Assembly (NCBI GenBank): GCA_035297425.1
Contig: DATGYZ010000004.1
Location: 27,158 to 91,157, forward strand
Source of the DNA: Bacteroidales bacterium
GTDB taxonomy: Bacteria > Bacteroidota > Bacteroidia > Bacteroidales > VadinHA17
Direction of reading: 5' to 3'
Length of the DNA: 64,000 nt
Made by a program: the position numbers and the translations under genes. The notes beneath the pieces are model-generated. The model did not search any database. It had not been told where the DNA came from and saw only the letters and a program-made list of their open reading frames with translations. Position 1 is the stretch's first letter. Every line of letters begins with the position of its first letter. Shown piece by piece: positions 1 to 64,000 of the stretch.

Positions 1-1061
1 GACATTAACTCATCTACCCTGTCTTTTTTAATTTCCTCAGGGATCTCATCTTTATAATTCCTGAATGAATGAGTGTCTTCTTCATGTGAGTAAGGAAAAA
101 CACCGAGTCTGTCGAACCTGAACTCCCTGACAAAATCAACAAGCTGCCTGTGATCATCTGCTGTCTCACCCGGATGGCCTGATATCAAAGTTGTCCGGAT
201 GGCAGCATTCGGTATCTTTTTTCTTATTTTATCAAGAAGCTTAATAGTTTCCTTACGATTATGAGATCTCCTCATTATGGAGAGCATGTTGTCTGTGATA
301 TGCTGTACAGGAATATCAATATAGTTGCATATCCGGGGATTCTCAGCAATTAAATCAATAAGTTCATCAGGAAAATTTGCAGGATACAGGTAATGCAGCC
401 TGATCCATTCCAAATCCTTAATATTTAATAGATTACGAACCAGCTCAGGTAATTTCTGCTTCCTGTACAGGTCAAGGCCATAATAACTAAGGTCCTGGGC
501 TATCAAAATAAGTTCTTTAACTCCGCTGTTTGATAATTTGAGAGCTTCATTCAGAAGCTCTTCGACGGGTCTTGAAATATATTTACCTCTGATCATTGGA
601 ATTGCACAGAATGAACATGTCCTGTCACAACCTTCAGATATTTTCAGGTAGGCATAATGATCAGGCCCGGTAAGCAGTCTGTCGGTCAGCAGGTCATCGC
701 GCAGACTCAACCCCATTTCACTGAGAATACCGGTAAAATTATTTACTCCGAAATATTGCTTCACTTCAGGTATTTCATCTTTCAGTTCATGCATGTACCT
801 TTCTGCAAGGCAACCCATTACATAAAGGTTTTCTATTGAACCCTGTTGTTTTGCTTTTACAAACCTCAGTATTGTATCGATGCTTTCTTCTTTGGCATCG
901 TTAATAAAGCCACAGGTATTTATAATAACAGTTCCAGCCGACAAATCATCAGAATTGTGAACAAGCTCAAAGCCTCCGGCACTTAACTGTCTTAAAAGCT
1001 TTTCCGAATCAACAACATTCTTTGAACAGCCTAATGTAACTATATTGACTTTATTATTCAT
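1..1061 (-). CDS. rimO: Ribosomal protein S12 methylthiotransferase RimO (radical SAM), C-terminus cut by window edge
   Basis: My own translation of the minus strand from the ATG at 1061 gives MNNKVNIVTLGCSKNVVDSEKLL...YLKISEGCDRTCSFCAIPMIRG. It shows an MTTase N-domain plus a CxxxCxxC radical-SAM motif. It is absent from the ORF track because it has no stop inside the window. Confidence 0.8.
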   Translation of the reverse strand, partial: MNNKVNIVTLGCSKNVVDSEKLLRQLSAGGFELVHNSDDLSAGTVIINTCGFINDAKEESIDTILRFVKAKQQGSIENLYVMGCLAERYMHELKDEIPEVKQYFGVNNFTGILSEMGLSLRDDLLTDRLLTGPDHYAYLKISEGCDRTCSFCAIPMIRGKYISRPVEELLNEALKLSNSGVKELILIAQDLSYYGLDLYRKQKLPELVRNLLNIKDLEWIRLHYLYPANFPDELIDLIAENPRICNYIDIPVQHITDNMLSIMRRSHNRKETIKLLDKIRKKIPNAAIRTTLISGHPGETADDHRQLVDFVREFRFDRLGVFPYSHEEDTHSFRNYKDEIPEEIKKDRVDELM

Positions 1062-1125
1062 TGGTTTCCTTAATGTTAACCCGGTTGGGAAACAGGTAGA
1101 ATTTTTCTGCGTTAAGCAGTTTTGA

Positions 1126-2079
1126 TTATGATTTAAAAAGGGAATCAACAAACTCAAACCTGTCAAAGACAAGAAGATCATCAAGTTTCTCTCCCACACC
1201 GATATATTTTACAGGTATTTTGAACTGGTCTGAAATTCCAATTACAACACCACCCTTTGCTGTTCCATCGAGTTTTGTTATTGCGATTGCCGTCACATCT
1301 GTTGCAGATGTGAACTGTTTAGCCTGTTCGAATGCATTCTGGCCAGTTGAACCGTCCAGCACAAGCAATACCTCATGAGGTGCATCGGGAATAACTTTTT
1401 CCATTACCCTCTTTATTTTCGACAGCTCATTCATAAGATTGATCTTGTTGTGCAACCTGCCGGCTGTGTCAATAAGCACTACATCAACATTGCCAGAAAC
1501 TGCTGAACGAAGAGTGTCGTATGCCACCGAGGCTGGATCTGAACCCATTTGTTGCTTAATAACCGGAACTCCTGCCCTGTCAGCCCATATCTGGAGCTGG
1601 TCAATTGCAGCAGCCCTGAAGGTATCCGCAGCCCCGATAAGCACATTTTTCCCGGCATTTTTAAACTGATTTGCGAGCTTGGCAATTGTTGTAGTTTTTC
1701 CTGCGCCGTTTACACCAACCACCATAATGACATATGGTTTTGATTTAAGAGGCGATGAGAAATCAGTTTGCTTTTCAGAATCGTTTTTTGCAAGCAAGGA
1801 GGTAATCTCTTCCCTGAGGATCGCATTAAGCTCATTGGTGCTCAGATATTTATCTTTAGCAACCCTGTCCTCGATCCTGCGTATTATATTGAGAGTTGTT
1901 TCAACGCCAACATCGGAAGATACGAGCACTTCCTCAAGATTATCGAGCACGTCTTCATCAACCTTGGATTTCCCTGCAATAGCTCTCGATAACTTTGAGA
2001 AAACGCTTTCCTTCGTTTTCTCAAGACCTTTGTCGAGGCTCTCCTTCTTTTCTTTTCCAAATATTCCAAACAAGGCCAT
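1126..2079 (-). CDS. ftsY: Signal recognition particle receptor FtsY
   Basis: 317 aa with an SRP54-type GTPase: GVNGAGKTTTIAKLA (G1), DTAGRL (G3), TKLDGTAKGG (G4). Confidence 0.93.
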   Translation of the reverse strand: MALFGIFGKEKKESLDKGLEKTKESVFSKLSRAIAGKSKVDEDVLDNLEEVLVSSDVGVETTLNIIRRIEDRVAKDKYLSTNELNAILREEITSLLAKNDSEKQTDFSSPLKSKPYVIMVVGVNGAGKTTTIAKLANQFKNAGKNVLIGAADTFRAAAIDQLQIWADRAGVPVIKQQMGSDPASVAYDTLRSAVSGNVDVVLIDTAGRLHNKINLMNELSKIKRVMEKVIPDAPHEVLLVLDGSTGQNAFEQAKQFTSATDVTAIAITKLDGTAKGGVVIGISDQFKIPVKYIGVGEKLDDLLVFDRFEFVDSLFKS

Positions 2080-2153
2080 ACTGATAATATTTTAATAAAA
2101 ATAGCTTCCTTCCGGCAAGAAGAAAGCTATTGTTATATTTTGTACCGGTCTGA

Positions 2154-2309
2154 TTACTTCTTTGAGAAGAAATCTTTAACATGATCGTTATGAACAATCT
2201 CTTCCTTGAAGGAATAGTGCCCCGACTTATCGGATTTGGTCATTTTAATGCATTTTGTAAATGCTTTCCCGGTTCCTGTCTTTAATGTTGCAACAACTTT
2301 CTTTGCCAT
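2154..2309 (-). CDS. DUF4295-family small protein (51 aa)
   Basis: Hand-translated as MAKKVVATLKTGTGKAFTKCIKMTKSDKSGHYSFKEEIVHNDHVKDFFSKK. It is below the 60-aa track cutoff. It sits directly downstream of rpmG, as is typical in Bacteroidota. Confidence 0.7.
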   Translation of the reverse strand: MAKKVVATLKTGTGKAFTKCIKMTKSDKSGHYSFKEEIVHNDHVKDFFSKK

Positions 2310-2321
2310 GGTTTATGCTAT

Positions 2322-2510
2322 TTACTTAATTTCTCTGTGAAGTGTGTGTTTTTTAAGGATAGGATTGTATTTCTTCCTTTCAAGACGGTCAGGAGAGTTC
2401 TTTCTGTTCTTTGTAGTAATATATCTTGACATTCCGGGAAGACCGCTTTCTTTCTGTTCGGTGCATTCCAGGATAACCTGCTGCCTGTTACCTTTAGCCT
2501 TCTTTGCCAT
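2322..2510 (-). CDS. rpmG: 50S ribosomal protein L33
   Basis: 62 aa, basic, [18 protein letters not shown]...YITTKNRKN...LERKKYNP. Confidence 0.9.
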
Positions 2511-2522
2511 CGTTCAAATGTT

Positions 2523-2765
2523 TTAATAGTTCATTATATAGCCTTTTTCCTTAGCTTCTTTAAGCACGGAATTGAGGCCGTTTTTATTAATAAGACGGAT
2601 ACCTGCTGCCGATATTTTCAATGTTATCCATCTCTTTTCTTCCGGCAGGTAATATTTCTTTTCGAAAAGATTGGGTAAGAACTTCCTCTTAGTCCTTCTC
2701 TTTGAATGAGAAACATTGTTCCCGGTCATTGCTTTCTTACCTGTGACCTGACAAATCTTTGACAT
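2523..2765 (-). CDS. rpmB: 50S ribosomal protein L28
   Basis: 80 aa, [33 protein letters not shown]; adjacent to rpmG. Confidence 0.9.
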
Positions 2766-2862
2766 TGGTGCGTTTTATTGAATTTTACCTTTTTAAAATG
2801 AAGCGCAAAATACGTGATTTTTATCTTAGCAAACAAATATTAAGGCTTCTTTTTTAGTTGGA

Positions 2863-4116
2863 TCAGGATTTTTTTTCATGGGCAAGTAGCTCCCTGCGCA
2901 TTAGATTGAGTGCATTAAGTGAAAACCTCCTGATATTTGAAATCCTTTCAGTGCCTAATACCTTATGATCTGTAACTGTTCCGTGCATGGAAGCCACAGC
3001 AATCCATACAGTGCCGACAGGCTTTAGTTCTGAGCCACCATCAGGGCCTGCAATACCTGATGTAGCAATAGCGTAATCTGATCCGAAACGGCTTAATGCA
3101 CCTTCAGCCATTGCCCTAACTACATTCTCGCTGACAGCACCATATGATTCAATGTCTTCCTGAGGAACTCCAAGAAATTTAGTTTTTATCTCATTTGAAT
3201 AAGCTACAACCGATCCTTTATACCAGGCTGAGCTCCCGCTCACACCTGTTATCATTGATGCAATTTCCCCACCAGTGCAACTTTCAGCCGTTGAAAGTGT
3301 TTTGTGGTTCATTTTGAGCAATTTACCCACAGTGGCTTCAAGCGTTTCTTCATTCTCAGCATAGATATATTCCGGGATTATTGAATATAACTTTTCAACC
3401 TGGCTGCTGATTATTTCTTCAACTTCCCCGATGTCATTTCCGGTACATGTAAGCCTGAGCTTTATTACTCCCCATGATGGCAGGTATGCAAGTTTTACTT
3501 CGCCCGGAAGCTCTTTTTCAAAATCTGTCAGAATTTCCGATAGCTTCGCTTCGTAGGTACCAAATGTCATAATGTTGCGATGAAGGATAACCTGGGTTGT
3601 AAATCTTCTCTTAAGCTCAGGCAGGACATGCACAGACATGATATGCTTCATCTCAAAAGGGACGCCAGGCATTGAAACAAATATTGTATTATCCTTTTCA
3701 AACCACATCCCTGGCGCTGTGCCTGTTGCATTTTCGAGAACCCTGCATGATTCAGGCACTTCAGCCTGTCGCCTGTTATTATCATTTAAGGGAAAATTTC
3801 TCCGTGACATCATTGTTGTTATCATTTCAAGAACTTTGGAGTTCATAACAAGTCTTGTTCCGAAGAATTCACATAAAGTTTGTTTCGTTATATCGTCACT
3901 GGTTGGTCCCAGTCCGCCTGTAATCAGCACGACATCATTGATCCGTGCAGCTGCACCAAGCTCTGCAAGTATATCCTCCCTCCTGTCATGAATTGAAATA
4001 CTTCTTTGTACATCAAAGCCGGCCTGGCTTAATTCAGAGCCCATCCATGCTGAGTTTGTGTCTACTGTCTGGCCAATCAGTAGTTCATCACCTATTGTTA
4101 TTATTGATGCCTTCAT
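2863..4116 (-). CDS. cinA: CinA-family competence/damage-inducible protein (MoCF-binding domain plus PncC-like NMN deamidase domain)
   Basis: 417 aa; N-terminus IITIGDELLIGQTVDTNS, LITGGLGPTSDDITK; C-terminal TAESCTGG and ATSGIAGP motifs. Confidence 0.88.
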   Translation of the reverse strand: MKASIITIGDELLIGQTVDTNSAWMGSELSQAGFDVQRSISIHDRREDILAELGAAARINDVVLITGGLGPTSDDITKQTLCEFFGTRLVMNSKVLEMITTMMSRRNFPLNDNNRRQAEVPESCRVLENATGTAPGMWFEKDNTIFVSMPGVPFEMKHIMSVHVLPELKRRFTTQVILHRNIMTFGTYEAKLSEILTDFEKELPGEVKLAYLPSWGVIKLRLTCTGNDIGEVEEIISSQVEKLYSIIPEYIYAENEETLEATVGKLLKMNHKTLSTAESCTGGEIASMITGVSGSSAWYKGSVVAYSNEIKTKFLGVPQEDIESYGAVSENVVRAMAEGALSRFGSDYAIATSGIAGPDGGSELKPVGTVWIAVASMHGTVTDHKVLGTERISNIRRFSLNALNLMRRELLAHEKKS

Positions 4117-4192
4117 GAAAATAATGATTCACAAAATTAATTAAAAGTCAGATAGCTTAAGGAATGATGCGGATGGATACTTTTTATTTCCT

Positions 4193-4837
4193 TTGAAGTC
4201 AGAAAAGATTGCATCCATAAATCATGGAATTATGATTGAAGAAGATATTTTGCGGCAGGCTGAAACATATGCAATGGATACTATGCGGAACTATGACAGT
4301 TCGCACGACTGGCAGCATGTATTGAGAGTAAGAAGATATGCCAGGTATATTAACGCAATTGAACAAACTGCTAATCCTTTTCTGCTTGATCTGGTTGCAA
4401 TATTGCATGATACAGCTGACAAAAAATTTCATAAAGCAGATGATGCTTATGTTTATCTGGCTGATTTCTTAATCCGCCTGGGATTGCATTCTGAATCAGA
4501 AAAAATAATTTTTATTATCAGGAATGTTTCATTTAGTTCTTCAGGTAATGAAAGATGCAATTATCCGGAACTTAAAATCTTACAGGATGCAGACAGGCTT
4601 GACGCAATTGGCGCAATTGGAGTTGCAAGGGCATTTTCCTACGGAGGATTCAGGAATAACAGCATTCATGATCCCTTAAGTCCCGGAAGGGAAACGACTA
4701 TTAAACATTTTTATGACAAGCTGTTGAAAATCAGGGATCTGATGAATACCAAAACTGGCCGGCAACTTGCGGAGGAACGACATAATTTCATTCAATTGTT
4801 CCTCAATCAATTTCTTGATGAATGGAATTTAGGGTAA
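4193..4837 (+). CDS. HD-domain phosphohydrolase (YedJ-like)
   Basis: HDWQHVLRV...ILHDTAD...DADRLDAIGAIG motifs. The track start at 4193 is TTG; an ATG at 4232 (MIEEDIL) is an equally plausible start. Confidence 0.75.
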   Translation: MKSEKIASINHGIMIEEDILRQAETYAMDTMRNYDSSHDWQHVLRVRRYARYINAIEQTANPFLLDLVAILHDTADKKFHKADDAYVYLADFLIRLGLHSESEKIIFIIRNVSFSSSGNERCNYPELKILQDADRLDAIGAIGVARAFSYGGFRNNSIHDPLSPGRETTIKHFYDKLLKIRDLMNTKTGRQLAEERHNFIQLFLNQFLDEWNLG

Positions 4838-4910
4838 TATGTATTGGTAGATTTTAAACATTAGTTTTATTAACGAGATTAAAAAAAATAAAATAAATTT
4901 GCACAACAAT

Positions 4911-4982
4911 GCGGGAGTAGCTCAGGGGTAGAGCATTTGCTTCCCAAGCAAAGGGTCGTGGGTTCGATTCCCATTTCCCGCT
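4911..4982 (+). tRNA. tRNA-Gly (anticodon CCC)
   Basis: Hand-folded cloverleaf: acceptor GCGGGAG/TTCCCGC, D arm GCTC-AGGGGTA-GAGC, anticodon stem TTTGC/GCAAA with loop TTCCCAA, T arm GTGGG-TTCGATT-CCCAT. Confidence 0.9.
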
Positions 4983-4991
4983 CAATGATAA

Positions 4992-5034
4992 AACCCTTTC
5001 TCATCGATTTTTATGGGAAAGGGTTTTTGATTTT
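4992..5034 (+). terminator. Rho-independent terminator after tRNA-Gly
   Basis: AACCCTTTC ... GAAAGGGTT forms a 9-bp stem followed by a TTTGATTTT tract. Confidence 0.7.
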
Positions 5035-5071
5035 ATAGTGTGATTGTAATAAGCAGCCTTTTTCCTGAAAA

Positions 5072-5107
5072 GAAAAACCCCGGAAATAATCCGGGGCAAA
5101 AAAAAAC
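5072..5107 (-). terminator. Bidirectional-looking terminator downstream of the 5129-5338 gene
   Basis: CCCCGGA-aataa-TCCGGGG stem flanked by A5 on one side and A9 on the other, which read as T-tracts on both strands. Confidence 0.65.
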
Positions 5108-5128
5108 TGAAAACCCTACCTAACAAGA

Positions 5129-5338
5129 TCATTTATCATAATATCTTCCAAAGATCAGAACAAAAAGGCCAAGAATGAGAACAAATGCTGCCGCTGTAAG
5201 TCCATCTGTAATATTGCCGCTCAGTGATATTGCAATATAACCGATGCCCAGGGCACCAATAAGTGTGATTATAATTATAATCCTTAGAGCCAGGTTGGTG
5301 GCTTCCTTTGAATTTTTTACCGGCTCTGTATTCAGCAT
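5129..5338 (-). CDS. Small two-TM membrane protein, unknown function
   Basis: ORF track 5129..5362. The internal start MLNTEPVKNSKE is preferred. There are two hydrophobic helices (IIIIITLIGALGIGYIAISL, AAAFVLILGLFVLIF). Confidence 0.45.
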   Translation of the reverse strand: MLNTEPVKNSKEATNLALRIIIIITLIGALGIGYIAISLSGNITDGLTAAAFVLILGLFVLIFGRYYDK

Positions 5339-5530
5339 AAACAAATTAATTTTATAGAACAAAGAAATAGCAGAACTGAAACAACAGCATTAAATCTAAA
5401 TTAAATACAGATTAAGATTCCCAACATACAGTAAGTCAGTTTTCTAAAAGCAGTAATCGATTAGTTTTCTGAAGGGTTTTTTTCCACGAACAAACATTTA
5501 ATAAGTGATGTTAGCCAGTAAACATTTGCC

Positions 5531-5980
5531 ATGAATTATCAACATGTACTAACATCATTAATGCAGGCAGAAACAATGGTGCGGGAAGCATTCATTAAAA
5601 CAGCAGAATATCATAAAACCGAAGTTGGGATCTATTATGATTGTCAGTTTATGTCATCTGTTTCTGAAGAAAACATAGCAATAATTAAAAATCTATTATC
5701 CATTCATAGTGTAGAATATGACCCGGGTAGCGCTGATCTTTCACTATTAACTGATCAGTTTTATCCGGGAAGCAATTTAGCAGACGATCTTACATATATT
5801 ATGAAGCTCAAGCTTGAAACAGAAGAAGGTTCAAGGTCATTGCTGAATTCATCTTCGGAAGAGGACAAAGCAAAAGGTGAAATCCTGCGCCGGAACTCAC
5901 AAAAACAAATTAGCTGGCTTTCAGAATATCTTGAGGAGTCGCTTAGTTCCGGAAAAAGAACTGGAAATCTGTTATTGTGA
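5531..5980 (+). CDS. Hypothetical protein (149 aa), no recognisable motif
   Basis: Clean ORF 27 nt upstream of nhaA on the same strand. I recognised no family. Confidence 0.45.
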   Translation: MNYQHVLTSLMQAETMVREAFIKTAEYHKTEVGIYYDCQFMSSVSEENIAIIKNLLSIHSVEYDPGSADLSLLTDQFYPGSNLADDLTYIMKLKLETEEGSRSLLNSSSEEDKAKGEILRRNSQKQISWLSEYLEESLSSGKRTGNLLL

Positions 5981-6006
5981 GTAAATTTGAGTTACTATTA
6001 TAAATT

Positions 6007-7164
6007 ATGATATTGAGCCGCTTATTTAAAGAATTCCTTGATAGTGAAAAGGCAGGTGGTTTCATATTGATTTCTGTTACTATAGTTTCCCTGATTTTGT
6101 CAAATACATCTTTTCAATCTCATTATATCGGATTATGGCAGATTGAAATTGTGGATCATTCCCTCATTCATTGGATAAATGATGGTCTGATGACTGTTTT
6201 CTTCCTTCTTATTGGACTTGAGCTTGAAAGGGAGATCTATGCAGGTGAATTATCCAGCATCAGGAAAGCTTCATTACCTTTTTTTGCTGCTCTTGGAGGA
6301 ATGGTTTTTCCTGCAGGAATATTTCTTTTATTCAATTATGGAACTTCTTTTCAGGGTGGCGCCGGAATACCAACCGCAACAGATATTGCATTTGCCATTG
6401 GTATACTTTCACTTGCAGGCAAAAATGTACCCGTATCAATCAAGATATTTTTAACGGCACTTGCTGTAATAGATGACCTTGGTGCAATAATAATCATATC
6501 ACTTTTTTACTCAGATTCCCTGGTAATTATTAATCTCCTTCTTTCCCTTGGCATTTTTGGAGTTCTTATCCTACTCAATAAATCAGGGATAAACAATCTG
6601 GTACCCTATATTGCAGGCGGTCTTGCAATGTGGTTTTTCATGGAAAAATCAGGCATTCATGCAACTATTTCAGGGGTTTTACTTGCATTTGCGATTCCGT
6701 TCCGGAACGATGGAGAGAATTCACCTTCATTCAGGCTGCAACACTGGCTGCATGTTCCTGTGGCCTTTATCATATTACCTTTATTTGCTCTTGCAAATAC
6801 AGCCATCCCTCTGACAGGAACAGGAGGTTTGTTTGATCAGCCTGCAACCGGAATAATGGCCGGACTTCTTATTGGTAAACCTGCAGGCATATTGTTATTT
6901 TCCATGCTTGCAGTTTATATAGGGTTATCAGAGCTTTACAGCGGACTTAAATGGAAAATGATTCTCGGTGCAGGTTTTTTGGGAGGAATTGGTTTTACAA
7001 TGTCAATCTTTATTACTCTTCTCGCCTTCGACTCTCCTGAGATAATAAATGTTTCAAAATTGGCAGTGCTTATTGCCTCAACTGTTGCAGGCTTAATCGG
7101 ACTAATTATTTTGAAGATGATGTTCACGAAAAATATTGCTGAACCTGAAAATGGAGATACATAA
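6007..7164 (+). CDS. nhaA: Na+/H+ antiporter NhaA
   Basis: 385 aa polytopic protein; WINDGLMTVFFLLIGLELEREI and ALAVIDDLGAIIIISLFY are classic NhaA motifs. Confidence 0.9.
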   Translation: MILSRLFKEFLDSEKAGGFILISVTIVSLILSNTSFQSHYIGLWQIEIVDHSLIHWINDGLMTVFFLLIGLELEREIYAGELSSIRKASLPFFAALGGMVFPAGIFLLFNYGTSFQGGAGIPTATDIAFAIGILSLAGKNVPVSIKIFLTALAVIDDLGAIIIISLFYSDSLVIINLLLSLGIFGVLILLNKSGINNLVPYIAGGLAMWFFMEKSGIHATISGVLLAFAIPFRNDGENSPSFRLQHWLHVPVAFIILPLFALANTAIPLTGTGGLFDQPATGIMAGLLIGKPAGILLFSMLAVYIGLSELYSGLKWKMILGAGFLGGIGFTMSIFITLLAFDSPEIINVSKLAVLIASTVAGLIGLIILKMMFTKNIAEPENGDT

Positions 7165-7213
7165 TGCATATACCCTTCAAAGTTTAATCAGCCATTATTG
7201 ATTCTCTGGTTTT

Positions 7214-7320
7214 AAGCCGAATGCTGCATGCTCTTGGACTGTCGCTCCTAACCTCGTGACTGACCCTGCTTGGGGGTGGCTATCAAATACATGGCCAGCA
7301 TTCGCTGGCTTTGTTCATTT
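7214..7320 (+). ncRNA. Candidate structured RNA or complex terminator of unknown family
   Basis: AAGCCGAATGCTG (7214-7226) pairs with CAGCATTC-gct-GGCTT (7296-7311), giving 8+5 bp that enclose ~69 nt of locally GC-richer sequence. A TTGTTCATTTTTATTT tract follows. There is no ORF in the 236-nt gap. Confidence 0.3.
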
Positions 7321-7400
7321 TTATTTCATCCCTTCGTTATGCTGACGCAAACTCAGGCATTCATAAAAATAAACAAGCTGCTTGCGCAGCCTTTTATTTG

Positions 7401-7473
7401 AGCCTTCTGTGGGACTCGAACCCACGACCTGCTCATTACGAATGAGCTGCTCTACCAACTGAGCTAAGGAGGC
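7401..7473 (-). tRNA. tRNA-Thr (anticodon CGT)
   Basis: The reverse complement is GCCTCCTTAGCTCAGTTGGTAGAGCAGCTCATTCGTAATGAGCAGGTCGTGGGTTCGAGTCCCACAGAAGGCT. It has anticodon loop TTCGTAA and a canonical T loop. Confidence 0.9.
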
Positions 7474-7494
7474 ATTGACGGCAAAGATATAAAA

Positions 7495-8721
7495 TCATTC
7501 CAACTTCTCCAGCCTGTCTAGTAATGGAGGATGTGAATAGTGAAAAAATACGTATACCGGATGAGGCATCAGGTTAGATAGATTTTTGACCGACAGCTTT
7601 TTTAATGCTGCAGCAAGCCTGGCAGGTTTATAATTTTCAAAAACAAAATGATCAGCAGCAAACTCATTCTTTCTGGAAATGTAATTTGTAAGAAGTCCTA
7701 TAACGAGGGAGACAGGACTATACAGGATGCCAAAAACAATCAGCCCCAGGTGGAAGCTGGGAATTTCAGACCCAAGTGCTGATGCAAATAAAGGATTATC
7801 GACAACAAGCGAGAAAAGGAACAGCATTAATCCTGTAAGCAGCACTGAGAGTACCATCGATACAAATACATGCTTCTTCCTGTAATGACCAATCTCATGA
7901 GCCAGAACAGCGGTTATCTCCTCTTCAGAGAATTCCTTCATAAGGGTATCGTATAGGACAATTCTTTTTTTCGGTCCAAACCCTGAAAAATATGCATTTG
8001 CCTTTGTGCTTCTCTTTGATCCGTCTATTACATAAATATCTTTCAGGTTAAAGCCTGTTTTTGCTGCAAAATCCTGAATTGAATCTCTGAGAGTACCGGA
8101 ACTCAGTGGAATCTGTTTATTGAATAGAGGCACTATAAGCTCAGAGTAGAAGAAATTCATGAAGACAGAGAAAATTGTTACAACTCCCCACGCATACAGC
8201 CAGAAGTGAGGGCCTGTTTTATAGTAAAACCATGTTATCAGACCCAGCACAGGTGCTCCCACGAGCAATGCCAGAAACCATGACTTAATATGGTCAGTTA
8301 TAAATGTCCTGGTATTCATGGTGTTAAAACCGTATTTCCTTTCTATAACGAAAGTGTCATACCAGCTGAATGGTATGTTTATCAGGTCTGAAGCAAGACC
8401 GATAATTCCAAAGAAGATAAGTGAAACAATAATAATATTGCTGCTGACTGACCTTGCCACATTATCTGCATAAGAAAAACCGCCAAGCATTATCATCATT
8501 AAGATAATGATAAGATTAAATGTTGAAGACCAGAACTCAAGGCGGCTGTTATCTTTATAATAAAGCTGGCTCTTACGGTATTTTTCTTCATCGCAGATGC
8601 CGCTTAGCCGTAGTGGAAGCTTGTCAGACCACATACTGTTATTCAGGTGGTTAAGGTACCTTTCAGCTAAATAACCGGCAACAGGAATAAGAAGTATAAG
8701 ATAAAAGAAAGGATTGCCCAT
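7495..8721 (-). CDS. M48-family zinc metalloprotease (Ste24/CAAX-protease-like)
   Basis: 408 aa; multi-TM N-terminal half, then the HEIGHYRKKH zinc motif and a downstream EFAADHF. Confidence 0.85.
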   Translation of the reverse strand: MGNPFFYLILLIPVAGYLAERYLNHLNNSMWSDKLPLRLSGICDEEKYRKSQLYYKDNSRLEFWSSTFNLIIILMMIMLGGFSYADNVARSVSSNIIIVSLIFFGIIGLASDLINIPFSWYDTFVIERKYGFNTMNTRTFITDHIKSWFLALLVGAPVLGLITWFYYKTGPHFWLYAWGVVTIFSVFMNFFYSELIVPLFNKQIPLSSGTLRDSIQDFAAKTGFNLKDIYVIDGSKRSTKANAYFSGFGPKKRIVLYDTLMKEFSEEEITAVLAHEIGHYRKKHVFVSMVLSVLLTGLMLFLFSLVVDNPLFASALGSEIPSFHLGLIVFGILYSPVSLVIGLLTNYISRKNEFAADHFVFENYKPARLAAALKKLSVKNLSNLMPHPVYVFFHYSHPPLLDRLEKLE

Positions 8722-8727
8722 AGAACT

Positions 8728-8818
8728 AAAAAAAAAGAAGCAGGGTCCCTGTTTAAAATAAGTGTGGAATAAATATGTCTCGCTGCATTTCCTCGTGCTA
8801 AAAGGATAGGGACCCTGC
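8728..8818 (-). terminator. Large-loop hairpin plus U-tract downstream of fabG
   Basis: A perfect 11-bp inverted repeat, GCAGGGTCCCT (8740-8750) and AGGGACCCTGC (8808-8818), is separated by 57 nt. On the minus strand it is followed by TTCTTTTTTTTT. Confidence 0.5.
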
Positions 8819-8843
8819 GAATTCCAAATATAGTAAAATTTAT

Positions 8844-9590
8844 TTACGTTAGCATACCTCCGCAGACATGAATTGTCTGGCCGGATACATATGACGAAAG
8901 ATCAGATGCAAGATAAAGTGCTGTATTAGCCACATCTTCGGGTGTTCCTCCTCTTTTAAGGGGAATTTTTTCAGCCCATTCTTTTTTAACTTCCTCCGGA
9001 AGTTTCTCAGTCATTTCTGTGATAATAAAACCAGGGGCAATGGCATTGCACCTGATACCGCGTGAGCCAACCTCTTTCGCAACACTTTTTGTGAAGCCAA
9101 GAATACCTGCTTTTGATGCTGAGTAGTTGCTTTGGCCTGCATTGCCTGAAACACCCACAACAGAGCTCATATTGATTATTGACCCTGACCTCTGCTTGAG
9201 CATCTGGTTAAGAAGAGCCTTTGTGAGGTTGAATACAGATTTGAGGTTCACCGCGAGAACGGCATCCCACTGTTCTTCAGTCATACGCATCAGAAGAGTA
9301 TCTTTTGTAATTCCGGCATTATTGACAAGAATATCAACTCTTGAAAAATCTTTTACAACCTCATCTGCCAGTTTCTGTGCATCGGTGAAGCTTGCAGCAT
9401 TTGAGACATACCCCTTTGCTTTTACTCCAAGCCCGCTGATTTCACTAATAGTATCTTTAAACTCCTGGTCGTCAGCAATATTGGTTATTGCAATATCAGC
9501 CCCTTCACGGGCAAACCTCAGAGCAATGGCCTTACCTATGCCTCTTGAAGCTCCGGTAATAAGTGCCGTCTTTCCGCTTAATAGTCCCAT
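8844..9590 (-). CDS. fabG: 3-oxoacyl-[ACP] reductase FabG
   Basis: 248 aa classical SDR: TGASRGIGKAIA, NNAG, S...YSASKAG. Confidence 0.88.
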   Translation of the reverse strand: MGLLSGKTALITGASRGIGKAIALRFAREGADIAITNIADDQEFKDTISEISGLGVKAKGYVSNAASFTDAQKLADEVVKDFSRVDILVNNAGITKDTLLMRMTEEQWDAVLAVNLKSVFNLTKALLNQMLKQRSGSIINMSSVVGVSGNAGQSNYSASKAGILGFTKSVAKEVGSRGIRCNAIAPGFIITEMTEKLPEEVKKEWAEKIPLKRGGTPEDVANTALYLASDLSSYVSGQTIHVCGGMLT

Positions 9591-9692
9591 TTCTTAGTCA
9601 AGATTAGTTATGAATGGGACAAATATATGAAGATTTTGGAATCATGGCCCGGGCTGCCGGGAAGTACTAACAGAAACTGATTGTTTGAAAAT

Positions 9693-10568
9693 TTATTTTT
9701 TCTTAATTACCCTGCTTACGGTGCTGCCTATCTCGGCCGGTGATTCCACAACATGAATCCCGCATTGTCTCATCAGATCCATTTTTGCAGAAGCAGTATC
9801 GTTCTTCCCTCCTATTATTGCACCTGCATGTCCCATTCTCCTTCCTTTTGGTGCAGTCTGACCTGCAATAAAGCCGATAACAGGCTTTGTGCCATTATCT
9901 TTTATCCATTCGGCAGCTTCATTTTCCATATTCCCCCCGATCTCTCCTATTATGACTATTGCTTCTGTTGCCCTGTCGTCCATAAGCAGCTTCACAGCAT
10001 CGAGGGCTGTTGTACCTACAACCGGATCGCCGCCTATGCCAATGCAGGTGGATTGGCCGAGGCCTTGTCTTGTTATCTGGTCAACGGCTTCATAGGCAAG
10101 AGTCCCTGACCGTGAAATGACGCCAACAGTACCTTTGCGATGAATGAACCCCGGCATTATTCCGACCTTCGATTCTTCAGGTGTGATTATACCCGGACAA
10201 TTCGGCCCGATGAGCCTGCAATCGTAAGATTTGATATAATCCCTGGCTTTAACCATATCAGAAACAGGAATCCCTTCAGTGATCGTTACAATTAGCCTGA
10301 TTCCAGCACTTGCGGCTTCCATAATAGCATCACCGGCAACAGCCGGCGGAACAAATATCACTGAAACATCTGCCCCTGTTGCTTCAACGGCTTCCCTGAC
10401 GGTATTAAAAACAGGAAGTCCGAGGTGAGTCTGACCACCTTTGCCGGGAGTGACACCGCCCACCACCCTGGTTCCATATTCTATCATCTGGGTTGCATGG
10501 AATGTTCCTTCAGTACCGGTGAAGCCCTGTACTAATACTTTTGAGTTTTTATCAAGAAGAATGCTCAT
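9693..10568 (-). CDS. sucD: Succinate--CoA ligase subunit alpha
   Basis: 291 aa; [42 protein letters not shown] (catalytic His loop). Confidence 0.93.
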
Positions 10569-10651
10569 CTATAATCAATTGATGTTTAATTCAAATTTAG
10601 CAAAATTCTTGCATCTTTTGGGTATCTTTGATATTGAAATGCCAAACATCC

Positions 10652-11779
10652 ATGTTTGATATTGATCCAATTCTGTACATCGGTATCTCACAATCTTTTT
10701 TTTCAGGTCTTCTGATATCTCTTAAAAGGCCTGCCACAACAGCCGATAAGATAATGTCTGCATGGATCTTTCTTATCTGTATCGAATTCCTTTTTGCATT
10801 GCTTAACAAAAATCTTGTTTCAATCTATTCATTCCCTTTCGTAGCCTTCACCTATGGCCCTTTACTTTACCTGTATGTTCTCTTCATGACTGAGCCATCG
10901 AGGAAATTTAATACATACAGCCTTTTTCATTTCATCCCTTTTACAATTTTCTTTACAGTTTCCGTACTCTTCAGGGCTCAGCCCCTTGTTGAAAATCTCA
11001 ATGCTTTTTTCGAACCCGACAGGTTTAAATCATTAAGAATAATTTACGGACTTTCATTTTTTCTTTCATTGACAATATACAGCTCACTGACATTCAATAG
11101 GATAAGATTACACCAGCAAAAATTAAGAGATGTTGTTTCATACACATCAGGTGTAATAACCCTGAACTGGTTGAAAGTAGTTTCAATTTCGTTTTATGCA
11201 ATTTATGTAATGTTGTTTATCTTAGGTGGACTTGATATTCTTGGTAATTACATTCCTTTTGATCCTTACTATATTACATTTGGTTTTCTTACCCTCTTTT
11301 CATTCATGTTTGCATTTTATGGCATCCGTCAGTCGATGATAGCCGAGGTAAGTAACGAAGCTGAAAGTAAAAAGGATGAAAAATATTCCAGGAGTGGTCT
11401 GAAAGAAAACCAGGCAGAGGAATACCTGCAGAATCTGCTGGCTTATGTTGAGAAGAATAAACCCTATCTCGATCAAAATCTAAATATCAATGACCTGGCT
11501 TCAATGACAGGAATTCCCAGGCATTATATAACCCAGGTACTTAATGAAACCCATGGCAGGAATTTTTTTACGTTCATTAATGAATACCGTATCAGGGAAG
11601 TGCTTGAAAGGTTTTCAGATTCAAAATATAATCATTACACAATACTAGCCATAGCATTTGACTCAGGCTTCAACTCCAAATCCACGTTCAATGCTTTCTT
11701 CAAAAGACAGACAGGCTTGACCCCGCGTGAATACAGAAGCAATCCCAGGGAAAGTCTGATCCATCAGGGACAGACCTAA
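10652..11779 (+). CDS. AraC-family transcriptional regulator with N-terminal multi-TM domain
   Basis: The N-terminal ~230 aa has about 6-7 hydrophobic helices. The C-terminal AraC HTH reads LNINDLASMTGIPRHYITQVLN...ILAIAFDSGFNSKSTFNAFFKRQTGLTPREYR. The track start 10628 is TTG; the ATG at 10652 is preferred. Confidence 0.8.
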   Translation: MFDIDPILYIGISQSFFSGLLISLKRPATTADKIMSAWIFLICIEFLFALLNKNLVSIYSFPFVAFTYGPLLYLYVLFMTEPSRKFNTYSLFHFIPFTIFFTVSVLFRAQPLVENLNAFFEPDRFKSLRIIYGLSFFLSLTIYSSLTFNRIRLHQQKLRDVVSYTSGVITLNWLKVVSISFYAIYVMLFILGGLDILGNYIPFDPYYITFGFLTLFSFMFAFYGIRQSMIAEVSNEAESKKDEKYSRSGLKENQAEEYLQNLLAYVEKNKPYLDQNLNINDLASMTGIPRHYITQVLNETHGRNFFTFINEYRIREVLERFSDSKYNHYTILAIAFDSGFNSKSTFNAFFKRQTGLTPREYRSNPRESLIHQGQT

Positions 11780-11861
11780 AAAGGAACATACTGAGTCCGT
11801 CTTCAGCGGATAAGACTTTCTTTTCTCCACTACACAGTTACTTTGCAGTTTTAAACAGATC

Positions 11862-13217
11862 ATGAAACTGCGTTTATTTTCCATTTGCCTTGGGTTGTTA
11901 ATCATATTTTATAAGCCTGCGACCGGACAGGTGCTTAAGATAAATGGTTTTGTGAGAACCGGGGCATATACCGGTTTTAATAAGGAAACAGATAAAATAT
12001 ATGTGTCAAGTGCATTTGCAGATATGTTCCTCAAAACAGAAGTTTCAGGAAATTCTTTCAAAGCTTATTCGCAACTTCAATTCAGGTATGGAACTGAGTT
12101 TTTAGCTACAGTAAATGATCTCCGGCTCAGAGAAGGCTATATTACTTTTTCAGGAAAAAAATTTGACATTTCTACCGGGCAGAGAATTGTGAAATGGGGT
12201 CGGGCAGATTTTAACAATCCTACTTCAAAGATTACACCACGGAACCTGTTGTTGCGGGCCCCTGACAGGGAGGAGATGAATATTGGTAACCTGCTTGCAG
12301 AGCTTAATTATTTCCCAGATGAAAGAATTAAGCTCCAGATTGTGGCAATACCCCTATACCGGTCTTCAATCCTTATTATTGATCCAGTGCCACTCCCCTC
12401 ATATGTTAATGTTGATCTTATCAATGGACTAATTGCGGAAAACTCTTTCAGTCTCGGAATCCGGTCTGATTTTTACCTCAGTGGTTTCGATGTTGGAATA
12501 TCATTTTTTAATGGACTGGATCCCATGCCAGGCCTAGCAATGAATGAATTTGAGATCAACATTATCCAGGGTTTTCCTGTACCACATATAGGAATCCTGT
12601 CAAAACCATATTCCACACGTGTCGTGGGCCTTGACTTTGAAGCAAGTTCAGGCTCTTTCGGATTCAGGGGTGAAGCCGCATGGTCTAAACCTGCCAATGT
12701 CGCGGGGAATTCTGAATACATCCCTCTTCCATCAATTGATCTTGTTGCGGGATCTGACTGGTCGGAAGGTGCCTGGAAACTTTCAGCTGAATATTATGGA
12801 CGGTATAATTATGACTTTGTTCCAAATGAAGCACAATCTTTAATAGGATCAGAACCTGATATCCAGCTCCTAGGTCAATTGATGGCAACCCCCGGGTTTG
12901 ATCCGGGTGAATATGTTCGGGAGCAGATTGGCTCTTTCAACAGGCTATATAATTACCAGCAGAAGAGTAACTATCATACCTTCAGTGTAAGGATTGAACG
13001 TGAATTTTCGTATGGTACTATAACACCTTCAATCTTATCAATGTATAACATCATATCGGGCGATCTCCTTGTTATTCCCGAGGTAAGGTACAAACCTGCT
13101 GATGGGTTTACAATTGCAGCAGGTGCAGAATATTATCATGGACCTGCAGGATCGCTTTACAGGATAACAGATGATTTCATGAATTCAGTTTATGTCTCAT
13201 TCAGGGCAGATTTTTAA
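11862..13217 (+). CDS. Putative outer-membrane beta-barrel protein
   Basis: Signal peptide MKLRLFSICLGLLIIFY..ATGQ, alternating beta-strand-like sequence, and a C-terminal ...VYVSFRADF ending in Phe. It lies 1 nt upstream of the RND gene. Confidence 0.55.
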   Translation: MKLRLFSICLGLLIIFYKPATGQVLKINGFVRTGAYTGFNKETDKIYVSSAFADMFLKTEVSGNSFKAYSQLQFRYGTEFLATVNDLRLREGYITFSGKKFDISTGQRIVKWGRADFNNPTSKITPRNLLLRAPDREEMNIGNLLAELNYFPDERIKLQIVAIPLYRSSILIIDPVPLPSYVNVDLINGLIAENSFSLGIRSDFYLSGFDVGISFFNGLDPMPGLAMNEFEINIIQGFPVPHIGILSKPYSTRVVGLDFEASSGSFGFRGEAAWSKPANVAGNSEYIPLPSIDLVAGSDWSEGAWKLSAEYYGRYNYDFVPNEAQSLIGSEPDIQLLGQLMATPGFDPGEYVREQIGSFNRLYNYQQKSNYHTFSVRIEREFSYGTITPSILSMYNIISGDLLVIPEVRYKPADGFTIAAGAEYYHGPAGSLYRITDDFMNSVYVSFRADF

Positions 13218-13218
13218 A

Positions 13219-15474
13219 ATGACAGGATTCATCCTTAAGAACCGGTGGCTAATAATAACCCTGTTTTCAGTTATTGGGATCATATCAGCAACTATGATCC
13301 CATTCATCCACTCAGAGGCAGATCTGAGAAACTATGTTCCAGGCAAAATGGAGTCGAGGATAGCAACTGACAGTATCGAGGCAGTTTTCGGCGTGCAGGA
13401 AATAGCAATGATACTGTTTACCGACAGCATGATCCTCACATATGATAATCTCGAAAGAATAAGGAATATTGAATCTGGAATATCAGGACTTGAAGGCATT
13501 ACGAGGCAGATTTCACCATTTACAATGACGACCATTAAAGGTGAAGACGGGATGATGGTTTCTGAAAAACTCATTGAAAAGATACCCTCAGACAGCGCTG
13601 AAACCGCACAACTGGCAGATAAAATACTCTGTAACAATTTTGTACGTGATATAGTTTTTTCATCGGATCTAAAGGCGGCTTCATTGACAATATTTATTAA
13701 TGAAGAATACCCTGAGAATGAAACACTTGTACGAATTGATTCCATTATTGATGCTTGGCCGGGAAAAGCAAAAGTTATAAAAGGCGGGCTTCCCTATATA
13801 AGGCAGGAAATCATGAATGATGTAAAAACTGACGGATTCATCCTTGTACCCGGCGCATTGTTAATTATGTTGCTGATTTTGAAAATAAGCCTTAAGGACT
13901 GGAAGAGTGTACTGATGCCTTTTTCTGTCGTCGTTATTACAACACTGTTCAGTATGGCGCTTATCCCGGTTGCCGGATGGAAATTGTCACTGATGACATT
14001 GCTTGCCCCTATCATACTTGTTGCAGTGGCAAATAATTATGGAATATACCTTACAGCCAGATACCAGGAGATAAGCATTGCCGATCCCAGGATTAGTAAA
14101 AGTGAAGTCATTACCCAATTGATCTCATCACTGAATATGCCAATACTTTTCAGCGGACTTACAACTGTTGCCGGCATACTGGGATTGCTGACCCACTCTG
14201 TTATAGCAGCAAGGCAGGTCGGAATACTTGCTGCATCAGGTGTGATGCTTGCCATGGTCATGAGCTTTCTTTATATACCGGCTCTGATTAGTCTCAGGAA
14301 GCCTTATCATCAGGAATTCAAAAACAAAAAGAGGGATTTAATGAATTTAATTTCCCTCAGGATAGGAGAAACAGTAAAAAATAACCCGGGTAAAATTTTG
14401 ACAATATCTGCAATCAGCACCCTGGTATTTGCCTCAGGAATTTTCCTCCTCAGGATCGATACAAGGCAGGATGTATATTTTCCCAAAAACCATCAGGTGA
14501 GAGTTTCAACAAGGGTTATTGACGATTACTTTGGCGGTGCCCAGACCATATCAGTCATGGTAGAAGGTGATATAAAAGATCCTGAGGTTATGAGGGGAAT
14601 AGATAAGCTGACCAGTGAAATGGATGGAGATGCTTCTGTAGGAGGTGTATTTTCAATATCGCAGGTTGTAAGAGAGATGAGTAAAGCACTTTATGATAAA
14701 AATGAGGAGGGTTATGATAAGATACCTGATTCAAGGGAAGCAATAGCCCAATTCTTTGAGTTATATAACCTGAGCGGCGATCCTGATGATTTCAGCCAGA
14801 TACTTGATTTCAGCAATTCAAAGGCACAGGTGATGATAAGACTGCCGGATGCAGAAGATAAGACAATCAGAAGCATAAAACATAAGCTTGAAGGATACAG
14901 AACTGCTATACCTGCAAAGATCACAATCGGTGGTTATGCAATGGTTATGTCGGATTTTGGCAGGTTGCTGATAAACGGGCAGGTCAGCTCTCTGATATTT
15001 GCACTTCTGACAGTCGGGCTCCTTCTTGCCGTGGTATTCCGGTCTGTAAAAGGAGGCATATTCGGATCAATACCATTCACGGCTTCAATCTTAATAATGT
15101 TTGGATTCATGGGTTTCACAGGTATTGCAATCGATCCCGCTACGGCACTTCTTTCATCAATAATGATTGGTGTCGGCGTGGATTTCACAATCCAATATAT
15201 CTATTCAGTAAATTCATTTTTAAGAAAAAAGATGAGTTATAGTGAATCAATAGTGCGGGCGCATGGTACAATAGGCAGAAGCATTATAATAAATGCATTG
15301 AGTGTGATGGGAGGATTTGCAGTACTGGTACTTTCAGGATTTACGTCCATCAGATTTTTCGGTTACCTCGTAGTTGTATCGATGGGTTCATGCCTTGCAG
15401 GTGCGCTGATTGTGATTCCGGCACTCCTCATGTGGCTTAGACCAGAATTTATTGAAAAAGAGTTTTTAAAATAA
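13219..15474 (+). CDS. RND-superfamily exporter, MMPL/HpnN-like (COG1033-type)
   Basis: About 750 aa with two blocks of ~6 TM helices, each preceded by a large soluble loop. The ATG at 13219 (MTGFILKNRWL) is preferred over the overlapping track start at 13192. Confidence 0.75.
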   Translation: MTGFILKNRWLIITLFSVIGIISATMIPFIHSEADLRNYVPGKMESRIATDSIEAVFGVQEIAMILFTDSMILTYDNLERIRNIESGISGLEGITRQISPFTMTTIKGEDGMMVSEKLIEKIPSDSAETAQLADKILCNNFVRDIVFSSDLKAASLTIFINEEYPENETLVRIDSIIDAWPGKAKVIKGGLPYIRQEIMNDVKTDGFILVPGALLIMLLILKISLKDWKSVLMPFSVVVITTLFSMALIPVAGWKLSLMTLLAPIILVAVANNYGIYLTARYQEISIADPRISKSEVITQLISSLNMPILFSGLTTVAGILGLLTHSVIAARQVGILAASGVMLAMVMSFLYIPALISLRKPYHQEFKNKKRDLMNLISLRIGETVKNNPGKILTISAISTLVFASGIFLLRIDTRQDVYFPKNHQVRVSTRVIDDYFGGAQTISVMVEGDIKDPEVMRGIDKLTSEMDGDASVGGVFSISQVVREMSKALYDKNEEGYDKIPDSREAIAQFFELYNLSGDPDDFSQILDFSNSKAQVMIRLPDAEDKTIRSIKHKLEGYRTAIPAKITIGGYAMVMSDFGRLLINGQVSSLIFALLTVGLLLAVVFRSVKGGIFGSIPFTASILIMFGFMGFTGIAIDPATALLSSIMIGVGVDFTIQYIYSVNSFLRKKMSYSESIVRAHGTIGRSIIINALSVMGGFAVLVLSGFTSIRFFGYLVVVSMGSCLAGALIVIPALLMWLRPEFIEKEFLK

Positions 15475-15480
15475 TATATC

Positions 15481-16245
15481 ATGAAAACAGTTTTGATCTT
15501 TCTTTTTGGAATATTGATGCTAAACATATTTCCTCAACAGCCTGGCGCAGATGAAATAATGAGCAGAAGCAGGGATATGAGCCTTACCGGGTCAATCAGC
15601 GCTGACGTAAACCTCACTATCACAGAAAAAAACGGAACAGTACGACAGCGCACTATTTCCATGTTCTCTAAAACTTATGGAGAGGTAGAAAAAAGATTTA
15701 TTAAATTCCAGTCACCGGCAGATATACGGGGAACTGCAATGCTGATTGTGGATAATAAATCATCAGAAGATGAGATGTGGATATATTTGCCTGCGTTAAA
15801 GCGCACCAGGAGAATTTCAACTTCTGACAAAGGTAAAAATTTTATGAGCTCGGAATTCACGAATGCCGATATGAGCTCACCTGCCCTTACCGACTTCAGG
15901 AATGCTTATTCGCCCGGAACAGAAAATGGAGAGAGCTGGGTGATTGAATCTTTTCCTGTTAACGATGATATTGCCCGTCAATACGGTTTTAGCAAGAAAA
16001 TAAGCTATGTAAGCAGGAAAGATTATCATGTTTCGAAGATGGAATTTTATGATTCTGACAATAAGCTTCTCAAGGTGATTGATATGAAAAGCATATTCCA
16101 GCTTGGTGATGGGAAATATACTGTTGATAATATGGTTGCTGAAAATACCCAAACCGGCAGAAAATCGGCAATTCAAATGACAAATATCAAATCGGGCCAG
16201 GATGTCGATGATGCAGTATTTACTATCCAGAATCTTGAAAAATGA
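15481..16245 (+). CDS. Outer-membrane lipoprotein-sorting (LolA-like) protein
   Basis: Signal peptide, then DEMWIYLPALKRTRRISTSDKGKNFMSSEFTNADM, a motif typical of LolA-like partners of COG1033 exporters. It lies 6 nt after the RND gene. Confidence 0.7.
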   Translation: MKTVLIFLFGILMLNIFPQQPGADEIMSRSRDMSLTGSISADVNLTITEKNGTVRQRTISMFSKTYGEVEKRFIKFQSPADIRGTAMLIVDNKSSEDEMWIYLPALKRTRRISTSDKGKNFMSSEFTNADMSSPALTDFRNAYSPGTENGESWVIESFPVNDDIARQYGFSKKISYVSRKDYHVSKMEFYDSDNKLLKVIDMKSIFQLGDGKYTVDNMVAENTQTGRKSAIQMTNIKSGQDVDDAVFTIQNLEK

Positions 16246-16302
16246 TCAGGATGGTCATTTCCTGTGACATACTGAAATAGCCCTGAGATCCATATTCTTC
16301 TT

Positions 16303-16350
16303 AAATATAATATATATTAATATATATAATATAATATATATTATGATATA
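16303..16350. repeat. 48-nt pure A/T tract with nested TA palindromes
   Basis: AAATATAATATATATTAATATATATAATATAATATATATTATGATATA contains no G or C. It lies in the mnmE upstream gap. Confidence 0.8.
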
Positions 16351-16397
16351 ACTGTAATTGTTCCGTGCCAGGGTCATGTCTGCTAATCAAATATCTT

Positions 16398-16405
16398 TAC
16401 CTTTG
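16398..16405 (+). promoter_or_regulatory. Bacteroidota -7 promoter box (TAnnTTTG) for mnmE
   Basis: TACCTTTG lies 18 nt upstream of the ATG and matches the established Bacteroidetes sigma-A -7 consensus. Confidence 0.55.
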
Positions 16406-16422
16406 CATTTTGAATTAATCTG

Positions 16423-17823
16423 ATGATCAGACAGGAAGATACTATATGTGCACCGGCAACAGGCAGCGGAGGGGCAGTTTCTGTAATAAGGATGAGCGGA
16501 TCGCGCAGTCTTGAGATATTAACCAGGATCTTTTATCCTGCAGATAGATCTGTAGATCTTTTGAATAAGGCGGGTTATTCATTGATATATGGTGATATAA
16601 AAGGAGGTGAAGACATTATTGATGATGTACTTGTAAGTATTTTCAGGGCGCCCCGCTCCTACACCGGTGAAGATTCCGTTGAGATCTCATGCCATGCTTC
16701 ACCTTATATCATTAAAAAAATACTGGAGCTGCTTGTCATAAACGGAGCATCTACAGCTGCTGCAGGTGAATTTACCCGGAGGGCATTCATTAACGGGAGA
16801 ATGGATTTATCACAGGCAGAAGCTGTTGCGGACATTATTGCTTCAACATCAAAGGCATCGCACAGGATTGCCATTAACCAGATGAGAGGAGGTTTTTCAG
16901 AGGAGATAAGGAATCTTCGTGCGGAACTGTTGAATTTTGCGTCCCTGATTGAGCTTGAGCTTGACTTTGGTGAAGAGGATGTGGAATTTGCTGACAGGAA
17001 TAACCTGAAAGACATTGTGATCCGCATAAAGCTGATTGCCGATAAACTTGCTTCATCTTTTATTGCAGGCAATGCAATTAAAAAAGGCATACCCGTGGCT
17101 ATTGCTGGAAAGCCAAACTCCGGCAAATCGACACTGCTGAACGCCCTGTTAATGGAGGAAAGGGCTATAGTATCGGACATACCCGGGACTACAAGAGATT
17201 CAATTGAAGAAACAGTTCATCATGATGGCATTGAGTACAGGTTTATTGACACGGCAGGACTCAGGGAGACAACTGATTTCATTGAAAATCTTGGGATTCA
17301 AAAAACGTACGAGAAAATTAAGCAGGCATCAATTGTGTTGTTCATAGATGATGTAATGGATGGCCCAGAGATCATCAACAGACGGATTGATGCATTAAAG
17401 GAATTTCTTAACCCTGACCAGAAGCTGATCATTGTTATAAATAAGACTGATAAAGTATCTCCCGGAGAGATTTCAGGAATTCATGAGAAGATCCTTGCAG
17501 GAAATAAAGATGTGGTTGTATTTATATCGGCAAAAAATAAAACAGGCCTGGATGAGCTCAGGAAGAGCCTTGGCGACTCTGCAATAACGGAAAAGTTGAA
17601 CTCAAATGAAGTTATCATTAGCAATATCAGGCATTATGAAGCTCTGAGGAATGTATCAGAAAGCCTGGGAAGAGTACTGGAAGGACTTGAAAACAGTATT
17701 CCCGAGGATATCATTGCAATAGATATCAGGCAGGCAATCCATTACCTTGGTGAGATCACCGGTGAGATAACATCCGATGAGATACTAGGGAATATATTTA
17801 AGAATTTTTGCATAGGAAAATGA
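16423..17823 (+). CDS. mnmE: tRNA uridine-5-carboxymethylaminomethyl modification GTPase MnmE
   Basis: 466 aa; ICAPATGSGGAVSVIRMSG, GKPNSGKSTLLNAL, DTAGLRET, NKTD, C-terminal FCIGK. Confidence 0.93.
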   Translation: MIRQEDTICAPATGSGGAVSVIRMSGSRSLEILTRIFYPADRSVDLLNKAGYSLIYGDIKGGEDIIDDVLVSIFRAPRSYTGEDSVEISCHASPYIIKKILELLVINGASTAAAGEFTRRAFINGRMDLSQAEAVADIIASTSKASHRIAINQMRGGFSEEIRNLRAELLNFASLIELELDFGEEDVEFADRNNLKDIVIRIKLIADKLASSFIAGNAIKKGIPVAIAGKPNSGKSTLLNALLMEERAIVSDIPGTTRDSIEETVHHDGIEYRFIDTAGLRETTDFIENLGIQKTYEKIKQASIVLFIDDVMDGPEIINRRIDALKEFLNPDQKLIIVINKTDKVSPGEISGIHEKILAGNKDVVVFISAKNKTGLDELRKSLGDSAITEKLNSNEVIISNIRHYEALRNVSESLGRVLEGLENSIPEDIIAIDIRQAIHYLGEITGEITSDEILGNIFKNFCIGK

Positions 17824-17860
17824 AAACTGCTTTGCATTTTCCTTATTCTTAGCCAAAACC

Positions 17861-18985
17861 TTAAACTTTATATAAATAATCAGGCATGTTCTTCAACATG
17901 ACAGGCTTACCTGTTCCAGCTGCTTCGTATATCTTGCTTATAAGATAAACATCCCTCAATCCCAGTTCACCAGGCACCTTTGTAGCTTTATCCTGTTTTA
18001 CGCATAATGCAAAATCATCCATCTGAAGAGCCTGTTGATTAACTGGCTTCAGGTTCATTGGACCTTCAGGTGTTTTTCCCTGTATCCCATTATAAGCAAA
18101 GGCATTGGAAAGTTCGAATGTGCCTTTTACAGCTTCTGCTTTCAGGAAGTTAGCCTGGTCTTCATAACTTGCGTAACATTTTGAAGAGTAACCGGAGGAG
18201 AACTGCATCTCCCATTCGATTGAACCTTCAACCTGTTTAAAAAAGTCCTTATTTTTTGTGGTATTTTTTGCTGTTATGCTCACAGGAAGCTCTCCAGCAG
18301 TATAGATGGAACCTTCAATGCAATAAATGCCAAGATCGACCAACGGGCCTCCACCTGCCAGTTCCTTGTTTATACGCCAGGCATTGGGATCTCTCAGGTA
18401 AAAAGCAAATGCACTTGTCAGGTTTGTAAGCTTGCCATAAACCTGATGCTGTCCAAGCTCCATCATTTTATTATGAAAAGGATCAAAATATGCCCTGTAA
18501 CCGATTGATAATTTCTTACCAGCTTTTTTACAGGCATTAATCATCTTCATACAATCTTCCACATTATTTGCCATAGGTTTTTCGCAGATAACATGCTTAC
18601 CCGCCTGGGTTGCCCTTATTGTAAATTCAGCATGCATGCTGTTGGGAAGCACAACATATACAATGTCGATATCTTTATTGTCAGCTATACGATCAAAATT
18701 TCCGTAGTTGTAGATGTTAGATGAAGGTATATTGTACTTATCCGACCATTTTTTTTCTTTCTCAGGTGTGCCTGTTACGATTCCGGCCAGGTAGCAATGT
18801 TCAGTCTGCTGAAGCGCCGGCGCCAATTGTCCCTCTGAATAGCTGCCAAGTCCGACAAGTGCAATACCCAGTTTACCTTTTTCTTTTTGCAGTGAGGATT
18901 GCTTTAATAAAGAAGGTAAACCAGAAGAAAATGCAAATCCCCCACTAGTGACCATCAGCCTGTTTATAAATTGTCGTCTTTTCAT
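17861..18985 (-). CDS. Gfo/Idh/MocA-family oxidoreductase with twin-arginine signal
   Basis: MKRRQFINRLMVTSGGFAFSSG is TAT-like. Rossmann GIALVGLGSYS and EKPMA motifs are present. Confidence 0.8.
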   Translation of the reverse strand: MKRRQFINRLMVTSGGFAFSSGLPSLLKQSSLQKEKGKLGIALVGLGSYSEGQLAPALQQTEHCYLAGIVTGTPEKEKKWSDKYNIPSSNIYNYGNFDRIADNKDIDIVYVVLPNSMHAEFTIRATQAGKHVICEKPMANNVEDCMKMINACKKAGKKLSIGYRAYFDPFHNKMMELGQHQVYGKLTNLTSAFAFYLRDPNAWRINKELAGGGPLVDLGIYCIEGSIYTAGELPVSITAKNTTKNKDFFKQVEGSIEWEMQFSSGYSSKCYASYEDQANFLKAEAVKGTFELSNAFAYNGIQGKTPEGPMNLKPVNQQALQMDDFALCVKQDKATKVPGELGLRDVYLISKIYEAAGTGKPVMLKNMPDYLYKV

Positions 18986-19255
18986 AACTTAAAAATTAAT
19001 CAATTTTTCAAATTAACAGGTTATTGTATATGTCAAACAATTACATAGTTAAGATAGCTATTTTAATTTAAACAAACTTTATTTAAATCAGTTGAAAAAG
19101 TAAGAATGAAAGTCTTTCAAATTGTTCATAATAACTTGCACAGCTATCAGTTCTTTTTGTTCCACAAAATACCAGCGGGTGCGATGAAAATATGAAGAAA
19201 ATGTGAACCTTTCTAATTATCCTGACAGGGAAACTATATGAATGCGGGGCTGGAT

Positions 19256-21400
19256 TTAGTCTTTAATACATCGTACAGAAAATCCGTGAGAACTTGAATT
19301 CCATAAAGAATTTACCTTCGTTTCTGCAGCACCCATGTAATTTGAATTCGACGAGGAAGCACTCCACCAGTAGCCATATTCTCTTAAAAAATCAAAAGTG
19401 CCATTTGGATACCGGATTCCCCCGGGAAGAGCTGTAAAACCAACGGAATTGGTAGAGGCATTCGAGCTTGACCAGTGGACTGTTCCAGATTCCTTGAGTG
19501 CTGTTCCGGCCACAGCCGATCCTCCTACAAAACTAATCAGGGTACCCCATTCTGAATCATTTGGAACATGCCAGCCGGTAGGACAAAGCTTACCTGTGTT
19601 TACTGTATACCAGTTGTAAAGAGCCCCGTAAGTATCACCATATACAGACTTGTTATTTGCGTACCAGCAATAGCCCGGGGAAGTTAGAGCATTCCAATCA
19701 GCTGAAACTGTTATTTCAGGGATATTTGTATTATCCCTGTATTTTCGAGTTCTGAGATTCTCCTTCATCCACACCTGTGTACCAATTGTTACAGTATTAT
19801 AACTATTACCGTCAGCATCGGTTACATAGGCTGCAGGGTCAAGTGTGGTGAAGCTTAATACAGCTCCATATGAAACACCGGCGTTGTTCACTGCGTATGC
19901 TCTGACATAATAAGTCGTATTTCCATTCAATCCGGTAATACTGCTGGAATAAACACCGGCGCCTGATCCGTCAGTTGTCTTCTGATCACTTATTGTTGGA
20001 TTATTATTCAGACTATAACATACTCCCCTGGCTGTGACTGCAGCCGAACAGTCCCCGCTGACATTTCCACCAGTTACTGCTGAATATGGTGATATATTGC
20101 TTATGGAGATAGTGTTAACAATGGCTGTAATCTGACCTGTTGTAAATGTTCTGTCTTCACCGTATCCAACTCCTTCAGAATTAACCGCATATGCCCTGAA
20201 ATGATAAATAGTACATGGCAGAAGGCTTGTTGCTAACCCTGTGAAGGAACCCGATAATTGTCCGTCAACAGTTTTGCTGTTGGTGACAGTGGGTGATGCT
20301 GAAGTACTCCAGCATATTCCGCTGGTAGTAATCGATGCACCACCATCCGAAACAATAACTCCACCAAGAGTAACAGAGCTGGATGTTATACTTCCAGCAT
20401 TGGAATTGGTCGAAACAACAGGCTGACCTTTTGCTGTTGTAATAGTGGTATTATTACTGTATGCTGTTCCCTGGCTGTTTGTTGCATATGCCCTGAGGTA
20501 ATATGTTTTTCCTGGTAACATTGAGCTTATAACAACATTGAACACACCTGAACCAGCTTGAGCGTGGCTGAGATGATCTCCGCTTACAACGGGATTCTGC
20601 GATGTATTCCAGCAAAAGCCCCTTTCAGTAATTGTAACCCCACCATCATCCGAAATATTAGCTTCGGCTATCAGTCCATCAGTGGTTATTGCGGTTGTAT
20701 TAGTAATTGCAATTGTAGGTAAGGAAGCTGCCGCTGTTGTAAATGACAAGTCATTGCCATATCCTGTTCCTGCACCGTTTGTCGCATACGCTCTTACGTG
20801 GTATGTTACTCCACCCTGGAGGCTGGTGAGATTGCTCGTATAAGTACCTGACCCTGTGCCATCTGTAGTTTTGGAATCACTAACTGTAGGGTTTCCGGCT
20901 GTATTCCAGCAAACACCCCTGGAAGTAATAGTTCCTCCGCCATCATCCGTTATATCTCCTCCTGACTGAGCTGTTTTCCTTGCGATCGATCCCACGGTAG
21001 CAGTCATAACAGCAGGAACAGTTATCTGGCTCGTTGTAAAGCTCTTTACAGTACCCTCAACAGTAGTAGTGCCATCACTTATATAAGCTTTATAATAATA
21101 TTTGGTGCCTGGTAGCAGATCATTAACCGGACTCTGGAATTTTCCTGTTGCGGAAGGTTTCCCCAATTCAGTTCTGAGGGTCCCGGACTGCAATCCCTGG
21201 GTTAATGAATATATATGACCATGTTGAATAGCTCCTTCTCCAAGATCAGTTATCTTCCCTGCAAGAATAGCTGTCTTTTTCCCGATACTCTCGGGATCTT
21301 CAGTGGTGACCATTATCTGTTTTTCAAGCTTCCTGCAGGAGATCGAAAGCAATACTATTATTATTGCTGCTGCAAAGCCTTTGATCCATGAGCTTGCCAT
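19256..21400 (-). CDS. Lipoprotein with five tandem ~99-aa Ig/FN3-like domains and a C-terminal FISUMP (Fibrobacter succinogenes major paralogous) domain
   Basis: Lipobox LLSISC. Repeats carry G(V/F/I)CW(N/S)T..NPT(V/I)SD.KT.DG...Y(Y/H)(V/L/F)RAYA.N. The C-terminal 195 aa read DGNSYNTVTIGTQVWMKENL...CPTGWHVPNDSEW...GFSVRCIKD. Confidence 0.8.
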   Translation of the reverse strand: MASSWIKGFAAAIIIVLLSISCRKLEKQIMVTTEDPESIGKKTAILAGKITDLGEGAIQHGHIYSLTQGLQSGTLRTELGKPSATGKFQSPVNDLLPGTKYYYKAYISDGTTTVEGTVKSFTTSQITVPAVMTATVGSIARKTAQSGGDITDDGGGTITSRGVCWNTAGNPTVSDSKTTDGTGSGTYTSNLTSLQGGVTYHVRAYATNGAGTGYGNDLSFTTAAASLPTIAITNTTAITTDGLIAEANISDDGGVTITERGFCWNTSQNPVVSGDHLSHAQAGSGVFNVVISSMLPGKTYYLRAYATNSQGTAYSNNTTITTAKGQPVVSTNSNAGSITSSSVTLGGVIVSDGGASITTSGICWSTSASPTVTNSKTVDGQLSGSFTGLATSLLPCTIYHFRAYAVNSEGVGYGEDRTFTTGQITAIVNTISISNISPYSAVTGGNVSGDCSAAVTARGVCYSLNNNPTISDQKTTDGSGAGVYSSSITGLNGNTTYYVRAYAVNNAGVSYGAVLSFTTLDPAAYVTDADGNSYNTVTIGTQVWMKENLRTRKYRDNTNIPEITVSADWNALTSPGYCWYANNKSVYGDTYGALYNWYTVNTGKLCPTGWHVPNDSEWGTLISFVGGSAVAGTALKESGTVHWSSSNASTNSVGFTALPGGIRYPNGTFDFLREYGYWWSASSSNSNYMGAAETKVNSLWNSSSHGFSVRCIKD
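19844..21310 (-). repeat. Intragenic tandem domain repeats (period ~294-300 nt, 4 clear units plus 1 divergent)
   Basis: The landmark GC(A/G)TA(T/C)GC(C/T)CT recurs at 19893, 20187, 20484 and 20784. The units are diverged at the DNA level. Confidence 0.8.
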
Positions 21401-21411
21401 AATACTTGAAT

Positions 21412-22299
21412 TTAATTTCTCAGGATGAAAATGAAATCTCCTCCCTCATCACCTACTTCCTTGATTTCGCCAAATTGTGGAACAACATTACTATTATTAA
21501 TAACTGCTATCCTGAAGCTGCTGAAGAGCTGCTCGGATGAAAGATACTTCTCACTGTTATTTTCAAGCCTGTCATTCAGATATTTCAGAAATGCACTCTG
21601 ATCAGGCACTTCGGTGAGCGTTCCGCTTGTCATCGCTTTTCTACTGGGAAGCTCATAAAGCTTGTTTACGGCAAGTTCTGCATCTGTAAATGCGGACCTG
21701 GTTTTAAATATTGATCCCCCGAAACATGCGTCTGTAATGAGCAGGGTGTGCCTGGAATGTATTTCCCTGAGATAGTCTCTAAGAGTGCTGTTCCGGAACC
21801 ATTCCAGCTTACTGTCTTTCCTTGCATTAGAAGGTAGCCAGAACCCGATTTCAGATGCCGGATCCCAGACTCCGTGCCCAGCATAAAAGATAAGGAAATT
21901 ATCAGCTTTTGTTACCACTTTTGCGAAGTAGTCAAGAGCTTCCACAATCTGGGCCATCGTTGCGTTTTTAAGAAACCTGACGTTCTCATTGTCAAAGGTA
22001 TAGCGCGAGATAAGTATGTCATTTATTTTCTGGGCATCCCTGATACAGAATTCAAGTTCATTAATGCGCGGGTCAGAATAGTTATTGATCCCGACAATCA
22101 GCGCATAATACTTTCCGGGAGTTATGACATTACTTGTCTCAGCCGGCTTCGTTGCAGTTTTTTCTTCGACAGGAAGGCTTACCGTTTCCCTCTTTCCAGT
22201 ATTATTTATATGGACGGTATATTTTCCGCTTGTGATCAGTTGAGCGTTTATTAATACAGTGACTGACAGAAGGAGCGAAATCATTACAGGTTTTTTCAT
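21412..22299 (-). CDS. Secreted caspase-family (peptidase C14) protein
   Basis: Signal peptide MKKPVMISLLLSVTVLINAQ. Then YALIVGINNYSD, His motif FYAGHG and Cys motif LITDACFGG (catalytic dyad). Confidence 0.85.
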   Translation of the reverse strand: MKKPVMISLLLSVTVLINAQLITSGKYTVHINNTGKRETVSLPVEEKTATKPAETSNVITPGKYYALIVGINNYSDPRINELEFCIRDAQKINDILISRYTFDNENVRFLKNATMAQIVEALDYFAKVVTKADNFLIFYAGHGVWDPASEIGFWLPSNARKDSKLEWFRNSTLRDYLREIHSRHTLLITDACFGGSIFKTRSAFTDAELAVNKLYELPSRKAMTSGTLTEVPDQSAFLKYLNDRLENNSEKYLSSEQLFSSFRIAVINNSNVVPQFGEIKEVGDEGGDFIFILRN

Positions 22300-22309
22300 G
22301 ATGTGTGGT

Positions 22310-23047
22310 TTAGAAATTAATCCTGTATGAGACCATTGTTAAGGGTTTATTGTCAAATGTTGAAGATGTCATGCTCAGATTCTTCAGAGGCCTGTACCTG
22401 TTTGGTACAGAGGCGACCCAGATCATGTTGGTCGTCCATATTAAAGCCCCTGAAATAATAAAAGCGCCTGCAAGATTCATTTTTTGCTGCGCCTGGGTAT
22501 ACATCTTTTCCCTGGCGACCTCGTCTTCCTTCAGCTGAAGGTATTGATCATAATCATCATTAGCGCTTTTGTTTATCATAAATCCCCCGGCAAATAGTCC
22601 ATAAGCAGTAATCCCTGTGACCCACCACGGTTTGCCGCCACTTATGCGTGTTTGCCCGAGGCCTGGAAGCAATGCTGACATTACAATTGCCCCTCCTCTG
22701 TTGAACGATTTCACATATTTTTCAGCTTTTATCTCAATTTCAACATCCTCATCTATAATTATTGAGTCTGCAGCAGGCACCCATTCAACCAACTTTCCAC
22801 TGCCTGCCTGGATTCCTTCTCCAATATCGCCTGTAAGACTCTTTGCATTTATTTTTTCGCCGGAATTCTTCTTCCCTATTTCAATCCAGACATAGTAGGG
22901 GTCTCTAGCGTCAGAATCGATGTCGTAACTGACAGAAAGTTTCCTGCTGTCAAAATCAAGCTTTACAAGTTTAATGAGTGGCTGCTGAGCGTTTATTGAT
23001 CCGGAAAGTATTAAAAAAGCCGCGATGAAAAGAAGTGTTTTTTTCAT
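22310..23047 (-). CDS. Signal-peptide protein with N-terminal beta-rich domain and C-terminal two-helix membrane module (LLPGLGQ motif)
   Basis: MKKTLLFIAAFLILSGSINAQ, ~100-aa soluble domain, SALLPGLGQTRISGG, two hydrophobic helices. It is the first gene of the caspase operon, with a 10-nt gap to the caspase gene. Confidence 0.55.
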   Translation of the reverse strand: MKKTLLFIAAFLILSGSINAQQPLIKLVKLDFDSRKLSVSYDIDSDARDPYYVWIEIGKKNSGEKINAKSLTGDIGEGIQAGSGKLVEWVPAADSIIIDEDVEIEIKAEKYVKSFNRGGAIVMSALLPGLGQTRISGGKPWWVTGITAYGLFAGGFMINKSANDDYDQYLQLKEDEVAREKMYTQAQQKMNLAGAFIISGALIWTTNMIWVASVPNRYRPLKNLSMTSSTFDNKPLTMVSYRINF

Positions 23048-23169
23048 ATTGCCCGGTTATCTTCTTCAAATATAAACAAAATATAATATGTGCAATATCA
23101 GCACCTTTGTCAGATGATTTCAGCCTGCCAAAAAGTTAGAATTGTTAATCATATTTTATTAGAAATTGC

Positions 23170-25053
23170 TTACTTTATCCCCTTACGGTCGAGAATTTTC
23201 TCAATTTCATCCATCACCTTATTCATGGATTCTATAGTTTTATCGAATGGAACATTGGTAGTCATGTCGGCACCGGCTGTCTTCAGCAGTCCTATCGGGT
23301 AATCCGAGCTTCCTGAAGAAAGAAATGTCAGGTATTTTTTCAGGGCATCCTTGTCTCCCGAAAGAACTTTTTCAGCCAGGGAAATAGATGCTGTGAAAGA
23401 CGTGCTATACTGGTAGACATAGTAACCCCTGTAGAAATGAGGAATGAATGCCCATTCCATTTCAATATTCCTGTCGATTTTACATATCCCCTTGTCATCG
23501 CCATAATATTTTCTTACAATTTCGAGATACATATTTGATAATGTCTCTCCTGTAAGAGGCATTCCTTTCCATGCTGCCTCATGAACCCTGAGCTCAAATT
23601 CAGCGAATTGAGTCTGCCTGAATAATGTGCCTTTAAACTGATCGAGCCATGTCATCAGTAATGAAAGCCTGGCATCATCATCAGTCACTTTTTTCGTCAT
23701 ATAATCAAATAAGAGCACTTCGTTGAATGTGGATGCAACTTCTGCAACAAATGTTGAATAACCAGTAAGAGGGTCAGGCTGTGTTTTTGTTGAAAAATAG
23801 CTATGCATTGTGTGACCAAGCTCATGAGCAAGAGTGCTTACATCAGAATAGAGATCATTGTAATTCAGCAGAATATAGGGATGCAGCTCTTTAGAAAGTC
23901 CTGATGAATAAGCACCAGATTGCTTCCCTTTTGTAGGATAGACATCAATCCACCTTGAATCCATTGCTTTACGCACTGTTGATACATATTCCTCACCCAT
24001 CGGTTTTAGTGCTTCCAAAACGATTTTTGCCCCGGATTCATAATCATATTTAAGATCAACATCCTTTACGGCAGGAGCATACAGGTCGTAATACTTAAGT
24101 GTATCTACACCAAGCATTCTTTTCTTTATTGCCAGGTACCTGTGAAAAGCAGGCAGGTTTTTATTAACATTCGTGATGAGTGATTGGTAAACTGCTACAG
24201 GGATATTGAACCTGTCTGTGGCAGCTTCGAGAGTTGAGTTATAATATCTTGACCTTGCATTAAAAATCTGGCGTTTTACATTGCCGTAGAACATTTCACC
24301 GTAAGTTCCCTTGTAGTTTTCCCAGTTATTCCAGAACGCTTCAAAGACTTTTTTCCTGTCCTCTCGGTCAGGCAGTGCCCTGTATAAATTATATTGTGCC
24401 TGGGTGATCTTGATTTTCTGACCGTTTGACAAGGTAACTTCAGGAACGGGCATTTCTGCGTTTGAAAATGTATTGTACACTGAAGATGATGTACCTGAGA
24501 CAAGGCTGCTGAGAGACAAAATTCTTTCTTCAGGCTCGCTCAGCGAGTGTTTTTTCATCCTGAAAAGATCTTCAAGGCCCATCCTGTAAGGAGCAAGCCC
24601 TGGTTCAGATTTAATAAAACCGTCAATAAGGCTCCAGTCGGCTTTCAGGATCTCAGGATCAGCGAATGATGTTTTTTCTCCAAACTCAGTGAAAACTGTT
24701 TCGAGCTGTTGTTCCATGCCGGCAAATTTCATATTCCTCGTATCAAGATTGGCATTAAATCCTGAATAAGCAGAAAGTCTAATGGCCTGTTTGTTAATTT
24801 CTGTGTTAAGTTTCAGGAAATTCAGTAAATCGGAGGATGAACGGGTAAGTGTTCCTTTGTATTTCTCCAATTCAGGTATTCTTGCTTGCAGCGCCTTGAG
24901 AGCAGAATTCCATTCATCATCAGAGCTGAATAATATTGAAAGATCCCATTTATACCTGTCAGATATCTCTTCTCTTGATTTCTGGCTGTAGGAGGTGGTT
25001 CCTGTTAAAAATAAAGAAGCAACAATAAAAAAAATAATAGGGGTCGTTTTCAT
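23170..25053 (-). CDS. pepF: M3-family oligoendopeptidase F-like metallopeptidase with signal peptide
   Basis: 627 aa; HELGHTMH zinc motif and a downstream FVAEVASTFNE. Confidence 0.8.
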   Translation of the reverse strand: MKTTPIIFFIVASLFLTGTTSYSQKSREEISDRYKWDLSILFSSDDEWNSALKALQARIPELEKYKGTLTRSSSDLLNFLKLNTEINKQAIRLSAYSGFNANLDTRNMKFAGMEQQLETVFTEFGEKTSFADPEILKADWSLIDGFIKSEPGLAPYRMGLEDLFRMKKHSLSEPEERILSLSSLVSGTSSSVYNTFSNAEMPVPEVTLSNGQKIKITQAQYNLYRALPDREDRKKVFEAFWNNWENYKGTYGEMFYGNVKRQIFNARSRYYNSTLEAATDRFNIPVAVYQSLITNVNKNLPAFHRYLAIKKRMLGVDTLKYYDLYAPAVKDVDLKYDYESGAKIVLEALKPMGEEYVSTVRKAMDSRWIDVYPTKGKQSGAYSSGLSKELHPYILLNYNDLYSDVSTLAHELGHTMHSYFSTKTQPDPLTGYSTFVAEVASTFNEVLLFDYMTKKVTDDDARLSLLMTWLDQFKGTLFRQTQFAEFELRVHEAAWKGMPLTGETLSNMYLEIVRKYYGDDKGICKIDRNIEMEWAFIPHFYRGYYVYQYSTSFTASISLAEKVLSGDKDALKKYLTFLSSGSSDYPIGLLKTAGADMTTNVPFDKTIESMNKVMDEIEKILDRKGIK

Positions 25054-25127
25054 AGGTTTGTTTATTTCTGGTGTACAAAATTAATTCTTTTGTAAAATAT
25101 AAGAGGATTGTAATATATGCTTAGACT

Positions 25128-25673
25128 TCAACTTTCATTTATGAGATAAAGCCTGTTATCTTCCACCCTGTACATTAGGGGGGTGACTGAAACTGAAGGA
25201 TACCTGTTTCTTAATCTTTTGGTTTCACTTACTGTAAAATCCATTTCATTACCTATCTCGAACATTGGAGCATAATGCATGAAATGCTCTTCAGCTTTAT
25301 CCCTCTCCCATCCTGCAAGTTTGACAAGCCCATCAATAAACTCATTCCTGCGGGCGAAGAGGTTTACCATTCCGCAGTTATTATGTCCGATGAGTGCTAT
25401 ATGTGAAACTTTGCCTACACCGATGGCATATGATACCTTGAATTCACTATATCTCAGGTTTGCGCCACCGGCCCTTATTATGAACGCAAAGTTGTCAGGT
25501 ATTGTGAGATATTTACGATTATCCATGCACATGCCAATAAGCAGCTGTGCCGAACTGAAACTATCGAATTTTCTGCCTAGGTTATGATATTCCAGGAGCA
25601 ATCCAGTTGGATTATCCCTGAGTTCCGGATCAATATCAGCCAGAGAATTGACAGGTTTCAGGTTGATCATCAA
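25128..25673 (-). CDS. Beta-class carbonic-anhydrase-like protein
   Basis: CMDNR (CxDxR) and GHNNCGM (HxxC) zinc-ligand motifs with the spacing expected for beta-CA. The assignment is from motifs only. Confidence 0.5.
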   Translation of the reverse strand: MMINLKPVNSLADIDPELRDNPTGLLLEYHNLGRKFDSFSSAQLLIGMCMDNRKYLTIPDNFAFIIRAGGANLRYSEFKVSYAIGVGKVSHIALIGHNNCGMVNLFARRNEFIDGLVKLAGWERDKAEEHFMHYAPMFEIGNEMDFTVSETKRLRNRYPSVSVTPLMYRVEDNRLYLINES

Positions 25674-25806
25674 AGTTTATTTTCTGTAAATATATCAGTT
25701 CTTTCATTCAATAAAGTAAGGTACAGCTGGAATTTAACATGTTAATAAAGGAAAACATATCTACCACAAAGACAGATATTTAACAAATACCTGGAACATT
25801 AATAAA

Positions 25807-26568
25807 TTACTCCTTCATGTAGTTTATTGTCGGGGCTAAAGCTTCATAAGGTATATCCTGGGTTATGGAAAGCTGTGCCTGTACAGGAAACCTTGAGGTT
25901 ACATAAGGCATCCCTTTTTGAAGTCCATCATAACCTTCCTTTGCAACTTCTGCAAGATCTTTTTGATTGTTTTTAAATGCACGTACATTATTTATAAGGT
26001 CATTATCGTCGGATCCGGTTAAAACAGTAAGCAGGATTTCAGTATTACGAATCTCTGATACCACGGCTTCACTGAATGACAGTATGAAAGCCTTGCATGC
26101 CGCAAACAACGAAGATACAGGAGGTGGATGGCTGGAAGCTATTGATGCAAGATTAAGGATTCTTCCTTTACCTGCCCTCAGCATATCAATCAGGTATAGC
26201 TTCGTAAGCTGAACTGTTGATACCATGTTCAGCTGCATGATCGAATCGTCAATGTCAGTTTCATCCTCTCTGAAGTAAGCAAATTCTCCGAATCCTCCAT
26301 CATTAACAAGGGTAGTAACATTAATGCTGTCTTCTTTTGTGCGGTCATGCAATTGCCTGGCTGCACCGGGAACTGATAAATCTTTTAATATTACATTAAC
26401 CCTTGGCGATCCCAGCTGCCGGAACTCTGCTGCAACCTGGTGAAGCCTGTACTCATTTCTAGAAACAATCACAAGGTTAACCTTATCAGCTGCAAAAAGT
26501 TTTGCAAGTTCATAGCTTATGCCACTTGTTGCACCTGTAATCAGAGCTGTTTCATTAGTAAATGACAT
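25807..26568 (-). CDS. Atypical short-chain dehydrogenase/reductase (degenerate catalytic motifs)
   Basis: TGATSGIS cofactor motif; NDGG in place of NNAG; FAACK in place of YxxxK. The start at MSFTNETALITG is preferred over the track start 26601. Confidence 0.7.
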   Translation of the reverse strand: MSFTNETALITGATSGISYELAKLFAADKVNLVIVSRNEYRLHQVAAEFRQLGSPRVNVILKDLSVPGAARQLHDRTKEDSINVTTLVNDGGFGEFAYFREDETDIDDSIMQLNMVSTVQLTKLYLIDMLRAGKGRILNLASIASSHPPPVSSLFAACKAFILSFSEAVVSEIRNTEILLTVLTGSDDNDLINNVRAFKNNQKDLAEVAKEGYDGLQKGMPYVTSRFPVQAQLSITQDIPYEALAPTINYMKE

Positions 26569-26677
26569 AATAATTATGTTACAGTTATTAATTATTAACA
26601 CAGCATATAATCAATAGTTGCATAACTTTGGCCTGTAATTGATCAAGCATACAATAATTGTACTCAAGGATAATCAG

Positions 26678-27316
26678 ATGTCAGAAAATAGATTATTACA
26701 GTCAGCATTAATACTGGCGATTATAACAGTAGGGTACAACCTGGCCGAAGGTATTGTATCTGTATTCTTTGGAATAAACGATGACACCCTGGCTCTTCTG
26801 GGATTTGGGATTGACAGTTTTGTAGAAGTTTTATCAGGAGCAGGAATAATACATATGATCTTCAGGATGAAGAAATCAGGACAGAACCTTACAAACAGGG
26901 ATCAATTCGAGAAACTGGCCTTAAAAATAACAGGGACATCTTTCTACATCCTTGCTGCAGGCCTGGTGGCTGGTGCGGTAATTAATATTATCAGGGGCAC
27001 AAAACCTCAAACTGCAATTGTGGGTATAATTGTATCTGCAGTTTCCATCCTTACAATGTATATTCTAATGAAAATGAAGCTTAAAATCGGCGGGCGGCTG
27101 AACTCAGATGCCATTATTGCCGATGCACACTGCACCAGGGCTTGTCTTTATCTTTCATTTGTCCTGCTTGCATCAAGCGGTATGTATGAGCTTTTAGGAG
27201 TATCGTGGTTTGACATAGCAGGATCATTGGGAATAGCCTGGTTTGCATTTTCTGAAGGGAAAGAGGCATTTGAAAAAGCTTACAGCGAAAAAATTGACTG
27301 TGGGTGTCATGAATAA
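26678..27316 (+). CDS. Cation-efflux-like membrane protein (CDF transmembrane domain only)
   Basis: About 5-6 TM helices; YNLAEGIVSVFFGINDDTLALLGFGIDSFVEV resembles CDF TM1-2; C-terminal DCGCHE. The ATG at 26678 is preferred over the TTG at 26639. Confidence 0.5.
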   Translation: MSENRLLQSALILAIITVGYNLAEGIVSVFFGINDDTLALLGFGIDSFVEVLSGAGIIHMIFRMKKSGQNLTNRDQFEKLALKITGTSFYILAAGLVAGAVINIIRGTKPQTAIVGIIVSAVSILTMYILMKMKLKIGGRLNSDAIIADAHCTRACLYLSFVLLASSGMYELLGVSWFDIAGSLGIAWFAFSEGKEAFEKAYSEKIDCGCHE

Positions 27317-28168
27317 TTATTTGATATTATAATCCAGCTGAAGTGATTTTTCGTGAACCATTCCAGCTTTTTTGATCAACTTCTCCTCTCCCATTCTTAA
27401 TGCATATTCACGGAATGATGGTTTGGGACCTTTCCATCTTAGTTCATCTACATTTCTGAACAACGCTGCATCTTTGCGAAGGGTTGCGAGATTTTTGAAA
27501 AGCAAAGCATTGCTGATGTTTTCCTGAAGAATATCAGTGGGGAATGATTCTATCGGACCGTACATATTAAGCAACCTTGCGGCCCCCTTGCTTCCAATAC
27601 CTGGTATACCAGGATATCCGTCAGCGTTGTCTCCGGTAAGCGCAAGCAGGTCAGGGATCAGAATCGGATCAACCCCGAATTTTTTCCTGATCTCAGTTGC
27701 ATTCCTGATGATTTTCGCCCTTCTGTCAACCTGAACTATAAAATCATCTTTTACACATTGGGCAAGATCCTTATCAGGAGTCCAGATACAAATCTTTTCC
27801 ACCCTTTCATCATGAGATGCTATGAATGCAGCAGACGCAAGGGCATCATCCGCCTCAAGTGCAACCATTGGCCAAACGACAATGCCCATTGAATCAAGAG
27901 CTTCCTCAAGTGGATGGAATTGAGAGAGCAGTGCAGGATCAATTCCGGCTCCGGTTTTATATCCAGGCCAAAGATCATTCCTGAAGGATTCAATGACATG
28001 ATCAGTTGCAACACCTACATGAGTTGCACCTTCGTCGATCATTTGCAAGATACTGTTAAGGACGCCGTTGACAGCGCCAAATTGCCGGTCTTTTCCTTTG
28101 TTAAAACGCCTCAATCCATAAAAGTGCCTGAACAATTCAAAGGTGCCGTCTATAAGGTGAACCATCAT
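27317..28168 (-). CDS. Stand-alone 5'-3' exonuclease / flap endonuclease (PIN-like plus H3TH)
   Basis: HLIDGTFELFRHFYG, EADDALAS, LTGDNADGYPGIPGIGSKGAARLL. Confidence 0.8.
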   Translation of the reverse strand: MMVHLIDGTFELFRHFYGLRRFNKGKDRQFGAVNGVLNSILQMIDEGATHVGVATDHVIESFRNDLWPGYKTGAGIDPALLSQFHPLEEALDSMGIVVWPMVALEADDALASAAFIASHDERVEKICIWTPDKDLAQCVKDDFIVQVDRRAKIIRNATEIRKKFGVDPILIPDLLALTGDNADGYPGIPGIGSKGAARLLNMYGPIESFPTDILQENISNALLFKNLATLRKDAALFRNVDELRWKGPKPSFREYALRMGEEKLIKKAGMVHEKSLQLDYNIK

Positions 28169-28300
28169 ATTTTCAATGTTTTATCCAAATTTGTATTTAT
28201 ACAACAATTGTTTGTCTTCATAATAACGACTATCTTTAATAAATACCAGCCGGAACAGAAATAACATTTTATTTGTTTATGAGTTCATAAATGATAATTA

Positions 28301-28930
28301 ATGGATAGCATCCTCCAGATCTATAAAGATCCTTCCCTGCTGATTGAGTTTGGTGGAGTGGTACTGATATTAATAGTCATCTACCTTGAAACAGGTTTTT
28401 TTCTCGGTCTTGTGCTTCCAGGAGGAGATTACCTCGTATTTACAGCCGGTTTATTATGCGGAACACATTACATCGATATTTCCTTTGTGCCTATGTTATT
28501 ACTCATGATGGGGGCAGCTATCCTGGGAGATTTTACTGGTTATTTAAAAGGCAGGTGGCTGGGACCTAAACTGTTCAGCAAACCTGATTCAAGATTTTTT
28601 AAAAGGGAATATCTTGATAAAACCCGAAAATATTATGAACACTATGGAGTTTGGAGCTTTATTCTTGGCAGGTTTCTTCCTGTAATCCGAACACTTGTTC
28701 CAATCCTTGCCGGTGCATCAGGAATAAGAGTAATTAAATTCAGTTATTTCAATATTTCGGGAGCAGTTTGCTGGATAGGTCTCCTTACGTCACTTGGATA
28801 TTTCCTGGGAGAGAGATTTCCTAACCTTTTAAATTACAGTTTTTTATTTTTAATCGGATTCATAATTTTAGTCTCTCTTCCGGTTATAAAAATGATGAAT
28901 CCTTTTAAGAAGAATAAAACCTTAAACTAA
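28301..28930 (+). CDS. DedA-family membrane protein
   Basis: 209 aa; ETGFFLGLVLPGGDYLVFTAG and GRFLPVIRTLVPILAG motifs. Confidence 0.8.
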   Translation: MDSILQIYKDPSLLIEFGGVVLILIVIYLETGFFLGLVLPGGDYLVFTAGLLCGTHYIDISFVPMLLLMMGAAILGDFTGYLKGRWLGPKLFSKPDSRFFKREYLDKTRKYYEHYGVWSFILGRFLPVIRTLVPILAGASGIRVIKFSYFNISGAVCWIGLLTSLGYFLGERFPNLLNYSFLFLIGFIILVSLPVIKMMNPFKKNKTLN

Positions 28931-28937
28931 CCGATAT

Positions 28938-29876
28938 ATGGACAATGCTTATTTATGGGTTGGCTTTAACCTTTTTATTTTAGTGATGCTTGCACTTGAC
29001 CTTGGCATCTTCCACAGGAAAGCTCATGAAGTAAGTTTCAGGGAAGCAGTGATTTTCAGTATTGTATGGATAGCTTTAGCTTTATTATTCAATGTCTTCA
29101 TCTGGCATGAATTCGGAAAGACAAAAGCTGTGGAATACCTTACCGGATATATTATTGAGAAGTCACTTAGTGTTGATAATATCTTCGTGTTTGTACTTAT
29201 CTTCAGTTCGTTCAATGTGCCGTCTGCATACCAGCATAAGGTATTGTTCTGGGGTGTTCTTGGAGCCCTCGTTATGCGTGCTGTATTCATCTTTGCAGGT
29301 GTTGCACTTATTGAAAGATTTCACTGGATTATTTATGTTTTCGGTATTTTCCTGGTTTATACTGGGATAAAAATTGCACGTGAAAAGGGGACAAAAGTTG
29401 ATATGACTAAAAATCCTTTTCTGAAGTTTTTAAGGAAGGTAATTCCTTTTACAAAAGATTATCATGCCGATAAGTTTTTTGTCAGGGATGTCAGGCTTTC
29501 AGCCACTCCACTTTTGCTGGTACTTGTACTTGTAGAGATCACAGACCTTATATTTGCCGTTGATTCGATCCCTGCAATACTTGCAATAACAAGTGATCCT
29601 TTCATTGTATATACCTCGAATGTCTTTGCCATAATGGGCCTGAGGTCTCTATACTTTGCCCTAGCAGGATCATTGAAATATTTCATTTACCTGCATTACG
29701 GTCTTGCATTGATATTGATCTTTGTAGGAATAAAAATGGTAGGTTCTGAGTTCTATAAGCTAAATCCCTTTATCTCGCTCCTTGTAATAGCTATAATTCT
29801 TACAGTGAGTATTGCAGCTTCAGTTATTAAAGGCAAAAGGACGAGACAAGAAGAAGAGTCAGTTCAGCCTCGATAA
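28938..29876 (+). CDS. TerC-family integral membrane protein
   Basis: 312 aa; YLTGYIIEKSLSVDNIFVF and EITDLIFAVDSIPAILAIT repeated TerC motifs. Confidence 0.85.
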   Translation: MDNAYLWVGFNLFILVMLALDLGIFHRKAHEVSFREAVIFSIVWIALALLFNVFIWHEFGKTKAVEYLTGYIIEKSLSVDNIFVFVLIFSSFNVPSAYQHKVLFWGVLGALVMRAVFIFAGVALIERFHWIIYVFGIFLVYTGIKIAREKGTKVDMTKNPFLKFLRKVIPFTKDYHADKFFVRDVRLSATPLLLVLVLVEITDLIFAVDSIPAILAITSDPFIVYTSNVFAIMGLRSLYFALAGSLKYFIYLHYGLALILIFVGIKMVGSEFYKLNPFISLLVIAIILTVSIAASVIKGKRTRQEEESVQPR

Positions 29877-30301
29877 ACTTTAAAACTCCCGCTTCTGAGT
29901 GCATCCAGTCTTTTTCTCAGGTTTTCAGGAAGAGGGATCTTTGTTTTTTTAACAAGATCAGAAAGAACTATTATGTCATTTATCTGGGCAACAAGCTCAT
30001 TATCATCGTTATAGACATAGTTCACAATACCGAAACTTGTATTTTTTATCAATTCTATCCTTGAATATACTGTCACACAGCCCGGGTAGAACAAGGATTT
30101 CTTAAACTGGCATGTTGTTGATGCGATTACAGGACCGATTTTTTCTTCCTTGTGGAGATTCATGAGCTCTGCAATTTCCAGAAGACTGACTCTTGCTGCC
30201 TGGGCATATTTCTGGATGTTGAGATTGTTTATTATACCAAGTATATCAAGTTCACTCCAGTCTATGCGTAAATGGATTCTAACAGGAAAGCTTTCTTCCA
30301 T
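29864..30301 (-). CDS. Acyl-CoA thioesterase (hotdog fold, YbgC/4HBT-like)
   Basis: 145 aa; the size and pattern (RIHLRIDWSELDILGIINN) fit the family. It lies 2 nt downstream of the acyl-CoA synthetase gene. Confidence 0.6.
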   Translation of the reverse strand: MEESFPVRIHLRIDWSELDILGIINNLNIQKYAQAARVSLLEIAELMNLHKEEKIGPVIASTTCQFKKSLFYPGCVTVYSRIELIKNTSFGIVNYVYNDDNELVAQINDIIVLSDLVKKTKIPLPENLRKRLDALRSGSFKVYRG

Positions 30302-30303
30302 TG

Positions 30304-31944
30304 TTAATTGATTTTTTGTACATACTCAAAGCCCATTTCCCTGAGCTTATACTTCTGTATCTTTCCGCTTGCTGTTTTTGGAAAATCTTCAACAAAGATG
30401 ACATGTTTTGGTATTTTCATCCTGGCAATTTTACCCCGGCAGAATTCCTGAACATCTTCCTGTGTTAGAGAAGCACCTTTCTTAAGCTTGATAAAAGCCC
30501 CAACAATCTCACCATATTTCTTGTCTGCAATACCAGCAACTTCTACCATTTCAATTTCAGGCATCTGGTAAAGGAAGTTTTCGATCTCGCGTGGATAAAT
30601 GTTCTCCCCGCCCCTGATTATCATGTCTTTGATCCTGCCCGTGATCCTGAAAAAGCCGTCTTTTGTTTTTACTGCCAGGTCACCGGAATGCAGCCACCCA
30701 TCTTTGTCAATAGCAGCAGCAGTTGCTTCAGGGTTGTTATAATAACCTTTCATAACATTGTAGCCACGGCAGCATATCTCACCCTGGACTTCCTCAGCGC
30801 ATTCAACTCCGGTTTCAGGATCAAATATTTTAACCTCTACACCGGGATAGTTAGTTCCAACCGTAGTTGCCCGTATCTCAGCAGGATCTGAAATTCTCGT
30901 TGCTGTCATGCCTGGTGATGACTCAGTAAGGCCATAGACGATGATAAGTTCTGAGCAGTTCATCTTTGTCATAACCTGTTTCATTGTGTCAATAGGACAT
31001 AATGAACCTGCCATGATCCCTGTCCTGAGCGATGACAGGTTAAACATGCTGAACATAGGATGGTTAAGTTCAGCTATAAACATTGTCGGGACACCGTAAA
31101 GGGCAGTGCATTTTTCTTTTTGAACTGAAGCGAGTACCATCAGAGGATCGAACTCCTCAACAAACACCATTGTTGAACCATGAGTTATAACAGAACAAAC
31201 AGCAAGTACACACCCAAAGCAATGGAAAAGGGGAACGCAGACAAGAAGCCTGTCGGCCTGTGAATAGTTCATGCAGTCACCAGTGCTTTGTCCGCAATTT
31301 ACAATGTTGTGGTGACTGAGCATTACTCCTTTTGGAAACCCTGTGGTGCCCGATGTATACTGCATATTAACAACATCATGGCACGAGATACTACTTTTTC
31401 TAGTATTCAGCTCATCATCGGGCATATACGAGCCTAATAGGATCAACTCATGAGTATTGTACATTCCCCTGTGTTTCTGGGGACCAATAAAAATTACATT
31501 TTTAAGCTCCGGGAATCTTGAACTCGATAAATCACCGCGAGCAGTAGTTTTAAGCTCAGGAATAAGCTCAAATACCATATTCACATAATCACTGTCACGA
31601 TAGCCATCAATAATGCATAGTGTATGCAGATCGGCATTCTTTATTATATACTCAAGTTCAGAAAGCTTATAGCTCGTATTGACAGTAACCAATATTGCTC
31701 CTATTTTGGCAGTTGCAAACATGAATGTATTCCAGTCGGGAACATTCGTAGCCCATATTCCAACTTTATCACCAGGCTTAATGCCAATGCTTATAAGACC
31801 TTTTGCAAGTTTATCAACACGGTCATTAAACTGGGAATATGTAAACCTCAGGTTTCGGTCGGGGTAAATTATAAACTCATGGTCGGGACTAACCGTTGCC
31901 CATTTCTCCAGCAACTGTCCCAGGGTATCTTCAATAAGTCTCAT
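30304..31944 (-). CDS. AMP-dependent acyl-CoA synthetase/ligase
   Basis: 546 aa; [16 protein letters not shown] (AMP-binding motif I), [28 protein letters not shown]. Confidence 0.88.
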
Positions 31945-31954
31945 CCGGAATTAA

Positions 31955-32545
31955 TTAAACTGGTACGTAAACTATGCCAAGTATCCTGGCTTTTCCTTCT
32001 CTCGTTGTTACAAGATGGCTGACAATTGAATCCAGGTAGATCGAATCTCCTTTGCCAAGTTCAATTATATCGTTTCCATAATAGATAATAACACTTCCTT
32101 CAAGCACATAAATGAATTCTTCCCCCTCATGTGAAGATTTTACATTGTTGTTGTTGCTTGGGATGATATCTATCATGAAGGGTTCCATATGCCTGCCCGC
32201 CTTGTTTGGTGCAAGCGACATGAATGTCAGATGTTCCCTGCTTTCATTTTCATTTGTTGAAAAGCTGACTGAAGAATTTTTTTCCTTTTCACGGACAACT
32301 GCAGGTCCTTCTTTATCATTATCATCGAGCAAAGTCCCCATCCTTACACCAAGAGCCCTTGTAATGCGAATAAGTACGCCTAATGAAGGTATTGATTCGC
32401 CTTTTTCTATAAGTTCATATTGCTTTTCAGAAAGTCCTGATTTTTTAGCGAGATCTGGAACAGGGATGTTTTTAATTGATCGTAATGATGATATTTTCTC
32501 CCCGATAATCTGGTTTTTTGTCATTCTTATATTAGTTAAGTTCAA
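31955..32545 (-). CDS. XRE-family HTH regulator with C-terminal cupin domain
   Basis: N-terminal HTH (IGEKISSLRSIKNIPVPDLAKKSGLSEKQYELIEKGE) and C-terminal cupin (HEGEEFIYVLEGSV...GDSIYLDS). Confidence 0.8.
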   Translation of the reverse strand: MNLTNIRMTKNQIIGEKISSLRSIKNIPVPDLAKKSGLSEKQYELIEKGESIPSLGVLIRITRALGVRMGTLLDDNDKEGPAVVREKEKNSSVSFSTNENESREHLTFMSLAPNKAGRHMEPFMIDIIPSNNNNVKSSHEGEEFIYVLEGSVIIYYGNDIIELGKGDSIYLDSIVSHLVTTREGKARILGIVYVPV

Positions 32546-32602
32546 AGGGCATAAATATAACAGATTTTATAAAACACGATATTTTATGTTAATATTTGTA
32601 TC

Positions 32603-33334
32603 TCAGACATATAATTTCTGACAATTAATGCAAAAAAAGCTTCTCCTGTTACCGGAACCTGTTTGTTTTCTGATTATTGGAAGATCACACCTGTGACAGA
32701 TCTTGCGGGTATGTGCAAGCCAGTGTTTCTTTAACTCATATTTTTTCTTCCATTCATAAAACTCAAAACTGTATATTCTCGCTTCCTTTATCAGTTCCTT
32801 TATTTTACGCTGAGGGATCATTCCCGTTCTGGATTCAGGATGAACTTTTATCCTGTAGAGAACTTCATTTTTAATTATGTTCCCTACCCCGGAAAATATA
32901 TCCTGGTCAAGGAGGACATCACAAACAAGACGAGATGATGATTCCTTCAGTTTATTTTCAGCTTGGGCAGGATCCCATGTATCGCTCATTACATCTGATG
33001 TGAAATCATATACAGAATCGACATCCCCTTCAATTATTTTAACTGAACATGAATAAAAATTGATCCATCCGTTATCAAAGGTAATGTTAAGCCTGACAGG
33101 CCGGTCTTTCTGCTCATTTACAAGGTAAGAACCCCACATCAGGAAGTGAATGCGAACAGTAAAATCATTGAGGCAGATCAGGAAGTGCTTTCCCCAGCTT
33201 CGAAAGGCCAATACTTCAGTATTCAATAAGCGATGCTGTTCAATACTGCTGTTACCGGATACTGAAACAATGCGGCGACCTGTAAATTGCTGTACCTTTT
33301 CTTTGAGAATTACTACTGACGGACCTTCAGGCAT
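32603..33334 (-). CDS. Fpg/Nei-family DNA glycosylase (endonuclease VIII-like)
   Basis: Canonical N-terminus MPEGPSV (catalytic Pro2/Glu3), H2TH region GVGNIIKNEVLY, zinc finger CHRC...CINCQ. The track's 28-aa N-terminal extension was rejected. Confidence 0.82.
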   Translation of the reverse strand: MPEGPSVVILKEKVQQFTGRRIVSVSGNSSIEQHRLLNTEVLAFRSWGKHFLICLNDFTVRIHFLMWGSYLVNEQKDRPVRLNITFDNGWINFYSCSVKIIEGDVDSVYDFTSDVMSDTWDPAQAENKLKESSSRLVCDVLLDQDIFSGVGNIIKNEVLYRIKVHPESRTGMIPQRKIKELIKEARIYSFEFYEWKKKYELKKHWLAHTRKICHRCDLPIIRKQTGSGNRRSFFCINCQKLYV

Positions 33335-33407
33335 TTTGCTTGTATTAAATTTTTGAAATATTAAGAAATGAATAGTTTCAATTACATTTGGACCATAAAA
33401 CAGCTTA

Positions 33408-34205
33408 ATGAAATTCAATTTCTGCAGTCTGAGCAGTGGCAGCAGTGGTAACTGCTATTATATTGGTAATGAATTCCATGGATTTCTCATTGATGCTGGT
33501 ATTTCAGCAGGTTCAGTGAAGAAGTTCCTAAAAAGGATGAACATTTCAATGCAATCAATAATGGGAATACTCATTACACATAATCATTCTGATCATATAA
33601 AAGGACTTGAAGTATTGACCAGGAAAAACCATATCCCGGTTTTTACAACATTTAATGTCTGGAACAGTATTCTTTCGAATGCGGTAATAACTTCCGATTG
33701 CAGACGAGATATCAAATTGAAAGAAAGGTTTCATTTAGCCGGTTTTGATATTGAAGCCTTTCCTGTCTGTCATGATGCTCCTGAAACAGTAGGGTTTCAC
33801 ATCAGCTACGGCAGCAAGATTATGACTGTTGTCACAGACCTTGGTCATATATGCGAAACAACAGCAAGCTACATTATAAGATCAAACATTCTTGTTATTG
33901 AATCTAATTATGACGAGAATATGCTGATGACCGGTAAGTATCCATATTTTCTAAAGCAGAGGATACATTCGGACCATGGGCACCTGGGAAATAATCAGAC
34001 TTCAGATTACCTGGCAGAGATATTCAGCGATAAGCTTTCACATATCTGCCTTGCTCACCTGAGCAGGAATAACAATACACCTGACCTTGCCATGGAATCG
34101 TTAAAAAATACCTTCTCCAAAAGAAATATCAGCCTTGCCGGTCATCAGACCATAACTGTACTTAACAGGAGCACTCCAACAGAGATGATCACCATTGACT
34201 GTTAG
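33408..34205 (+). CDS. MBL-fold metallo-hydrolase (YycJ-like)
   Basis: 265 aa; ITHNHSDHIKG (HxHxDH) and the downstream His/Asp pattern. Confidence 0.8.
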   Translation: MKFNFCSLSSGSSGNCYYIGNEFHGFLIDAGISAGSVKKFLKRMNISMQSIMGILITHNHSDHIKGLEVLTRKNHIPVFTTFNVWNSILSNAVITSDCRRDIKLKERFHLAGFDIEAFPVCHDAPETVGFHISYGSKIMTVVTDLGHICETTASYIIRSNILVIESNYDENMLMTGKYPYFLKQRIHSDHGHLGNNQTSDYLAEIFSDKLSHICLAHLSRNNNTPDLAMESLKNTFSKRNISLAGHQTITVLNRSTPTEMITIDC

Positions 34206-34501
34206 TTGTCTCTTTTGATAACTATCCCTGCATCATCATCATCATCATTATCACGATCACGATTCCTGTCTCTTTTTACTTTTACTTCAGTGTCACGATC
34301 ATCCTTGTCTTTGTTGAAAATATCCCTGTCGCGTTTTTTCTTTTTAATGACTACTCCGTTATCATCGACGCGCCTTTCTTTTTTGACAACTGTACCATCG
34401 TCCCTTACTTCGCGCTCTCTTACATCAACATCTCTTGTACTGCTGCAAGAACCAGCAATAATGGCGAATGCAAACAGCATTGACAAAATTGTATTTTTCA
34501 T
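34202..34501 (-). CDS. Small lipoprotein with highly charged low-complexity body
   Basis: MKNTILSMLFAFAIIAGSC lipobox, then an ~80-aa K/R/D/E-rich tract (KRDRNRDRDNDDDDD). Contains a (CAT)6 microsatellite at 34231-34248. Confidence 0.5.
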   Translation of the reverse strand: MKNTILSMLFAFAIIAGSCSSTRDVDVREREVRDDGTVVKKERRVDDNGVVIKKKKRDRDIFNKDKDDRDTEVKVKRDRNRDRDNDDDDDAGIVIKRDN

Positions 34502-34642
34502 TTTATACAAATTTATAATTTCACATGAGGTCAAAGGTATAGCTCATGCAAGGGCATAATGTTATATTAAACCATTAAAAGTTTGCAACTTACAAATAAT
34601 CAACCTGTAAGAAATGAGAGAAGTCCCTGGGAGTATTACTTT

Positions 34643-36046
34643 TTAAAAATGACTGGAACCGTCCCAGCAATGAGTGCACAATTTTGATTTTGGAAGCCCG
34701 ATTGCAGTAACAAGATCTCCCAGCTTCTGATATTTAAGTGATGTGAGACCCAGATTTTTCCTGATCTGTTCGACCATGGCAGAGTACCTGCCGGTTTTTT
34801 CATCAGAATAATCTTTCACATCAGTATCGTTGCCTTCAATATCTTTTATCACGCGCCTTGTAGCCAGGTCGTAAATTGATTTTGACCTGCTGAAATTTAG
34901 GAATTCACATGCATGTACAAGCGGAGGACAAGCTATCCTCATGTGAACCTCCCTGATACCGCCTGCTGTAAGATGCTGGACATTGTCCTTAAGCTGGGTG
35001 CCACGAACAATAGAGTCATCCAGAAAGATTCCGCTCTTGTTCTTTATAACAGACTGGTTTGGAATGAGTTTCATCTTTGCAACAAGGTCGCGCGTTTCCT
35101 GGTTCTGAGGCATGAAACTGCGTGGCCAAGTGGGAGTATATTTTGCATATGGTCGTTTATGCGGAATATGCCTTGCATTTGAATAGCCAATTGCATGACC
35201 AACCCCTGAGTCAGGTATGCCGGCGACAAAATCTGCCTTTACATCATCGTTTTTTGCAAGGGCTGCCCCGCAGTTGAACCTTGTCTCATCGACGTTTACA
35301 TTTTCGTAGAATGAAGGCGGATAGCCGAAATAAACCCACAGGAACGAACATATCTGCAGCTTTTCAGAAGGTTTCGACAATTGCCTGTATCCTTCGGCGG
35401 TTATTTCAATTATCTCTGATGGGCCTAAATAGTATTCAATTTCATAACCCAGGTTTGGAAATGCACATGTTTCGAAGGTTGCAGCAAACGATCCTTCCTT
35501 TTTGCCAATAATCAAAGGAGTCCTGCCCAATTTATCACGAGCGGCAATGATACCATTCTCAGTAAGAATCATCATTGAGCATGAGCCTTTAACCTTAGCA
35601 AAAACATTCTTTATACCTGAAACAAAATCATCGGATTGTGAAATAAGCATCGCCACAAGCTCAGTTGGATTAACAGATCCCTGGCTTGTTTCGGAGAAAT
35701 GCCTTCTTTCCTTCATGAATTCTCTTTCGATCTCATCTATATTTGCAATTTTGCTTACTGTTGCAACTGCAAACCTTCCGATATGGGAAGTAACTACTAT
35801 AGGCTGAGCCTCATGGTCGCTTATAACGCCTATACCTAAGATCCCTTTGAAACCCTGAACATCATTATCGAATTTGTTACGAAAATACCCGTCTTCAAGA
35901 CTATGTATTGCTCGCTGAAAACCAAGTTTTTCATTATAAAATGCCATACCCGCTCTTTTTGTGCCAAGATGAGAATGGTAATCAGTACCATAAAACACAT
36001 CCATTACACAATCTTGTTTTGAAACACAACCAAAAAATCCGCTCAT
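34643..36046 (-). CDS. purF: Amidophosphoribosyltransferase-like protein (class-II GATase plus PRTase), divergent
   Basis: 467 aa; PRPP-binding loop IFLDDSIVRGTQL. The N-terminus MSGFFGC places the nucleophile Cys after a short propeptide. The Ntn domain is divergent from textbook PurF. Confidence 0.6.
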   Translation of the reverse strand: MSGFFGCVSKQDCVMDVFYGTDYHSHLGTKRAGMAFYNEKLGFQRAIHSLEDGYFRNKFDNDVQGFKGILGIGVISDHEAQPIVVTSHIGRFAVATVSKIANIDEIEREFMKERRHFSETSQGSVNPTELVAMLISQSDDFVSGIKNVFAKVKGSCSMMILTENGIIAARDKLGRTPLIIGKKEGSFAATFETCAFPNLGYEIEYYLGPSEIIEITAEGYRQLSKPSEKLQICSFLWVYFGYPPSFYENVNVDETRFNCGAALAKNDDVKADFVAGIPDSGVGHAIGYSNARHIPHKRPYAKYTPTWPRSFMPQNQETRDLVAKMKLIPNQSVIKNKSGIFLDDSIVRGTQLKDNVQHLTAGGIREVHMRIACPPLVHACEFLNFSRSKSIYDLATRRVIKDIEGNDTDVKDYSDEKTGRYSAMVEQIRKNLGLTSLKYQKLGDLVTAIGLPKSKLCTHCWDGSSHF

Positions 36047-36179
36047 GAAATCAGGGTTAAATCTTTCTCAAAAATAAGTTAATTCCCTATAAATACTATT
36101 AATGTTGAAAATTGACTGATATTTCCCGAATTGCAGGAAAAAGAACTAAGGAGATTGGAAAATCAGGTTTTAGAGATGA

Positions 36180-37280
36180 TTAGATGCCTAGGGCAGCTTT
36201 TATTTTCCTGAAAATATCAGTATTATCATAGATACCGGTAAAGGAATATGCCCCAGGACCAAATACATAGACAGGGATCATAACTGCTGTATGATCTTTC
36301 CTTGAGAAGTCAAGATCGACTGTATGATCATTCCTGTTTCCCCCTACGATCGTAACACCACCAGTTTCGTGGTCAGCAGTAACAACAACAAGAGTGTTCC
36401 CAACCCTTTCAGCATAATCGATTGCAACTCCTACTGCTTTATCAAAATCTATAACCTCATCGATCAGAGTATCGGCAGCATTGGCATGGCCGGCGAAATC
36501 GATCTGTGAGCCTTCAACCATAAGGAAGAATCCTTTATTGTTCCTTGAAAGTATTTCAATAGCCTTGGCTGTTGCAAGAGGCAGCATATCTCCGCGGCCC
36601 TTTAACCTGTAGGGATTATGGTCGGGAGCAGTAAAGGCAGCCAGTTTTGATGCTGTTGATCTTGTCATGGCATCTACAGAATTAACAACGTCATAGCCTC
36701 TTTTCCTGAGGCTGTCGAGTAAATTAAGATTGTCTTTTCTTACCGCAAAATGGTTATAACCGCCACCTATTATAACATCAACATCTGTCTTTAGAAAATC
36801 AAGAGCTATGTCTTCGTAACTGCTTCTGCTCGACTGATGAGCAATAAATGATGCCGGTGTTGCATGGGTTATTGCAGAGGTTGAAACAAGTCCCGTAGAG
36901 AGTTTGTTTTCTTCAGCAATTTCGAGAATTGACTTCACCTTATTGCCCTGTGCATCAACACCTATAGAATAATTGTTGGTCTTTGTTCCGGTAGCCAGTG
37001 CTGTTCCCGAAGCGCCTGAATCGGTGATGTAGTTATTAGCCGAATAGTTAATCTGCAGTCCGGTAACCTTTGTTCTCTGAATATTCAAAGGTGATGTGGC
37101 TACGGTCATTGCAGCATACACATCTGGTAGCCCCATGCCATCACCTATCATAAGAATGACATTTTTAATTTCCTTTTCAGGAGGCTGAGATGTTGAGATT
37201 TCTGAATAATCAGAACATGAAGTAAAAGTTAGAAACAGCAGAGCCGTTAGAAGGACAGAAAACCTTTTTACTGACATCAT
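36180..37280 (-). CDS. Alkaline phosphatase (PhoA family), secreted lipoprotein
   Basis: Lipobox FTSC; NVILMIGDGMG, ITDSGASGTALATG (active-site Ser), DFAGHAN, ADHETGG. Confidence 0.85.
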   Translation of the reverse strand: MMSVKRFSVLLTALLFLTFTSCSDYSEISTSQPPEKEIKNVILMIGDGMGLPDVYAAMTVATSPLNIQRTKVTGLQINYSANNYITDSGASGTALATGTKTNNYSIGVDAQGNKVKSILEIAEENKLSTGLVSTSAITHATPASFIAHQSSRSSYEDIALDFLKTDVDVIIGGGYNHFAVRKDNLNLLDSLRKRGYDVVNSVDAMTRSTASKLAAFTAPDHNPYRLKGRGDMLPLATAKAIEILSRNNKGFFLMVEGSQIDFAGHANAADTLIDEVIDFDKAVGVAIDYAERVGNTLVVVTADHETGGVTIVGGNRNDHTVDLDFSRKDHTAVMIPVYVFGPGAYSFTGIYDNTDIFRKIKAALGI

Positions 37281-37353
37281 AACAATAATTAAGATTGGAC
37301 ATCAGCTACAAAGTTATAATTAAGTTCTGAAAAGATAAATTTTAAGAAGTATT

Positions 37354-38076
37354 TCAGAAGAGGGTTGAGAAATACTTTGCATTACTTATTGCAAAGGCAT
37401 TCATGTCATTGTTAAAATAAGCATATAGAGTATCAGCACCTGTCAAGTTGATCTGGTTTTTCCAATTAATAAGAGATTCATTACTGTAATTATGGTTGTA
37501 CCATGAACCTTCACCATGAAACCTGATATAAGCAACATGCGTAAGAGTTGATATAACCCTAGGAACAGATGACGGACCTGAAACTATACACAGATCATGA
37601 TTGCGTTTCTGCAGTATTTCATATACTTCCGGTACATACCAGGTAAAATTCCTGAATTCGAAAACATGCCTGAAGGACGTGCTGAGATGACTGCAGAATG
37701 TATCAAGCTTTTTAAGATCAGCATTGAAGTTTGCCGGAAATTGCCATAATATTGGACCTGTCTTCTCCTTTAACAAAGAAGCAATCTGTTCAAACCGGGT
37801 AAGAGTCTCAAGGAAAATAGAATCAACATTAAGTTTTTTCTGATGAGTAAGAAACCTGTACCCCTTTACAGCAAATTTAAAATCGGGTGGCGTAATCGTA
37901 TACCAGTTCCTGACAGACTTTTCATCAGGCATCCTGTAAAAAGTGTTGTTAAGTTCAACAGTATTAAAATGCTCTGAGTAAAAGATGAGCCATTTGTTCT
38001 TTGGCAGCTTTTCGGGATAAAAAAGAGTCTTCCAGTGATTGTAATAATATCCTGAACATCCAATGTAGATTCTCAC
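37354..38076 (-). CDS. DUF72 (YecE-like) protein
   Basis: IYIGCSGYYYNHWKTLFYP...FNTVELNNTFYRMP...WQFP. Confidence 0.75.
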   Translation of the reverse strand: MRIYIGCSGYYYNHWKTLFYPEKLPKNKWLIFYSEHFNTVELNNTFYRMPDEKSVRNWYTITPPDFKFAVKGYRFLTHQKKLNVDSIFLETLTRFEQIASLLKEKTGPILWQFPANFNADLKKLDTFCSHLSTSFRHVFEFRNFTWYVPEVYEILQKRNHDLCIVSGPSSVPRVISTLTHVAYIRFHGEGSWYNHNYSNESLINWKNQINLTGADTLYAYFNNDMNAFAISNAKYFSTLF

Positions 38077-38087
38077 TTATAAATTAT

Positions 38088-38678
38088 TTATTCAGACAAT
38101 TCAGGTTTGCTTCTTCTTTCAATTATCCTTTGGAATACCGTTGGGGACAATCCCGTAGTTTTTTTGAACTGGTTGGAAAGATGTGCAACACTGCTATAAT
38201 TCATTTTCCAGGCTACCTCCGTGCAGGTGAGCTTTTCATCGACGATAAGTTTTTTTACTCTCTCAATTCTCTGCAGGATCATGAAATTTTCAATTGATGT
38301 ATAAGTAACTTCAGCAAATATCTTTGCTATATAGCTGTAACTCAGGTTCATTTTATCAGCAATATATGCTGAAATTTTTGAATCAGGAAGTTTTGAATCA
38401 GAGTACACAAGATCGATTATTACTTCTTTGATTTTCTGAACAAGAGCATTTTTAGGATTGTCGATAATCTCTATCCCATACTTGTTTATAGCAGATGCCA
38501 GAGCTTTATACTGATCAGGTGTAAATGATCCGTCAACTTCAATTTCACCCAAACCATTCAAATCATACTTAATCCCAAGCTCATCCATTTTCTCCTGCAG
38601 AACAACCTTGGCTGCACGATTGATGTCGTATTTGATATTCAGTTTCAATTTTCTCTTATCTTTCAGATTGCGACTCAA
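38088..38678 (-). CDS. AraC-type HTH transcriptional regulator
   Basis: C-terminal HTH_18-like region: YIAKIFAEVTYTSIENFMILQRIERVKKLI...VAWKMNYSSVAHLSNQFKKTTGLSPTVF. Confidence 0.7.
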   Translation of the reverse strand: MSRNLKDKRKLKLNIKYDINRAAKVVLQEKMDELGIKYDLNGLGEIEVDGSFTPDQYKALASAINKYGIEIIDNPKNALVQKIKEVIIDLVYSDSKLPDSKISAYIADKMNLSYSYIAKIFAEVTYTSIENFMILQRIERVKKLIVDEKLTCTEVAWKMNYSSVAHLSNQFKKTTGLSPTVFQRIIERRSKPELSE

Positions 38679-38743
38679 AAATAAATGAACCCATGATCTT
38701 ACTCTTTATATATTTCAGTTAAAGAATTACATCATTCACTTAT

Positions 38744-38770
38744 AAAAAAAGCCGCACAATTGCGGCTTTT
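38744..38770 (-). terminator. Rho-independent terminator of csbD-like gene
   Basis: GCCGCA-caat-TGCGGC stem flanked by A7 and T4. Confidence 0.7.
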
Positions 38771-38791
38771 AATATAATTCTAAATAAGGAT

Positions 38792-38977
38792 TCAATATCC
38801 TTTTATCATTCTTTCGACTTCTTCCCTTGACTTTCCTAGTCTTTTCTGGATCCTGCCAAGAGTTTCATCCTCTTTACCTTCAATATAAAGCAGATCATCA
38901 TCGGTAAGATCTGCATATTTCTTCTTGAGTTTACCCTTTATTTCTTCCCAGTTACCTCTGATTATTGCCTTATTCAT
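38792..38977 (-). CDS. CsbD-family stress-response protein (61 aa)
   Basis: MNKAIIRGNWEEIKGKLKKKYADLTDDDLLYIEGKEDETLGRIQKRLGKSREEV is a canonical CsbD pattern. The track's longer N-terminal extension was rejected. Confidence 0.8.
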   Translation of the reverse strand: MNKAIIRGNWEEIKGKLKKKYADLTDDDLLYIEGKEDETLGRIQKRLGKSREEVERMIKGY

Positions 38978-39003
38978 GACTTTAATTTTTAATTTATAAT
39001 GGG

Positions 39004-39011
39004 CAAAGTTA
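39004..39011 (-). promoter_or_regulatory. -7 box TAACTTTG upstream of csbD-like gene
   Basis: The reverse complement of CAAAGTTA is TAACTTTG, 26 nt upstream of the ATG. It shares the AACTTTG core with four other stress-gene promoters. Confidence 0.45.
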
Positions 39012-39128
39012 ATATTAAGGAATGCCTGCAGTGTTACATAATGATTTCTAATTGTTGCAGAATTTCCTCCAATGTTATGATGCAACATAATATGGAAATT
39101 ATATAACGTCATTAAAGCCGAACCTATG

Positions 39129-39136
39129 CAACTTTG
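39129..39136 (+). promoter_or_regulatory. -7-like box CAACTTTG upstream of GSP-like gene
   Basis: Lies 37 nt upstream of the ATG at 39174. It is preceded by TTAAAGCCGAAC, similar to TTAAAGGACCGAC upstream of 43206. Confidence 0.4.
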
Positions 39137-39173
39137 TGACAATCAAATATCAACATTCAGTAAAATCAGACAT

Positions 39174-39701
39174 ATGGAAACAAATACAAATTATTTAACC
39201 GGATCATTCAGGGATCGTTCTTCAGCTGAACGCGCCTATAACAGGTTACGTGAAAGAGGATATACAGATGAAGAGATAAACATTATAATGTCTGACGAGA
39301 CCCGTTCGAGATATTTCAACAAGGAAGACGACAGATCAGATGAAACTTCGTTTGGCAACAAGGCCATGGAAGGTGCAGGCACTGGTTCTGCAATTGGCGG
39401 GGCTCTTGGGGCAACAGCCGGAATAATTGCTGCCCTTGGCACCAGCCTCATAATACCGGGTTTAGGAGTAGTAATTGCAGGTCCGATTGCTGCAGGACTT
39501 GCCGGAGCGGGTGCAGGTGGCCTTACCGGTGGTATAGTTGGGGCACTTGTAGGTGCCGGAATTCCAAAGGACAGGGCTGAGAAGCATGAAAAAGATATCA
39601 AGGAAGGTGATATCGTTATGGGCGTAAGGCCCCGAAACGATGAAGATGCTGCTTATCTTGAAGAAGACTGGCGTCAGTATCAGGGAAATGTTTACAGGTA
39701 G
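39174..39701 (+). CDS. General-stress-protein-like (YflT/GSP17M-type N-domain) with glycine-zipper membrane segment
   Basis: METNTNYLTGSFRDRSSAERAYNRLRERGYTDEEI, then GAGTGSAIGGALGATAGIIAALG...GAGAGGLTGGIVGALVGAG. The ATG at 39174 is preferred. Confidence 0.65.
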   Translation: METNTNYLTGSFRDRSSAERAYNRLRERGYTDEEINIIMSDETRSRYFNKEDDRSDETSFGNKAMEGAGTGSAIGGALGATAGIIAALGTSLIIPGLGVVIAGPIAAGLAGAGAGGLTGGIVGALVGAGIPKDRAEKHEKDIKEGDIVMGVRPRNDEDAAYLEEDWRQYQGNVYR

Positions 39702-39803
39702 ATGAATACACCTGGTTCAAATTGCGTACAGCGGGGACAGCCATGAATAAAGGAATGAGTATCGCAAATTAACGAGGGGTAAACATCAATATAGTTTCTT
39801 AAT

Positions 39804-39852
39804 AAGGTGAGCATGACCCTGGTAAAACCTGAAACTGCTCACCTTATTTATA
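39804..39852 (+). terminator. Terminator after GSP-like gene
   Basis: AAGGTGAGCA / TGCTCACCTT forms a 10-bp stem with a 22-nt loop, followed by an ATTTATAAATAA tract. Confidence 0.5.
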
Positions 39853-39874
39853 AATAATATATCAATCAATATAA

Positions 39875-40504
39875 ATGAATATGAAAAAAGTAAAATTGTT
39901 AATGATCCTGATTGTTCCAGTGATGATGTCGTGTAATCAGAATAAGAGTGGAAACCAGGCGAGCAAGGATGTGGACGATAAGGCAATGCTCGTTGAAAAT
40001 GCTAAAGTATCAGATGAAAATGATGAACCACAGAGTGTTGAAGATTTCATTAAGGAAGCTGCCAGCGGTGGATTAATGGAAGTTGAGCTTGGAAGATATG
40101 CACAGCAGAATGCCTTAAACCCTAGGGTTAAGAATTTTGGTGCTATGATGGTTCGCGATCACCAGAAGGCAAATGATGAGCTTAAGTCAATAGTTACAGG
40201 TAAGAACATGACGATTCCGTCAGCGATGGAAAACAATCACATGAATAAAGTTGAGGAAATCCAGAAAGAAACAGGTGCTGATTTTGACAGGAAGTATATG
40301 GATGAAATGGTTGATGATCACGACAAAGATGTTAAAAAATTCCGCAGGCAGGCAGAAAACGGGAAAGATCCTGAAATAAAAGCTTTTGCTGCCAAAACGC
40401 TTGAAGTTCTTGTCATTCATCAGGATTCTGCAAAGAATATCAAAGAAGCCCTTGACAGGCAAAATTCAAATACAGGAGCAGCAACAAAATCAAATAACAG
40501 ATAA
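39875..40504 (+). CDS. DUF4142-domain protein (secreted or lipoprotein)
   Basis: Signal and lipobox (VMMSC). The duplicated FIKEAASGGLMEVELGRYA...MVRDHQKANDEL and YMDEMVDDHDKDVKKF pattern is typical of DUF4142. Confidence 0.75.
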   Translation: MNMKKVKLLMILIVPVMMSCNQNKSGNQASKDVDDKAMLVENAKVSDENDEPQSVEDFIKEAASGGLMEVELGRYAQQNALNPRVKNFGAMMVRDHQKANDELKSIVTGKNMTIPSAMENNHMNKVEEIQKETGADFDRKYMDEMVDDHDKDVKKFRRQAENGKDPEIKAFAAKTLEVLVIHQDSAKNIKEALDRQNSNTGAATKSNNR

Positions 40505-40512
40505 TGATCATT

Positions 40513-40683
40513 ATGAAAAAGTATTTGCCTTTAACATTAATTTTCCTGCTGGGCATAGTTTTTCTTACAGGGTGTGAATTTATCGGGGGAGTATTCCAGA
40601 CAGGAGTCGGAGTCGGTATATTTATTGCTGTTGTAATCCTTATTCTGATATTTTTTATTGGGAGGATAGGAAGAAGAAGATAA
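40513..40683 (+). CDS. 56-aa lipoprotein/membrane mini-protein
   Basis: Hand-translated as MKKYLPLTLIFLLGIVFLTGCEFIGGVFQTGVGVGIFIAVVILILIFFIGRIGRRR. It has a lipobox plus one TM helix, lies below the track cutoff, and is followed by a strong terminator. Confidence 0.5.
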   Translation: MKKYLPLTLIFLLGIVFLTGCEFIGGVFQTGVGVGIFIAVVILILIFFIGRIGRRR

Positions 40684-40701
40684 ATCATACCTGTTAGACT
40701 T

Positions 40702-40736
40702 ACCTCCGCCTTATTCAAAGCGGAGGTTTTTATTTA
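40702..40736 (+). terminator. Rho-independent terminator
   Basis: ACCTCCGC-cttattcaaa-GCGGAGGT followed by TTTTTATTT. It lies between convergent genes. Confidence 0.75.
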
Positions 40737-40748
40737 GTAGATCACTTC

Positions 40749-43034
40749 CTATTTATTTCTCCTTGAGAAAAACTCCTCGCGGGCAGGATCAACATCGAGT
40801 TCATAAAGTTTGTTGAATGCTTCTTTAAGCGATTCAGGTATATCGCCTTTATAGTTTATGTTATAGTATGAAAACCAGTTATAAGGCACTGTATTCTTCA
40901 TTTCAGTGAATTCTACCCGGTTGTCGGTTTTATCCTTAACAAAAAACTTCATAAATTCATTCTTCCGCGTAATTACTGTTTCATCAAATCTTTTTTTTAC
41001 AATTTGTTTACCTATATAGTTGTAGCATTTCTCCTGTAGTGTAAGCAAATCAGAATTCTTCATTTTTGAGTTCATATGCTTTATGAAAGCCGGGTCTTTT
41101 GATGATAATTTCTCAACCTTCATCGAATCCTTTTCTGACAAAGCACTCTCCTTTTTCCCGTCTGTTTCAAAAAAGTATTTTTTCTTTGCTTCAAAAAGAA
41201 GTAGATTTTCCATTTCTTTTTCAACATGAACGATCGGTTCAATTACAATATGAGCCTCAGGGTTTTTTTTAAGGAATTTTGAAATATTTTCCAGGAATTT
41301 TCCCTGTTCCTTTTCGATCCTGACCTGCCTCATTTTCCACTTCACGGTTAACGTTTTTTCTACTTTCTTTTCCACATTCCTAACTTCCATCCTGTAAGGT
41401 GTAGTGGGAGGCTTTTCAAGAATGTTCCTCAGAATATCTGAAATAACATCCTTTAATTTAAAAGCAGGGTCATCAAGGCTTCCTTTAACAGGTATCTGGT
41501 AATCGATGACCCCTCCCCTTTCTCTTACAAATGCCATTATCAATGGTAAAGGTACCCACTTTGTATTCTTACCCCGGACCTTTTTAGTATCCCTTGGATC
41601 GATGACAAGAAAATGATTCAGGCTGCTTATGTTCCGGTTGCGCACATTCCATGTTCCATGCATCTCTATTGTGCCCCGGTCGAGCGGATATGATGTATAT
41701 GTTATTAAATATGGATTGAACATTGTAGCCGGTACGTTTCGCATCTCGTATGAGATATCGAAATTGTTCTCATTTTTTGTGTCCATGCTTAATGTTGAAG
41801 AAATATTTCCAGCAGGATAGATCTTGCCGGTCGTTTCTATTTTAACTTTCCTTTTTTGCTTGTCGATGGTATCAGCTTTAATATTAAACTTATCCATGAT
41901 GAAGGTAAATTTCTCTGCTATTGAATAATCGTTGAATTCAATTCTGCCATCAATCAGGGCAAAGCTTTTTACATAATAATCCGCCCCCATTATATTTACA
42001 AGATAATCAACTGTATCTGTAGCTTCTTCTGCTTTTTCTTTAACCTTAGGCGGAATAAGCCTTCTAAAATTATCAAGGGTATCATACATCTGATATAAGA
42101 TTGAAGGCTTGCTGACAAGGATTGAATCAAAATAATAGATGCTTTTCTTCAGATCCAACTCACGTATTTCCACAAGAAAACGTTCAAGAGAAGCATAATC
42201 ATTATCCTTATCCTTTCCGAAATGGAAGTCTTTCAATTCAAATTTTCCACTGCCCTTTCCCTCGAGGAAATTTTTGAATTTTCCCTGCATTGAAAGATTT
42301 GTATTTATTATGCCAGTAAGGTTAGCTTTTCCCGCATATTTCACAAAATACTGATTAAACATCGCGAGGTCAAATCCATTAATCTCAATATTGCCTCTAT
42401 AATCAAGTGAATCAGTATTTAAAACAAAATTTCCTGAGGCCGAACCTGCTCCCGGAACAAATGAAAATTCACCCTGGAGAGAATCAACATTCCATTTCAT
42501 ACCCGGTGATGAAAAATTAACCTGTGAAATTTCAGTAATGTTATCAATAGCTTTCTCTCCATACCTGACTAATCCATCCTCGAGCTTAATATCAAGCACA
42601 CTGAATTTAACTGCTTCCTTTTCAACAGAATCTTTCTTAACGGCGAATTTTTCGATTAAATCATTGAAGTTGAAAATTGTATCGGTCCTGAAGATGTTAA
42701 TTTCAGGTTTTACCAGCCTTATATAGTTAACCTGATAAATACCCCTTAGTGCTTTCAGCAATGATAAATCTGCTGATAGTTTTTCAGCAGAAAAAAAAAT
42801 GCTGTCACTTTGAGCTTCACGCATTTGCAGATTGTGAAGTGAAGTAGAACCTCCAAGTGGATTGACAAAAGCACGATCGAGAGTTATTTCTCTCCCGGTA
42901 TATTGCAGGTCATACTTTTGTACAAGGTATTTTGTAAGGGGAGAAGCTATTATTATCAGAATTATATAAAGCCCGATAATGATCAGAAGAAGCCATTTTA
43001 TGAACTTCCACAAGCCTTTGCTTAATGTCCGCAT
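40749..43034 (-). CDS. Large N-terminally anchored envelope protein (DUF748/AsmA-like)
   Basis: 761 aa, a single N-terminal TM helix (WLLLIIIGLYIILIIIA) and a long beta-rich body. The family call is from overall pattern only. Confidence 0.5.
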   Translation of the reverse strand: MRTLSKGLWKFIKWLLLIIIGLYIILIIIASPLTKYLVQKYDLQYTGREITLDRAFVNPLGGSTSLHNLQMREAQSDSIFFSAEKLSADLSLLKALRGIYQVNYIRLVKPEINIFRTDTIFNFNDLIEKFAVKKDSVEKEAVKFSVLDIKLEDGLVRYGEKAIDNITEISQVNFSSPGMKWNVDSLQGEFSFVPGAGSASGNFVLNTDSLDYRGNIEINGFDLAMFNQYFVKYAGKANLTGIINTNLSMQGKFKNFLEGKGSGKFELKDFHFGKDKDNDYASLERFLVEIRELDLKKSIYYFDSILVSKPSILYQMYDTLDNFRRLIPPKVKEKAEEATDTVDYLVNIMGADYYVKSFALIDGRIEFNDYSIAEKFTFIMDKFNIKADTIDKQKRKVKIETTGKIYPAGNISSTLSMDTKNENNFDISYEMRNVPATMFNPYLITYTSYPLDRGTIEMHGTWNVRNRNISSLNHFLVIDPRDTKKVRGKNTKWVPLPLIMAFVRERGGVIDYQIPVKGSLDDPAFKLKDVISDILRNILEKPPTTPYRMEVRNVEKKVEKTLTVKWKMRQVRIEKEQGKFLENISKFLKKNPEAHIVIEPIVHVEKEMENLLLFEAKKKYFFETDGKKESALSEKDSMKVEKLSSKDPAFIKHMNSKMKNSDLLTLQEKCYNYIGKQIVKKRFDETVITRKNEFMKFFVKDKTDNRVEFTEMKNTVPYNWFSYYNINYKGDIPESLKEAFNKLYELDVDPAREEFFSRRNK

Positions 43035-43205
43035 TTTTTTGATTCAAAAATAGATACACATTTAACAAAGATGATTACATAATTACTGCTAACTATTACA
43101 GATTTAAGCTTTATTGTACTGATAGCGAAACAATTGCTCAAATCGAAGGCGAAAAAATGTAATAGTTTGAGATTATTATGTAATGAATTAAAGGACCGAC
43201 ATTTT

Positions 43206-43213
43206 GAACTTTG
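43206..43213 (+). promoter_or_regulatory. -7-like box GAACTTTG upstream of DUF892 paralogue 1
   Basis: ATTTTGAACTTTGCA lies 48 nt upstream of the ATG at 43262. Confidence 0.45.
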
Positions 43214-43261
43214 CAAAACAAAAATTTTCAATTTCTCATTGTTAAATTAATACAGGACATT

Positions 43262-43777
43262 ATGAAAAACAGGTCTCAAAATGAATCTGGCCTTCGTGAA
43301 TTATTGGAGGACCAGTTGAAAGATGCGTACTGGGCTGAAAAAGCAATTGCAAGAGCAATGCCTGATGTGGTTGAAAAGGCAAGTTCCCAGGAGCTTATAG
43401 ATGCACTTAATGAGCACATGGACATAACAAATCAACAAATTTCCAGGCTTGAGAATGTCTTTGAGATACTGGAGCTAAAAGCTGAAGCCGAAAAATGCGA
43501 GGCAATGGAAGGCATTCTGACCGAAGCTGATGACATAATTGGTGAACTTGATGAAGGCCCGGTCCGTGATGCTGGTATTATTGCGGCTGTTCAAAAAGTT
43601 GAGCATTATGAAATAGCTACATACGGAACGTTGAAATCATTCGCTAATCTGCTGGGTGAATATGAAGCTGCTTCACTGCTTGAAGAGACACTTGAAGAAG
43701 AGAAGGAGGCAGATCAGTTGCTCAGCGACATTGCAGAATCGGTTGTTAACATTGAAGCAGCAAATGAAGAAATGTAG
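43262..43777 (+). CDS. DUF892 (YciE/YciF-type) ferritin-like stress protein, paralogue 1
   Basis: LEDQLKDAYWAEKAIARAMP...EHMDITNQQISRLENVFE...VQKVEHYEIATYGTL...EETLEEEKEADQLL. By eye it is roughly 55-60% identical to the 52067 paralogue. Confidence 0.8.
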   Translation: MKNRSQNESGLRELLEDQLKDAYWAEKAIARAMPDVVEKASSQELIDALNEHMDITNQQISRLENVFEILELKAEAEKCEAMEGILTEADDIIGELDEGPVRDAGIIAAVQKVEHYEIATYGTLKSFANLLGEYEAASLLEETLEEEKEADQLLSDIAESVVNIEAANEEM

Positions 43778-43817
43778 ATTGTTATAAACAGTAAAATAAA
43801 TAAAAAATAAGAAAATT

Positions 43818-44075
43818 ATGAGAACAAGTGGTATAGTGATCAGCCTCATTGCAGGCGTAATTGCAGGAGCTGCTGCAGGTGCCATTCTTGGCGTACTGTA
43901 TGCACCCGACAGGGGAGTTGAGACACGCAGAAAAATCTCCCATAAGGGAGAAGAACTCAGAGATAATCTGAAACAGAAATTTGAGAGTGTAAAGGAAGAT
44001 ACACGAGATCTAATTGATAAGGGAAAATCAAAAATATATGAGGCTAAGAATGATGTGAATACATCATCAATCTGA
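43818..44075 (+). CDS. YtxH-domain protein, paralogue 1
   Basis: IAGVIAGAAAGAILGVLYAPDRGVETRRKI matches the YtxH signature. Confidence 0.75.
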   Translation: MRTSGIVISLIAGVIAGAAAGAILGVLYAPDRGVETRRKISHKGEELRDNLKQKFESVKEDTRDLIDKGKSKIYEAKNDVNTSSI

Positions 44076-44101
44076 TTTCATTGTCCGAATATTATATTTA
44101 T

Positions 44102-44138
44102 TGAATCCTGTTCTGTGAAGGACAGGATTCATTCTCTC
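44102..44138 (+). terminator. Hairpin after ytxH-like gene (weak U-tract)
   Basis: TGAATCCTGT / ACAGGATTCA forms a 10-bp stem, followed by TTCTCTCC. Confidence 0.4.
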
Positions 44139-44167
44139 CAACATATTATTTACATAACTCAAAAGCC

Positions 44168-45172
44168 ATGTTTTATCACGTAAAGGATTTACAATTCAAT
44201 GCACGTGTTTCACAGCCAGATGTGAAATTTGCAAGACTACTTCTTGAACAGTTCGGCGGAGGAAACGGGGAATTAAAAGCAGCAATACAGTATTTCATGC
44301 AGGCATTCAGCTGCCGCAAACCATATCCAGACAAATATGACCTCCTGATGGACATAGCCACTGAAGAATTCAGTCACCTCGAGATTGTAGGTGCTACCAT
44401 ACAAATGCTTCTTACCGGTATTAGCGGTGAATTGAAAAATGCTGCAGACGAATCTGATCTTACAAAACTTCTTGATGGCTCTGCTGCGAAAGAAGAATAT
44501 ATGCAGCAGGCTCTTATAAATCCTCATTTTTTTGTTCTGACCGGCGGAAGTCCGAGCTTAACTGATAGCCAGGGAATTCCCTGGAATGCAGGTTATATAA
44601 ATGCCAATGGTGACCTTACAGTTGATCTCCGTTCGAATATTGCTGCAGAATCACGGGCAAAAATAGTGTATGAATATCTCATGAAATTCACCCCGGACCC
44701 ACTTGTCAAGGAAACTCTTCGTTTCCTGATGACCCGTGAGGTTGCTCACTTCCAGATGTTTGAGGCTGCTTTGAACAGTATGCCTGCCAACTTCCCTCCG
44801 GGAGTACTTCAGAGCGACCCGCGTTTCAGCAACTCCTATTTCAATATGTCAAATGATGAAGACATCAGAGGTCCCTGGAATGAAGGACAGAGTCCTGAAT
44901 TCATGGAGGAATGGAGATATATTGAAGATCCGATTGAACATGTTCGTGAAACAATGGGACTTATCGATGAAATGCCCCATGGAACAAGCAGAACTGAAAA
45001 ATCGGTACAAAAAAACAACAGGATGATCGGAGAAGAGAGGAAAGTCATTATCGATGATTCAAACGTCCCTGTTGACGGTATATTAATGTGGTCGACCTAT
45101 GGTGAAGAGATGGCTGGTATAACAAAGGGCAAATCTCCATCACGTACAAAGAAGAAAAGCAACAATAAATGA
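44168..45172 (+). CDS. Manganese-catalase-family protein (YdbD-like)
   Basis: LLEQFGGGNGELKAAIQYFMQAF...ATEEFSHLEIVGATI...TREVAHFQMF (di-Mn ligand motifs). Confidence 0.85.
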   Translation: MFYHVKDLQFNARVSQPDVKFARLLLEQFGGGNGELKAAIQYFMQAFSCRKPYPDKYDLLMDIATEEFSHLEIVGATIQMLLTGISGELKNAADESDLTKLLDGSAAKEEYMQQALINPHFFVLTGGSPSLTDSQGIPWNAGYINANGDLTVDLRSNIAAESRAKIVYEYLMKFTPDPLVKETLRFLMTREVAHFQMFEAALNSMPANFPPGVLQSDPRFSNSYFNMSNDEDIRGPWNEGQSPEFMEEWRYIEDPIEHVRETMGLIDEMPHGTSRTEKSVQKNNRMIGEERKVIIDDSNVPVDGILMWSTYGEEMAGITKGKSPSRTKKKSNNK

Positions 45173-45190
45173 AGATGAAACCGGGGGGCA

Positions 45191-46105
45191 ATGAAGAAAT
45201 TGAAGTTGTTTACAATTTTAAAACAAACTTTTAAGGAATGGATGGCCAAGGATCCGTTTCGTGAAAGCGCGGTAATTGCTTACTATGCAATTTTTTCTCT
45301 CCCGGGTTTATTCGTGCTTATAATAACTCTTGCAGGGTACTTTTTTGGACGTGATGCAGTTAATGAACATGTCCTCAACCAGGTATCTTCAGCACTTGGA
45401 AATGATTCGGCAGATCAGATTTATGAAATAATTCAACAGCAGGAGAGTGAAACTCAAAAAACCTCGGTGTGGGGTGCTATAGTAGGTATTGCCACCTTGC
45501 TCCTGGGTGCAACAGGGGTATTCGCGCAGTTTCAGAAATCTCTCAACAATATATGGGAAGTTAAACCTGATAAAGCGAAGTCAGGCATTGTGGAGCTTAT
45601 TAAGGTTCGACTTTTTTCTTTTGGCCTTATCGTATCAATTGCCTTCCTGCTAATTATCTCTTTGCTCATATCAACATTGCTCACAGCTTTTGGCGAATGG
45701 CTTTCGAGCAAATTTTCGGAATCTTTGCTGATCCTGCTTAAGATTTTGAATTTCATTATTTCTTTCAGCATACTTACATTGCTTTTTGCAATGATGCTCA
45801 AGATATTCCCTGATGCAAAGATCAAATGGAAAGATGTCTGGATCGGGTCTGCGTTAACAACAATACTTTTTATAATTGGGAAGTATGGATTAAGTCTTTA
45901 TTTCGGAAAGGCAAATCCTGCATCAGCTTTTGGAGCTGCAGGATCTATTATTCTTATCCTTCTGTGGGTGTCTTACTCATCTATGATAGTATTCTTTGGC
46001 GCTGAATTTACCCGGCAATATGCCAATATACATTCAGGAGGAGCTGCTCCTTCCGACCATGCGGTAAAAGATGAGCGCTGCAAGGATAAGAAAGAAGAAA
46101 TGTAG
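45191..46105 (+). CDS. YihY/BrkB-family membrane protein
   Basis: ESAVIAYYAIFSLPGL, six TM helices, LLWVSYSSMIVFFGAEFT. Confidence 0.8.
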   Translation: MKKLKLFTILKQTFKEWMAKDPFRESAVIAYYAIFSLPGLFVLIITLAGYFFGRDAVNEHVLNQVSSALGNDSADQIYEIIQQQESETQKTSVWGAIVGIATLLLGATGVFAQFQKSLNNIWEVKPDKAKSGIVELIKVRLFSFGLIVSIAFLLIISLLISTLLTAFGEWLSSKFSESLLILLKILNFIISFSILTLLFAMMLKIFPDAKIKWKDVWIGSALTTILFIIGKYGLSLYFGKANPASAFGAAGSIILILLWVSYSSMIVFFGAEFTRQYANIHSGGAAPSDHAVKDERCKDKKEEM

Positions 46106-46106
46106 A

Positions 46107-47906
46107 TCAGGCTTGTTTTTGATCAGGCAGGTAAACGTTAAATACCGAACCTGAACCTGGTACACCAAAAGCATTAATATAACCTTTGTGATTCTCTGCA
46201 ATTATCTTGCATATTGCTAATCCTATACCAGTTCCTGTATATTCCCTGTTATTATGAAGCCTGTAGAACAATGTAAATATTTTCTCAGCGTACTGCTGGT
46301 CAAATCCAATTCCGTTATCCGTGAATGAAATCTTATGAAACCTGCTCTCAGGATCGCCATTGTAATTAATAATATTACTGCCGTGGACTATATCCGATGT
46401 AATATCTATCATTGGCCTTACCTCGTCCCGGCTGTACTTGATTGAGTTCGATAACAGATTGCTGAATAGCTGTTGAATCTGGAATGGAATAACATTCAGT
46501 GAGGGAAGATCGGATGATGAGTTGATTATAACATTTTTTTCCTCAATTCTGTGGGACAGTTCGCGTTTTGAATTCTCGAGTATTTCGTTAAGATCAGCCA
46601 TTTCAAATGTTTTATCCGCCTTACTTGCTCTTGAATAAAGAAGCAGGTCAGTAATAAATTTCTGCATCCTGATAGTTTCTTTCTTAATTCCCTGCAGGTA
46701 TTCCCGGATATTGTCAGGGATATTGACCATCTCACTCTGCTTAATTCGCGAAATGAAAGTCTGTACTTTACGTAGTGGTTCCTGTAAGTCATGACTTGCA
46801 ATATGGCTGAAGGCTGATAATTGCTTATTTGATTTTTCCAGGTCAGCAAGCCTTTCCACCAGCATCTTGTCCTTCTTGAATTGGTCAGTAATATCAGCCA
46901 GGATAAAAATGCTGAAGCTTTTGCCATAATTATCTGTTATCAGCTTTCCTGTTGACTTGAACTGTCTTATTTCCCCGTCTTTTCTTATTACTCTGAACTG
47001 TGTTATGTAGGGCGACATTTCCGTCAGGGCTTTTTTTTTACTTTCTGTCAGCAGGTGCCTGTCTGACGGATGCACATACTGAAGAAAATTGTCGAACGTG
47101 GGTTCAAACTCGTTTATTTTACATCCGAGAAGTCGGTACAGGTTAACAGAATATGTCATCTTATTCTCCTTAATATCCCAATACCAATGGCTTATATCTG
47201 CAATCTGTTCAGAGTGTTCAAAAATTTTATTGCTTATTATCAGCTGGTTATTTGTATTGTCCTTCTCCCGCAAATCCCGGTTGATCTTGTAGAAAGAGAT
47301 AACAAACACAATGACCGAAAACAGCACGACAAAAAGGATCGAATAGGGAGAAAACCTTGTATCACCCCGGTGTTCAAGCTCCTTCTGACGCAGGATCTGG
47401 AGCTCTTCAAAAACCATTTTATCGATTTTTGACAAGGAGAGAGACATCATCTCCCTGCCTCTGTATAACAAAGTACGTAGAGTATCAGATGCCTCTACAT
47501 TCAGTTGCCTGTTGCTTATTACATCATCGAGGAACTTGAGCCTTTGGTTAAGAAGATAGACCAGCGTATCAAGGCTCTTGTTCTGAGAATAATCATTCTC
47601 AGTGAGTACGCTCAGACGTGCAAAGGACCATTTGATTTTTTCTAGTGCTTCATAATAGGGATGCAGGAAAATTGAGTCACCAGTCAGCAGGAACCCGCGT
47701 TGACCTGTTTCAGCATCAGATGCAAATGATTTCAATTGCTCAAGTTCTACATAAATCTTGTACGAACGAACGACTGACTCCTGTGTTTCCCTGAGCATCC
47801 TAATTTGCCTGTACGAGACACCAGCAGCATATAACAGGAAAAATATTGAAACGGCTAAAACGGTGACAAGCACAATAGATGCCAGGTTATGTCTTAGGAA
47901 CTTCAT
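46107..47906 (-). CDS. Sensor histidine kinase (CHASE3 - TM - PAS - HisKA - HATPase)
   Basis: CHASE3-like ETGQRGFLLTGDSIFLHPYY, PAS region, H-box FSHIASHDLQEPLRKV, N box LLSNSIKYS, G boxes DNGIGF/GTGIGLAI. Confidence 0.85.
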   Translation of the reverse strand: MKFLRHNLASIVLVTVLAVSIFFLLYAAGVSYRQIRMLRETQESVVRSYKIYVELEQLKSFASDAETGQRGFLLTGDSIFLHPYYEALEKIKWSFARLSVLTENDYSQNKSLDTLVYLLNQRLKFLDDVISNRQLNVEASDTLRTLLYRGREMMSLSLSKIDKMVFEELQILRQKELEHRGDTRFSPYSILFVVLFSVIVFVISFYKINRDLREKDNTNNQLIISNKIFEHSEQIADISHWYWDIKENKMTYSVNLYRLLGCKINEFEPTFDNFLQYVHPSDRHLLTESKKKALTEMSPYITQFRVIRKDGEIRQFKSTGKLITDNYGKSFSIFILADITDQFKKDKMLVERLADLEKSNKQLSAFSHIASHDLQEPLRKVQTFISRIKQSEMVNIPDNIREYLQGIKKETIRMQKFITDLLLYSRASKADKTFEMADLNEILENSKRELSHRIEEKNVIINSSSDLPSLNVIPFQIQQLFSNLLSNSIKYSRDEVRPMIDITSDIVHGSNIINYNGDPESRFHKISFTDNGIGFDQQYAEKIFTLFYRLHNNREYTGTGIGLAICKIIAENHKGYINAFGVPGSGSVFNVYLPDQKQA

Positions 47907-48366
47907 CTCCTTTTCTGCTGTTTATATTTAACAGGAAATTCTCCTTTTTTAATCCTGATGTATGGTATTGCCAGTTCAAATTGATAACCTGCTCAAGTAT
48001 AACTTTAAGTAAACCAAAATCATCAGGCTTTTGTATATATATATTTGCTCCTTTAACAAAAGCCTCTTCAATGTATTCTTCAGACGAAGATGTTGAGTAG
48101 ATGGCTACAGCAAGATCCTTGAGCTTTTTGTTTTTTCTGATCTCAATGAGGCATTCCAAACCGTTCTTCAGCGGCATATTCAGATCCAGGAACACAACGT
48201 TGGGAAGTAAATTTCCAGGTTGATTTAGGTAATCCATAAGCTGAACACCATCATTGACCATGGTGACTTTAGTCCTGACTTTCATCTCCTGCAAAGCTTC
48301 CTTAAAGAACATGCGATCATCCTCATCATCATCAGCCAGCATTATATGCAAAGCATTACTTTCCAT
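47887..48366 (-). CDS. Stand-alone response-regulator receiver protein
   Basis: IMLADDDEDD...VFLDLNMP...AIYSTS...K. No output domain. It overlaps the kinase gene start by 20 nt. The ATG at 48366 (MESNAL) is preferred over 48426. Confidence 0.8.
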   Translation of the reverse strand: MESNALHIMLADDDEDDRMFFKEALQEMKVRTKVTMVNDGVQLMDYLNQPGNLLPNVVFLDLNMPLKNGLECLIEIRKNKKLKDLAVAIYSTSSSEEYIEEAFVKGANIYIQKPDDFGLLKVILEQVINLNWQYHTSGLKKENFLLNINSRKGDEVPKT

Positions 48367-48811
48367 CTCTGTTCTTTTTATGTTAATATTTGACAGGTTG
48401 TTCTCCCGGGATTGGATGTGTTCCATGATAACAGCTTACCGGAATGGCATAAATTATCCGGCAGAGATAATTCGGAATAAAGACTTGAATAAACTATATC
48501 GTAACAGACAAGAAATATCATTGTGGTGAACTCTGGTTGGTCTGTGCTCCTCAAGGAATCATGCGACAAATACCCGACAGATGCATTATGTAAAAGTAGA
48601 ATTTGGCAGCCTGCAGGCAGTTACATTATTATTCAATTTTCTTATATGATTCACATATTAACCAGAAGTAAAAACCAAAAGTGAGCCGATGTATTAACCT
48701 GATATTCAACGTTTTACATTAAATATTCATCTTATTGTATATCAAGGAGATAGCTGTTATATTTTGCAATATTTAAATGAAATTTTATAACTAGAAAAAT
48801 TGGTTGTTCAC

Positions 48812-48819
48812 GAACTTTG
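48812..48819 (+). promoter_or_regulatory. -7-like box GAACTTTG upstream of 49-aa basic ORF
   Basis: TTCACGAACTTTGTAA lies 38 nt upstream of the ATG at 48858. Confidence 0.4.
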
Positions 48820-48857
48820 TAATTATAAACCGGTAAAAACCTTAATACCTTTTAGAA

Positions 48858-49007
48858 ATGGATAAATCGAAAAACAAAAATACGAAGGAGCATAAGAGCG
48901 ATGCAAAAGCCACGAGACTGAAAAGAATCCGTGAAGGCAACAAAAAAACCTCAAATTTAAGGGAGAAGAACAGCGATACTCTCTTCGGTGAACGTCAAGT
49001 AAAGTAA
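48858..49007 (+). CDS. 49-aa highly basic mini-protein (hypothetical)
   Basis: Hand-translated as MDKSKNKNTKEHKSDAKATRLKRIREGNKKTSNLREKNSDTLFGERQVK. It has a promoter box upstream and a hairpin GGCAGCT..AGCTGCC downstream. Confidence 0.3.
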   Translation: MDKSKNKNTKEHKSDAKATRLKRIREGNKKTSNLREKNSDTLFGERQVK

Positions 49008-49186
49008 ATGTTTAAATAAAGAAGGACTGTAACATATATCAAACCCATATAATCTCCCTGCCAGGCAGGTATAATAAGACGGCAGCTCCGGAAACGAAGC
49101 TGCCTGTTCTATAATGTAACATTTGAAAAAGATTTTGTAACAGTTGTCTTCCCTACTAAAACCATCTTTGTTTAAAATCATGCGAC

Positions 49187-50056
49187 ATGCAAAAATCAAA
49201 TCCCAAGAAAGAAATATTCAAAAAACAGACACAGGATCTTCCTGGTCTTGAGAAGAAAATGGATCCCAGACCAGAATTTGATAACGAACTTGAAGGAAAG
49301 AACAGGCTTAACGGCAAGAAATGTATCATAACAGGTGGTGACAGTGGAATTGGCAGGGCTGTTGCGATAGCATTTGCCAAAGAAGGAGCAGATGTTGCAA
49401 TCATACATCTCCCGGCAGAAAAAGAAGATTCTGAATTCACTGTAAAATACATAAGTGAGAAGTATAACAGGAAATGTATTTCTGTAGCAACAGATATTTC
49501 ATCAGAAGCCAATTGCAGGAAAGCTGTGGAAGATATTGTGGCTGTATTCGGCAGAGTGGATGTGCTTGTAAATAATGCAGCTGTGCAATACCCGATGGAT
49601 GATTTTCTCAAAATAACAACTCAGAACCTCGTTGAAACATTTTCTGTTAACATTTTTGCAATGTTCTGGCTTACCCAGGGTGTTATACCTTATATGACAA
49701 AAGGTTCTGTAATAATAAATACAACGTCGGTAACTGCCTACAGGGGTTCCTCAAGCCTTGTTGATTACAGCTCAACCAAGGGAGCCATAGTATCTTTTAC
49801 AAGAAGCCTTTCGGCAAACCTTGTTGATAAAGGAATCAGAGTAAATGCTGTCGCACCAGGACCTGTCTGGACACCATTGATACCGGCTACATTTGATGAA
49901 GAGCATGTGCAAAAGTTTGGTACCGATGTTCCAATGAAGAGACCCGGACAGCCGGTTGAAGTAGCACCAGCTTATGTTTTTCTTGCAGGCCGGGACTCTG
50001 ATTATATAACTGGACAGGTAATCCATGTAAATGGAGGGGAGATAATAAACGGATAA
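49187..50056 (+). CDS. SDR-family oxidoreductase (YhxC / general stress protein 39-like)
   Basis: ITGGDSGIGRAVAIAFAKEGADVAI, NNAA, S...YSSTKGA, C-terminal ITGQVIHVNGG. Confidence 0.82.
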   Translation: MQKSNPKKEIFKKQTQDLPGLEKKMDPRPEFDNELEGKNRLNGKKCIITGGDSGIGRAVAIAFAKEGADVAIIHLPAEKEDSEFTVKYISEKYNRKCISVATDISSEANCRKAVEDIVAVFGRVDVLVNNAAVQYPMDDFLKITTQNLVETFSVNIFAMFWLTQGVIPYMTKGSVIINTTSVTAYRGSSSLVDYSSTKGAIVSFTRSLSANLVDKGIRVNAVAPGPVWTPLIPATFDEEHVQKFGTDVPMKRPGQPVEVAPAYVFLAGRDSDYITGQVIHVNGGEIING

Positions 50057-50071
50057 AAGTACCGCTGCAGG

Positions 50072-51187
50072 ATGATCATAACCACTGAAAAGCTCAGGAT
50101 AAGAAAAAAAAAGCTCAACGTCATAACGAATGACGCTGGGAAGACAGCAAGGGCAGCTGGACTTGTATATGTTACAACTTCAGAACCTGGATTTACAAGA
50201 GTGAGGACCGAATCCGGATTCTATTACAAAGACGGGGACAAAAGGTTACGTGACAGGGATCATCTGGAACGGATAAGAAGACTTGTACTTCCTCCTGCCT
50301 GGGAAGATGTTTGGATATGCAAATTGCACAATGGTCATCTTCAGGCAACAGGTATTGATAAACGAAACAGGAAACAATACAGGTATCATGAATCATGGAT
50401 GGCTATCAGGAATCAGACCAAATTTTACAGGCTTCGGGAATTCGGTCTGAAAATTCCTGAAATCAGAAAGAAAATTGAAAAAGATCTTGCCCTGCCGGGC
50501 TTTCCGCAGAATAAAGTTCTTGCAGCTATGGTCAGCCTTCTTGAAAGGATAAACATAAGGGTTGGAAATGCTTTCTACGAAAAGTTATATGGTTCATTCG
50601 GCCTTACAACACTTAAAGATCATCATGTAAAGATTAATGGCGCGACGCTTAAACTGATGTTCAAGGGGAAGAAAGGAGTAATGCATGATATAAGCTTTTC
50701 CAACAGGAGGCTTGCAAAAATAATACAGGCCAGCAAAGATATTCCCGGCAAAGAGCTTTTTCAGTATTATGATGATGAAGGTGTTCGACGGGTGGTTGAC
50801 TCAGGTATGGTCAACAACTATATTAAGGAGATTTCAGGAAGCGATTTTACCGCAAAAGATTTCAGAACCTGGGCAGGAACAATTCAAGCCCTGCTTGCAT
50901 TCAGGGAGGTAGGAATGTTTTCGAGTATTACTGAGATGAACAAAAAAATACCTGCTGCTCTTGACATTGTTGCTAAAAAACTGGGCAATACAAGGGCAGT
51001 TTGCAAAAAATACTATGTGCATCCGATAATCATTGATCTCTATCAAAAAGGCAAACTGAAAAAGTATATAGAAAACCTGGATAAAGTTGAAACAGGGAGA
51101 GATGATGATGGGTATGTTGCGGAAGAAAGGCTGTTAATGACAATTCTCGATAACTCTCTTGTTCAGTTAAAAACAAATCAGATGTAA
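50072..51187 (+). CDS. DNA topoisomerase IB (poxvirus/eukaryote-type, bacterial TopIB)
   Basis: RIRRLVLPPAWEDVWICKLHNGHLQATGIDKRNRKQYRYH, FTAKDFRTW, NTRAVCKKYYVHP (active-site Tyr region). Confidence 0.85.
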   Translation: MIITTEKLRIRKKKLNVITNDAGKTARAAGLVYVTTSEPGFTRVRTESGFYYKDGDKRLRDRDHLERIRRLVLPPAWEDVWICKLHNGHLQATGIDKRNRKQYRYHESWMAIRNQTKFYRLREFGLKIPEIRKKIEKDLALPGFPQNKVLAAMVSLLERINIRVGNAFYEKLYGSFGLTTLKDHHVKINGATLKLMFKGKKGVMHDISFSNRRLAKIIQASKDIPGKELFQYYDDEGVRRVVDSGMVNNYIKEISGSDFTAKDFRTWAGTIQALLAFREVGMFSSITEMNKKIPAALDIVAKKLGNTRAVCKKYYVHPIIIDLYQKGKLKKYIENLDKVETGRDDDGYVAEERLLMTILDNSLVQLKTNQM

Positions 51188-51188
51188 G

Positions 51189-51959
51189 ATGAGATCAATA
51201 TGGAAAGGTTCAGTCAGTTTCGGACTGGTAAATATTCCTGTTAAACTTTACAGTGCTACTCAGCAAAGCAGCCTGAACCTTGATATGGTCGACAGGCGTG
51301 ATATGGGAAAAGTCCGGTTCAAAAGAATAAATGAATTAACCGGGAAGGAGATCACAATGGAAAATATAGGCAAGGCATACCGCTATAACAATGATTATAT
51401 ATTGCTAGACGATGAAGATTTTGAAGCCGCCGCCCCGGAGAAAAGTAAAATAATTGAAGTGAACAATTTTGTAAGGGAAGAGGAAATAGATACCATATAT
51501 TTTGAGAATTCATATTATGTGGAGCCCGAAAAGGCTGGTGAAAAAGCATACGCACTCTTAAGAGAGGCAATGATAAAAACGGGAAAGGTAGGTGTTGCCC
51601 AGTTTGTTCTGCGGACATCTGCCACTCTCTCAGTTCTGAAGCCGATGAAGGATATTCTGGTACTGAGCAAAATCAGGTTTGCCGAGGAAATTAGAAGTAC
51701 GGAGGAAGTGAAAGTTCCGTCAAAGAATGTCATAAAACCAGATGAACTGAAAATGGCAGTTGCACTCGTAAACCAATATACTGAACCATTTGATATAGAA
51801 AAGTTTAAAGATGAATATTCTGCAGCATTAATGAAAGTTATTGAAGAAAGAGCATCTGGTAAAAAAGGTAAGGTCAGGAGACTTAAAATCACGCAGACCA
51901 CAAATGACAACCTGATGGATCAGCTTAAAGCCAGCCTGGCTAAATCGAAAGCCTCATAA
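51189..51959 (+). CDS. ku: Ku protein (non-homologous end-joining DNA-end-binding protein)
   Basis: MRSIWKGSVSFGLVNIPVKLYSAT is the canonical bacterial Ku N-terminus. It has a basic C-terminal tail. The ATG lies 1 nt after the topIB stop. Confidence 0.9.
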   Translation: MRSIWKGSVSFGLVNIPVKLYSATQQSSLNLDMVDRRDMGKVRFKRINELTGKEITMENIGKAYRYNNDYILLDDEDFEAAAPEKSKIIEVNNFVREEEIDTIYFENSYYVEPEKAGEKAYALLREAMIKTGKVGVAQFVLRTSATLSVLKPMKDILVLSKIRFAEEIRSTEEVKVPSKNVIKPDELKMAVALVNQYTEPFDIEKFKDEYSAALMKVIEERASGKKGKVRRLKITQTTNDNLMDQLKASLAKSKAS

Positions 51960-52014
51960 GTCTTAATCTGTAATCTATTTGAAAGATAGTGTAACAGGAT
52001 TCATTACAGTATAT

Positions 52015-52022
52015 TGAACTTT
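52015..52022 (+). promoter_or_regulatory. -7-like box GAACTTTG upstream of DUF892 paralogue 2
   Basis: TATTGAACTTTGCA lies 44 nt upstream of the ATG at 52067. Confidence 0.45.
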
Positions 52023-52066
52023 GCATTATTAAGAATCCAGAGTAAGAACCTATAAAATATACTATT

Positions 52067-52720
52067 ATGAGCCCCAAAAGTAAATCAGCCAAATCAAAAA
52101 ATAGCGAAAAAAATACAATTCACGAACTTTTCGAACATCAGCTTCAGGACATTCTATGGGCAGAACAGGAACTAACGAACTTCATGCCTGAGATCGTTGA
52201 ACAGATCTCTTCAAAAGAGCTTGTAAATACATTACAGGAACATATGAAAGTGACGGAGAAGCAAATTAGTAGACTTGACAACATTTTTGAACTGATAGGC
52301 GCTGAAAAGAAAGCTGAAAAGTGCGATGGTATGGAAGGCCTTATTAAAGAAGCAAGAAGCATTGTCGAAATGGCTGATGAAGGTGTGGTCCGCGATGCAT
52401 TCATTATTGGTGCAGTGCAGAAAATGGAACATTATGAAATGGCTGGATATGGCACCCTGAAGGCCATTGCAGCAATAATAGGTGAATATGAAGTTTCATC
52501 ACTCCTGGGAGAAACTCTTGAAGAAGAAAAAGAAGCTGACATGAAGCTTACTGAGGTTGCTGAAAGTGTTGTTAATATCAATGCTTCAATGGAATCGGGT
52601 GAACTTGAGGATGAAGAAGGTGAATCCGGAGAGGATGAGACCGAAGAAGAGACTTCAGCAATATCCAGGTCAGGATCAAAATCAAAATCTTCATCAAAGG
52701 CTAAATCAAAATCCAGGTAA
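52067..52720 (+). CDS. DUF892 (YciE-type) ferritin-like stress protein, paralogue 2, with acidic and Ser/Lys-rich tail
   Basis: FEHQLQDILWAEQELTNFMP...VQKMEHYEMAGYGTL...GETLEEEKEADMKL, then EDEEGESGEDETEEE and SKSKSSSKAKSKSR. Confidence 0.8.
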   Translation: MSPKSKSAKSKNSEKNTIHELFEHQLQDILWAEQELTNFMPEIVEQISSKELVNTLQEHMKVTEKQISRLDNIFELIGAEKKAEKCDGMEGLIKEARSIVEMADEGVVRDAFIIGAVQKMEHYEMAGYGTLKAIAAIIGEYEVSSLLGETLEEEKEADMKLTEVAESVVNINASMESGELEDEEGESGEDETEEETSAISRSGSKSKSSSKAKSKSR

Positions 52721-52733
52721 TAAAAATAAACAG

Positions 52734-52916
52734 ATGGAAAGAGTCTTATATATCATTGTACTTATTCTTATTGTGATCTGGATTATAGGATTTTTCCTGT
52801 ACAGCCTTGGAGCTATAATTCATATTGTTTTACTGCTTGCCTTTATTATACTGCTTGTAAAGCTATTTTCAGGAAGGAACAGAAGAAGAACCAATACGGG
52901 TTCCGGTATCAGGTAA
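52734..52916 (+). CDS. lmo0937-family small membrane protein (60 aa)
   Basis: MERVLYIIVLILIVIWIIGFFLYSLGAIIHIVLLLAFIILLVKLF. It is the in-frame internal start of track ORF 52557..52916. Confidence 0.65.
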   Translation: MERVLYIIVLILIVIWIIGFFLYSLGAIIHIVLLLAFIILLVKLFSGRNRRRTNTGSGIR

Positions 52917-52937
52917 CATAAATTAAAAATTATTGGC

Positions 52938-53168
52938 ATGAAATTATTTACAGCAATATTGACAGGGATGATAGGCGGTTTCATCCTTGGTGTATTATAC
53001 GCACCTAAAAAAGGTTCAGAAACCCGCAGGGATATTATGCAAAAAGGAGGAGAAATATCTGATGATATCAAACTTAGATTCCATCAGTTCGGTGAATTCA
53101 TAAATGAAAAACTTGATAGCACAAAAGGAATATATCAACAGTACATAAAGATGAGAAGATCTGTTTGA
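52938..53168 (+). CDS. YtxH-domain protein, paralogue 2
   Basis: LTGMIGGFILGVLYAPKKGSETRRDI. Confidence 0.75.
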   Translation: MKLFTAILTGMIGGFILGVLYAPKKGSETRRDIMQKGGEISDDIKLRFHQFGEFINEKLDSTKGIYQQYIKMRRSV

Positions 53169-53189
53169 TTATAGACTAAACAATAAATA

Positions 53190-53224
53190 AAGGATTGGAG
53201 AAAATAGCTTCAATCCTTTTTTGC
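53190..53224. terminator. Bidirectional terminator between ytxH-like gene and fumC
   Basis: AAGGATTG ... CAATCCTT forms an 8-bp stem with TTTTTTG on the plus side and an A-rich run on the other side. Confidence 0.65.
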
Positions 53225-53245
53225 TTTATAATAATTAATAAAAGA

Positions 53246-54673
53246 TTAAATCATTTTTTCTGGCCTTACCCAGTCGTCAAACTGTTCTTCAGTCACCCAT
53301 CCAAGCTCAAGAGCTGCCTGCCGGAGTGTTTTATCTTCACGGAATGCCTTTAATGCAATTTTTGAGCTTTTATCATAACCAATATGAGGAGTAAGCGAAG
53401 TGACAAGCATTAATGAATTTTCAAGATGTTTGTTAATCTGGGATTGTACAGGATCGAGACCATCTATGCAATTTACAGCGAACGATCTGCATGCATCACC
53501 CAGCAATATTGCACTCTCAAGTACATTGTATGCAATAAGAGGTTTAAATGTATTTAACTCAAAATGTCCGTTGGAACCTCCAATACCAACAGCAACATCA
53601 TTGCCCATTACCTGTGCACATACCATTGTAAGTGCTTCAGATTGAGTCGGATTGACTTTCCCGGGCATAATTGAAGAGCCAGGTTCATTGGCTGGTAACA
53701 TCAGCTCTCCTATCGCGCATCTGGGGCCAGATCCCATTAATCGTATGTCGTTTGCTATCTTCATTAATGACACGGCAAGTCTTCTAAGGGCTCCGCTAAG
53801 CTCAACCATTGCATCATGAGCAGCGAGCGCCTCAAATTTATTGGGAGCAGTAATAAAAGGTTTCCCTGTATAATCAGATAATTTTTTTGCAACTTTTTCA
53901 GAAAAACCTTCAGGTGTATTCATCCCTGTTCCTACCGCGGAACCTCCTAGTGCAAGCTCACTTACCATCCTTAAGGAATTTTCAAGAGCTCTGATTCCGT
54001 TTTCAACCTGCTGGGTATATCCCGAGAATTCCTGTCCAAGCGTAAGTGGCACTGCATCCATAAGGTGTGTTCTCCCTATCTTAATGATATCTTTATATTC
54101 AGCAGATTTATTTTTCAGGGCTTTCATTAATACACGCGCTCCTGACAGGGTTTCATCAGATACAGCAATATATGCGGCAACATGCATTGCAGTAGGGAAT
54201 GTATCATTTGAGGACTGTGATTTATTAACATCATCATTAGGATGCAAAACTCTCTCTTTGTCAGTGAGCCTCCCTCCTTTCTTTACATGTGCCCTGTTAA
54301 CAATAACTTCATTAACATTCATATTAGTCTGTGTCCCTGACCCTGTCTGCCATATAACCAGCGGGAATTCATCATCAAGCATCCCTCCGGAAATCTCATC
54401 ACAAACTTCACAGATAAGATTTTTTTTCAATTCATCAAGTACTCCCAGTTCAAAATTGGCTTCGGCTGCTGCTTTCTTGATCAATCCAAAAGCCCTGATG
54501 ATCCTGACAGGCATGCTGCCTTCAGGACCAATCTTAAAATTGTTACGGGATCTTTCTGTTTGTGCACCCCAGTATTTTGTTACTGGTACTTGTACATCCC
54601 CAAGTGAATCCCTTTCTATGCGGTTATTTCGGGATTGATTAATTAAATCCGACATTTGAGTTAGGTTTTGCAA
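53246..54673 (-). CDS. fumC: Class II fumarate hydratase
   Basis: [30 protein letters not shown] is near-identical to the FumC signature. An alternative start M7 at 54655 is possible. Confidence 0.85.
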
Positions 54674-54692
54674 TAATCAGTTTGATCGGAGT

Positions 54693-54884
54693 TCAGTCAT
54701 ATTTGATAACTTCAACCGGACAGCTTTCGGCAGATTCCCTGATCTTTTCGGCATTTTCATTTAGATCAGAACCAGGTATTACTATTGCAACATCCTCCAG
54801 CCTGAAGACTTCAGGGCAAAGATCACTGCATAATCCACATGCAATACATCCTTCTTCTATCCAGACTTTATTCATATCTGTCAT
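54693..54884 (-). CDS. Small [4Fe-4S]/[3Fe-4S] ferredoxin
   Basis: 63 aa; CIACGLCSDLCP ... CP. Confidence 0.75.
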   Translation of the reverse strand: MTDMNKVWIEEGCIACGLCSDLCPEVFRLEDVAIVIPGSDLNENAEKIRESAESCPVEVIKYD

Positions 54885-54956
54885 AATCGGTATGCTGGTT
54901 TAACAAATGCCGGTCAGTTTTGTTTTTTTTAAACATATATCACAAAATTCAATCTT

Positions 54957-57281
54957 ATGCTTACAAATAATCTGGGATTTCCACGCATAGGCATAAACCG
55001 TGAGCTGAAAAAAGCATCAGAAGCTTTCTGGGCAGAAAAGATATCTGCAGATGAACTTGAAAAAACCGGAATGGAAATAAGGCTTACAAACTGGAAGTTC
55101 CAGAAAGATGCCGGGATTGATCTGATTCCATCAAATGATTTTTCATTTTACGACCAGGTTCTGGATATGATAATGACTGTCGGAGCTGTTCCAACTGAGT
55201 ATATCTGCCTCAAAAATTTCCTGAGGAACGAGCTACTTGAATTCTATTTTTCACTAGCACGTGGTTATCAGAAAGAAGGCTATGACCTGCCTGCAATGGA
55301 AATGACAAAATGGTTCGATACAAATTACCATTACATTGTACCTGAACTTGTGCCAGGGCAAAGATTTAACTATTTTCTCAAAAAACCTGTTAATGAATTC
55401 AATGAAGCAAAAGAGGCCGGAATAATTACAAAGCCAGTACTTATAGGACCGCTCAGCTTCCTATTGCTTTCAAAAGTGAGGCTAAAGGGTTTTGACAGAA
55501 TGGAAATGCTTCCCAGTCTTTTGCCGGTTTACATCGATTTATTATCCGACCTTCAGAAAAGCGGAGCAGTCTGGGTGCAATTTGATGAACCTTTCCTTAC
55601 AATGGATCTCAGCGATGTGTCAAAAAATTTATACAAAGTTGCATATAAAGAGCTGAAAGCTGAATTCCCGGATATCAAATTTATGATCGCCACGTATTTC
55701 GGCAGGCTTGGTAACAATACTTCACTTGCGTTGCAATTACCTGTTGATGCCCTGCATATTGACCTTACAAGATATCCTGAGCAGCTTGAAGAAATTCTAA
55801 GAGTAACTCCTGAAGAGATGACACTATCTCTTGGTGTGGTTGATGGCAGGAATATCTGGAAAAACGATTATAAAAAATCACTTGGTCTTATTCAATCTGC
55901 AATCAAACAAATTGGTGAGGAAAGAATCATCCTGTCACCTTCATGTTCACTCATACACTCACCAATTGATTTGGCTGCTGAAAAAAGAGACAAGGGTATT
56001 CCTGAAGAAGTAATTCCATGGATGTCATTTGCTAAGCAAAAAATAAATGAATTGTATGAACTGCGTAATCTCTCACTTAATAAGGATTATACCAGCCAAA
56101 GCATTTTTATTAAAAACCAGGAAGATATTAATTCAAGGCGTAAATCTCATCATCTGAATAACGATAATGTAAGGAACAGGATTGAAAACATCGGATCTGT
56201 ACTTCAAACAAAAAGAAGCAATTTCCAAGTTCGTAAATTAAAGCAACAAAAAGAATTAAACCTTCCAATATGTCCTGCAACCACAATAGGTTCATTCCCT
56301 CAAACAACTGAAGTAAGAGGCTGGAGACAAAAACTAAACAAAGGTGAAATAACAACCGGTGAATACAGGGATTTAATCAGAAATGAAATAAAAAATGCTA
56401 TTGCCTGGCAGGAAGAAGCAGGACTTGATGTTCTTGTACATGGCGAATTCGAAAGAAACGACATGGTTGAATATTTTGGAGAAATGATGGATGGTTTTGC
56501 ATTTACTACCAACGGGTGGATACAAAGTTATGGTTCAAGATATGTAAAGCCACCGGTAATCTATGGTGATGTTTCCAGAAGCAGGCCAATGACAACAGAG
56601 TGGATTAATTATGCAAGGTCGCTTACAAGCAAACCTGTGAAAGGAATGCTTACTGGTCCTGTTACAATTCTTCTTTGGTCGTTTGTAAGGGATGACAAAC
56701 CTCTGTCGGAAACCTGTTTTCAGATTGCTCTTGCAATCCGGGATGAAGTGCTTGATCTCGAGCGGGAAGGTACCAGGATCATTCAAATTGATGAACCAGC
56801 ACTAAGAGAAGGTTTACCATTGAGAAAGGATGAATGGGATGATTATCTCGAATGGGCAGTAAAAGCATTCAGGGTAACAAGTTCAGGTGTAGATGACAGG
56901 ACTCAGATCCATACTCATATGTGCTATTCTGAATTCAATGATATAATACAGCATATTGCAGCTCTTGATGCTGATGTAATCACAATAGAATGTTCAAGAT
57001 CCAGAATGGAGTTTCTTGATGTTTTTGCAAATTTCAACTATCCGAATGACATCGGGCCTGGTATATACGATATTCACTCACCTAGAATTCCATCAGTTAA
57101 TGAAATATCGGATTTGCTCTTAAAAGCTGCAGGGGTGATCTCAATTGACAAGTTATGGGTTAATCCCGACTGCGGATTGAAAACACGCAGGTGGGAGGAA
57201 GTGAAGCCTGCAATTACGAATATGATTAAAGCAGCAAAGATGATGCAGAAGAAGAGCATTGTTGAAAGTCGGGAGCAATAG
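54957..57281 (+). CDS. metE: Cobalamin-independent methionine synthase MetE
   Basis: 774 aa; LGFPRIG, TTIGSFPQT, IQIDEPALREG, HTHMCYSEFN, NPDCGLKTR. Confidence 0.93.
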   Translation: MLTNNLGFPRIGINRELKKASEAFWAEKISADELEKTGMEIRLTNWKFQKDAGIDLIPSNDFSFYDQVLDMIMTVGAVPTEYICLKNFLRNELLEFYFSLARGYQKEGYDLPAMEMTKWFDTNYHYIVPELVPGQRFNYFLKKPVNEFNEAKEAGIITKPVLIGPLSFLLLSKVRLKGFDRMEMLPSLLPVYIDLLSDLQKSGAVWVQFDEPFLTMDLSDVSKNLYKVAYKELKAEFPDIKFMIATYFGRLGNNTSLALQLPVDALHIDLTRYPEQLEEILRVTPEEMTLSLGVVDGRNIWKNDYKKSLGLIQSAIKQIGEERIILSPSCSLIHSPIDLAAEKRDKGIPEEVIPWMSFAKQKINELYELRNLSLNKDYTSQSIFIKNQEDINSRRKSHHLNNDNVRNRIENIGSVLQTKRSNFQVRKLKQQKELNLPICPATTIGSFPQTTEVRGWRQKLNKGEITTGEYRDLIRNEIKNAIAWQEEAGLDVLVHGEFERNDMVEYFGEMMDGFAFTTNGWIQSYGSRYVKPPVIYGDVSRSRPMTTEWINYARSLTSKPVKGMLTGPVTILLWSFVRDDKPLSETCFQIALAIRDEVLDLEREGTRIIQIDEPALREGLPLRKDEWDDYLEWAVKAFRVTSSGVDDRTQIHTHMCYSEFNDIIQHIAALDADVITIECSRSRMEFLDVFANFNYPNDIGPGIYDIHSPRIPSVNEISDLLLKAAGVISIDKLWVNPDCGLKTRRWEEVKPAITNMIKAAKMMQKKSIVESREQ

Positions 57282-57433
57282 ATTATTTCCCAACTTTTTG
57301 TCGAATTACATTATGAACAGGATTTATTTTCTTTTCCTTCTGGATTGAAAATACAGCAATAAACAGGTCTGCATCATTTCCGAACATATCGACATGTGTC
57401 ATATGGATATGTTTCCTCTTGCTTTTCATATTC

Positions 57434-57877
57434 TCAGTAAATGAAGGTCACATCACCTTTTTTACTGTAAGTTGTTCCATCGGAATAGATACCAGTCACC
57501 TGCCATATGTAAACACCCTGGTATGCGAGATTACCATTGTCAAGGTAGCCATCCCAACCTTTGTGGATGTCAGAACTTTCGTAAACCAGCACTCCATTCC
57601 TGTTATAAATCTTAAGGTTGTATTTAGCAACATTTCTGCAGACCGGACGAAAGATATGATCATCAACATGGTCCTCTTCCCAATAACCCCCGGTCGGTCC
57701 GTTCCTGTTCCATCTGAATGCTGTAGGGAACAAAATGCTGTTAACAGGAAAGACAGGTATGGGAGATAATGAGCTAAGAGTATCACCTGTACTTATAATA
57801 CGTGAAGGAGCGCCCATCTGGGCGTTAGCCAAAACCGGAAATACAGCAAGAATAGCTGATAATATGAAGAGCTTCAT
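57434..57877 (-). CDS. Minimal T9SS type-B (gliding-motility-associated) C-terminal-domain protein
   Basis: Signal peptide MKLFILSAILAVFPVLANAQ. C-terminal FRPVCRNVAKYNLKIYNRNGVLVYES...GWDGY......GVYIWQV......KKGDVTFIY matches the CHU_C/type-B sorting domain. Confidence 0.7.
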   Translation of the reverse strand: MKLFILSAILAVFPVLANAQMGAPSRIISTGDTLSSLSPIPVFPVNSILFPTAFRWNRNGPTGGYWEEDHVDDHIFRPVCRNVAKYNLKIYNRNGVLVYESSDIHKGWDGYLDNGNLAYQGVYIWQVTGIYSDGTTYSKKGDVTFIY

Positions 57878-57973
57878 ATTTAAATAACCTACTGGATACC
57901 AGCTATAAAGATAGTCCTGATGATGCTAACCGGATTACATAATTTTATCTAAAATTTATATATTTATTTTATT

Positions 57974-59638
57974 TCAATAAGAGTTGTTATGTACGCTCTT
58001 CACTGCCCGTCCTGAAGGATCGGATAAATTCCGGAATGATGCGTCCCATGCAAGCGCCTCGGCGGTACTGCAGGCTACAGAAGGAACTGATGGAACACAT
58101 GCTGCTGCTGTATCTGAGGGGAAATGATCGGTAAATATTGTACGATAGTAATATTCCTCCTTTGTAGCAGGTGGATTTACCGGGAACCTGTATTTAGCGT
58201 TTTTCAGCTGATCGTCACTAACAAAACCAGAGGTTAATTTTTTGAGAGTATCAATCCATCCATAACCAACCCCATCAGAAAACTGCTCTTTCTGACGCCA
58301 GGTGACATCTGCCGGAAGATAATCTTCAAATGCCTTACGTAAGATCCATTTCTCGATTTTATCTTTGGATGTCATTTTGTCGGCAGGATTAAGTCTCATT
58401 GCCACATCCATGAATTCCTTATCAAGAAAGGGCACCCTTCCTTCAACACCCCATGCTGCAAGTGATTTGTTGGCCCTCAGGCAATCGTACATATGCAGCT
58501 TGCTTAGTTTTCGTACAGTTTCATCATGAAATGATTCAGGGTTTGGGGCCTTATGAAAATATAGGTATCCTCCGAATATTTCGTCCGAACCTTCACCGGT
58601 GAGAACCATCTTCACTCCCATTGATTTAATTACCCTAGAAAGAAGGTACATGGGGGTTGAAGCACGTATAGTTGTAACATCATAAGTCTCGACATGGTAA
58701 ATCACATCACGAAGGGCATCCAAACCTTCCTGTATCGTAAAGTTAATTTCATGATGGATTGTTCCAATATGCCTGGCCACTTTCCTGGCGGCTGCCAGAT
58801 CAGGTGAATTCTCGAGTCCGATTGCAAAGGAATGAAGCTGAGGCCACCAGGCTTCCTGTGTATCATGGGATTCAATCCTTCTTGGTGCATATTTTTTTGC
58901 AATAGCAGAAATAATTGAAGAGTCCAATCCTCCTGACAAAAGGACACCATATGGAACATCAGACATCATCTGCCTGTGAACAGCCTTTTCAAGCGCTTCC
59001 CTAAGGTCCTTTATGCTTGACTCATTTTTCTTCACATTATTGTAATCAGTCCAGTCACGGTTGTACCATTTTTTCATAATGCCATCATTACTGTAAAGGT
59101 AATGACCAGGCTTGAATTCTGTAATTGTCCTGCACACGCCCTCCAGAGCTTTCAGTTCTGAGGAAACAAAAAAATTACCTGACTCATCCCAACCTGTATA
59201 AAGTGGTATTATACCTATATGATCGCGCGCTATCATGTAGCAATCTTTCTCCTTATCATACAGTGCAAAAGCGAATATTCCGTTAAGCTCTTCAAGGAAT
59301 GCAGGCCCTTTATCCCTGTATAAAGGAAGAATTACCTCGCAGTCGGAATTAGTAAGAAACTCATAGGAATGCTTGTATCTCTTTCTTATTTCCTGGTGGT
59401 TGTATATTTCTCCGTTGATGCTGAGTATAAGATTTTCATCTTTGCTCAACAAAGGCTGTCTACCTGACTGAGGATCAACTATTGATAACCTTTCATGAGC
59501 CAGTATTGCTTTGTTACTATAATAAATGCCTGACCAGTCGGGGCCCCTATGTCTTAGTTTCTTAGACATCCTGAGAACCAGGGGCCTTAACTCTTCTGAA
59601 TTCGATTTCAGATCAAAAACACCAATAATTCCGCACAT
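57974..59638 (-). CDS. asnB: Asparagine synthase (glutamine-hydrolysing)
   Basis: MCGIIGVF N-terminal nucleophile, SGGLDSS PP-loop, 554 aa. Confidence 0.92.
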   Translation of the reverse strand: MCGIIGVFDLKSNSEELRPLVLRMSKKLRHRGPDWSGIYYSNKAILAHERLSIVDPQSGRQPLLSKDENLILSINGEIYNHQEIRKRYKHSYEFLTNSDCEVILPLYRDKGPAFLEELNGIFAFALYDKEKDCYMIARDHIGIIPLYTGWDESGNFFVSSELKALEGVCRTITEFKPGHYLYSNDGIMKKWYNRDWTDYNNVKKNESSIKDLREALEKAVHRQMMSDVPYGVLLSGGLDSSIISAIAKKYAPRRIESHDTQEAWWPQLHSFAIGLENSPDLAAARKVARHIGTIHHEINFTIQEGLDALRDVIYHVETYDVTTIRASTPMYLLSRVIKSMGVKMVLTGEGSDEIFGGYLYFHKAPNPESFHDETVRKLSKLHMYDCLRANKSLAAWGVEGRVPFLDKEFMDVAMRLNPADKMTSKDKIEKWILRKAFEDYLPADVTWRQKEQFSDGVGYGWIDTLKKLTSGFVSDDQLKNAKYRFPVNPPATKEEYYYRTIFTDHFPSDTAAACVPSVPSVACSTAEALAWDASFRNLSDPSGRAVKSVHNNSY

Positions 59639-59853
59639 AATATTAATTTGTTTAAACTGTCCGCAAATCTAAAAAATATATTTAATAAAACTTGCATTCA
59701 AATTAATATATTTAATTATATAGAATACATATGTTAATGTATGATATATATAATACATTATAGCTTAATAAATATCATTTTAGTATTATGTATTTTTAAG
59801 AAGGAGATAATTGTATTCATCATTCTGCCAATAAAACATTAAAATTCAATAGT

Positions 59854-59861
59854 TACCTTTG
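59854..59861 (+). promoter_or_regulatory. Bacteroidota -7 box TACCTTTG for the 59890 operon
   Basis: AGTTACCTTTGG lies 28 nt upstream of the ATG at 59890. Confidence 0.5.
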
Positions 59862-59889
59862 GTAAGTATCAAGCCATTTAAGTCGTCTG

Positions 59890-61350
59890 ATGCCCGAAAT
59901 CAGAACAGATAAACTACTGACAACAATCATGGCGATTGTTGTATTTGCTATCACACTCACATGGTGGTTGATGCAATCAGGTCCTTTCAATCTGGTGGCA
60001 AGGGTTCCCGGAATGGATAACAGGCCTCCTGTACAGGTACGCTCAGACAGTGTGGTTATTGGAGAATTCTATGATTCTTTGTCATCACTGTCTTATGTTG
60101 AATATGGAGAATGGCCCAGATTTCGGGGTTCAGATTTCGATAATATTAACAAAGACACTATTGAGTTTTCAGAAAATTGGGATAGTTCAGGTCCTGAAAT
60201 AATGTGGAAGACATCATTGGGTGAAGGTTATGCAGGACCATCAGTATCTAATGGCCGGGTTTACATAATGGATTACAATGAGAGGCGGAAAACAGATGTT
60301 CTCAGGTGCTTTTCACTTGCAACAGGAGAAGAATTGTGGCGACGCTGGTATTATGTCGACCTTAAGAGAAACCATGGTTATTCAAGGACAATTCCGGCTG
60401 TTACTGATAAGTATGTTGTAACAATGGGCCCCAGATCACATGTTATGTGTGTCGATCCGGTTTATGGGAGATTGTTGTGGTCTATGGACCTTGAAAAGAA
60501 ATATGGCATTCCAGGATGGTCAAACGGCAGGGTGACTCCTGATTTCTACACCGGTCAGTGCCCGTTGATCGATGATGATGTAGCAATTATTGTTCCGGGT
60601 GTAAAAGCACTAATGATCGGGATAGATTGTGCCACAGGTAAGGTTTTATGGGAAACTCCAAATCCTGATTCTCTTAAGATGTCACATGGATCAGTAATGC
60701 CCATGGTTATAAATGGTAAACGCATGTATGTTTACAATGCTGTAGGTGGAGTATGTGGCGTATCTGCCGAAAAGGCTGATATTGGAAAACTTCTTTGGAC
60801 AATCAAGGATTGGAATCCCGCAACAACAGCCGCATCTCCGGTTCTTGTTGACTATAATAAGATTGCTGTATTTGGCAGTTATGGAGCTGGCGGAGCTTTG
60901 ATCCGGATTGAATTTGATGGTGAAAATTATGTTGCCAGCCTGGTTGAAAAACATAAATCAGCAGAAGGGCTCGCAAGCGACCAGCAGACACCTGTTTTAA
61001 TTGGTGATTATATATGGACAGTTATGCCAGAAAATGCAGGTGAGCTCAAAAAACAGCTGGTATGCTATCATAAATCCGATCTACGGAAAGCCATTTGGAC
61101 AAGCGGCAAGGAAAACAGGTTTGGCCGGGGTCTTGGACCGTATATTGTCAGCGGTAATAAGCTATATCTGCTAGATGATGATTGTAATCTGTATATGTTC
61201 AGACTGGAAAACAATAAAGTTTCACTTCTCGACAAACATAAGATGCTGGAAGGAATTGAAGCATGGGCACCTATGGCAATTGCAGGAAAATACCTGGTGT
61301 TAAGGGATTCCAGAAATATGATCTGTGTAAATATATCCGGGAAATCATGA
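59890..61350 (+). CDS. Membrane-anchored PQQ-like/BamB-like beta-propeller repeat protein
   Basis: N-terminal TM helix (LLTTIMAIVVFAITLTWWL). Repeated blade signatures include GRVYIMD...LRCFSLATGEELW, HVMCVDPVYGRLLW, IGIDCATGKVLW and NLYMFRLEN. Confidence 0.65.
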   Translation: MPEIRTDKLLTTIMAIVVFAITLTWWLMQSGPFNLVARVPGMDNRPPVQVRSDSVVIGEFYDSLSSLSYVEYGEWPRFRGSDFDNINKDTIEFSENWDSSGPEIMWKTSLGEGYAGPSVSNGRVYIMDYNERRKTDVLRCFSLATGEELWRRWYYVDLKRNHGYSRTIPAVTDKYVVTMGPRSHVMCVDPVYGRLLWSMDLEKKYGIPGWSNGRVTPDFYTGQCPLIDDDVAIIVPGVKALMIGIDCATGKVLWETPNPDSLKMSHGSVMPMVINGKRMYVYNAVGGVCGVSAEKADIGKLLWTIKDWNPATTAASPVLVDYNKIAVFGSYGAGGALIRIEFDGENYVASLVEKHKSAEGLASDQQTPVLIGDYIWTVMPENAGELKKQLVCYHKSDLRKAIWTSGKENRFGRGLGPYIVSGNKLYLLDDDCNLYMFRLENNKVSLLDKHKMLEGIEAWAPMAIAGKYLVLRDSRNMICVNISGKS

Positions 61351-62276
61351 ATAATAAGCTACTTACATTCTTCTCCCTGCTTATAGTTGCAGTATTCATT
61401 GGATATATTGTTTTCGATACGGTAAAACCTGCACAAAAGACCATCTCAGAAGAAAGTTCAAAGGAAAACTATGATGAAAACTGGGAAATAACAGATGAAT
61501 TATACTTTCCATCAGGGACTCCATGTGCAGTTGCCGTGTCATCAGATGGGAAAGTAATCGTTGGAGGAAAATCATTTATCTCCTGCTTCGACAGGGGGCT
61601 TAAAAACTTATGGTCTGTTTATACGGACTTGCCTGTAACAGCTGTGACAACTTTCGATGATTTTATTTATGCATCCACGCGCAATAGTCTGCTTGTTCTC
61701 AACACAATGGGAGCAATCACAGAGGAGCTTGGTCCCTGGAATGACAATTCTATTATTACATCGATTGCTGCGGGACAATCCACTATCGCAATTGCTGATG
61801 CAAACAACAAGGCTGTATACATCATCGATAAAGGTGGTGAGGTTTTGAAAATTCTTGGTAATGGTGAAAATGAATTTATAATACCAAGTCCCTATTTTGA
61901 TATCGTAAATTCAGATTCCGGATATGTAATAGCCAATACAGGTCTGAGGAGGCTCGAAAAATGGAACCTGGACGGCGAAATGGTCAGTTATTTCGGTGAA
62001 TCAGGCCTTGCAGCCGATGCTTTCTGCGGATGCTGCAATCCCGCTCATTTTGCACCATTCCCCGGGGGGTTCATAACAGCAGAAAAAGGAATAAACAGGA
62101 TCAAGGTTATCGACAGTACCGGAAAATTCGTGGAATTCATCTCGGCAAAAAATAATTTTAAACCCTCGATTCCACTCGATATTGCTACAGACAAAGGGGA
62201 AACTGTTTATGCAGTTAATCCTTCTGACTCAAAGTTGTATGTTTATAAAAAGATTCAGCATGATGACCCGCAATGA
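61347..62276 (+). CDS. Membrane-anchored NHL-like six-bladed beta-propeller protein with CGCCNP motif
   Basis: Its ATG overlaps the upstream stop (ATGA). There is a TM helix LLTFFSLLIVAVFIGYIVF. Blade-like repeats include AVYIIDKGGEV, RRLEKWNLDGEMV, NRIKVIDSTGKFV and KLYVYK. The motif FCGCCNPAHF is conspicuous. Confidence 0.55.
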   Translation: MNNKLLTFFSLLIVAVFIGYIVFDTVKPAQKTISEESSKENYDENWEITDELYFPSGTPCAVAVSSDGKVIVGGKSFISCFDRGLKNLWSVYTDLPVTAVTTFDDFIYASTRNSLLVLNTMGAITEELGPWNDNSIITSIAAGQSTIAIADANNKAVYIIDKGGEVLKILGNGENEFIIPSPYFDIVNSDSGYVIANTGLRRLEKWNLDGEMVSYFGESGLAADAFCGCCNPAHFAPFPGGFITAEKGINRIKVIDSTGKFVEFISAKNNFKPSIPLDIATDKGETVYAVNPSDSKLYVYKKIQHDDPQ

Positions 62277-62445
62277 TTTTTACAGGAAGCTTGTAAGATA
62301 TCTGCTTTTATCAGCGCTTATACTTATAGTTTTGCTATTAGGAAGAAAACTTGTTTATGGCGCTGATTGCAATGGATGTCCTGGCAAAAATGCCTGCAAT
62401 GGACGTTCCGGCTGTGAAGATTTTTATGGTAAGAAAAACACTTGA
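62260..62445 (+). CDS. 61-aa single-TM Cys-rich mini-protein
   Basis: MMTRNDFYRKLVRYLLLSALILIVLLLGRKLVYGADCNGCPGKNACNGRSGCEDFYGKKNT. It overlaps the upstream gene by 17 nt and ends 3 nt before the ferredoxin gene. Confidence 0.5.
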   Translation: MMTRNDFYRKLVRYLLLSALILIVLLLGRKLVYGADCNGCPGKNACNGRSGCEDFYGKKNT

Positions 62446-62448
62446 AAA

Positions 62449-63036
62449 ATGTCAACATCACAAAATAGGCTATTAACAGGGAATAAGTATCAGTCAAGGA
62501 GGAGTTTTGTGAAGAATGCCGGGCGGATAATAGTTGTAACTCCACTGGTTCTGATCCCTGCCTTCCTGTTTAAAAAGGTTGATGCTTCATCTTATGTATG
62601 GCAGATTGATCCCTTGAAATGCACGCAATGCGGACAGTGCAAGACTAATTGTGTTATGACACCATCGGCAGTCAAATGCATGCATTTATTCAGAATGTGC
62701 GGATATTGTGACCTTTGTGGAGGATACCTGAGACAGGGTGTCAGAACCATAAGTACTGCCGCTGAAAACCAGATGTGCCCGACAGGTGCCATCAACAGGA
62801 AATTTGTTGAAGAACCTTATTTTGAGTATACGATTGATGAGGAACTTTGTGATGCCTGCGGAAAATGTGTAAAAGGATGTGCAGATTTCGGTAATGGCTC
62901 TTTATATCTTCAGATCAGGCATGACCGTTGTGTAAACTGCAATGAATGTTCCATCGCAAGAGCATGTCCTTCAAATGCTATCAGCAGAATCCCTGCAGAG
63001 ATTTCTTATCTGGAAAAAGAAAAATCGCAGGAATGA
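62449..63036 (+). CDS. TAT-exported multi-[4Fe-4S] ferredoxin (NapG/MauM-like)
   Basis: Twin-arginine motif SRRSFVKNAG plus an h-region. Cluster motifs CTQCGQCKTNC, CDACGKCVKGC and CVNCNECSIARACP. Confidence 0.75.
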   Translation: MSTSQNRLLTGNKYQSRRSFVKNAGRIIVVTPLVLIPAFLFKKVDASSYVWQIDPLKCTQCGQCKTNCVMTPSAVKCMHLFRMCGYCDLCGGYLRQGVRTISTAAENQMCPTGAINRKFVEEPYFEYTIDEELCDACGKCVKGCADFGNGSLYLQIRHDRCVNCNECSIARACPSNAISRIPAEISYLEKEKSQE

Positions 63037-63058
63037 TATGAAAAATTGATGAAACGTG

Positions 63059-64000
63059 ATGAATAAATTTCTCTATATAGCTTTCTTTTTAATACTCTCA
63101 TTAAGTGCATTTTTAAATGCCCAGGACAGGTTCCCCAGGCCTGAATTTGAAAGCGGATATGAATATCATGCCAACCAGTTTCCGAAACAACGGGCCCCTG
63201 GCTGGGAATACGCTGATGTAGCAGTTCTTACAGGAGCCTTGTTCGTTACAGCCTGGCTGGCATTAAAAAAGAGATCAAGGACCGGACTTATATTGATGTC
63301 AGTTTTCTCACTTGCATATTTTGGTTTCTACAGGCAGGGTTGCATCTGTTCTGTGGGATCTGTCCAAAATGTTTCTCTATCACTGTTCAATGACAATTAT
63401 GCAATACCTGTCACAGCACTGCTTTTCTTTGTAATTCCCCTGCTTTTTGCTCTTGCATATGGCAGGGTGTTTTGTGCAGGTGTATGTCCGCTTGGAGCAA
63501 TACAGGAGCTTACCGGGATAAGACCATTAAATCTTCCGAAGAGCGCAGAAATGCTCTTTGCAGCAGTGCCATTCGCATATCTTGCACTTGCTGTAGTTTT
63601 CTCAGCTACAAACAGTCAGTTCATCATTTGCAGGTACGATCCTTTCGTTGGCATATTCAGGCTTGATGCTCCTCATACGATGATAATATTCGGAAGCCTG
63701 TTACTGCTCGCAGGTGTCTTTGTTAACCGGCCATACTGCAGGTTCCTCTGCCCTTATGGAGTTCTGCTGAATATATTTTCAAGGTTTGCCGGCAAGCATC
63801 TTACTATTACTCCGGCAGAATGTACAAACTGCAGGCTTTGTGAAAATGCATGTCCGTACAACGCAATAATCCCATCAAATGAATCTATAATCCAGAAGCC
63901 TGAAATTGAAAGAAGAAGATTTCTTACATACTTTATTCTTGTTCCTGTGCTTGCTGTTGCCGGAGGTTTATTTTTCAGGAGCATCTCACCTGTCCTTGCA
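63059..64000 (+). CDS. NapH/MauN/NosH-like membrane polyferredoxin, 3' end beyond window
   Basis: My own translation gives MNKFLYIAFFLILSLSAFLNAQ... It has four TM segments, two CX3CP motifs (FCAGVCPLG, YCRFLCPYG) and a ferredoxin motif CTNCRLCENACP. It is absent from the track because there is no stop inside the window. Confidence 0.75.
   Translation, partial: MNKFLYIAFFLILSLSAFLNAQDRFPRPEFESGYEYHANQFPKQRAPGWEYADVAVLTGALFVTAWLALKKRSRTGLILMSVFSLAYFGFYRQGCICSVGSVQNVSLSLFNDNYAIPVTALLFFVIPLLFALAYGRVFCAGVCPLGAIQELTGIRPLNLPKSAEMLFAAVPFAYLALAVVFSATNSQFIICRYDPFVGIFRLDAPHTMIIFGSLLLLAGVFVNRPYCRFLCPYGVLLNIFSRFAGKHLTITPAECTNCRLCENACPYNAIIPSNESIIQKPEIERRRFLTYFILVPVLAVAGGLFFRSISPVLA

Follow-up and report, generated by a model that had tools for sequence, protein, structure and literature searches.

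A type IB topoisomerase gene (topIB) lies directly upstream of ku in the window (the whole 64-kb stretch of DNA analysed, part of a 174,760-bp contig), and the arrangement belongs to an apparently recurrent and unreported SDR-topIB-ku-ligD operon of Bacteroidota. We consider it probable that the locus is a stress- or dormancy-induced, co-regulated DNA-maintenance operon, a ligD-less derivative of that arrangement, with TopIB as an optional companion of NHEJ. Descriptions of bacterial NHEJ usually limit it to two proteins, and the cellular role of bacterial TopIB has, to our knowledge, remained obscure since the first description of the family in 2002; a TopIB gene directly upstream of ku and ligD in a stress setting would thus offer a testable clue to that role. 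A literature search found no published report of the topIB-ku linkage, in line with the preliminary description, which knew of no characterisation of the pairing, and a comparative survey of NHEJ makes no mention of a topoisomerase (PMC7719229).

The operon consists of a small basic ORF, an SDR oxidoreductase gene, topIB and ku, and is arranged with its neighbors as follows:

43211-43777, + strand: upstream DUF892 gene, a stress gene
44168-45172, + strand: Mn-catalase, a stress gene
45191-46105, + strand: BrkB, grouped with the upstream stress genes
46107-47906, - strand: CHASE3-PAS histidine kinase (domain match), divergent neighbor
47887-48426, - strand: receiver-only response regulator, its gene sharing 20 nt with that of the kinase
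48786-48819, + strand: promoter-like motif TATAAC-N23-CTTTG upstream of the small ORF heading the operon, a putative function
48858-49007, + strand: conserved small Lys/Arg-rich ORF of 49 aa at the operon head
49081-49104, no strand assigned: GC-rich hairpin between the small ORF and the SDR gene, 10 pairs of which 7 are G-C
49187-50056, + strand: SDR oxidoreductase (PRK06701-like by profile matches), first long gene of the operon
50072-51187, + strand: type IB DNA topoisomerase (bacterial, poxvirus-like), predicted active from domains and pentad
51189-51959, + strand: bacterial Ku (TIGR02772, PF02735)
51960-52066, + strand: 107-bp intergenic region at the position of ligD in relatives, with no LigD remnant
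51990-52023, + strand: promoter-like motif TGTAAC-N23-CTTTG inside the 107-bp intergenic region
52067-52720, + strand: DUF892 (ferritin-like stress protein family; domain match)
52938-53168, + strand: YtxH-like small protein (domain match)
53189-53219, + strand: terminator-like hairpin (12 pairs, then a T-run) closing the + strand gene string

The SDR, TopIB and Ku genes all lie on the + strand. The SDR stop codon (TAA, 50054-50056) is separated by 15 nt from the TopIB ATG at 50072, and a single base, G (51188), stands between the TopIB stop (TAA, 51185-51187) and the Ku ATG at 51189, with the Ku stop at 51957-51959. These ORF coordinates bear out the tight spacing of the three genes first described. 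The + strand from 49187 to 51959 holds no site resembling an intrinsic terminator, and relatives have the same closely packed string, so that the single SDR-topIB-ku transcript proposed earlier is plausible. The hairpin at 49081-49104 scores as terminator-like on the - strand only. The small basic ORF matched no Pfam family; its counterparts in the same place in three relatives share 59% (L165), 45% (L166) and 39% (L002) identity with it. DUF892 is preceded by the TGTAAC form of the promoter-like motif both in the window and in L165, and so are csbD and a DUF6496 ORF in L004, though as evidence for a promoter the motif is weak, as it matched at least once in 18 of 100 shuffles. The SDR protein matches adh_short_C2 (PF13561; 3.6e-57, 194 bits) and contains both classical SDR motifs, TGGDSGIG (the TGxxxGxG cofactor motif) and YSSTK (the catalytic YxxxK). 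Its best NCBIfam match, PRK06701, scores 393.7 bits, just below the cutoff of 413, and therefore does not establish membership of that subfamily.

The topoisomerase matches PF21338, the bacterial N-terminal domain (4.6e-21, 74.7 bits, cutoff 27), and PF01028, the catalytic core (9.2e-36, 123.8 bits, cutoff 23.7), and aligns with the Deinococcus radiodurans TopIB (2f4q/3m4a) over residues 52-338 (E 1.4e-53). Its residues R163/K200/R265/N306/Y315 align to R137/K174/R239/N280/Y289 of 2f4q_A, which we take to be the type IB catalytic residues (Arg-Lys-Arg-(His/Asn)-Tyr), an assignment attributed to Krogh and Shuman in 2002. This pentad is kept in 162-164 of the 164 listed TopIB loci, and among 34 diverse TopIBs four of its residues are invariant and one nearly so; the window enzyme is thus predicted to be catalytically competent. 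Enzymes of this family relax DNA via a 3'-phosphotyrosyl intermediate and are swivelases that need neither ATP nor Mg2+. Nothing specific to Ku-linked TopIBs was detected among the 164 listed loci, where there were no discriminating columns and N- and C-terminal tails were of equal length. "Rosetta stone" fusions of TopIB to Ku or LigD domains were absent from ten longer TopIB representatives, the extensions of which were a glycosyltransferase, an ArsR-type HTH, ADH_zinc_N or unassigned.

Ku covers the whole of PF02735, the Ku beta-barrel core (1.8e-49, model positions 1-190 of 190), and of TIGR02772 (285.6 bits, cutoff 150, model positions 1-259 of 259) and matches the Ku structures of Bacillus subtilis (E 3.5e-48) and Mycobacterium tuberculosis (E 2.5e-40). 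On these matches it is a bona fide bacterial Ku. The possibility that it is a diverged duplicate is dispelled, as it is 84%, 82% and 71% identical to the Ku proteins of relatives in which ku sits directly upstream of ligD; a diverged paralog was likewise rejected on the 71-89% identity to syntenic orthologs and the intact C-terminal arm. The Lys-rich arm (residues 221-256) is equally conserved in LigD-less and LigD-linked Ku orthologs, and in characterised systems this arm recruits LigD and binds DNA (PMC9638933).

Linkage of topIB to ku extends beyond the window. The GTDB and metagenome scans listed TopIB matches ranked by similarity to the window protein, and the counts below refer to these arbitrary subsets and overstate the number of independent events because the loci are phylogenetically clustered. 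Rather than being restricted to this genome, a possibility left open in the preliminary description, TopIB is directly followed by Ku in all five of the closest relatives and in 16 of 62 metagenome relatives among the matches listed, with gaps of 1-278 nt in linked loci and 1-23 nt in the window clade. The gene just before topIB is an SDR in 5/5 close relatives and 18/65 metagenome loci among the matches listed. LigD follows Ku in three of the five close relatives and in 11 of 12 metagenome loci with TopIB-Ku among the matches listed; it starts 2-3 nt past Ku in L002, L166 and L004. Several Bacteroidota TopIB clades contain the tight SDR-topIB-ku string, usually with LigD as its last gene, and other gene orders were also seen: LigD followed by TopIB with a 4-nt overlap (L147); TopIB, an unnamed gene, BrkB, Ku, PE and Lig-Pol (L014); Ku or LigD within 10 kb of TopIB in a Chitinophagaceae clade; and, in a Gemmatimonadota genome (L082), TopIB, gene X, LigD-Pol and LigD-Lig. 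Gene X was considered as a divergent LigD-PE and rejected for lack of similarity. The linked state, at roughly 25 loci among the matches listed, came from uncultured contigs; the isolates that have ku or ligD nearby include Flavitalea sp. BT771 (L024) and Paraflavisolibacter caeni (L021). Among the GTDB Bacteroidota loci listed, ku lies within 10 kb on either side of TopIB in 6 of 40; by a back-of-envelope estimate, one ku in a genome of ~5 Mb would fall that close to a given gene in roughly 0.4% of cases.

The tight topIB-ku arrangement was seen at none of 78 more distant TopIB loci among the matches listed, and TopIB was absent from all four Bacteroidota ku-ligD loci sampled by LigD. SDR-TopIB pairs also occur without Ku, and a universal TopIB partner was rejected, as immediate neighbors are heterogeneous across the 78 listed species. 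Fpg/Nei (base excision) adjoins TopIB in four of these species and Ku in two of the four LigD-sampled loci. In the genomes sampled, the topIB-ku link is therefore facultative and confined to some Bacteroidota clades.

As the preliminary description noted, no LigD is in view: a tblastn search of the window in all six frames with two complete LigDs taken from relatives and comprising PE, Lig and Pol domains found no LigD or LigD remnant better than E = 0.7. Ku is followed by 107 bp and DUF892. Lack of LigD is, however, no trait of the pairing, since the usual order is topIB-ku-ligD and the window represents a sub-lineage with ligD deleted. The same LigD-less gene order is present in L165, which comes from a different sample and has a TopIB 81% identical to that of the window, and both nest among LigD-bearing loci in the TopIB tree. 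This nesting, the order Ku-LigD-DUF892-YtxH in L167 and the absence of a remnant in the window indicate a clean loss of ligD from its place behind ku in the window/L165 sub-lineage. An assembly artefact is ruled out, as an independent Logan assembly (L001) has gene content identical to the window and L165 shares the LigD-less order; a foreign island was rejected on the uniform GC. The only structured RNAs in the window are two tRNAs, both far from the SDR-topIB-ku locus. Ku without an adjacent ligD also occurs at other Bacteroidota loci (L015, L030, L031 and L110), and none of the best 120 LigD relatives has this MAG's naming or an HLN accession, which as a match of names is weak evidence against a LigD elsewhere in the genome. 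Between the window and L165, pN is 0.057 for Ku and 0.118 for TopIB with pS at 0.74-0.83; as synonymous sites are saturated, pN and pS are quoted here in place of dN/dS. By these values, strong purifying selection has continued to act on both genes since the loss of ligD from the locus.

The operon stands among stress genes, which in the window comprise DUF892 (n = 2), YtxH, Mn-catalase, BrkB and DUF4142, with CsbD and catalase at the loci of relatives. The downstream position of DUF892 is unchanged in L165, L167, L002 and L166, and the upstream DUF892/Mn-catalase/BrkB set (43211-46105) is also found in L003 and L166. The CHASE3-PAS kinase has kept its position in L002, L003, L004, L165 and L166, and the receiver-only regulator is conserved alongside it in all close relatives. 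We suggest that the operon would be co-transcribed from a stress-type promoter with the neighboring general-stress genes, and that TopIB would provide a topoisomerase for cells that are not growing and are short of energy, a state in which Ku-dependent end joining would operate as well. TopIB and Ku would then serve one DNA-maintenance programme, possibly on the same lesions, with TopIB presumably being neither a core NHEJ component nor a replacement for the ligase, and sealing might fall to a different ligase, LigA for example, or to a LigD whose gene lies elsewhere. Co-regulation is preferred over a dedicated partnership because SDR-TopIB pairs occur without Ku, neighbors are heterogeneous, 4/4 ku-ligD loci lack TopIB, and linked TopIBs show neither a distinguishing feature nor fusions to NHEJ domains. 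The facultative link, the ordinary look of linked TopIBs and the equally tight linkage of an SDR that probably takes no part in repair fit co-regulation at least as well as physical cooperation.

Nevertheless, topIB is joined to ku or ligD tightly and in conserved order in four or more distinct architectures, of which one is not from Bacteroidota; this exceeds what simple regulon membership usually produces and leaves room for a direct mechanistic link. A partnership in which TopIB, as an accessory NHEJ enzyme, is physically recruited to DNA ends or stimulated there by Ku, alone or together with LigD, is accordingly a tentative second reading. TopIB could release torsional strain so that synapsed ends can align, or it could incise at ribonucleotides inserted by LigD-Pol, leaving 2',3'-cyclic phosphate ends that LigD-PE might heal, so that NHEJ junctions would possibly be cleaned of RNA. 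Work attributed to Sekiguchi and Shuman in 1997 and to Kim et al. in 2011 is said to have found that type IB enzymes cleave at ribonucleotides and yield such 2',3'-cyclic phosphates. The rNTP preference of LigD-Pol and 3'-end healing by LigD-PE, described in PMC7072297 and PMC3082917, would suit this second task. The 1-23 nt coupling in the window clade, the conserved order TopIB-Ku-LigD, the survival of linkage through rearrangement (L147 and L014) and its independent occurrence in Gemmatimonadota (L082) also argue for a partnership, as does the D. radiodurans precedent, which counts against pure co-regulation: the Ku-like end-binding protein PprA binds DraTopoIB, enhances its activity and is co-purified with LigB (PMC3893189). 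Most TopIB genes sampled, however, do not lie near ku or ligD, many ku-ligD loci have no TopIB, linked TopIBs carry no specific extension or discriminating residue and no fusions are seen, the LigDs of L002 and L167 lack the PE domain although L002 has TopIB, and no NHEJ role suggests itself for the SDR, which is linked just as tightly. In its stronger form, with TopIB a dedicated accessory of Ku-dependent end joining in some Bacteroidota (Ku-stimulated or ribonucleotide-excising) and LigD-independent Ku plus TopIB repair in ligD-less lineages, the partnership is rather doubtful. Neither the earlier suggestion that Ku may recruit a TopIB religation activity nor a substitution of TopIB for LigD finds evidence at the locus, as the usual arrangement contains LigD, which has been lost here.

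It is likewise highly improbable that TopIB replaces the ligase in LigD-less lineages, with Ku holding the ends while a covalent TopIB-3'-phosphotyrosyl intermediate is religated to a 5'-OH end, so that joining proceeds independently of LigD. In its favor, poxvirus TopIB is able to pass strands to heterologous 5'-OH ends, and ku and topIB have been kept under strong purifying selection after ligD loss in two samples; Ku-dependent, LigD-independent NHEJ moreover exists in Pseudomonas aeruginosa (PMC13273297). Against this, LigD beside TopIB is both the original and the most frequent arrangement, which means that TopIB did not come about as a substitute, the unchanged LigD-recruiting arm of Ku hints that a LigD-type partner still exists, and LigD may simply lie elsewhere, given that ku lacks an adjacent ligD at the four other loci too. 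For strand transfer TopIB must also have a place to cleave close to the end and an acceptor with a 5'-OH, whereas typical breaks carry 5'-phosphates. Very unlikely, too, is that TopIB becomes trapped on nicked or abasic DNA and causes protein-linked double-strand breaks which the co-expressed Ku and LigD repair. As known from eukaryotic Top1, type IB enzymes form irreversible cleavage complexes beside nicks and lesions, and the presumed operonic co-expression and the recurrence of Fpg/Nei beside TopIB and Ku would fit, but this account is entirely inferential, most TopIB loci sampled have no linked NHEJ genes, and no Tdp1-like activity is linked at the window locus. Neutral hitch-hiking, with topIB placed beside ku by chance in one Bacteroidota lineage and inherited vertically without function, would explain why the tight arrangement is found in few related clades (0/78 distant listed TopIB loci and 0/4 LigD-sampled loci). 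It is scarcely credible, given synteny that outlasts synonymous-site saturation, operon-like gaps, and linkage maintained through at least four gene orders and in a second phylum. The operon also makes TopIB a candidate in the question raised by the Ku-dependent, LigD-independent joining of PMC13273297; if the link is one of co-regulation only, TopIB would still be placed in the DNA-maintenance toolkit of Bacteroidota for dormancy and stress.

Compared with the canonical ku-ligD systems of M. tuberculosis, B. subtilis (ykoV-ykoU) and P. aeruginosa, the window likewise has a full-length TIGR02772 Ku with a Lys-rich arm, and its close relatives match them further with LigD (PE-Lig-Pol or Lig-Pol) 2-3 nt past Ku. 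The window differs in that the ligD position is empty and the operon is extended upstream by TopIB and the SDR. Retention of Ku without a neighboring LigD resembles the LigD-independent joining of P. aeruginosa, in which Ku works without LigD; that result was obtained with engineered ligD deletions, and its authors favored LigA and did not consider TopIB (PMC13273297). In Sinorhizobium meliloti, RpoE2-dependent ku3-ku4 and ligD4 belong to the general stress regulon (PMC6379672). Likewise, ku has DUF892, YtxH and Mn-catalase genes around it in the window, joined by CsbD-type genes in relatives, and a promoter-like motif is shared, although S. meliloti belongs to another phylum, uses other regulators and has no TopIB in this setting.

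DraTopIB (2F4Q, 3M4A) is the founding bacterial poxvirus-like type IB topoisomerase. It shares the five active-site residues and the N-terminal PF21338 domain with the window TopIB, which is longer by about 25 residues at the N-terminus. Ku and LigD are both missing from Deinococcus (PMC6300522), so the gene context of DraTopIB is a different one. PprA has no kinship with Ku, and its association with TopoIB is biochemical and not operonic, whereas that in the window is known from genes alone. PprA nonetheless binds DNA ends, stimulates ligase, stimulates relaxation by TopoIB and is associated with the ATP-dependent ligase LigB (PMC3893189), and this PprA-LigB-TopoIB "DNA processing complex" is the closest functional analogy to a Ku-LigD-TopIB module.

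The SDR, TopIB and Ku genes lie on one strand of the window, and both the 1-nt TopIB-Ku gap and the 15 nt separating SDR from TopIB are exactly as first described.

Features of the window (position, strand, identity)
4911-4983, +, tRNA-Gly(CCC)
7400-7473, -, tRNA-Thr(CGT)
46107-48426, -, CHASE3-PAS histidine kinase and receiver-only response regulator genes, overlapping by 20 nt
48858-49007, +, Lys/Arg-rich ORF of 49 aa at the operon head, no Pfam family
49187-50056, +, SDR ORF, nearest NCBIfam model PRK06701
50072-51187, +, TopIB, starting 15 nt past SDR, stop TAA at 51185-51187
51189-51959, +, Ku, ATG 1 base beyond the TopIB stop
53189-53219, +, first convincing terminator-like hairpin, 3' of ytxH

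No terminator-like hairpin was found on the + strand from the SDR start to the Ku stop, and Rfam and ARAGORN found no structured RNAs in the window beyond the two tRNAs. The SDR scores 393.7 bits against PRK06701 (NCBIfam cutoff 413), TopIB combines the bacterial N-terminal domain PF21338 with the catalytic core PF01028 (Pfam), and Ku matches PF02735 end to end (Pfam) and TIGR02772 with 285.6 bits (NCBIfam cutoff 150). TopIB and Ku are deposited in GenBank as HLN19532.1 and HLN19533.1, on a 174,760-bp contig of a MAG labelled Bacteroidales bacterium, and an independent Logan assembly contains the identical gene string. Base composition is uniform across the window, which rules out a foreign island.

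Both proteins appear intact. In an alignment to D. radiodurans TopIB (2f4q/3m4a, E 1.4e-53), residues R163, K200, R265, N306 and Y315, which we take to be the catalytic pentad, correspond to R137, K174, R239, N280 and Y289 of 2f4q; across 34 diverse TopIBs these positions vary little or not at all, and they are kept in 162-164 of the 164 TopIB loci collected. The Ku core aligns in full to the solved B. subtilis and M. tuberculosis Ku structures, and the basic C-terminal arm is present. Among the loci compared, no residue or terminal extension was peculiar to Ku-linked TopIBs, and no TopIB representative examined was fused to an NHEJ domain. N-terminal extensions occur in some TopIB proteins (P0174, P0181, P0220), namely a GT4 glycosyltransferase (757 aa), an ArsR-type HTH (451 aa) and a partial ADH_zinc_N; these could be either genuine fusions or artefacts of gene calling.

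The absence of LigD from view was borne out within the 64 kb, where tblastn with two complete LigDs of relatives gave nothing (best E 0.7); the absence thus holds for the ligase (Lig), polymerase (Pol) and phosphoesterase (PE) domains. Close relatives, found through exact-protein look-ups of TopIB homologs, suggest how this came about. The order SDR, TopIB, Ku, LigD, with Ku-to-LigD gaps of 2-3 nt, is seen in loci L002 (TopIB 75% identical), L166 (72%) and L004 (65%), where the kinase and receiver genes are found divergently on the 5' side, and DUF892 and YtxH on the 3' side; L167 reads (Ku)-LigD-DUF892-YtxH. The closest relative, L165 (TopIB 81%, another sequencing run), has SDR, TopIB, Ku and DUF892 without LigD. 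As the window and L165 are nested among LigD-bearing loci in the TopIB tree, the parsimonious history is a clean ligD deletion, leaving an ancestral SDR-topIB-ku-ligD operon minus its 3' gene. LigD domain make-up differs even between close relatives: Lig-Pol only in L002 (11925-13928) and L167 (652-2628; 658-667 aa), PE-Lig-Pol in L004 (11938-14538) and L166 (9892-12363; 823-866 aa), and, in L014 of a second clade (13348-15842), PE encoded by its own gene ahead of Lig-Pol.

The window Ku is an ortholog of the LigD-partnered Ku, and the diverged duplicate that the preliminary description had considered is ruled out by the conserved arm and low pN. Between the window and L165, pS is saturated (0.74-0.83), pN is 0.118 for TopIB and 0.057 for Ku, and the Ku C-terminal arm is equally conserved in the two LigD-less loci and in LigD-linked loci; topIB and ku have therefore both been maintained by selection since ligD was lost. 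Bacteroidota loci with ku but no adjoining ligD (L015, L030, L031, L110) make a LigD elsewhere in this genome conceivable, and we consider it quite possible; the names and accessions of the best 120 LigD relatives include none from this MAG's series, a weak pointer to absence. Two database entries are probably mis-binned contigs: a 42-kb contig labelled Candidatus Saccharibacteria, whose TopIB is Bacteroidota-like and shares 63% identity with the window protein and whose LigD is 63% identical to that of L002, and a LigD labelled Chloroflexota, 76% identical to that of L002 (P0075/P0314, P0284).

The operon is part of a stress island at 39-53 kb. Besides the 49-aa basic ORF, SDR, TopIB and Ku, the island comprises DUF4142, DUF748/AsmA, two DUF892 genes, Mn-catalase, BrkB, YtxH and the kinase/receiver genes, and in relatives CsbD and catalase are present as well. 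All close relatives (L002, L003, L004, L165, L166) have the kinase/receiver pair in divergent orientation 5' of the operon, and this constant position makes it a candidate regulator of the island. The Lys/Arg-rich ORF is kept in position in L165 (59% identical), L166 (45%) and L002 (39%), with the consensus ...KA.R.K..R.GNKKT..LRE.NS.TL.GER.VK, and is replaced by a DUF6496 ORF in L004. The motif T(G/A)TAAC-N23-CTTT(G/A), whose statistics are weak in the window alone, precedes this ORF (48786-48819) and DUF892 (51990-52023), as well as DUF892 in L165 (6226-6259) and csbD and the DUF6496 ORF in L004 (8705-8738, 8831-8864); a similar site, its spacer longer by one base, lies 12 nt before the SDR ATG (49137-49171). 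The motif may represent a shared stress-regulon promoter of Bacteroidota.

Adjacency is not confined to this genome, recurring in L165, L002, L166 and L004 and in 16 of 62 metagenome loci with enough downstream sequence, where Ku lies directly 3' of TopIB on the same strand with gaps of 5-278 nt. These come from 80 loci among the matches listed (TopIB 53-74% identical to the window's); tightly linked loci occupy three Bacteroidota clades of the TopIB tree, and Ku is followed by LigD in 11 of the 12 extending far enough. The tight arrangement was found in none of 80 GTDB species-representative loci among the matches listed (TopIB 44-59% identical), of which eight have Ku or LigD within 10 kb of TopIB. 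Ku itself lies within that distance in 6/40 Bacteroidota loci versus 0/40 others; against a rough expectation of ~0.4% per locus (one ku gene per 5-Mb genome) we regard this enrichment as real, with same-clade loci being non-independent events.

Other architectures retain the linkage. In L147 (1-2426) the order is inverted, LigD (Lig-Pol) overlapping the TopIB start by 4 nt, L014 reads TopIB, x, BrkB, Ku, PE, Lig-Pol, and a Chitinophagaceae clade has Ku and/or LigD within 10 kb of TopIB on either strand. The Gemmatimonadota MAG locus L082 (605-4579) has what looks like one operon, TopIB, X, LigD-Pol, LigD-Lig, with overlapping stops and starts; its X (202 aa) showed no Pfam match and no similarity to LigD-PE, and no Ku was found in its 11 kb. 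A second TopIB gene (7922-8986) lies less than 8 kb from the first. L110 (195-2092) has TopIB broken into two ORFs, by either a frameshift or a sequencing error, immediately 5' of an intact Ku followed by DUF4142 and an AI-2E transporter, without LigD.

Linkage has limits. Four Bacteroidota ku-ligD loci picked by LigD similarity alone had no TopIB within 6 kb; in two of them an Fpg/Nei glycosylase gene is divergent to Ku-LigD (L170, 4430-5164; L171, 4625-5161). Immediate TopIB neighbours are heterogeneous across 78 species (DUF6526, Fpg/Nei, SDRs, DUF2383, Pyrid_ox_like, aldo-keto reductases and others), an Fpg/Nei-type gene adjoining TopIB in 4/78 (GTDB loci). SDR-TopIB pairs without Ku are common: a PRK06701-like SDR lies directly 5' of TopIB with neither Ku nor LigD in metagenome loci L102, L104, L115, L117, L124, L125, L132, L135, L149 and L153 and in GTDB locus L008. 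SDR-TopIB is thus a conserved pair by itself, to which ku-ligD seems to have been added in some clades.

The preliminary description knew of no characterisation of the pairing, and full-text literature searches likewise found no paper tying bacterial TopIB to Ku, LigD or NHEJ. Topoisomerase goes unmentioned in the main comparative survey of NHEJ (PMC7719229), and a 2026 P. aeruginosa study of LigD-independent, Ku-dependent joining puts forward LigA without taking TopIB into account (PMC13273297). TopIB and Ku each belong to a known family and are unremarkable within it; the novelty lies in the prefixing of TopIB and SDR to ku-ligD, and in the ligD-less derivative of that operon.

We favour, with some reserve, a co-regulated stress/dormancy DNA-maintenance operon. 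TopIB enzymes are ATP- and Mg2+-independent. TopIB would supply swivelase activity to energy-poor, non-growing cells, the very state in which Ku-dependent joining matters, and would be an optional companion of NHEJ, not a LigD replacement. The stronger earlier idea, that TopIB religation recruited by Ku stands in for LigD, is very improbable, because LigD belongs to the ancestral and commonest operon form and the partner-binding arm of Ku is unaltered.

A direct TopIB partnership with Ku/LigD end joining seems rather unlikely. Type IB enzymes cut at ribonucleotides, leaving 2',3'-cyclic phosphates. Two reports describe a preference of LigD-Pol for ribonucleotides and the healing of 3' ends by LigD-PE (PMC7072297, PMC3082917), so in one version of such a partnership TopIB could initiate RNA removal from NHEJ junctions. 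By analogy, D. radiodurans offers a precedent for a Ku-TopIB link: there the Ku-like PprA, a TopoIB-binding protein that stimulates this enzyme, co-purifies with the ATP-dependent ligase LigB (PMC3893189).
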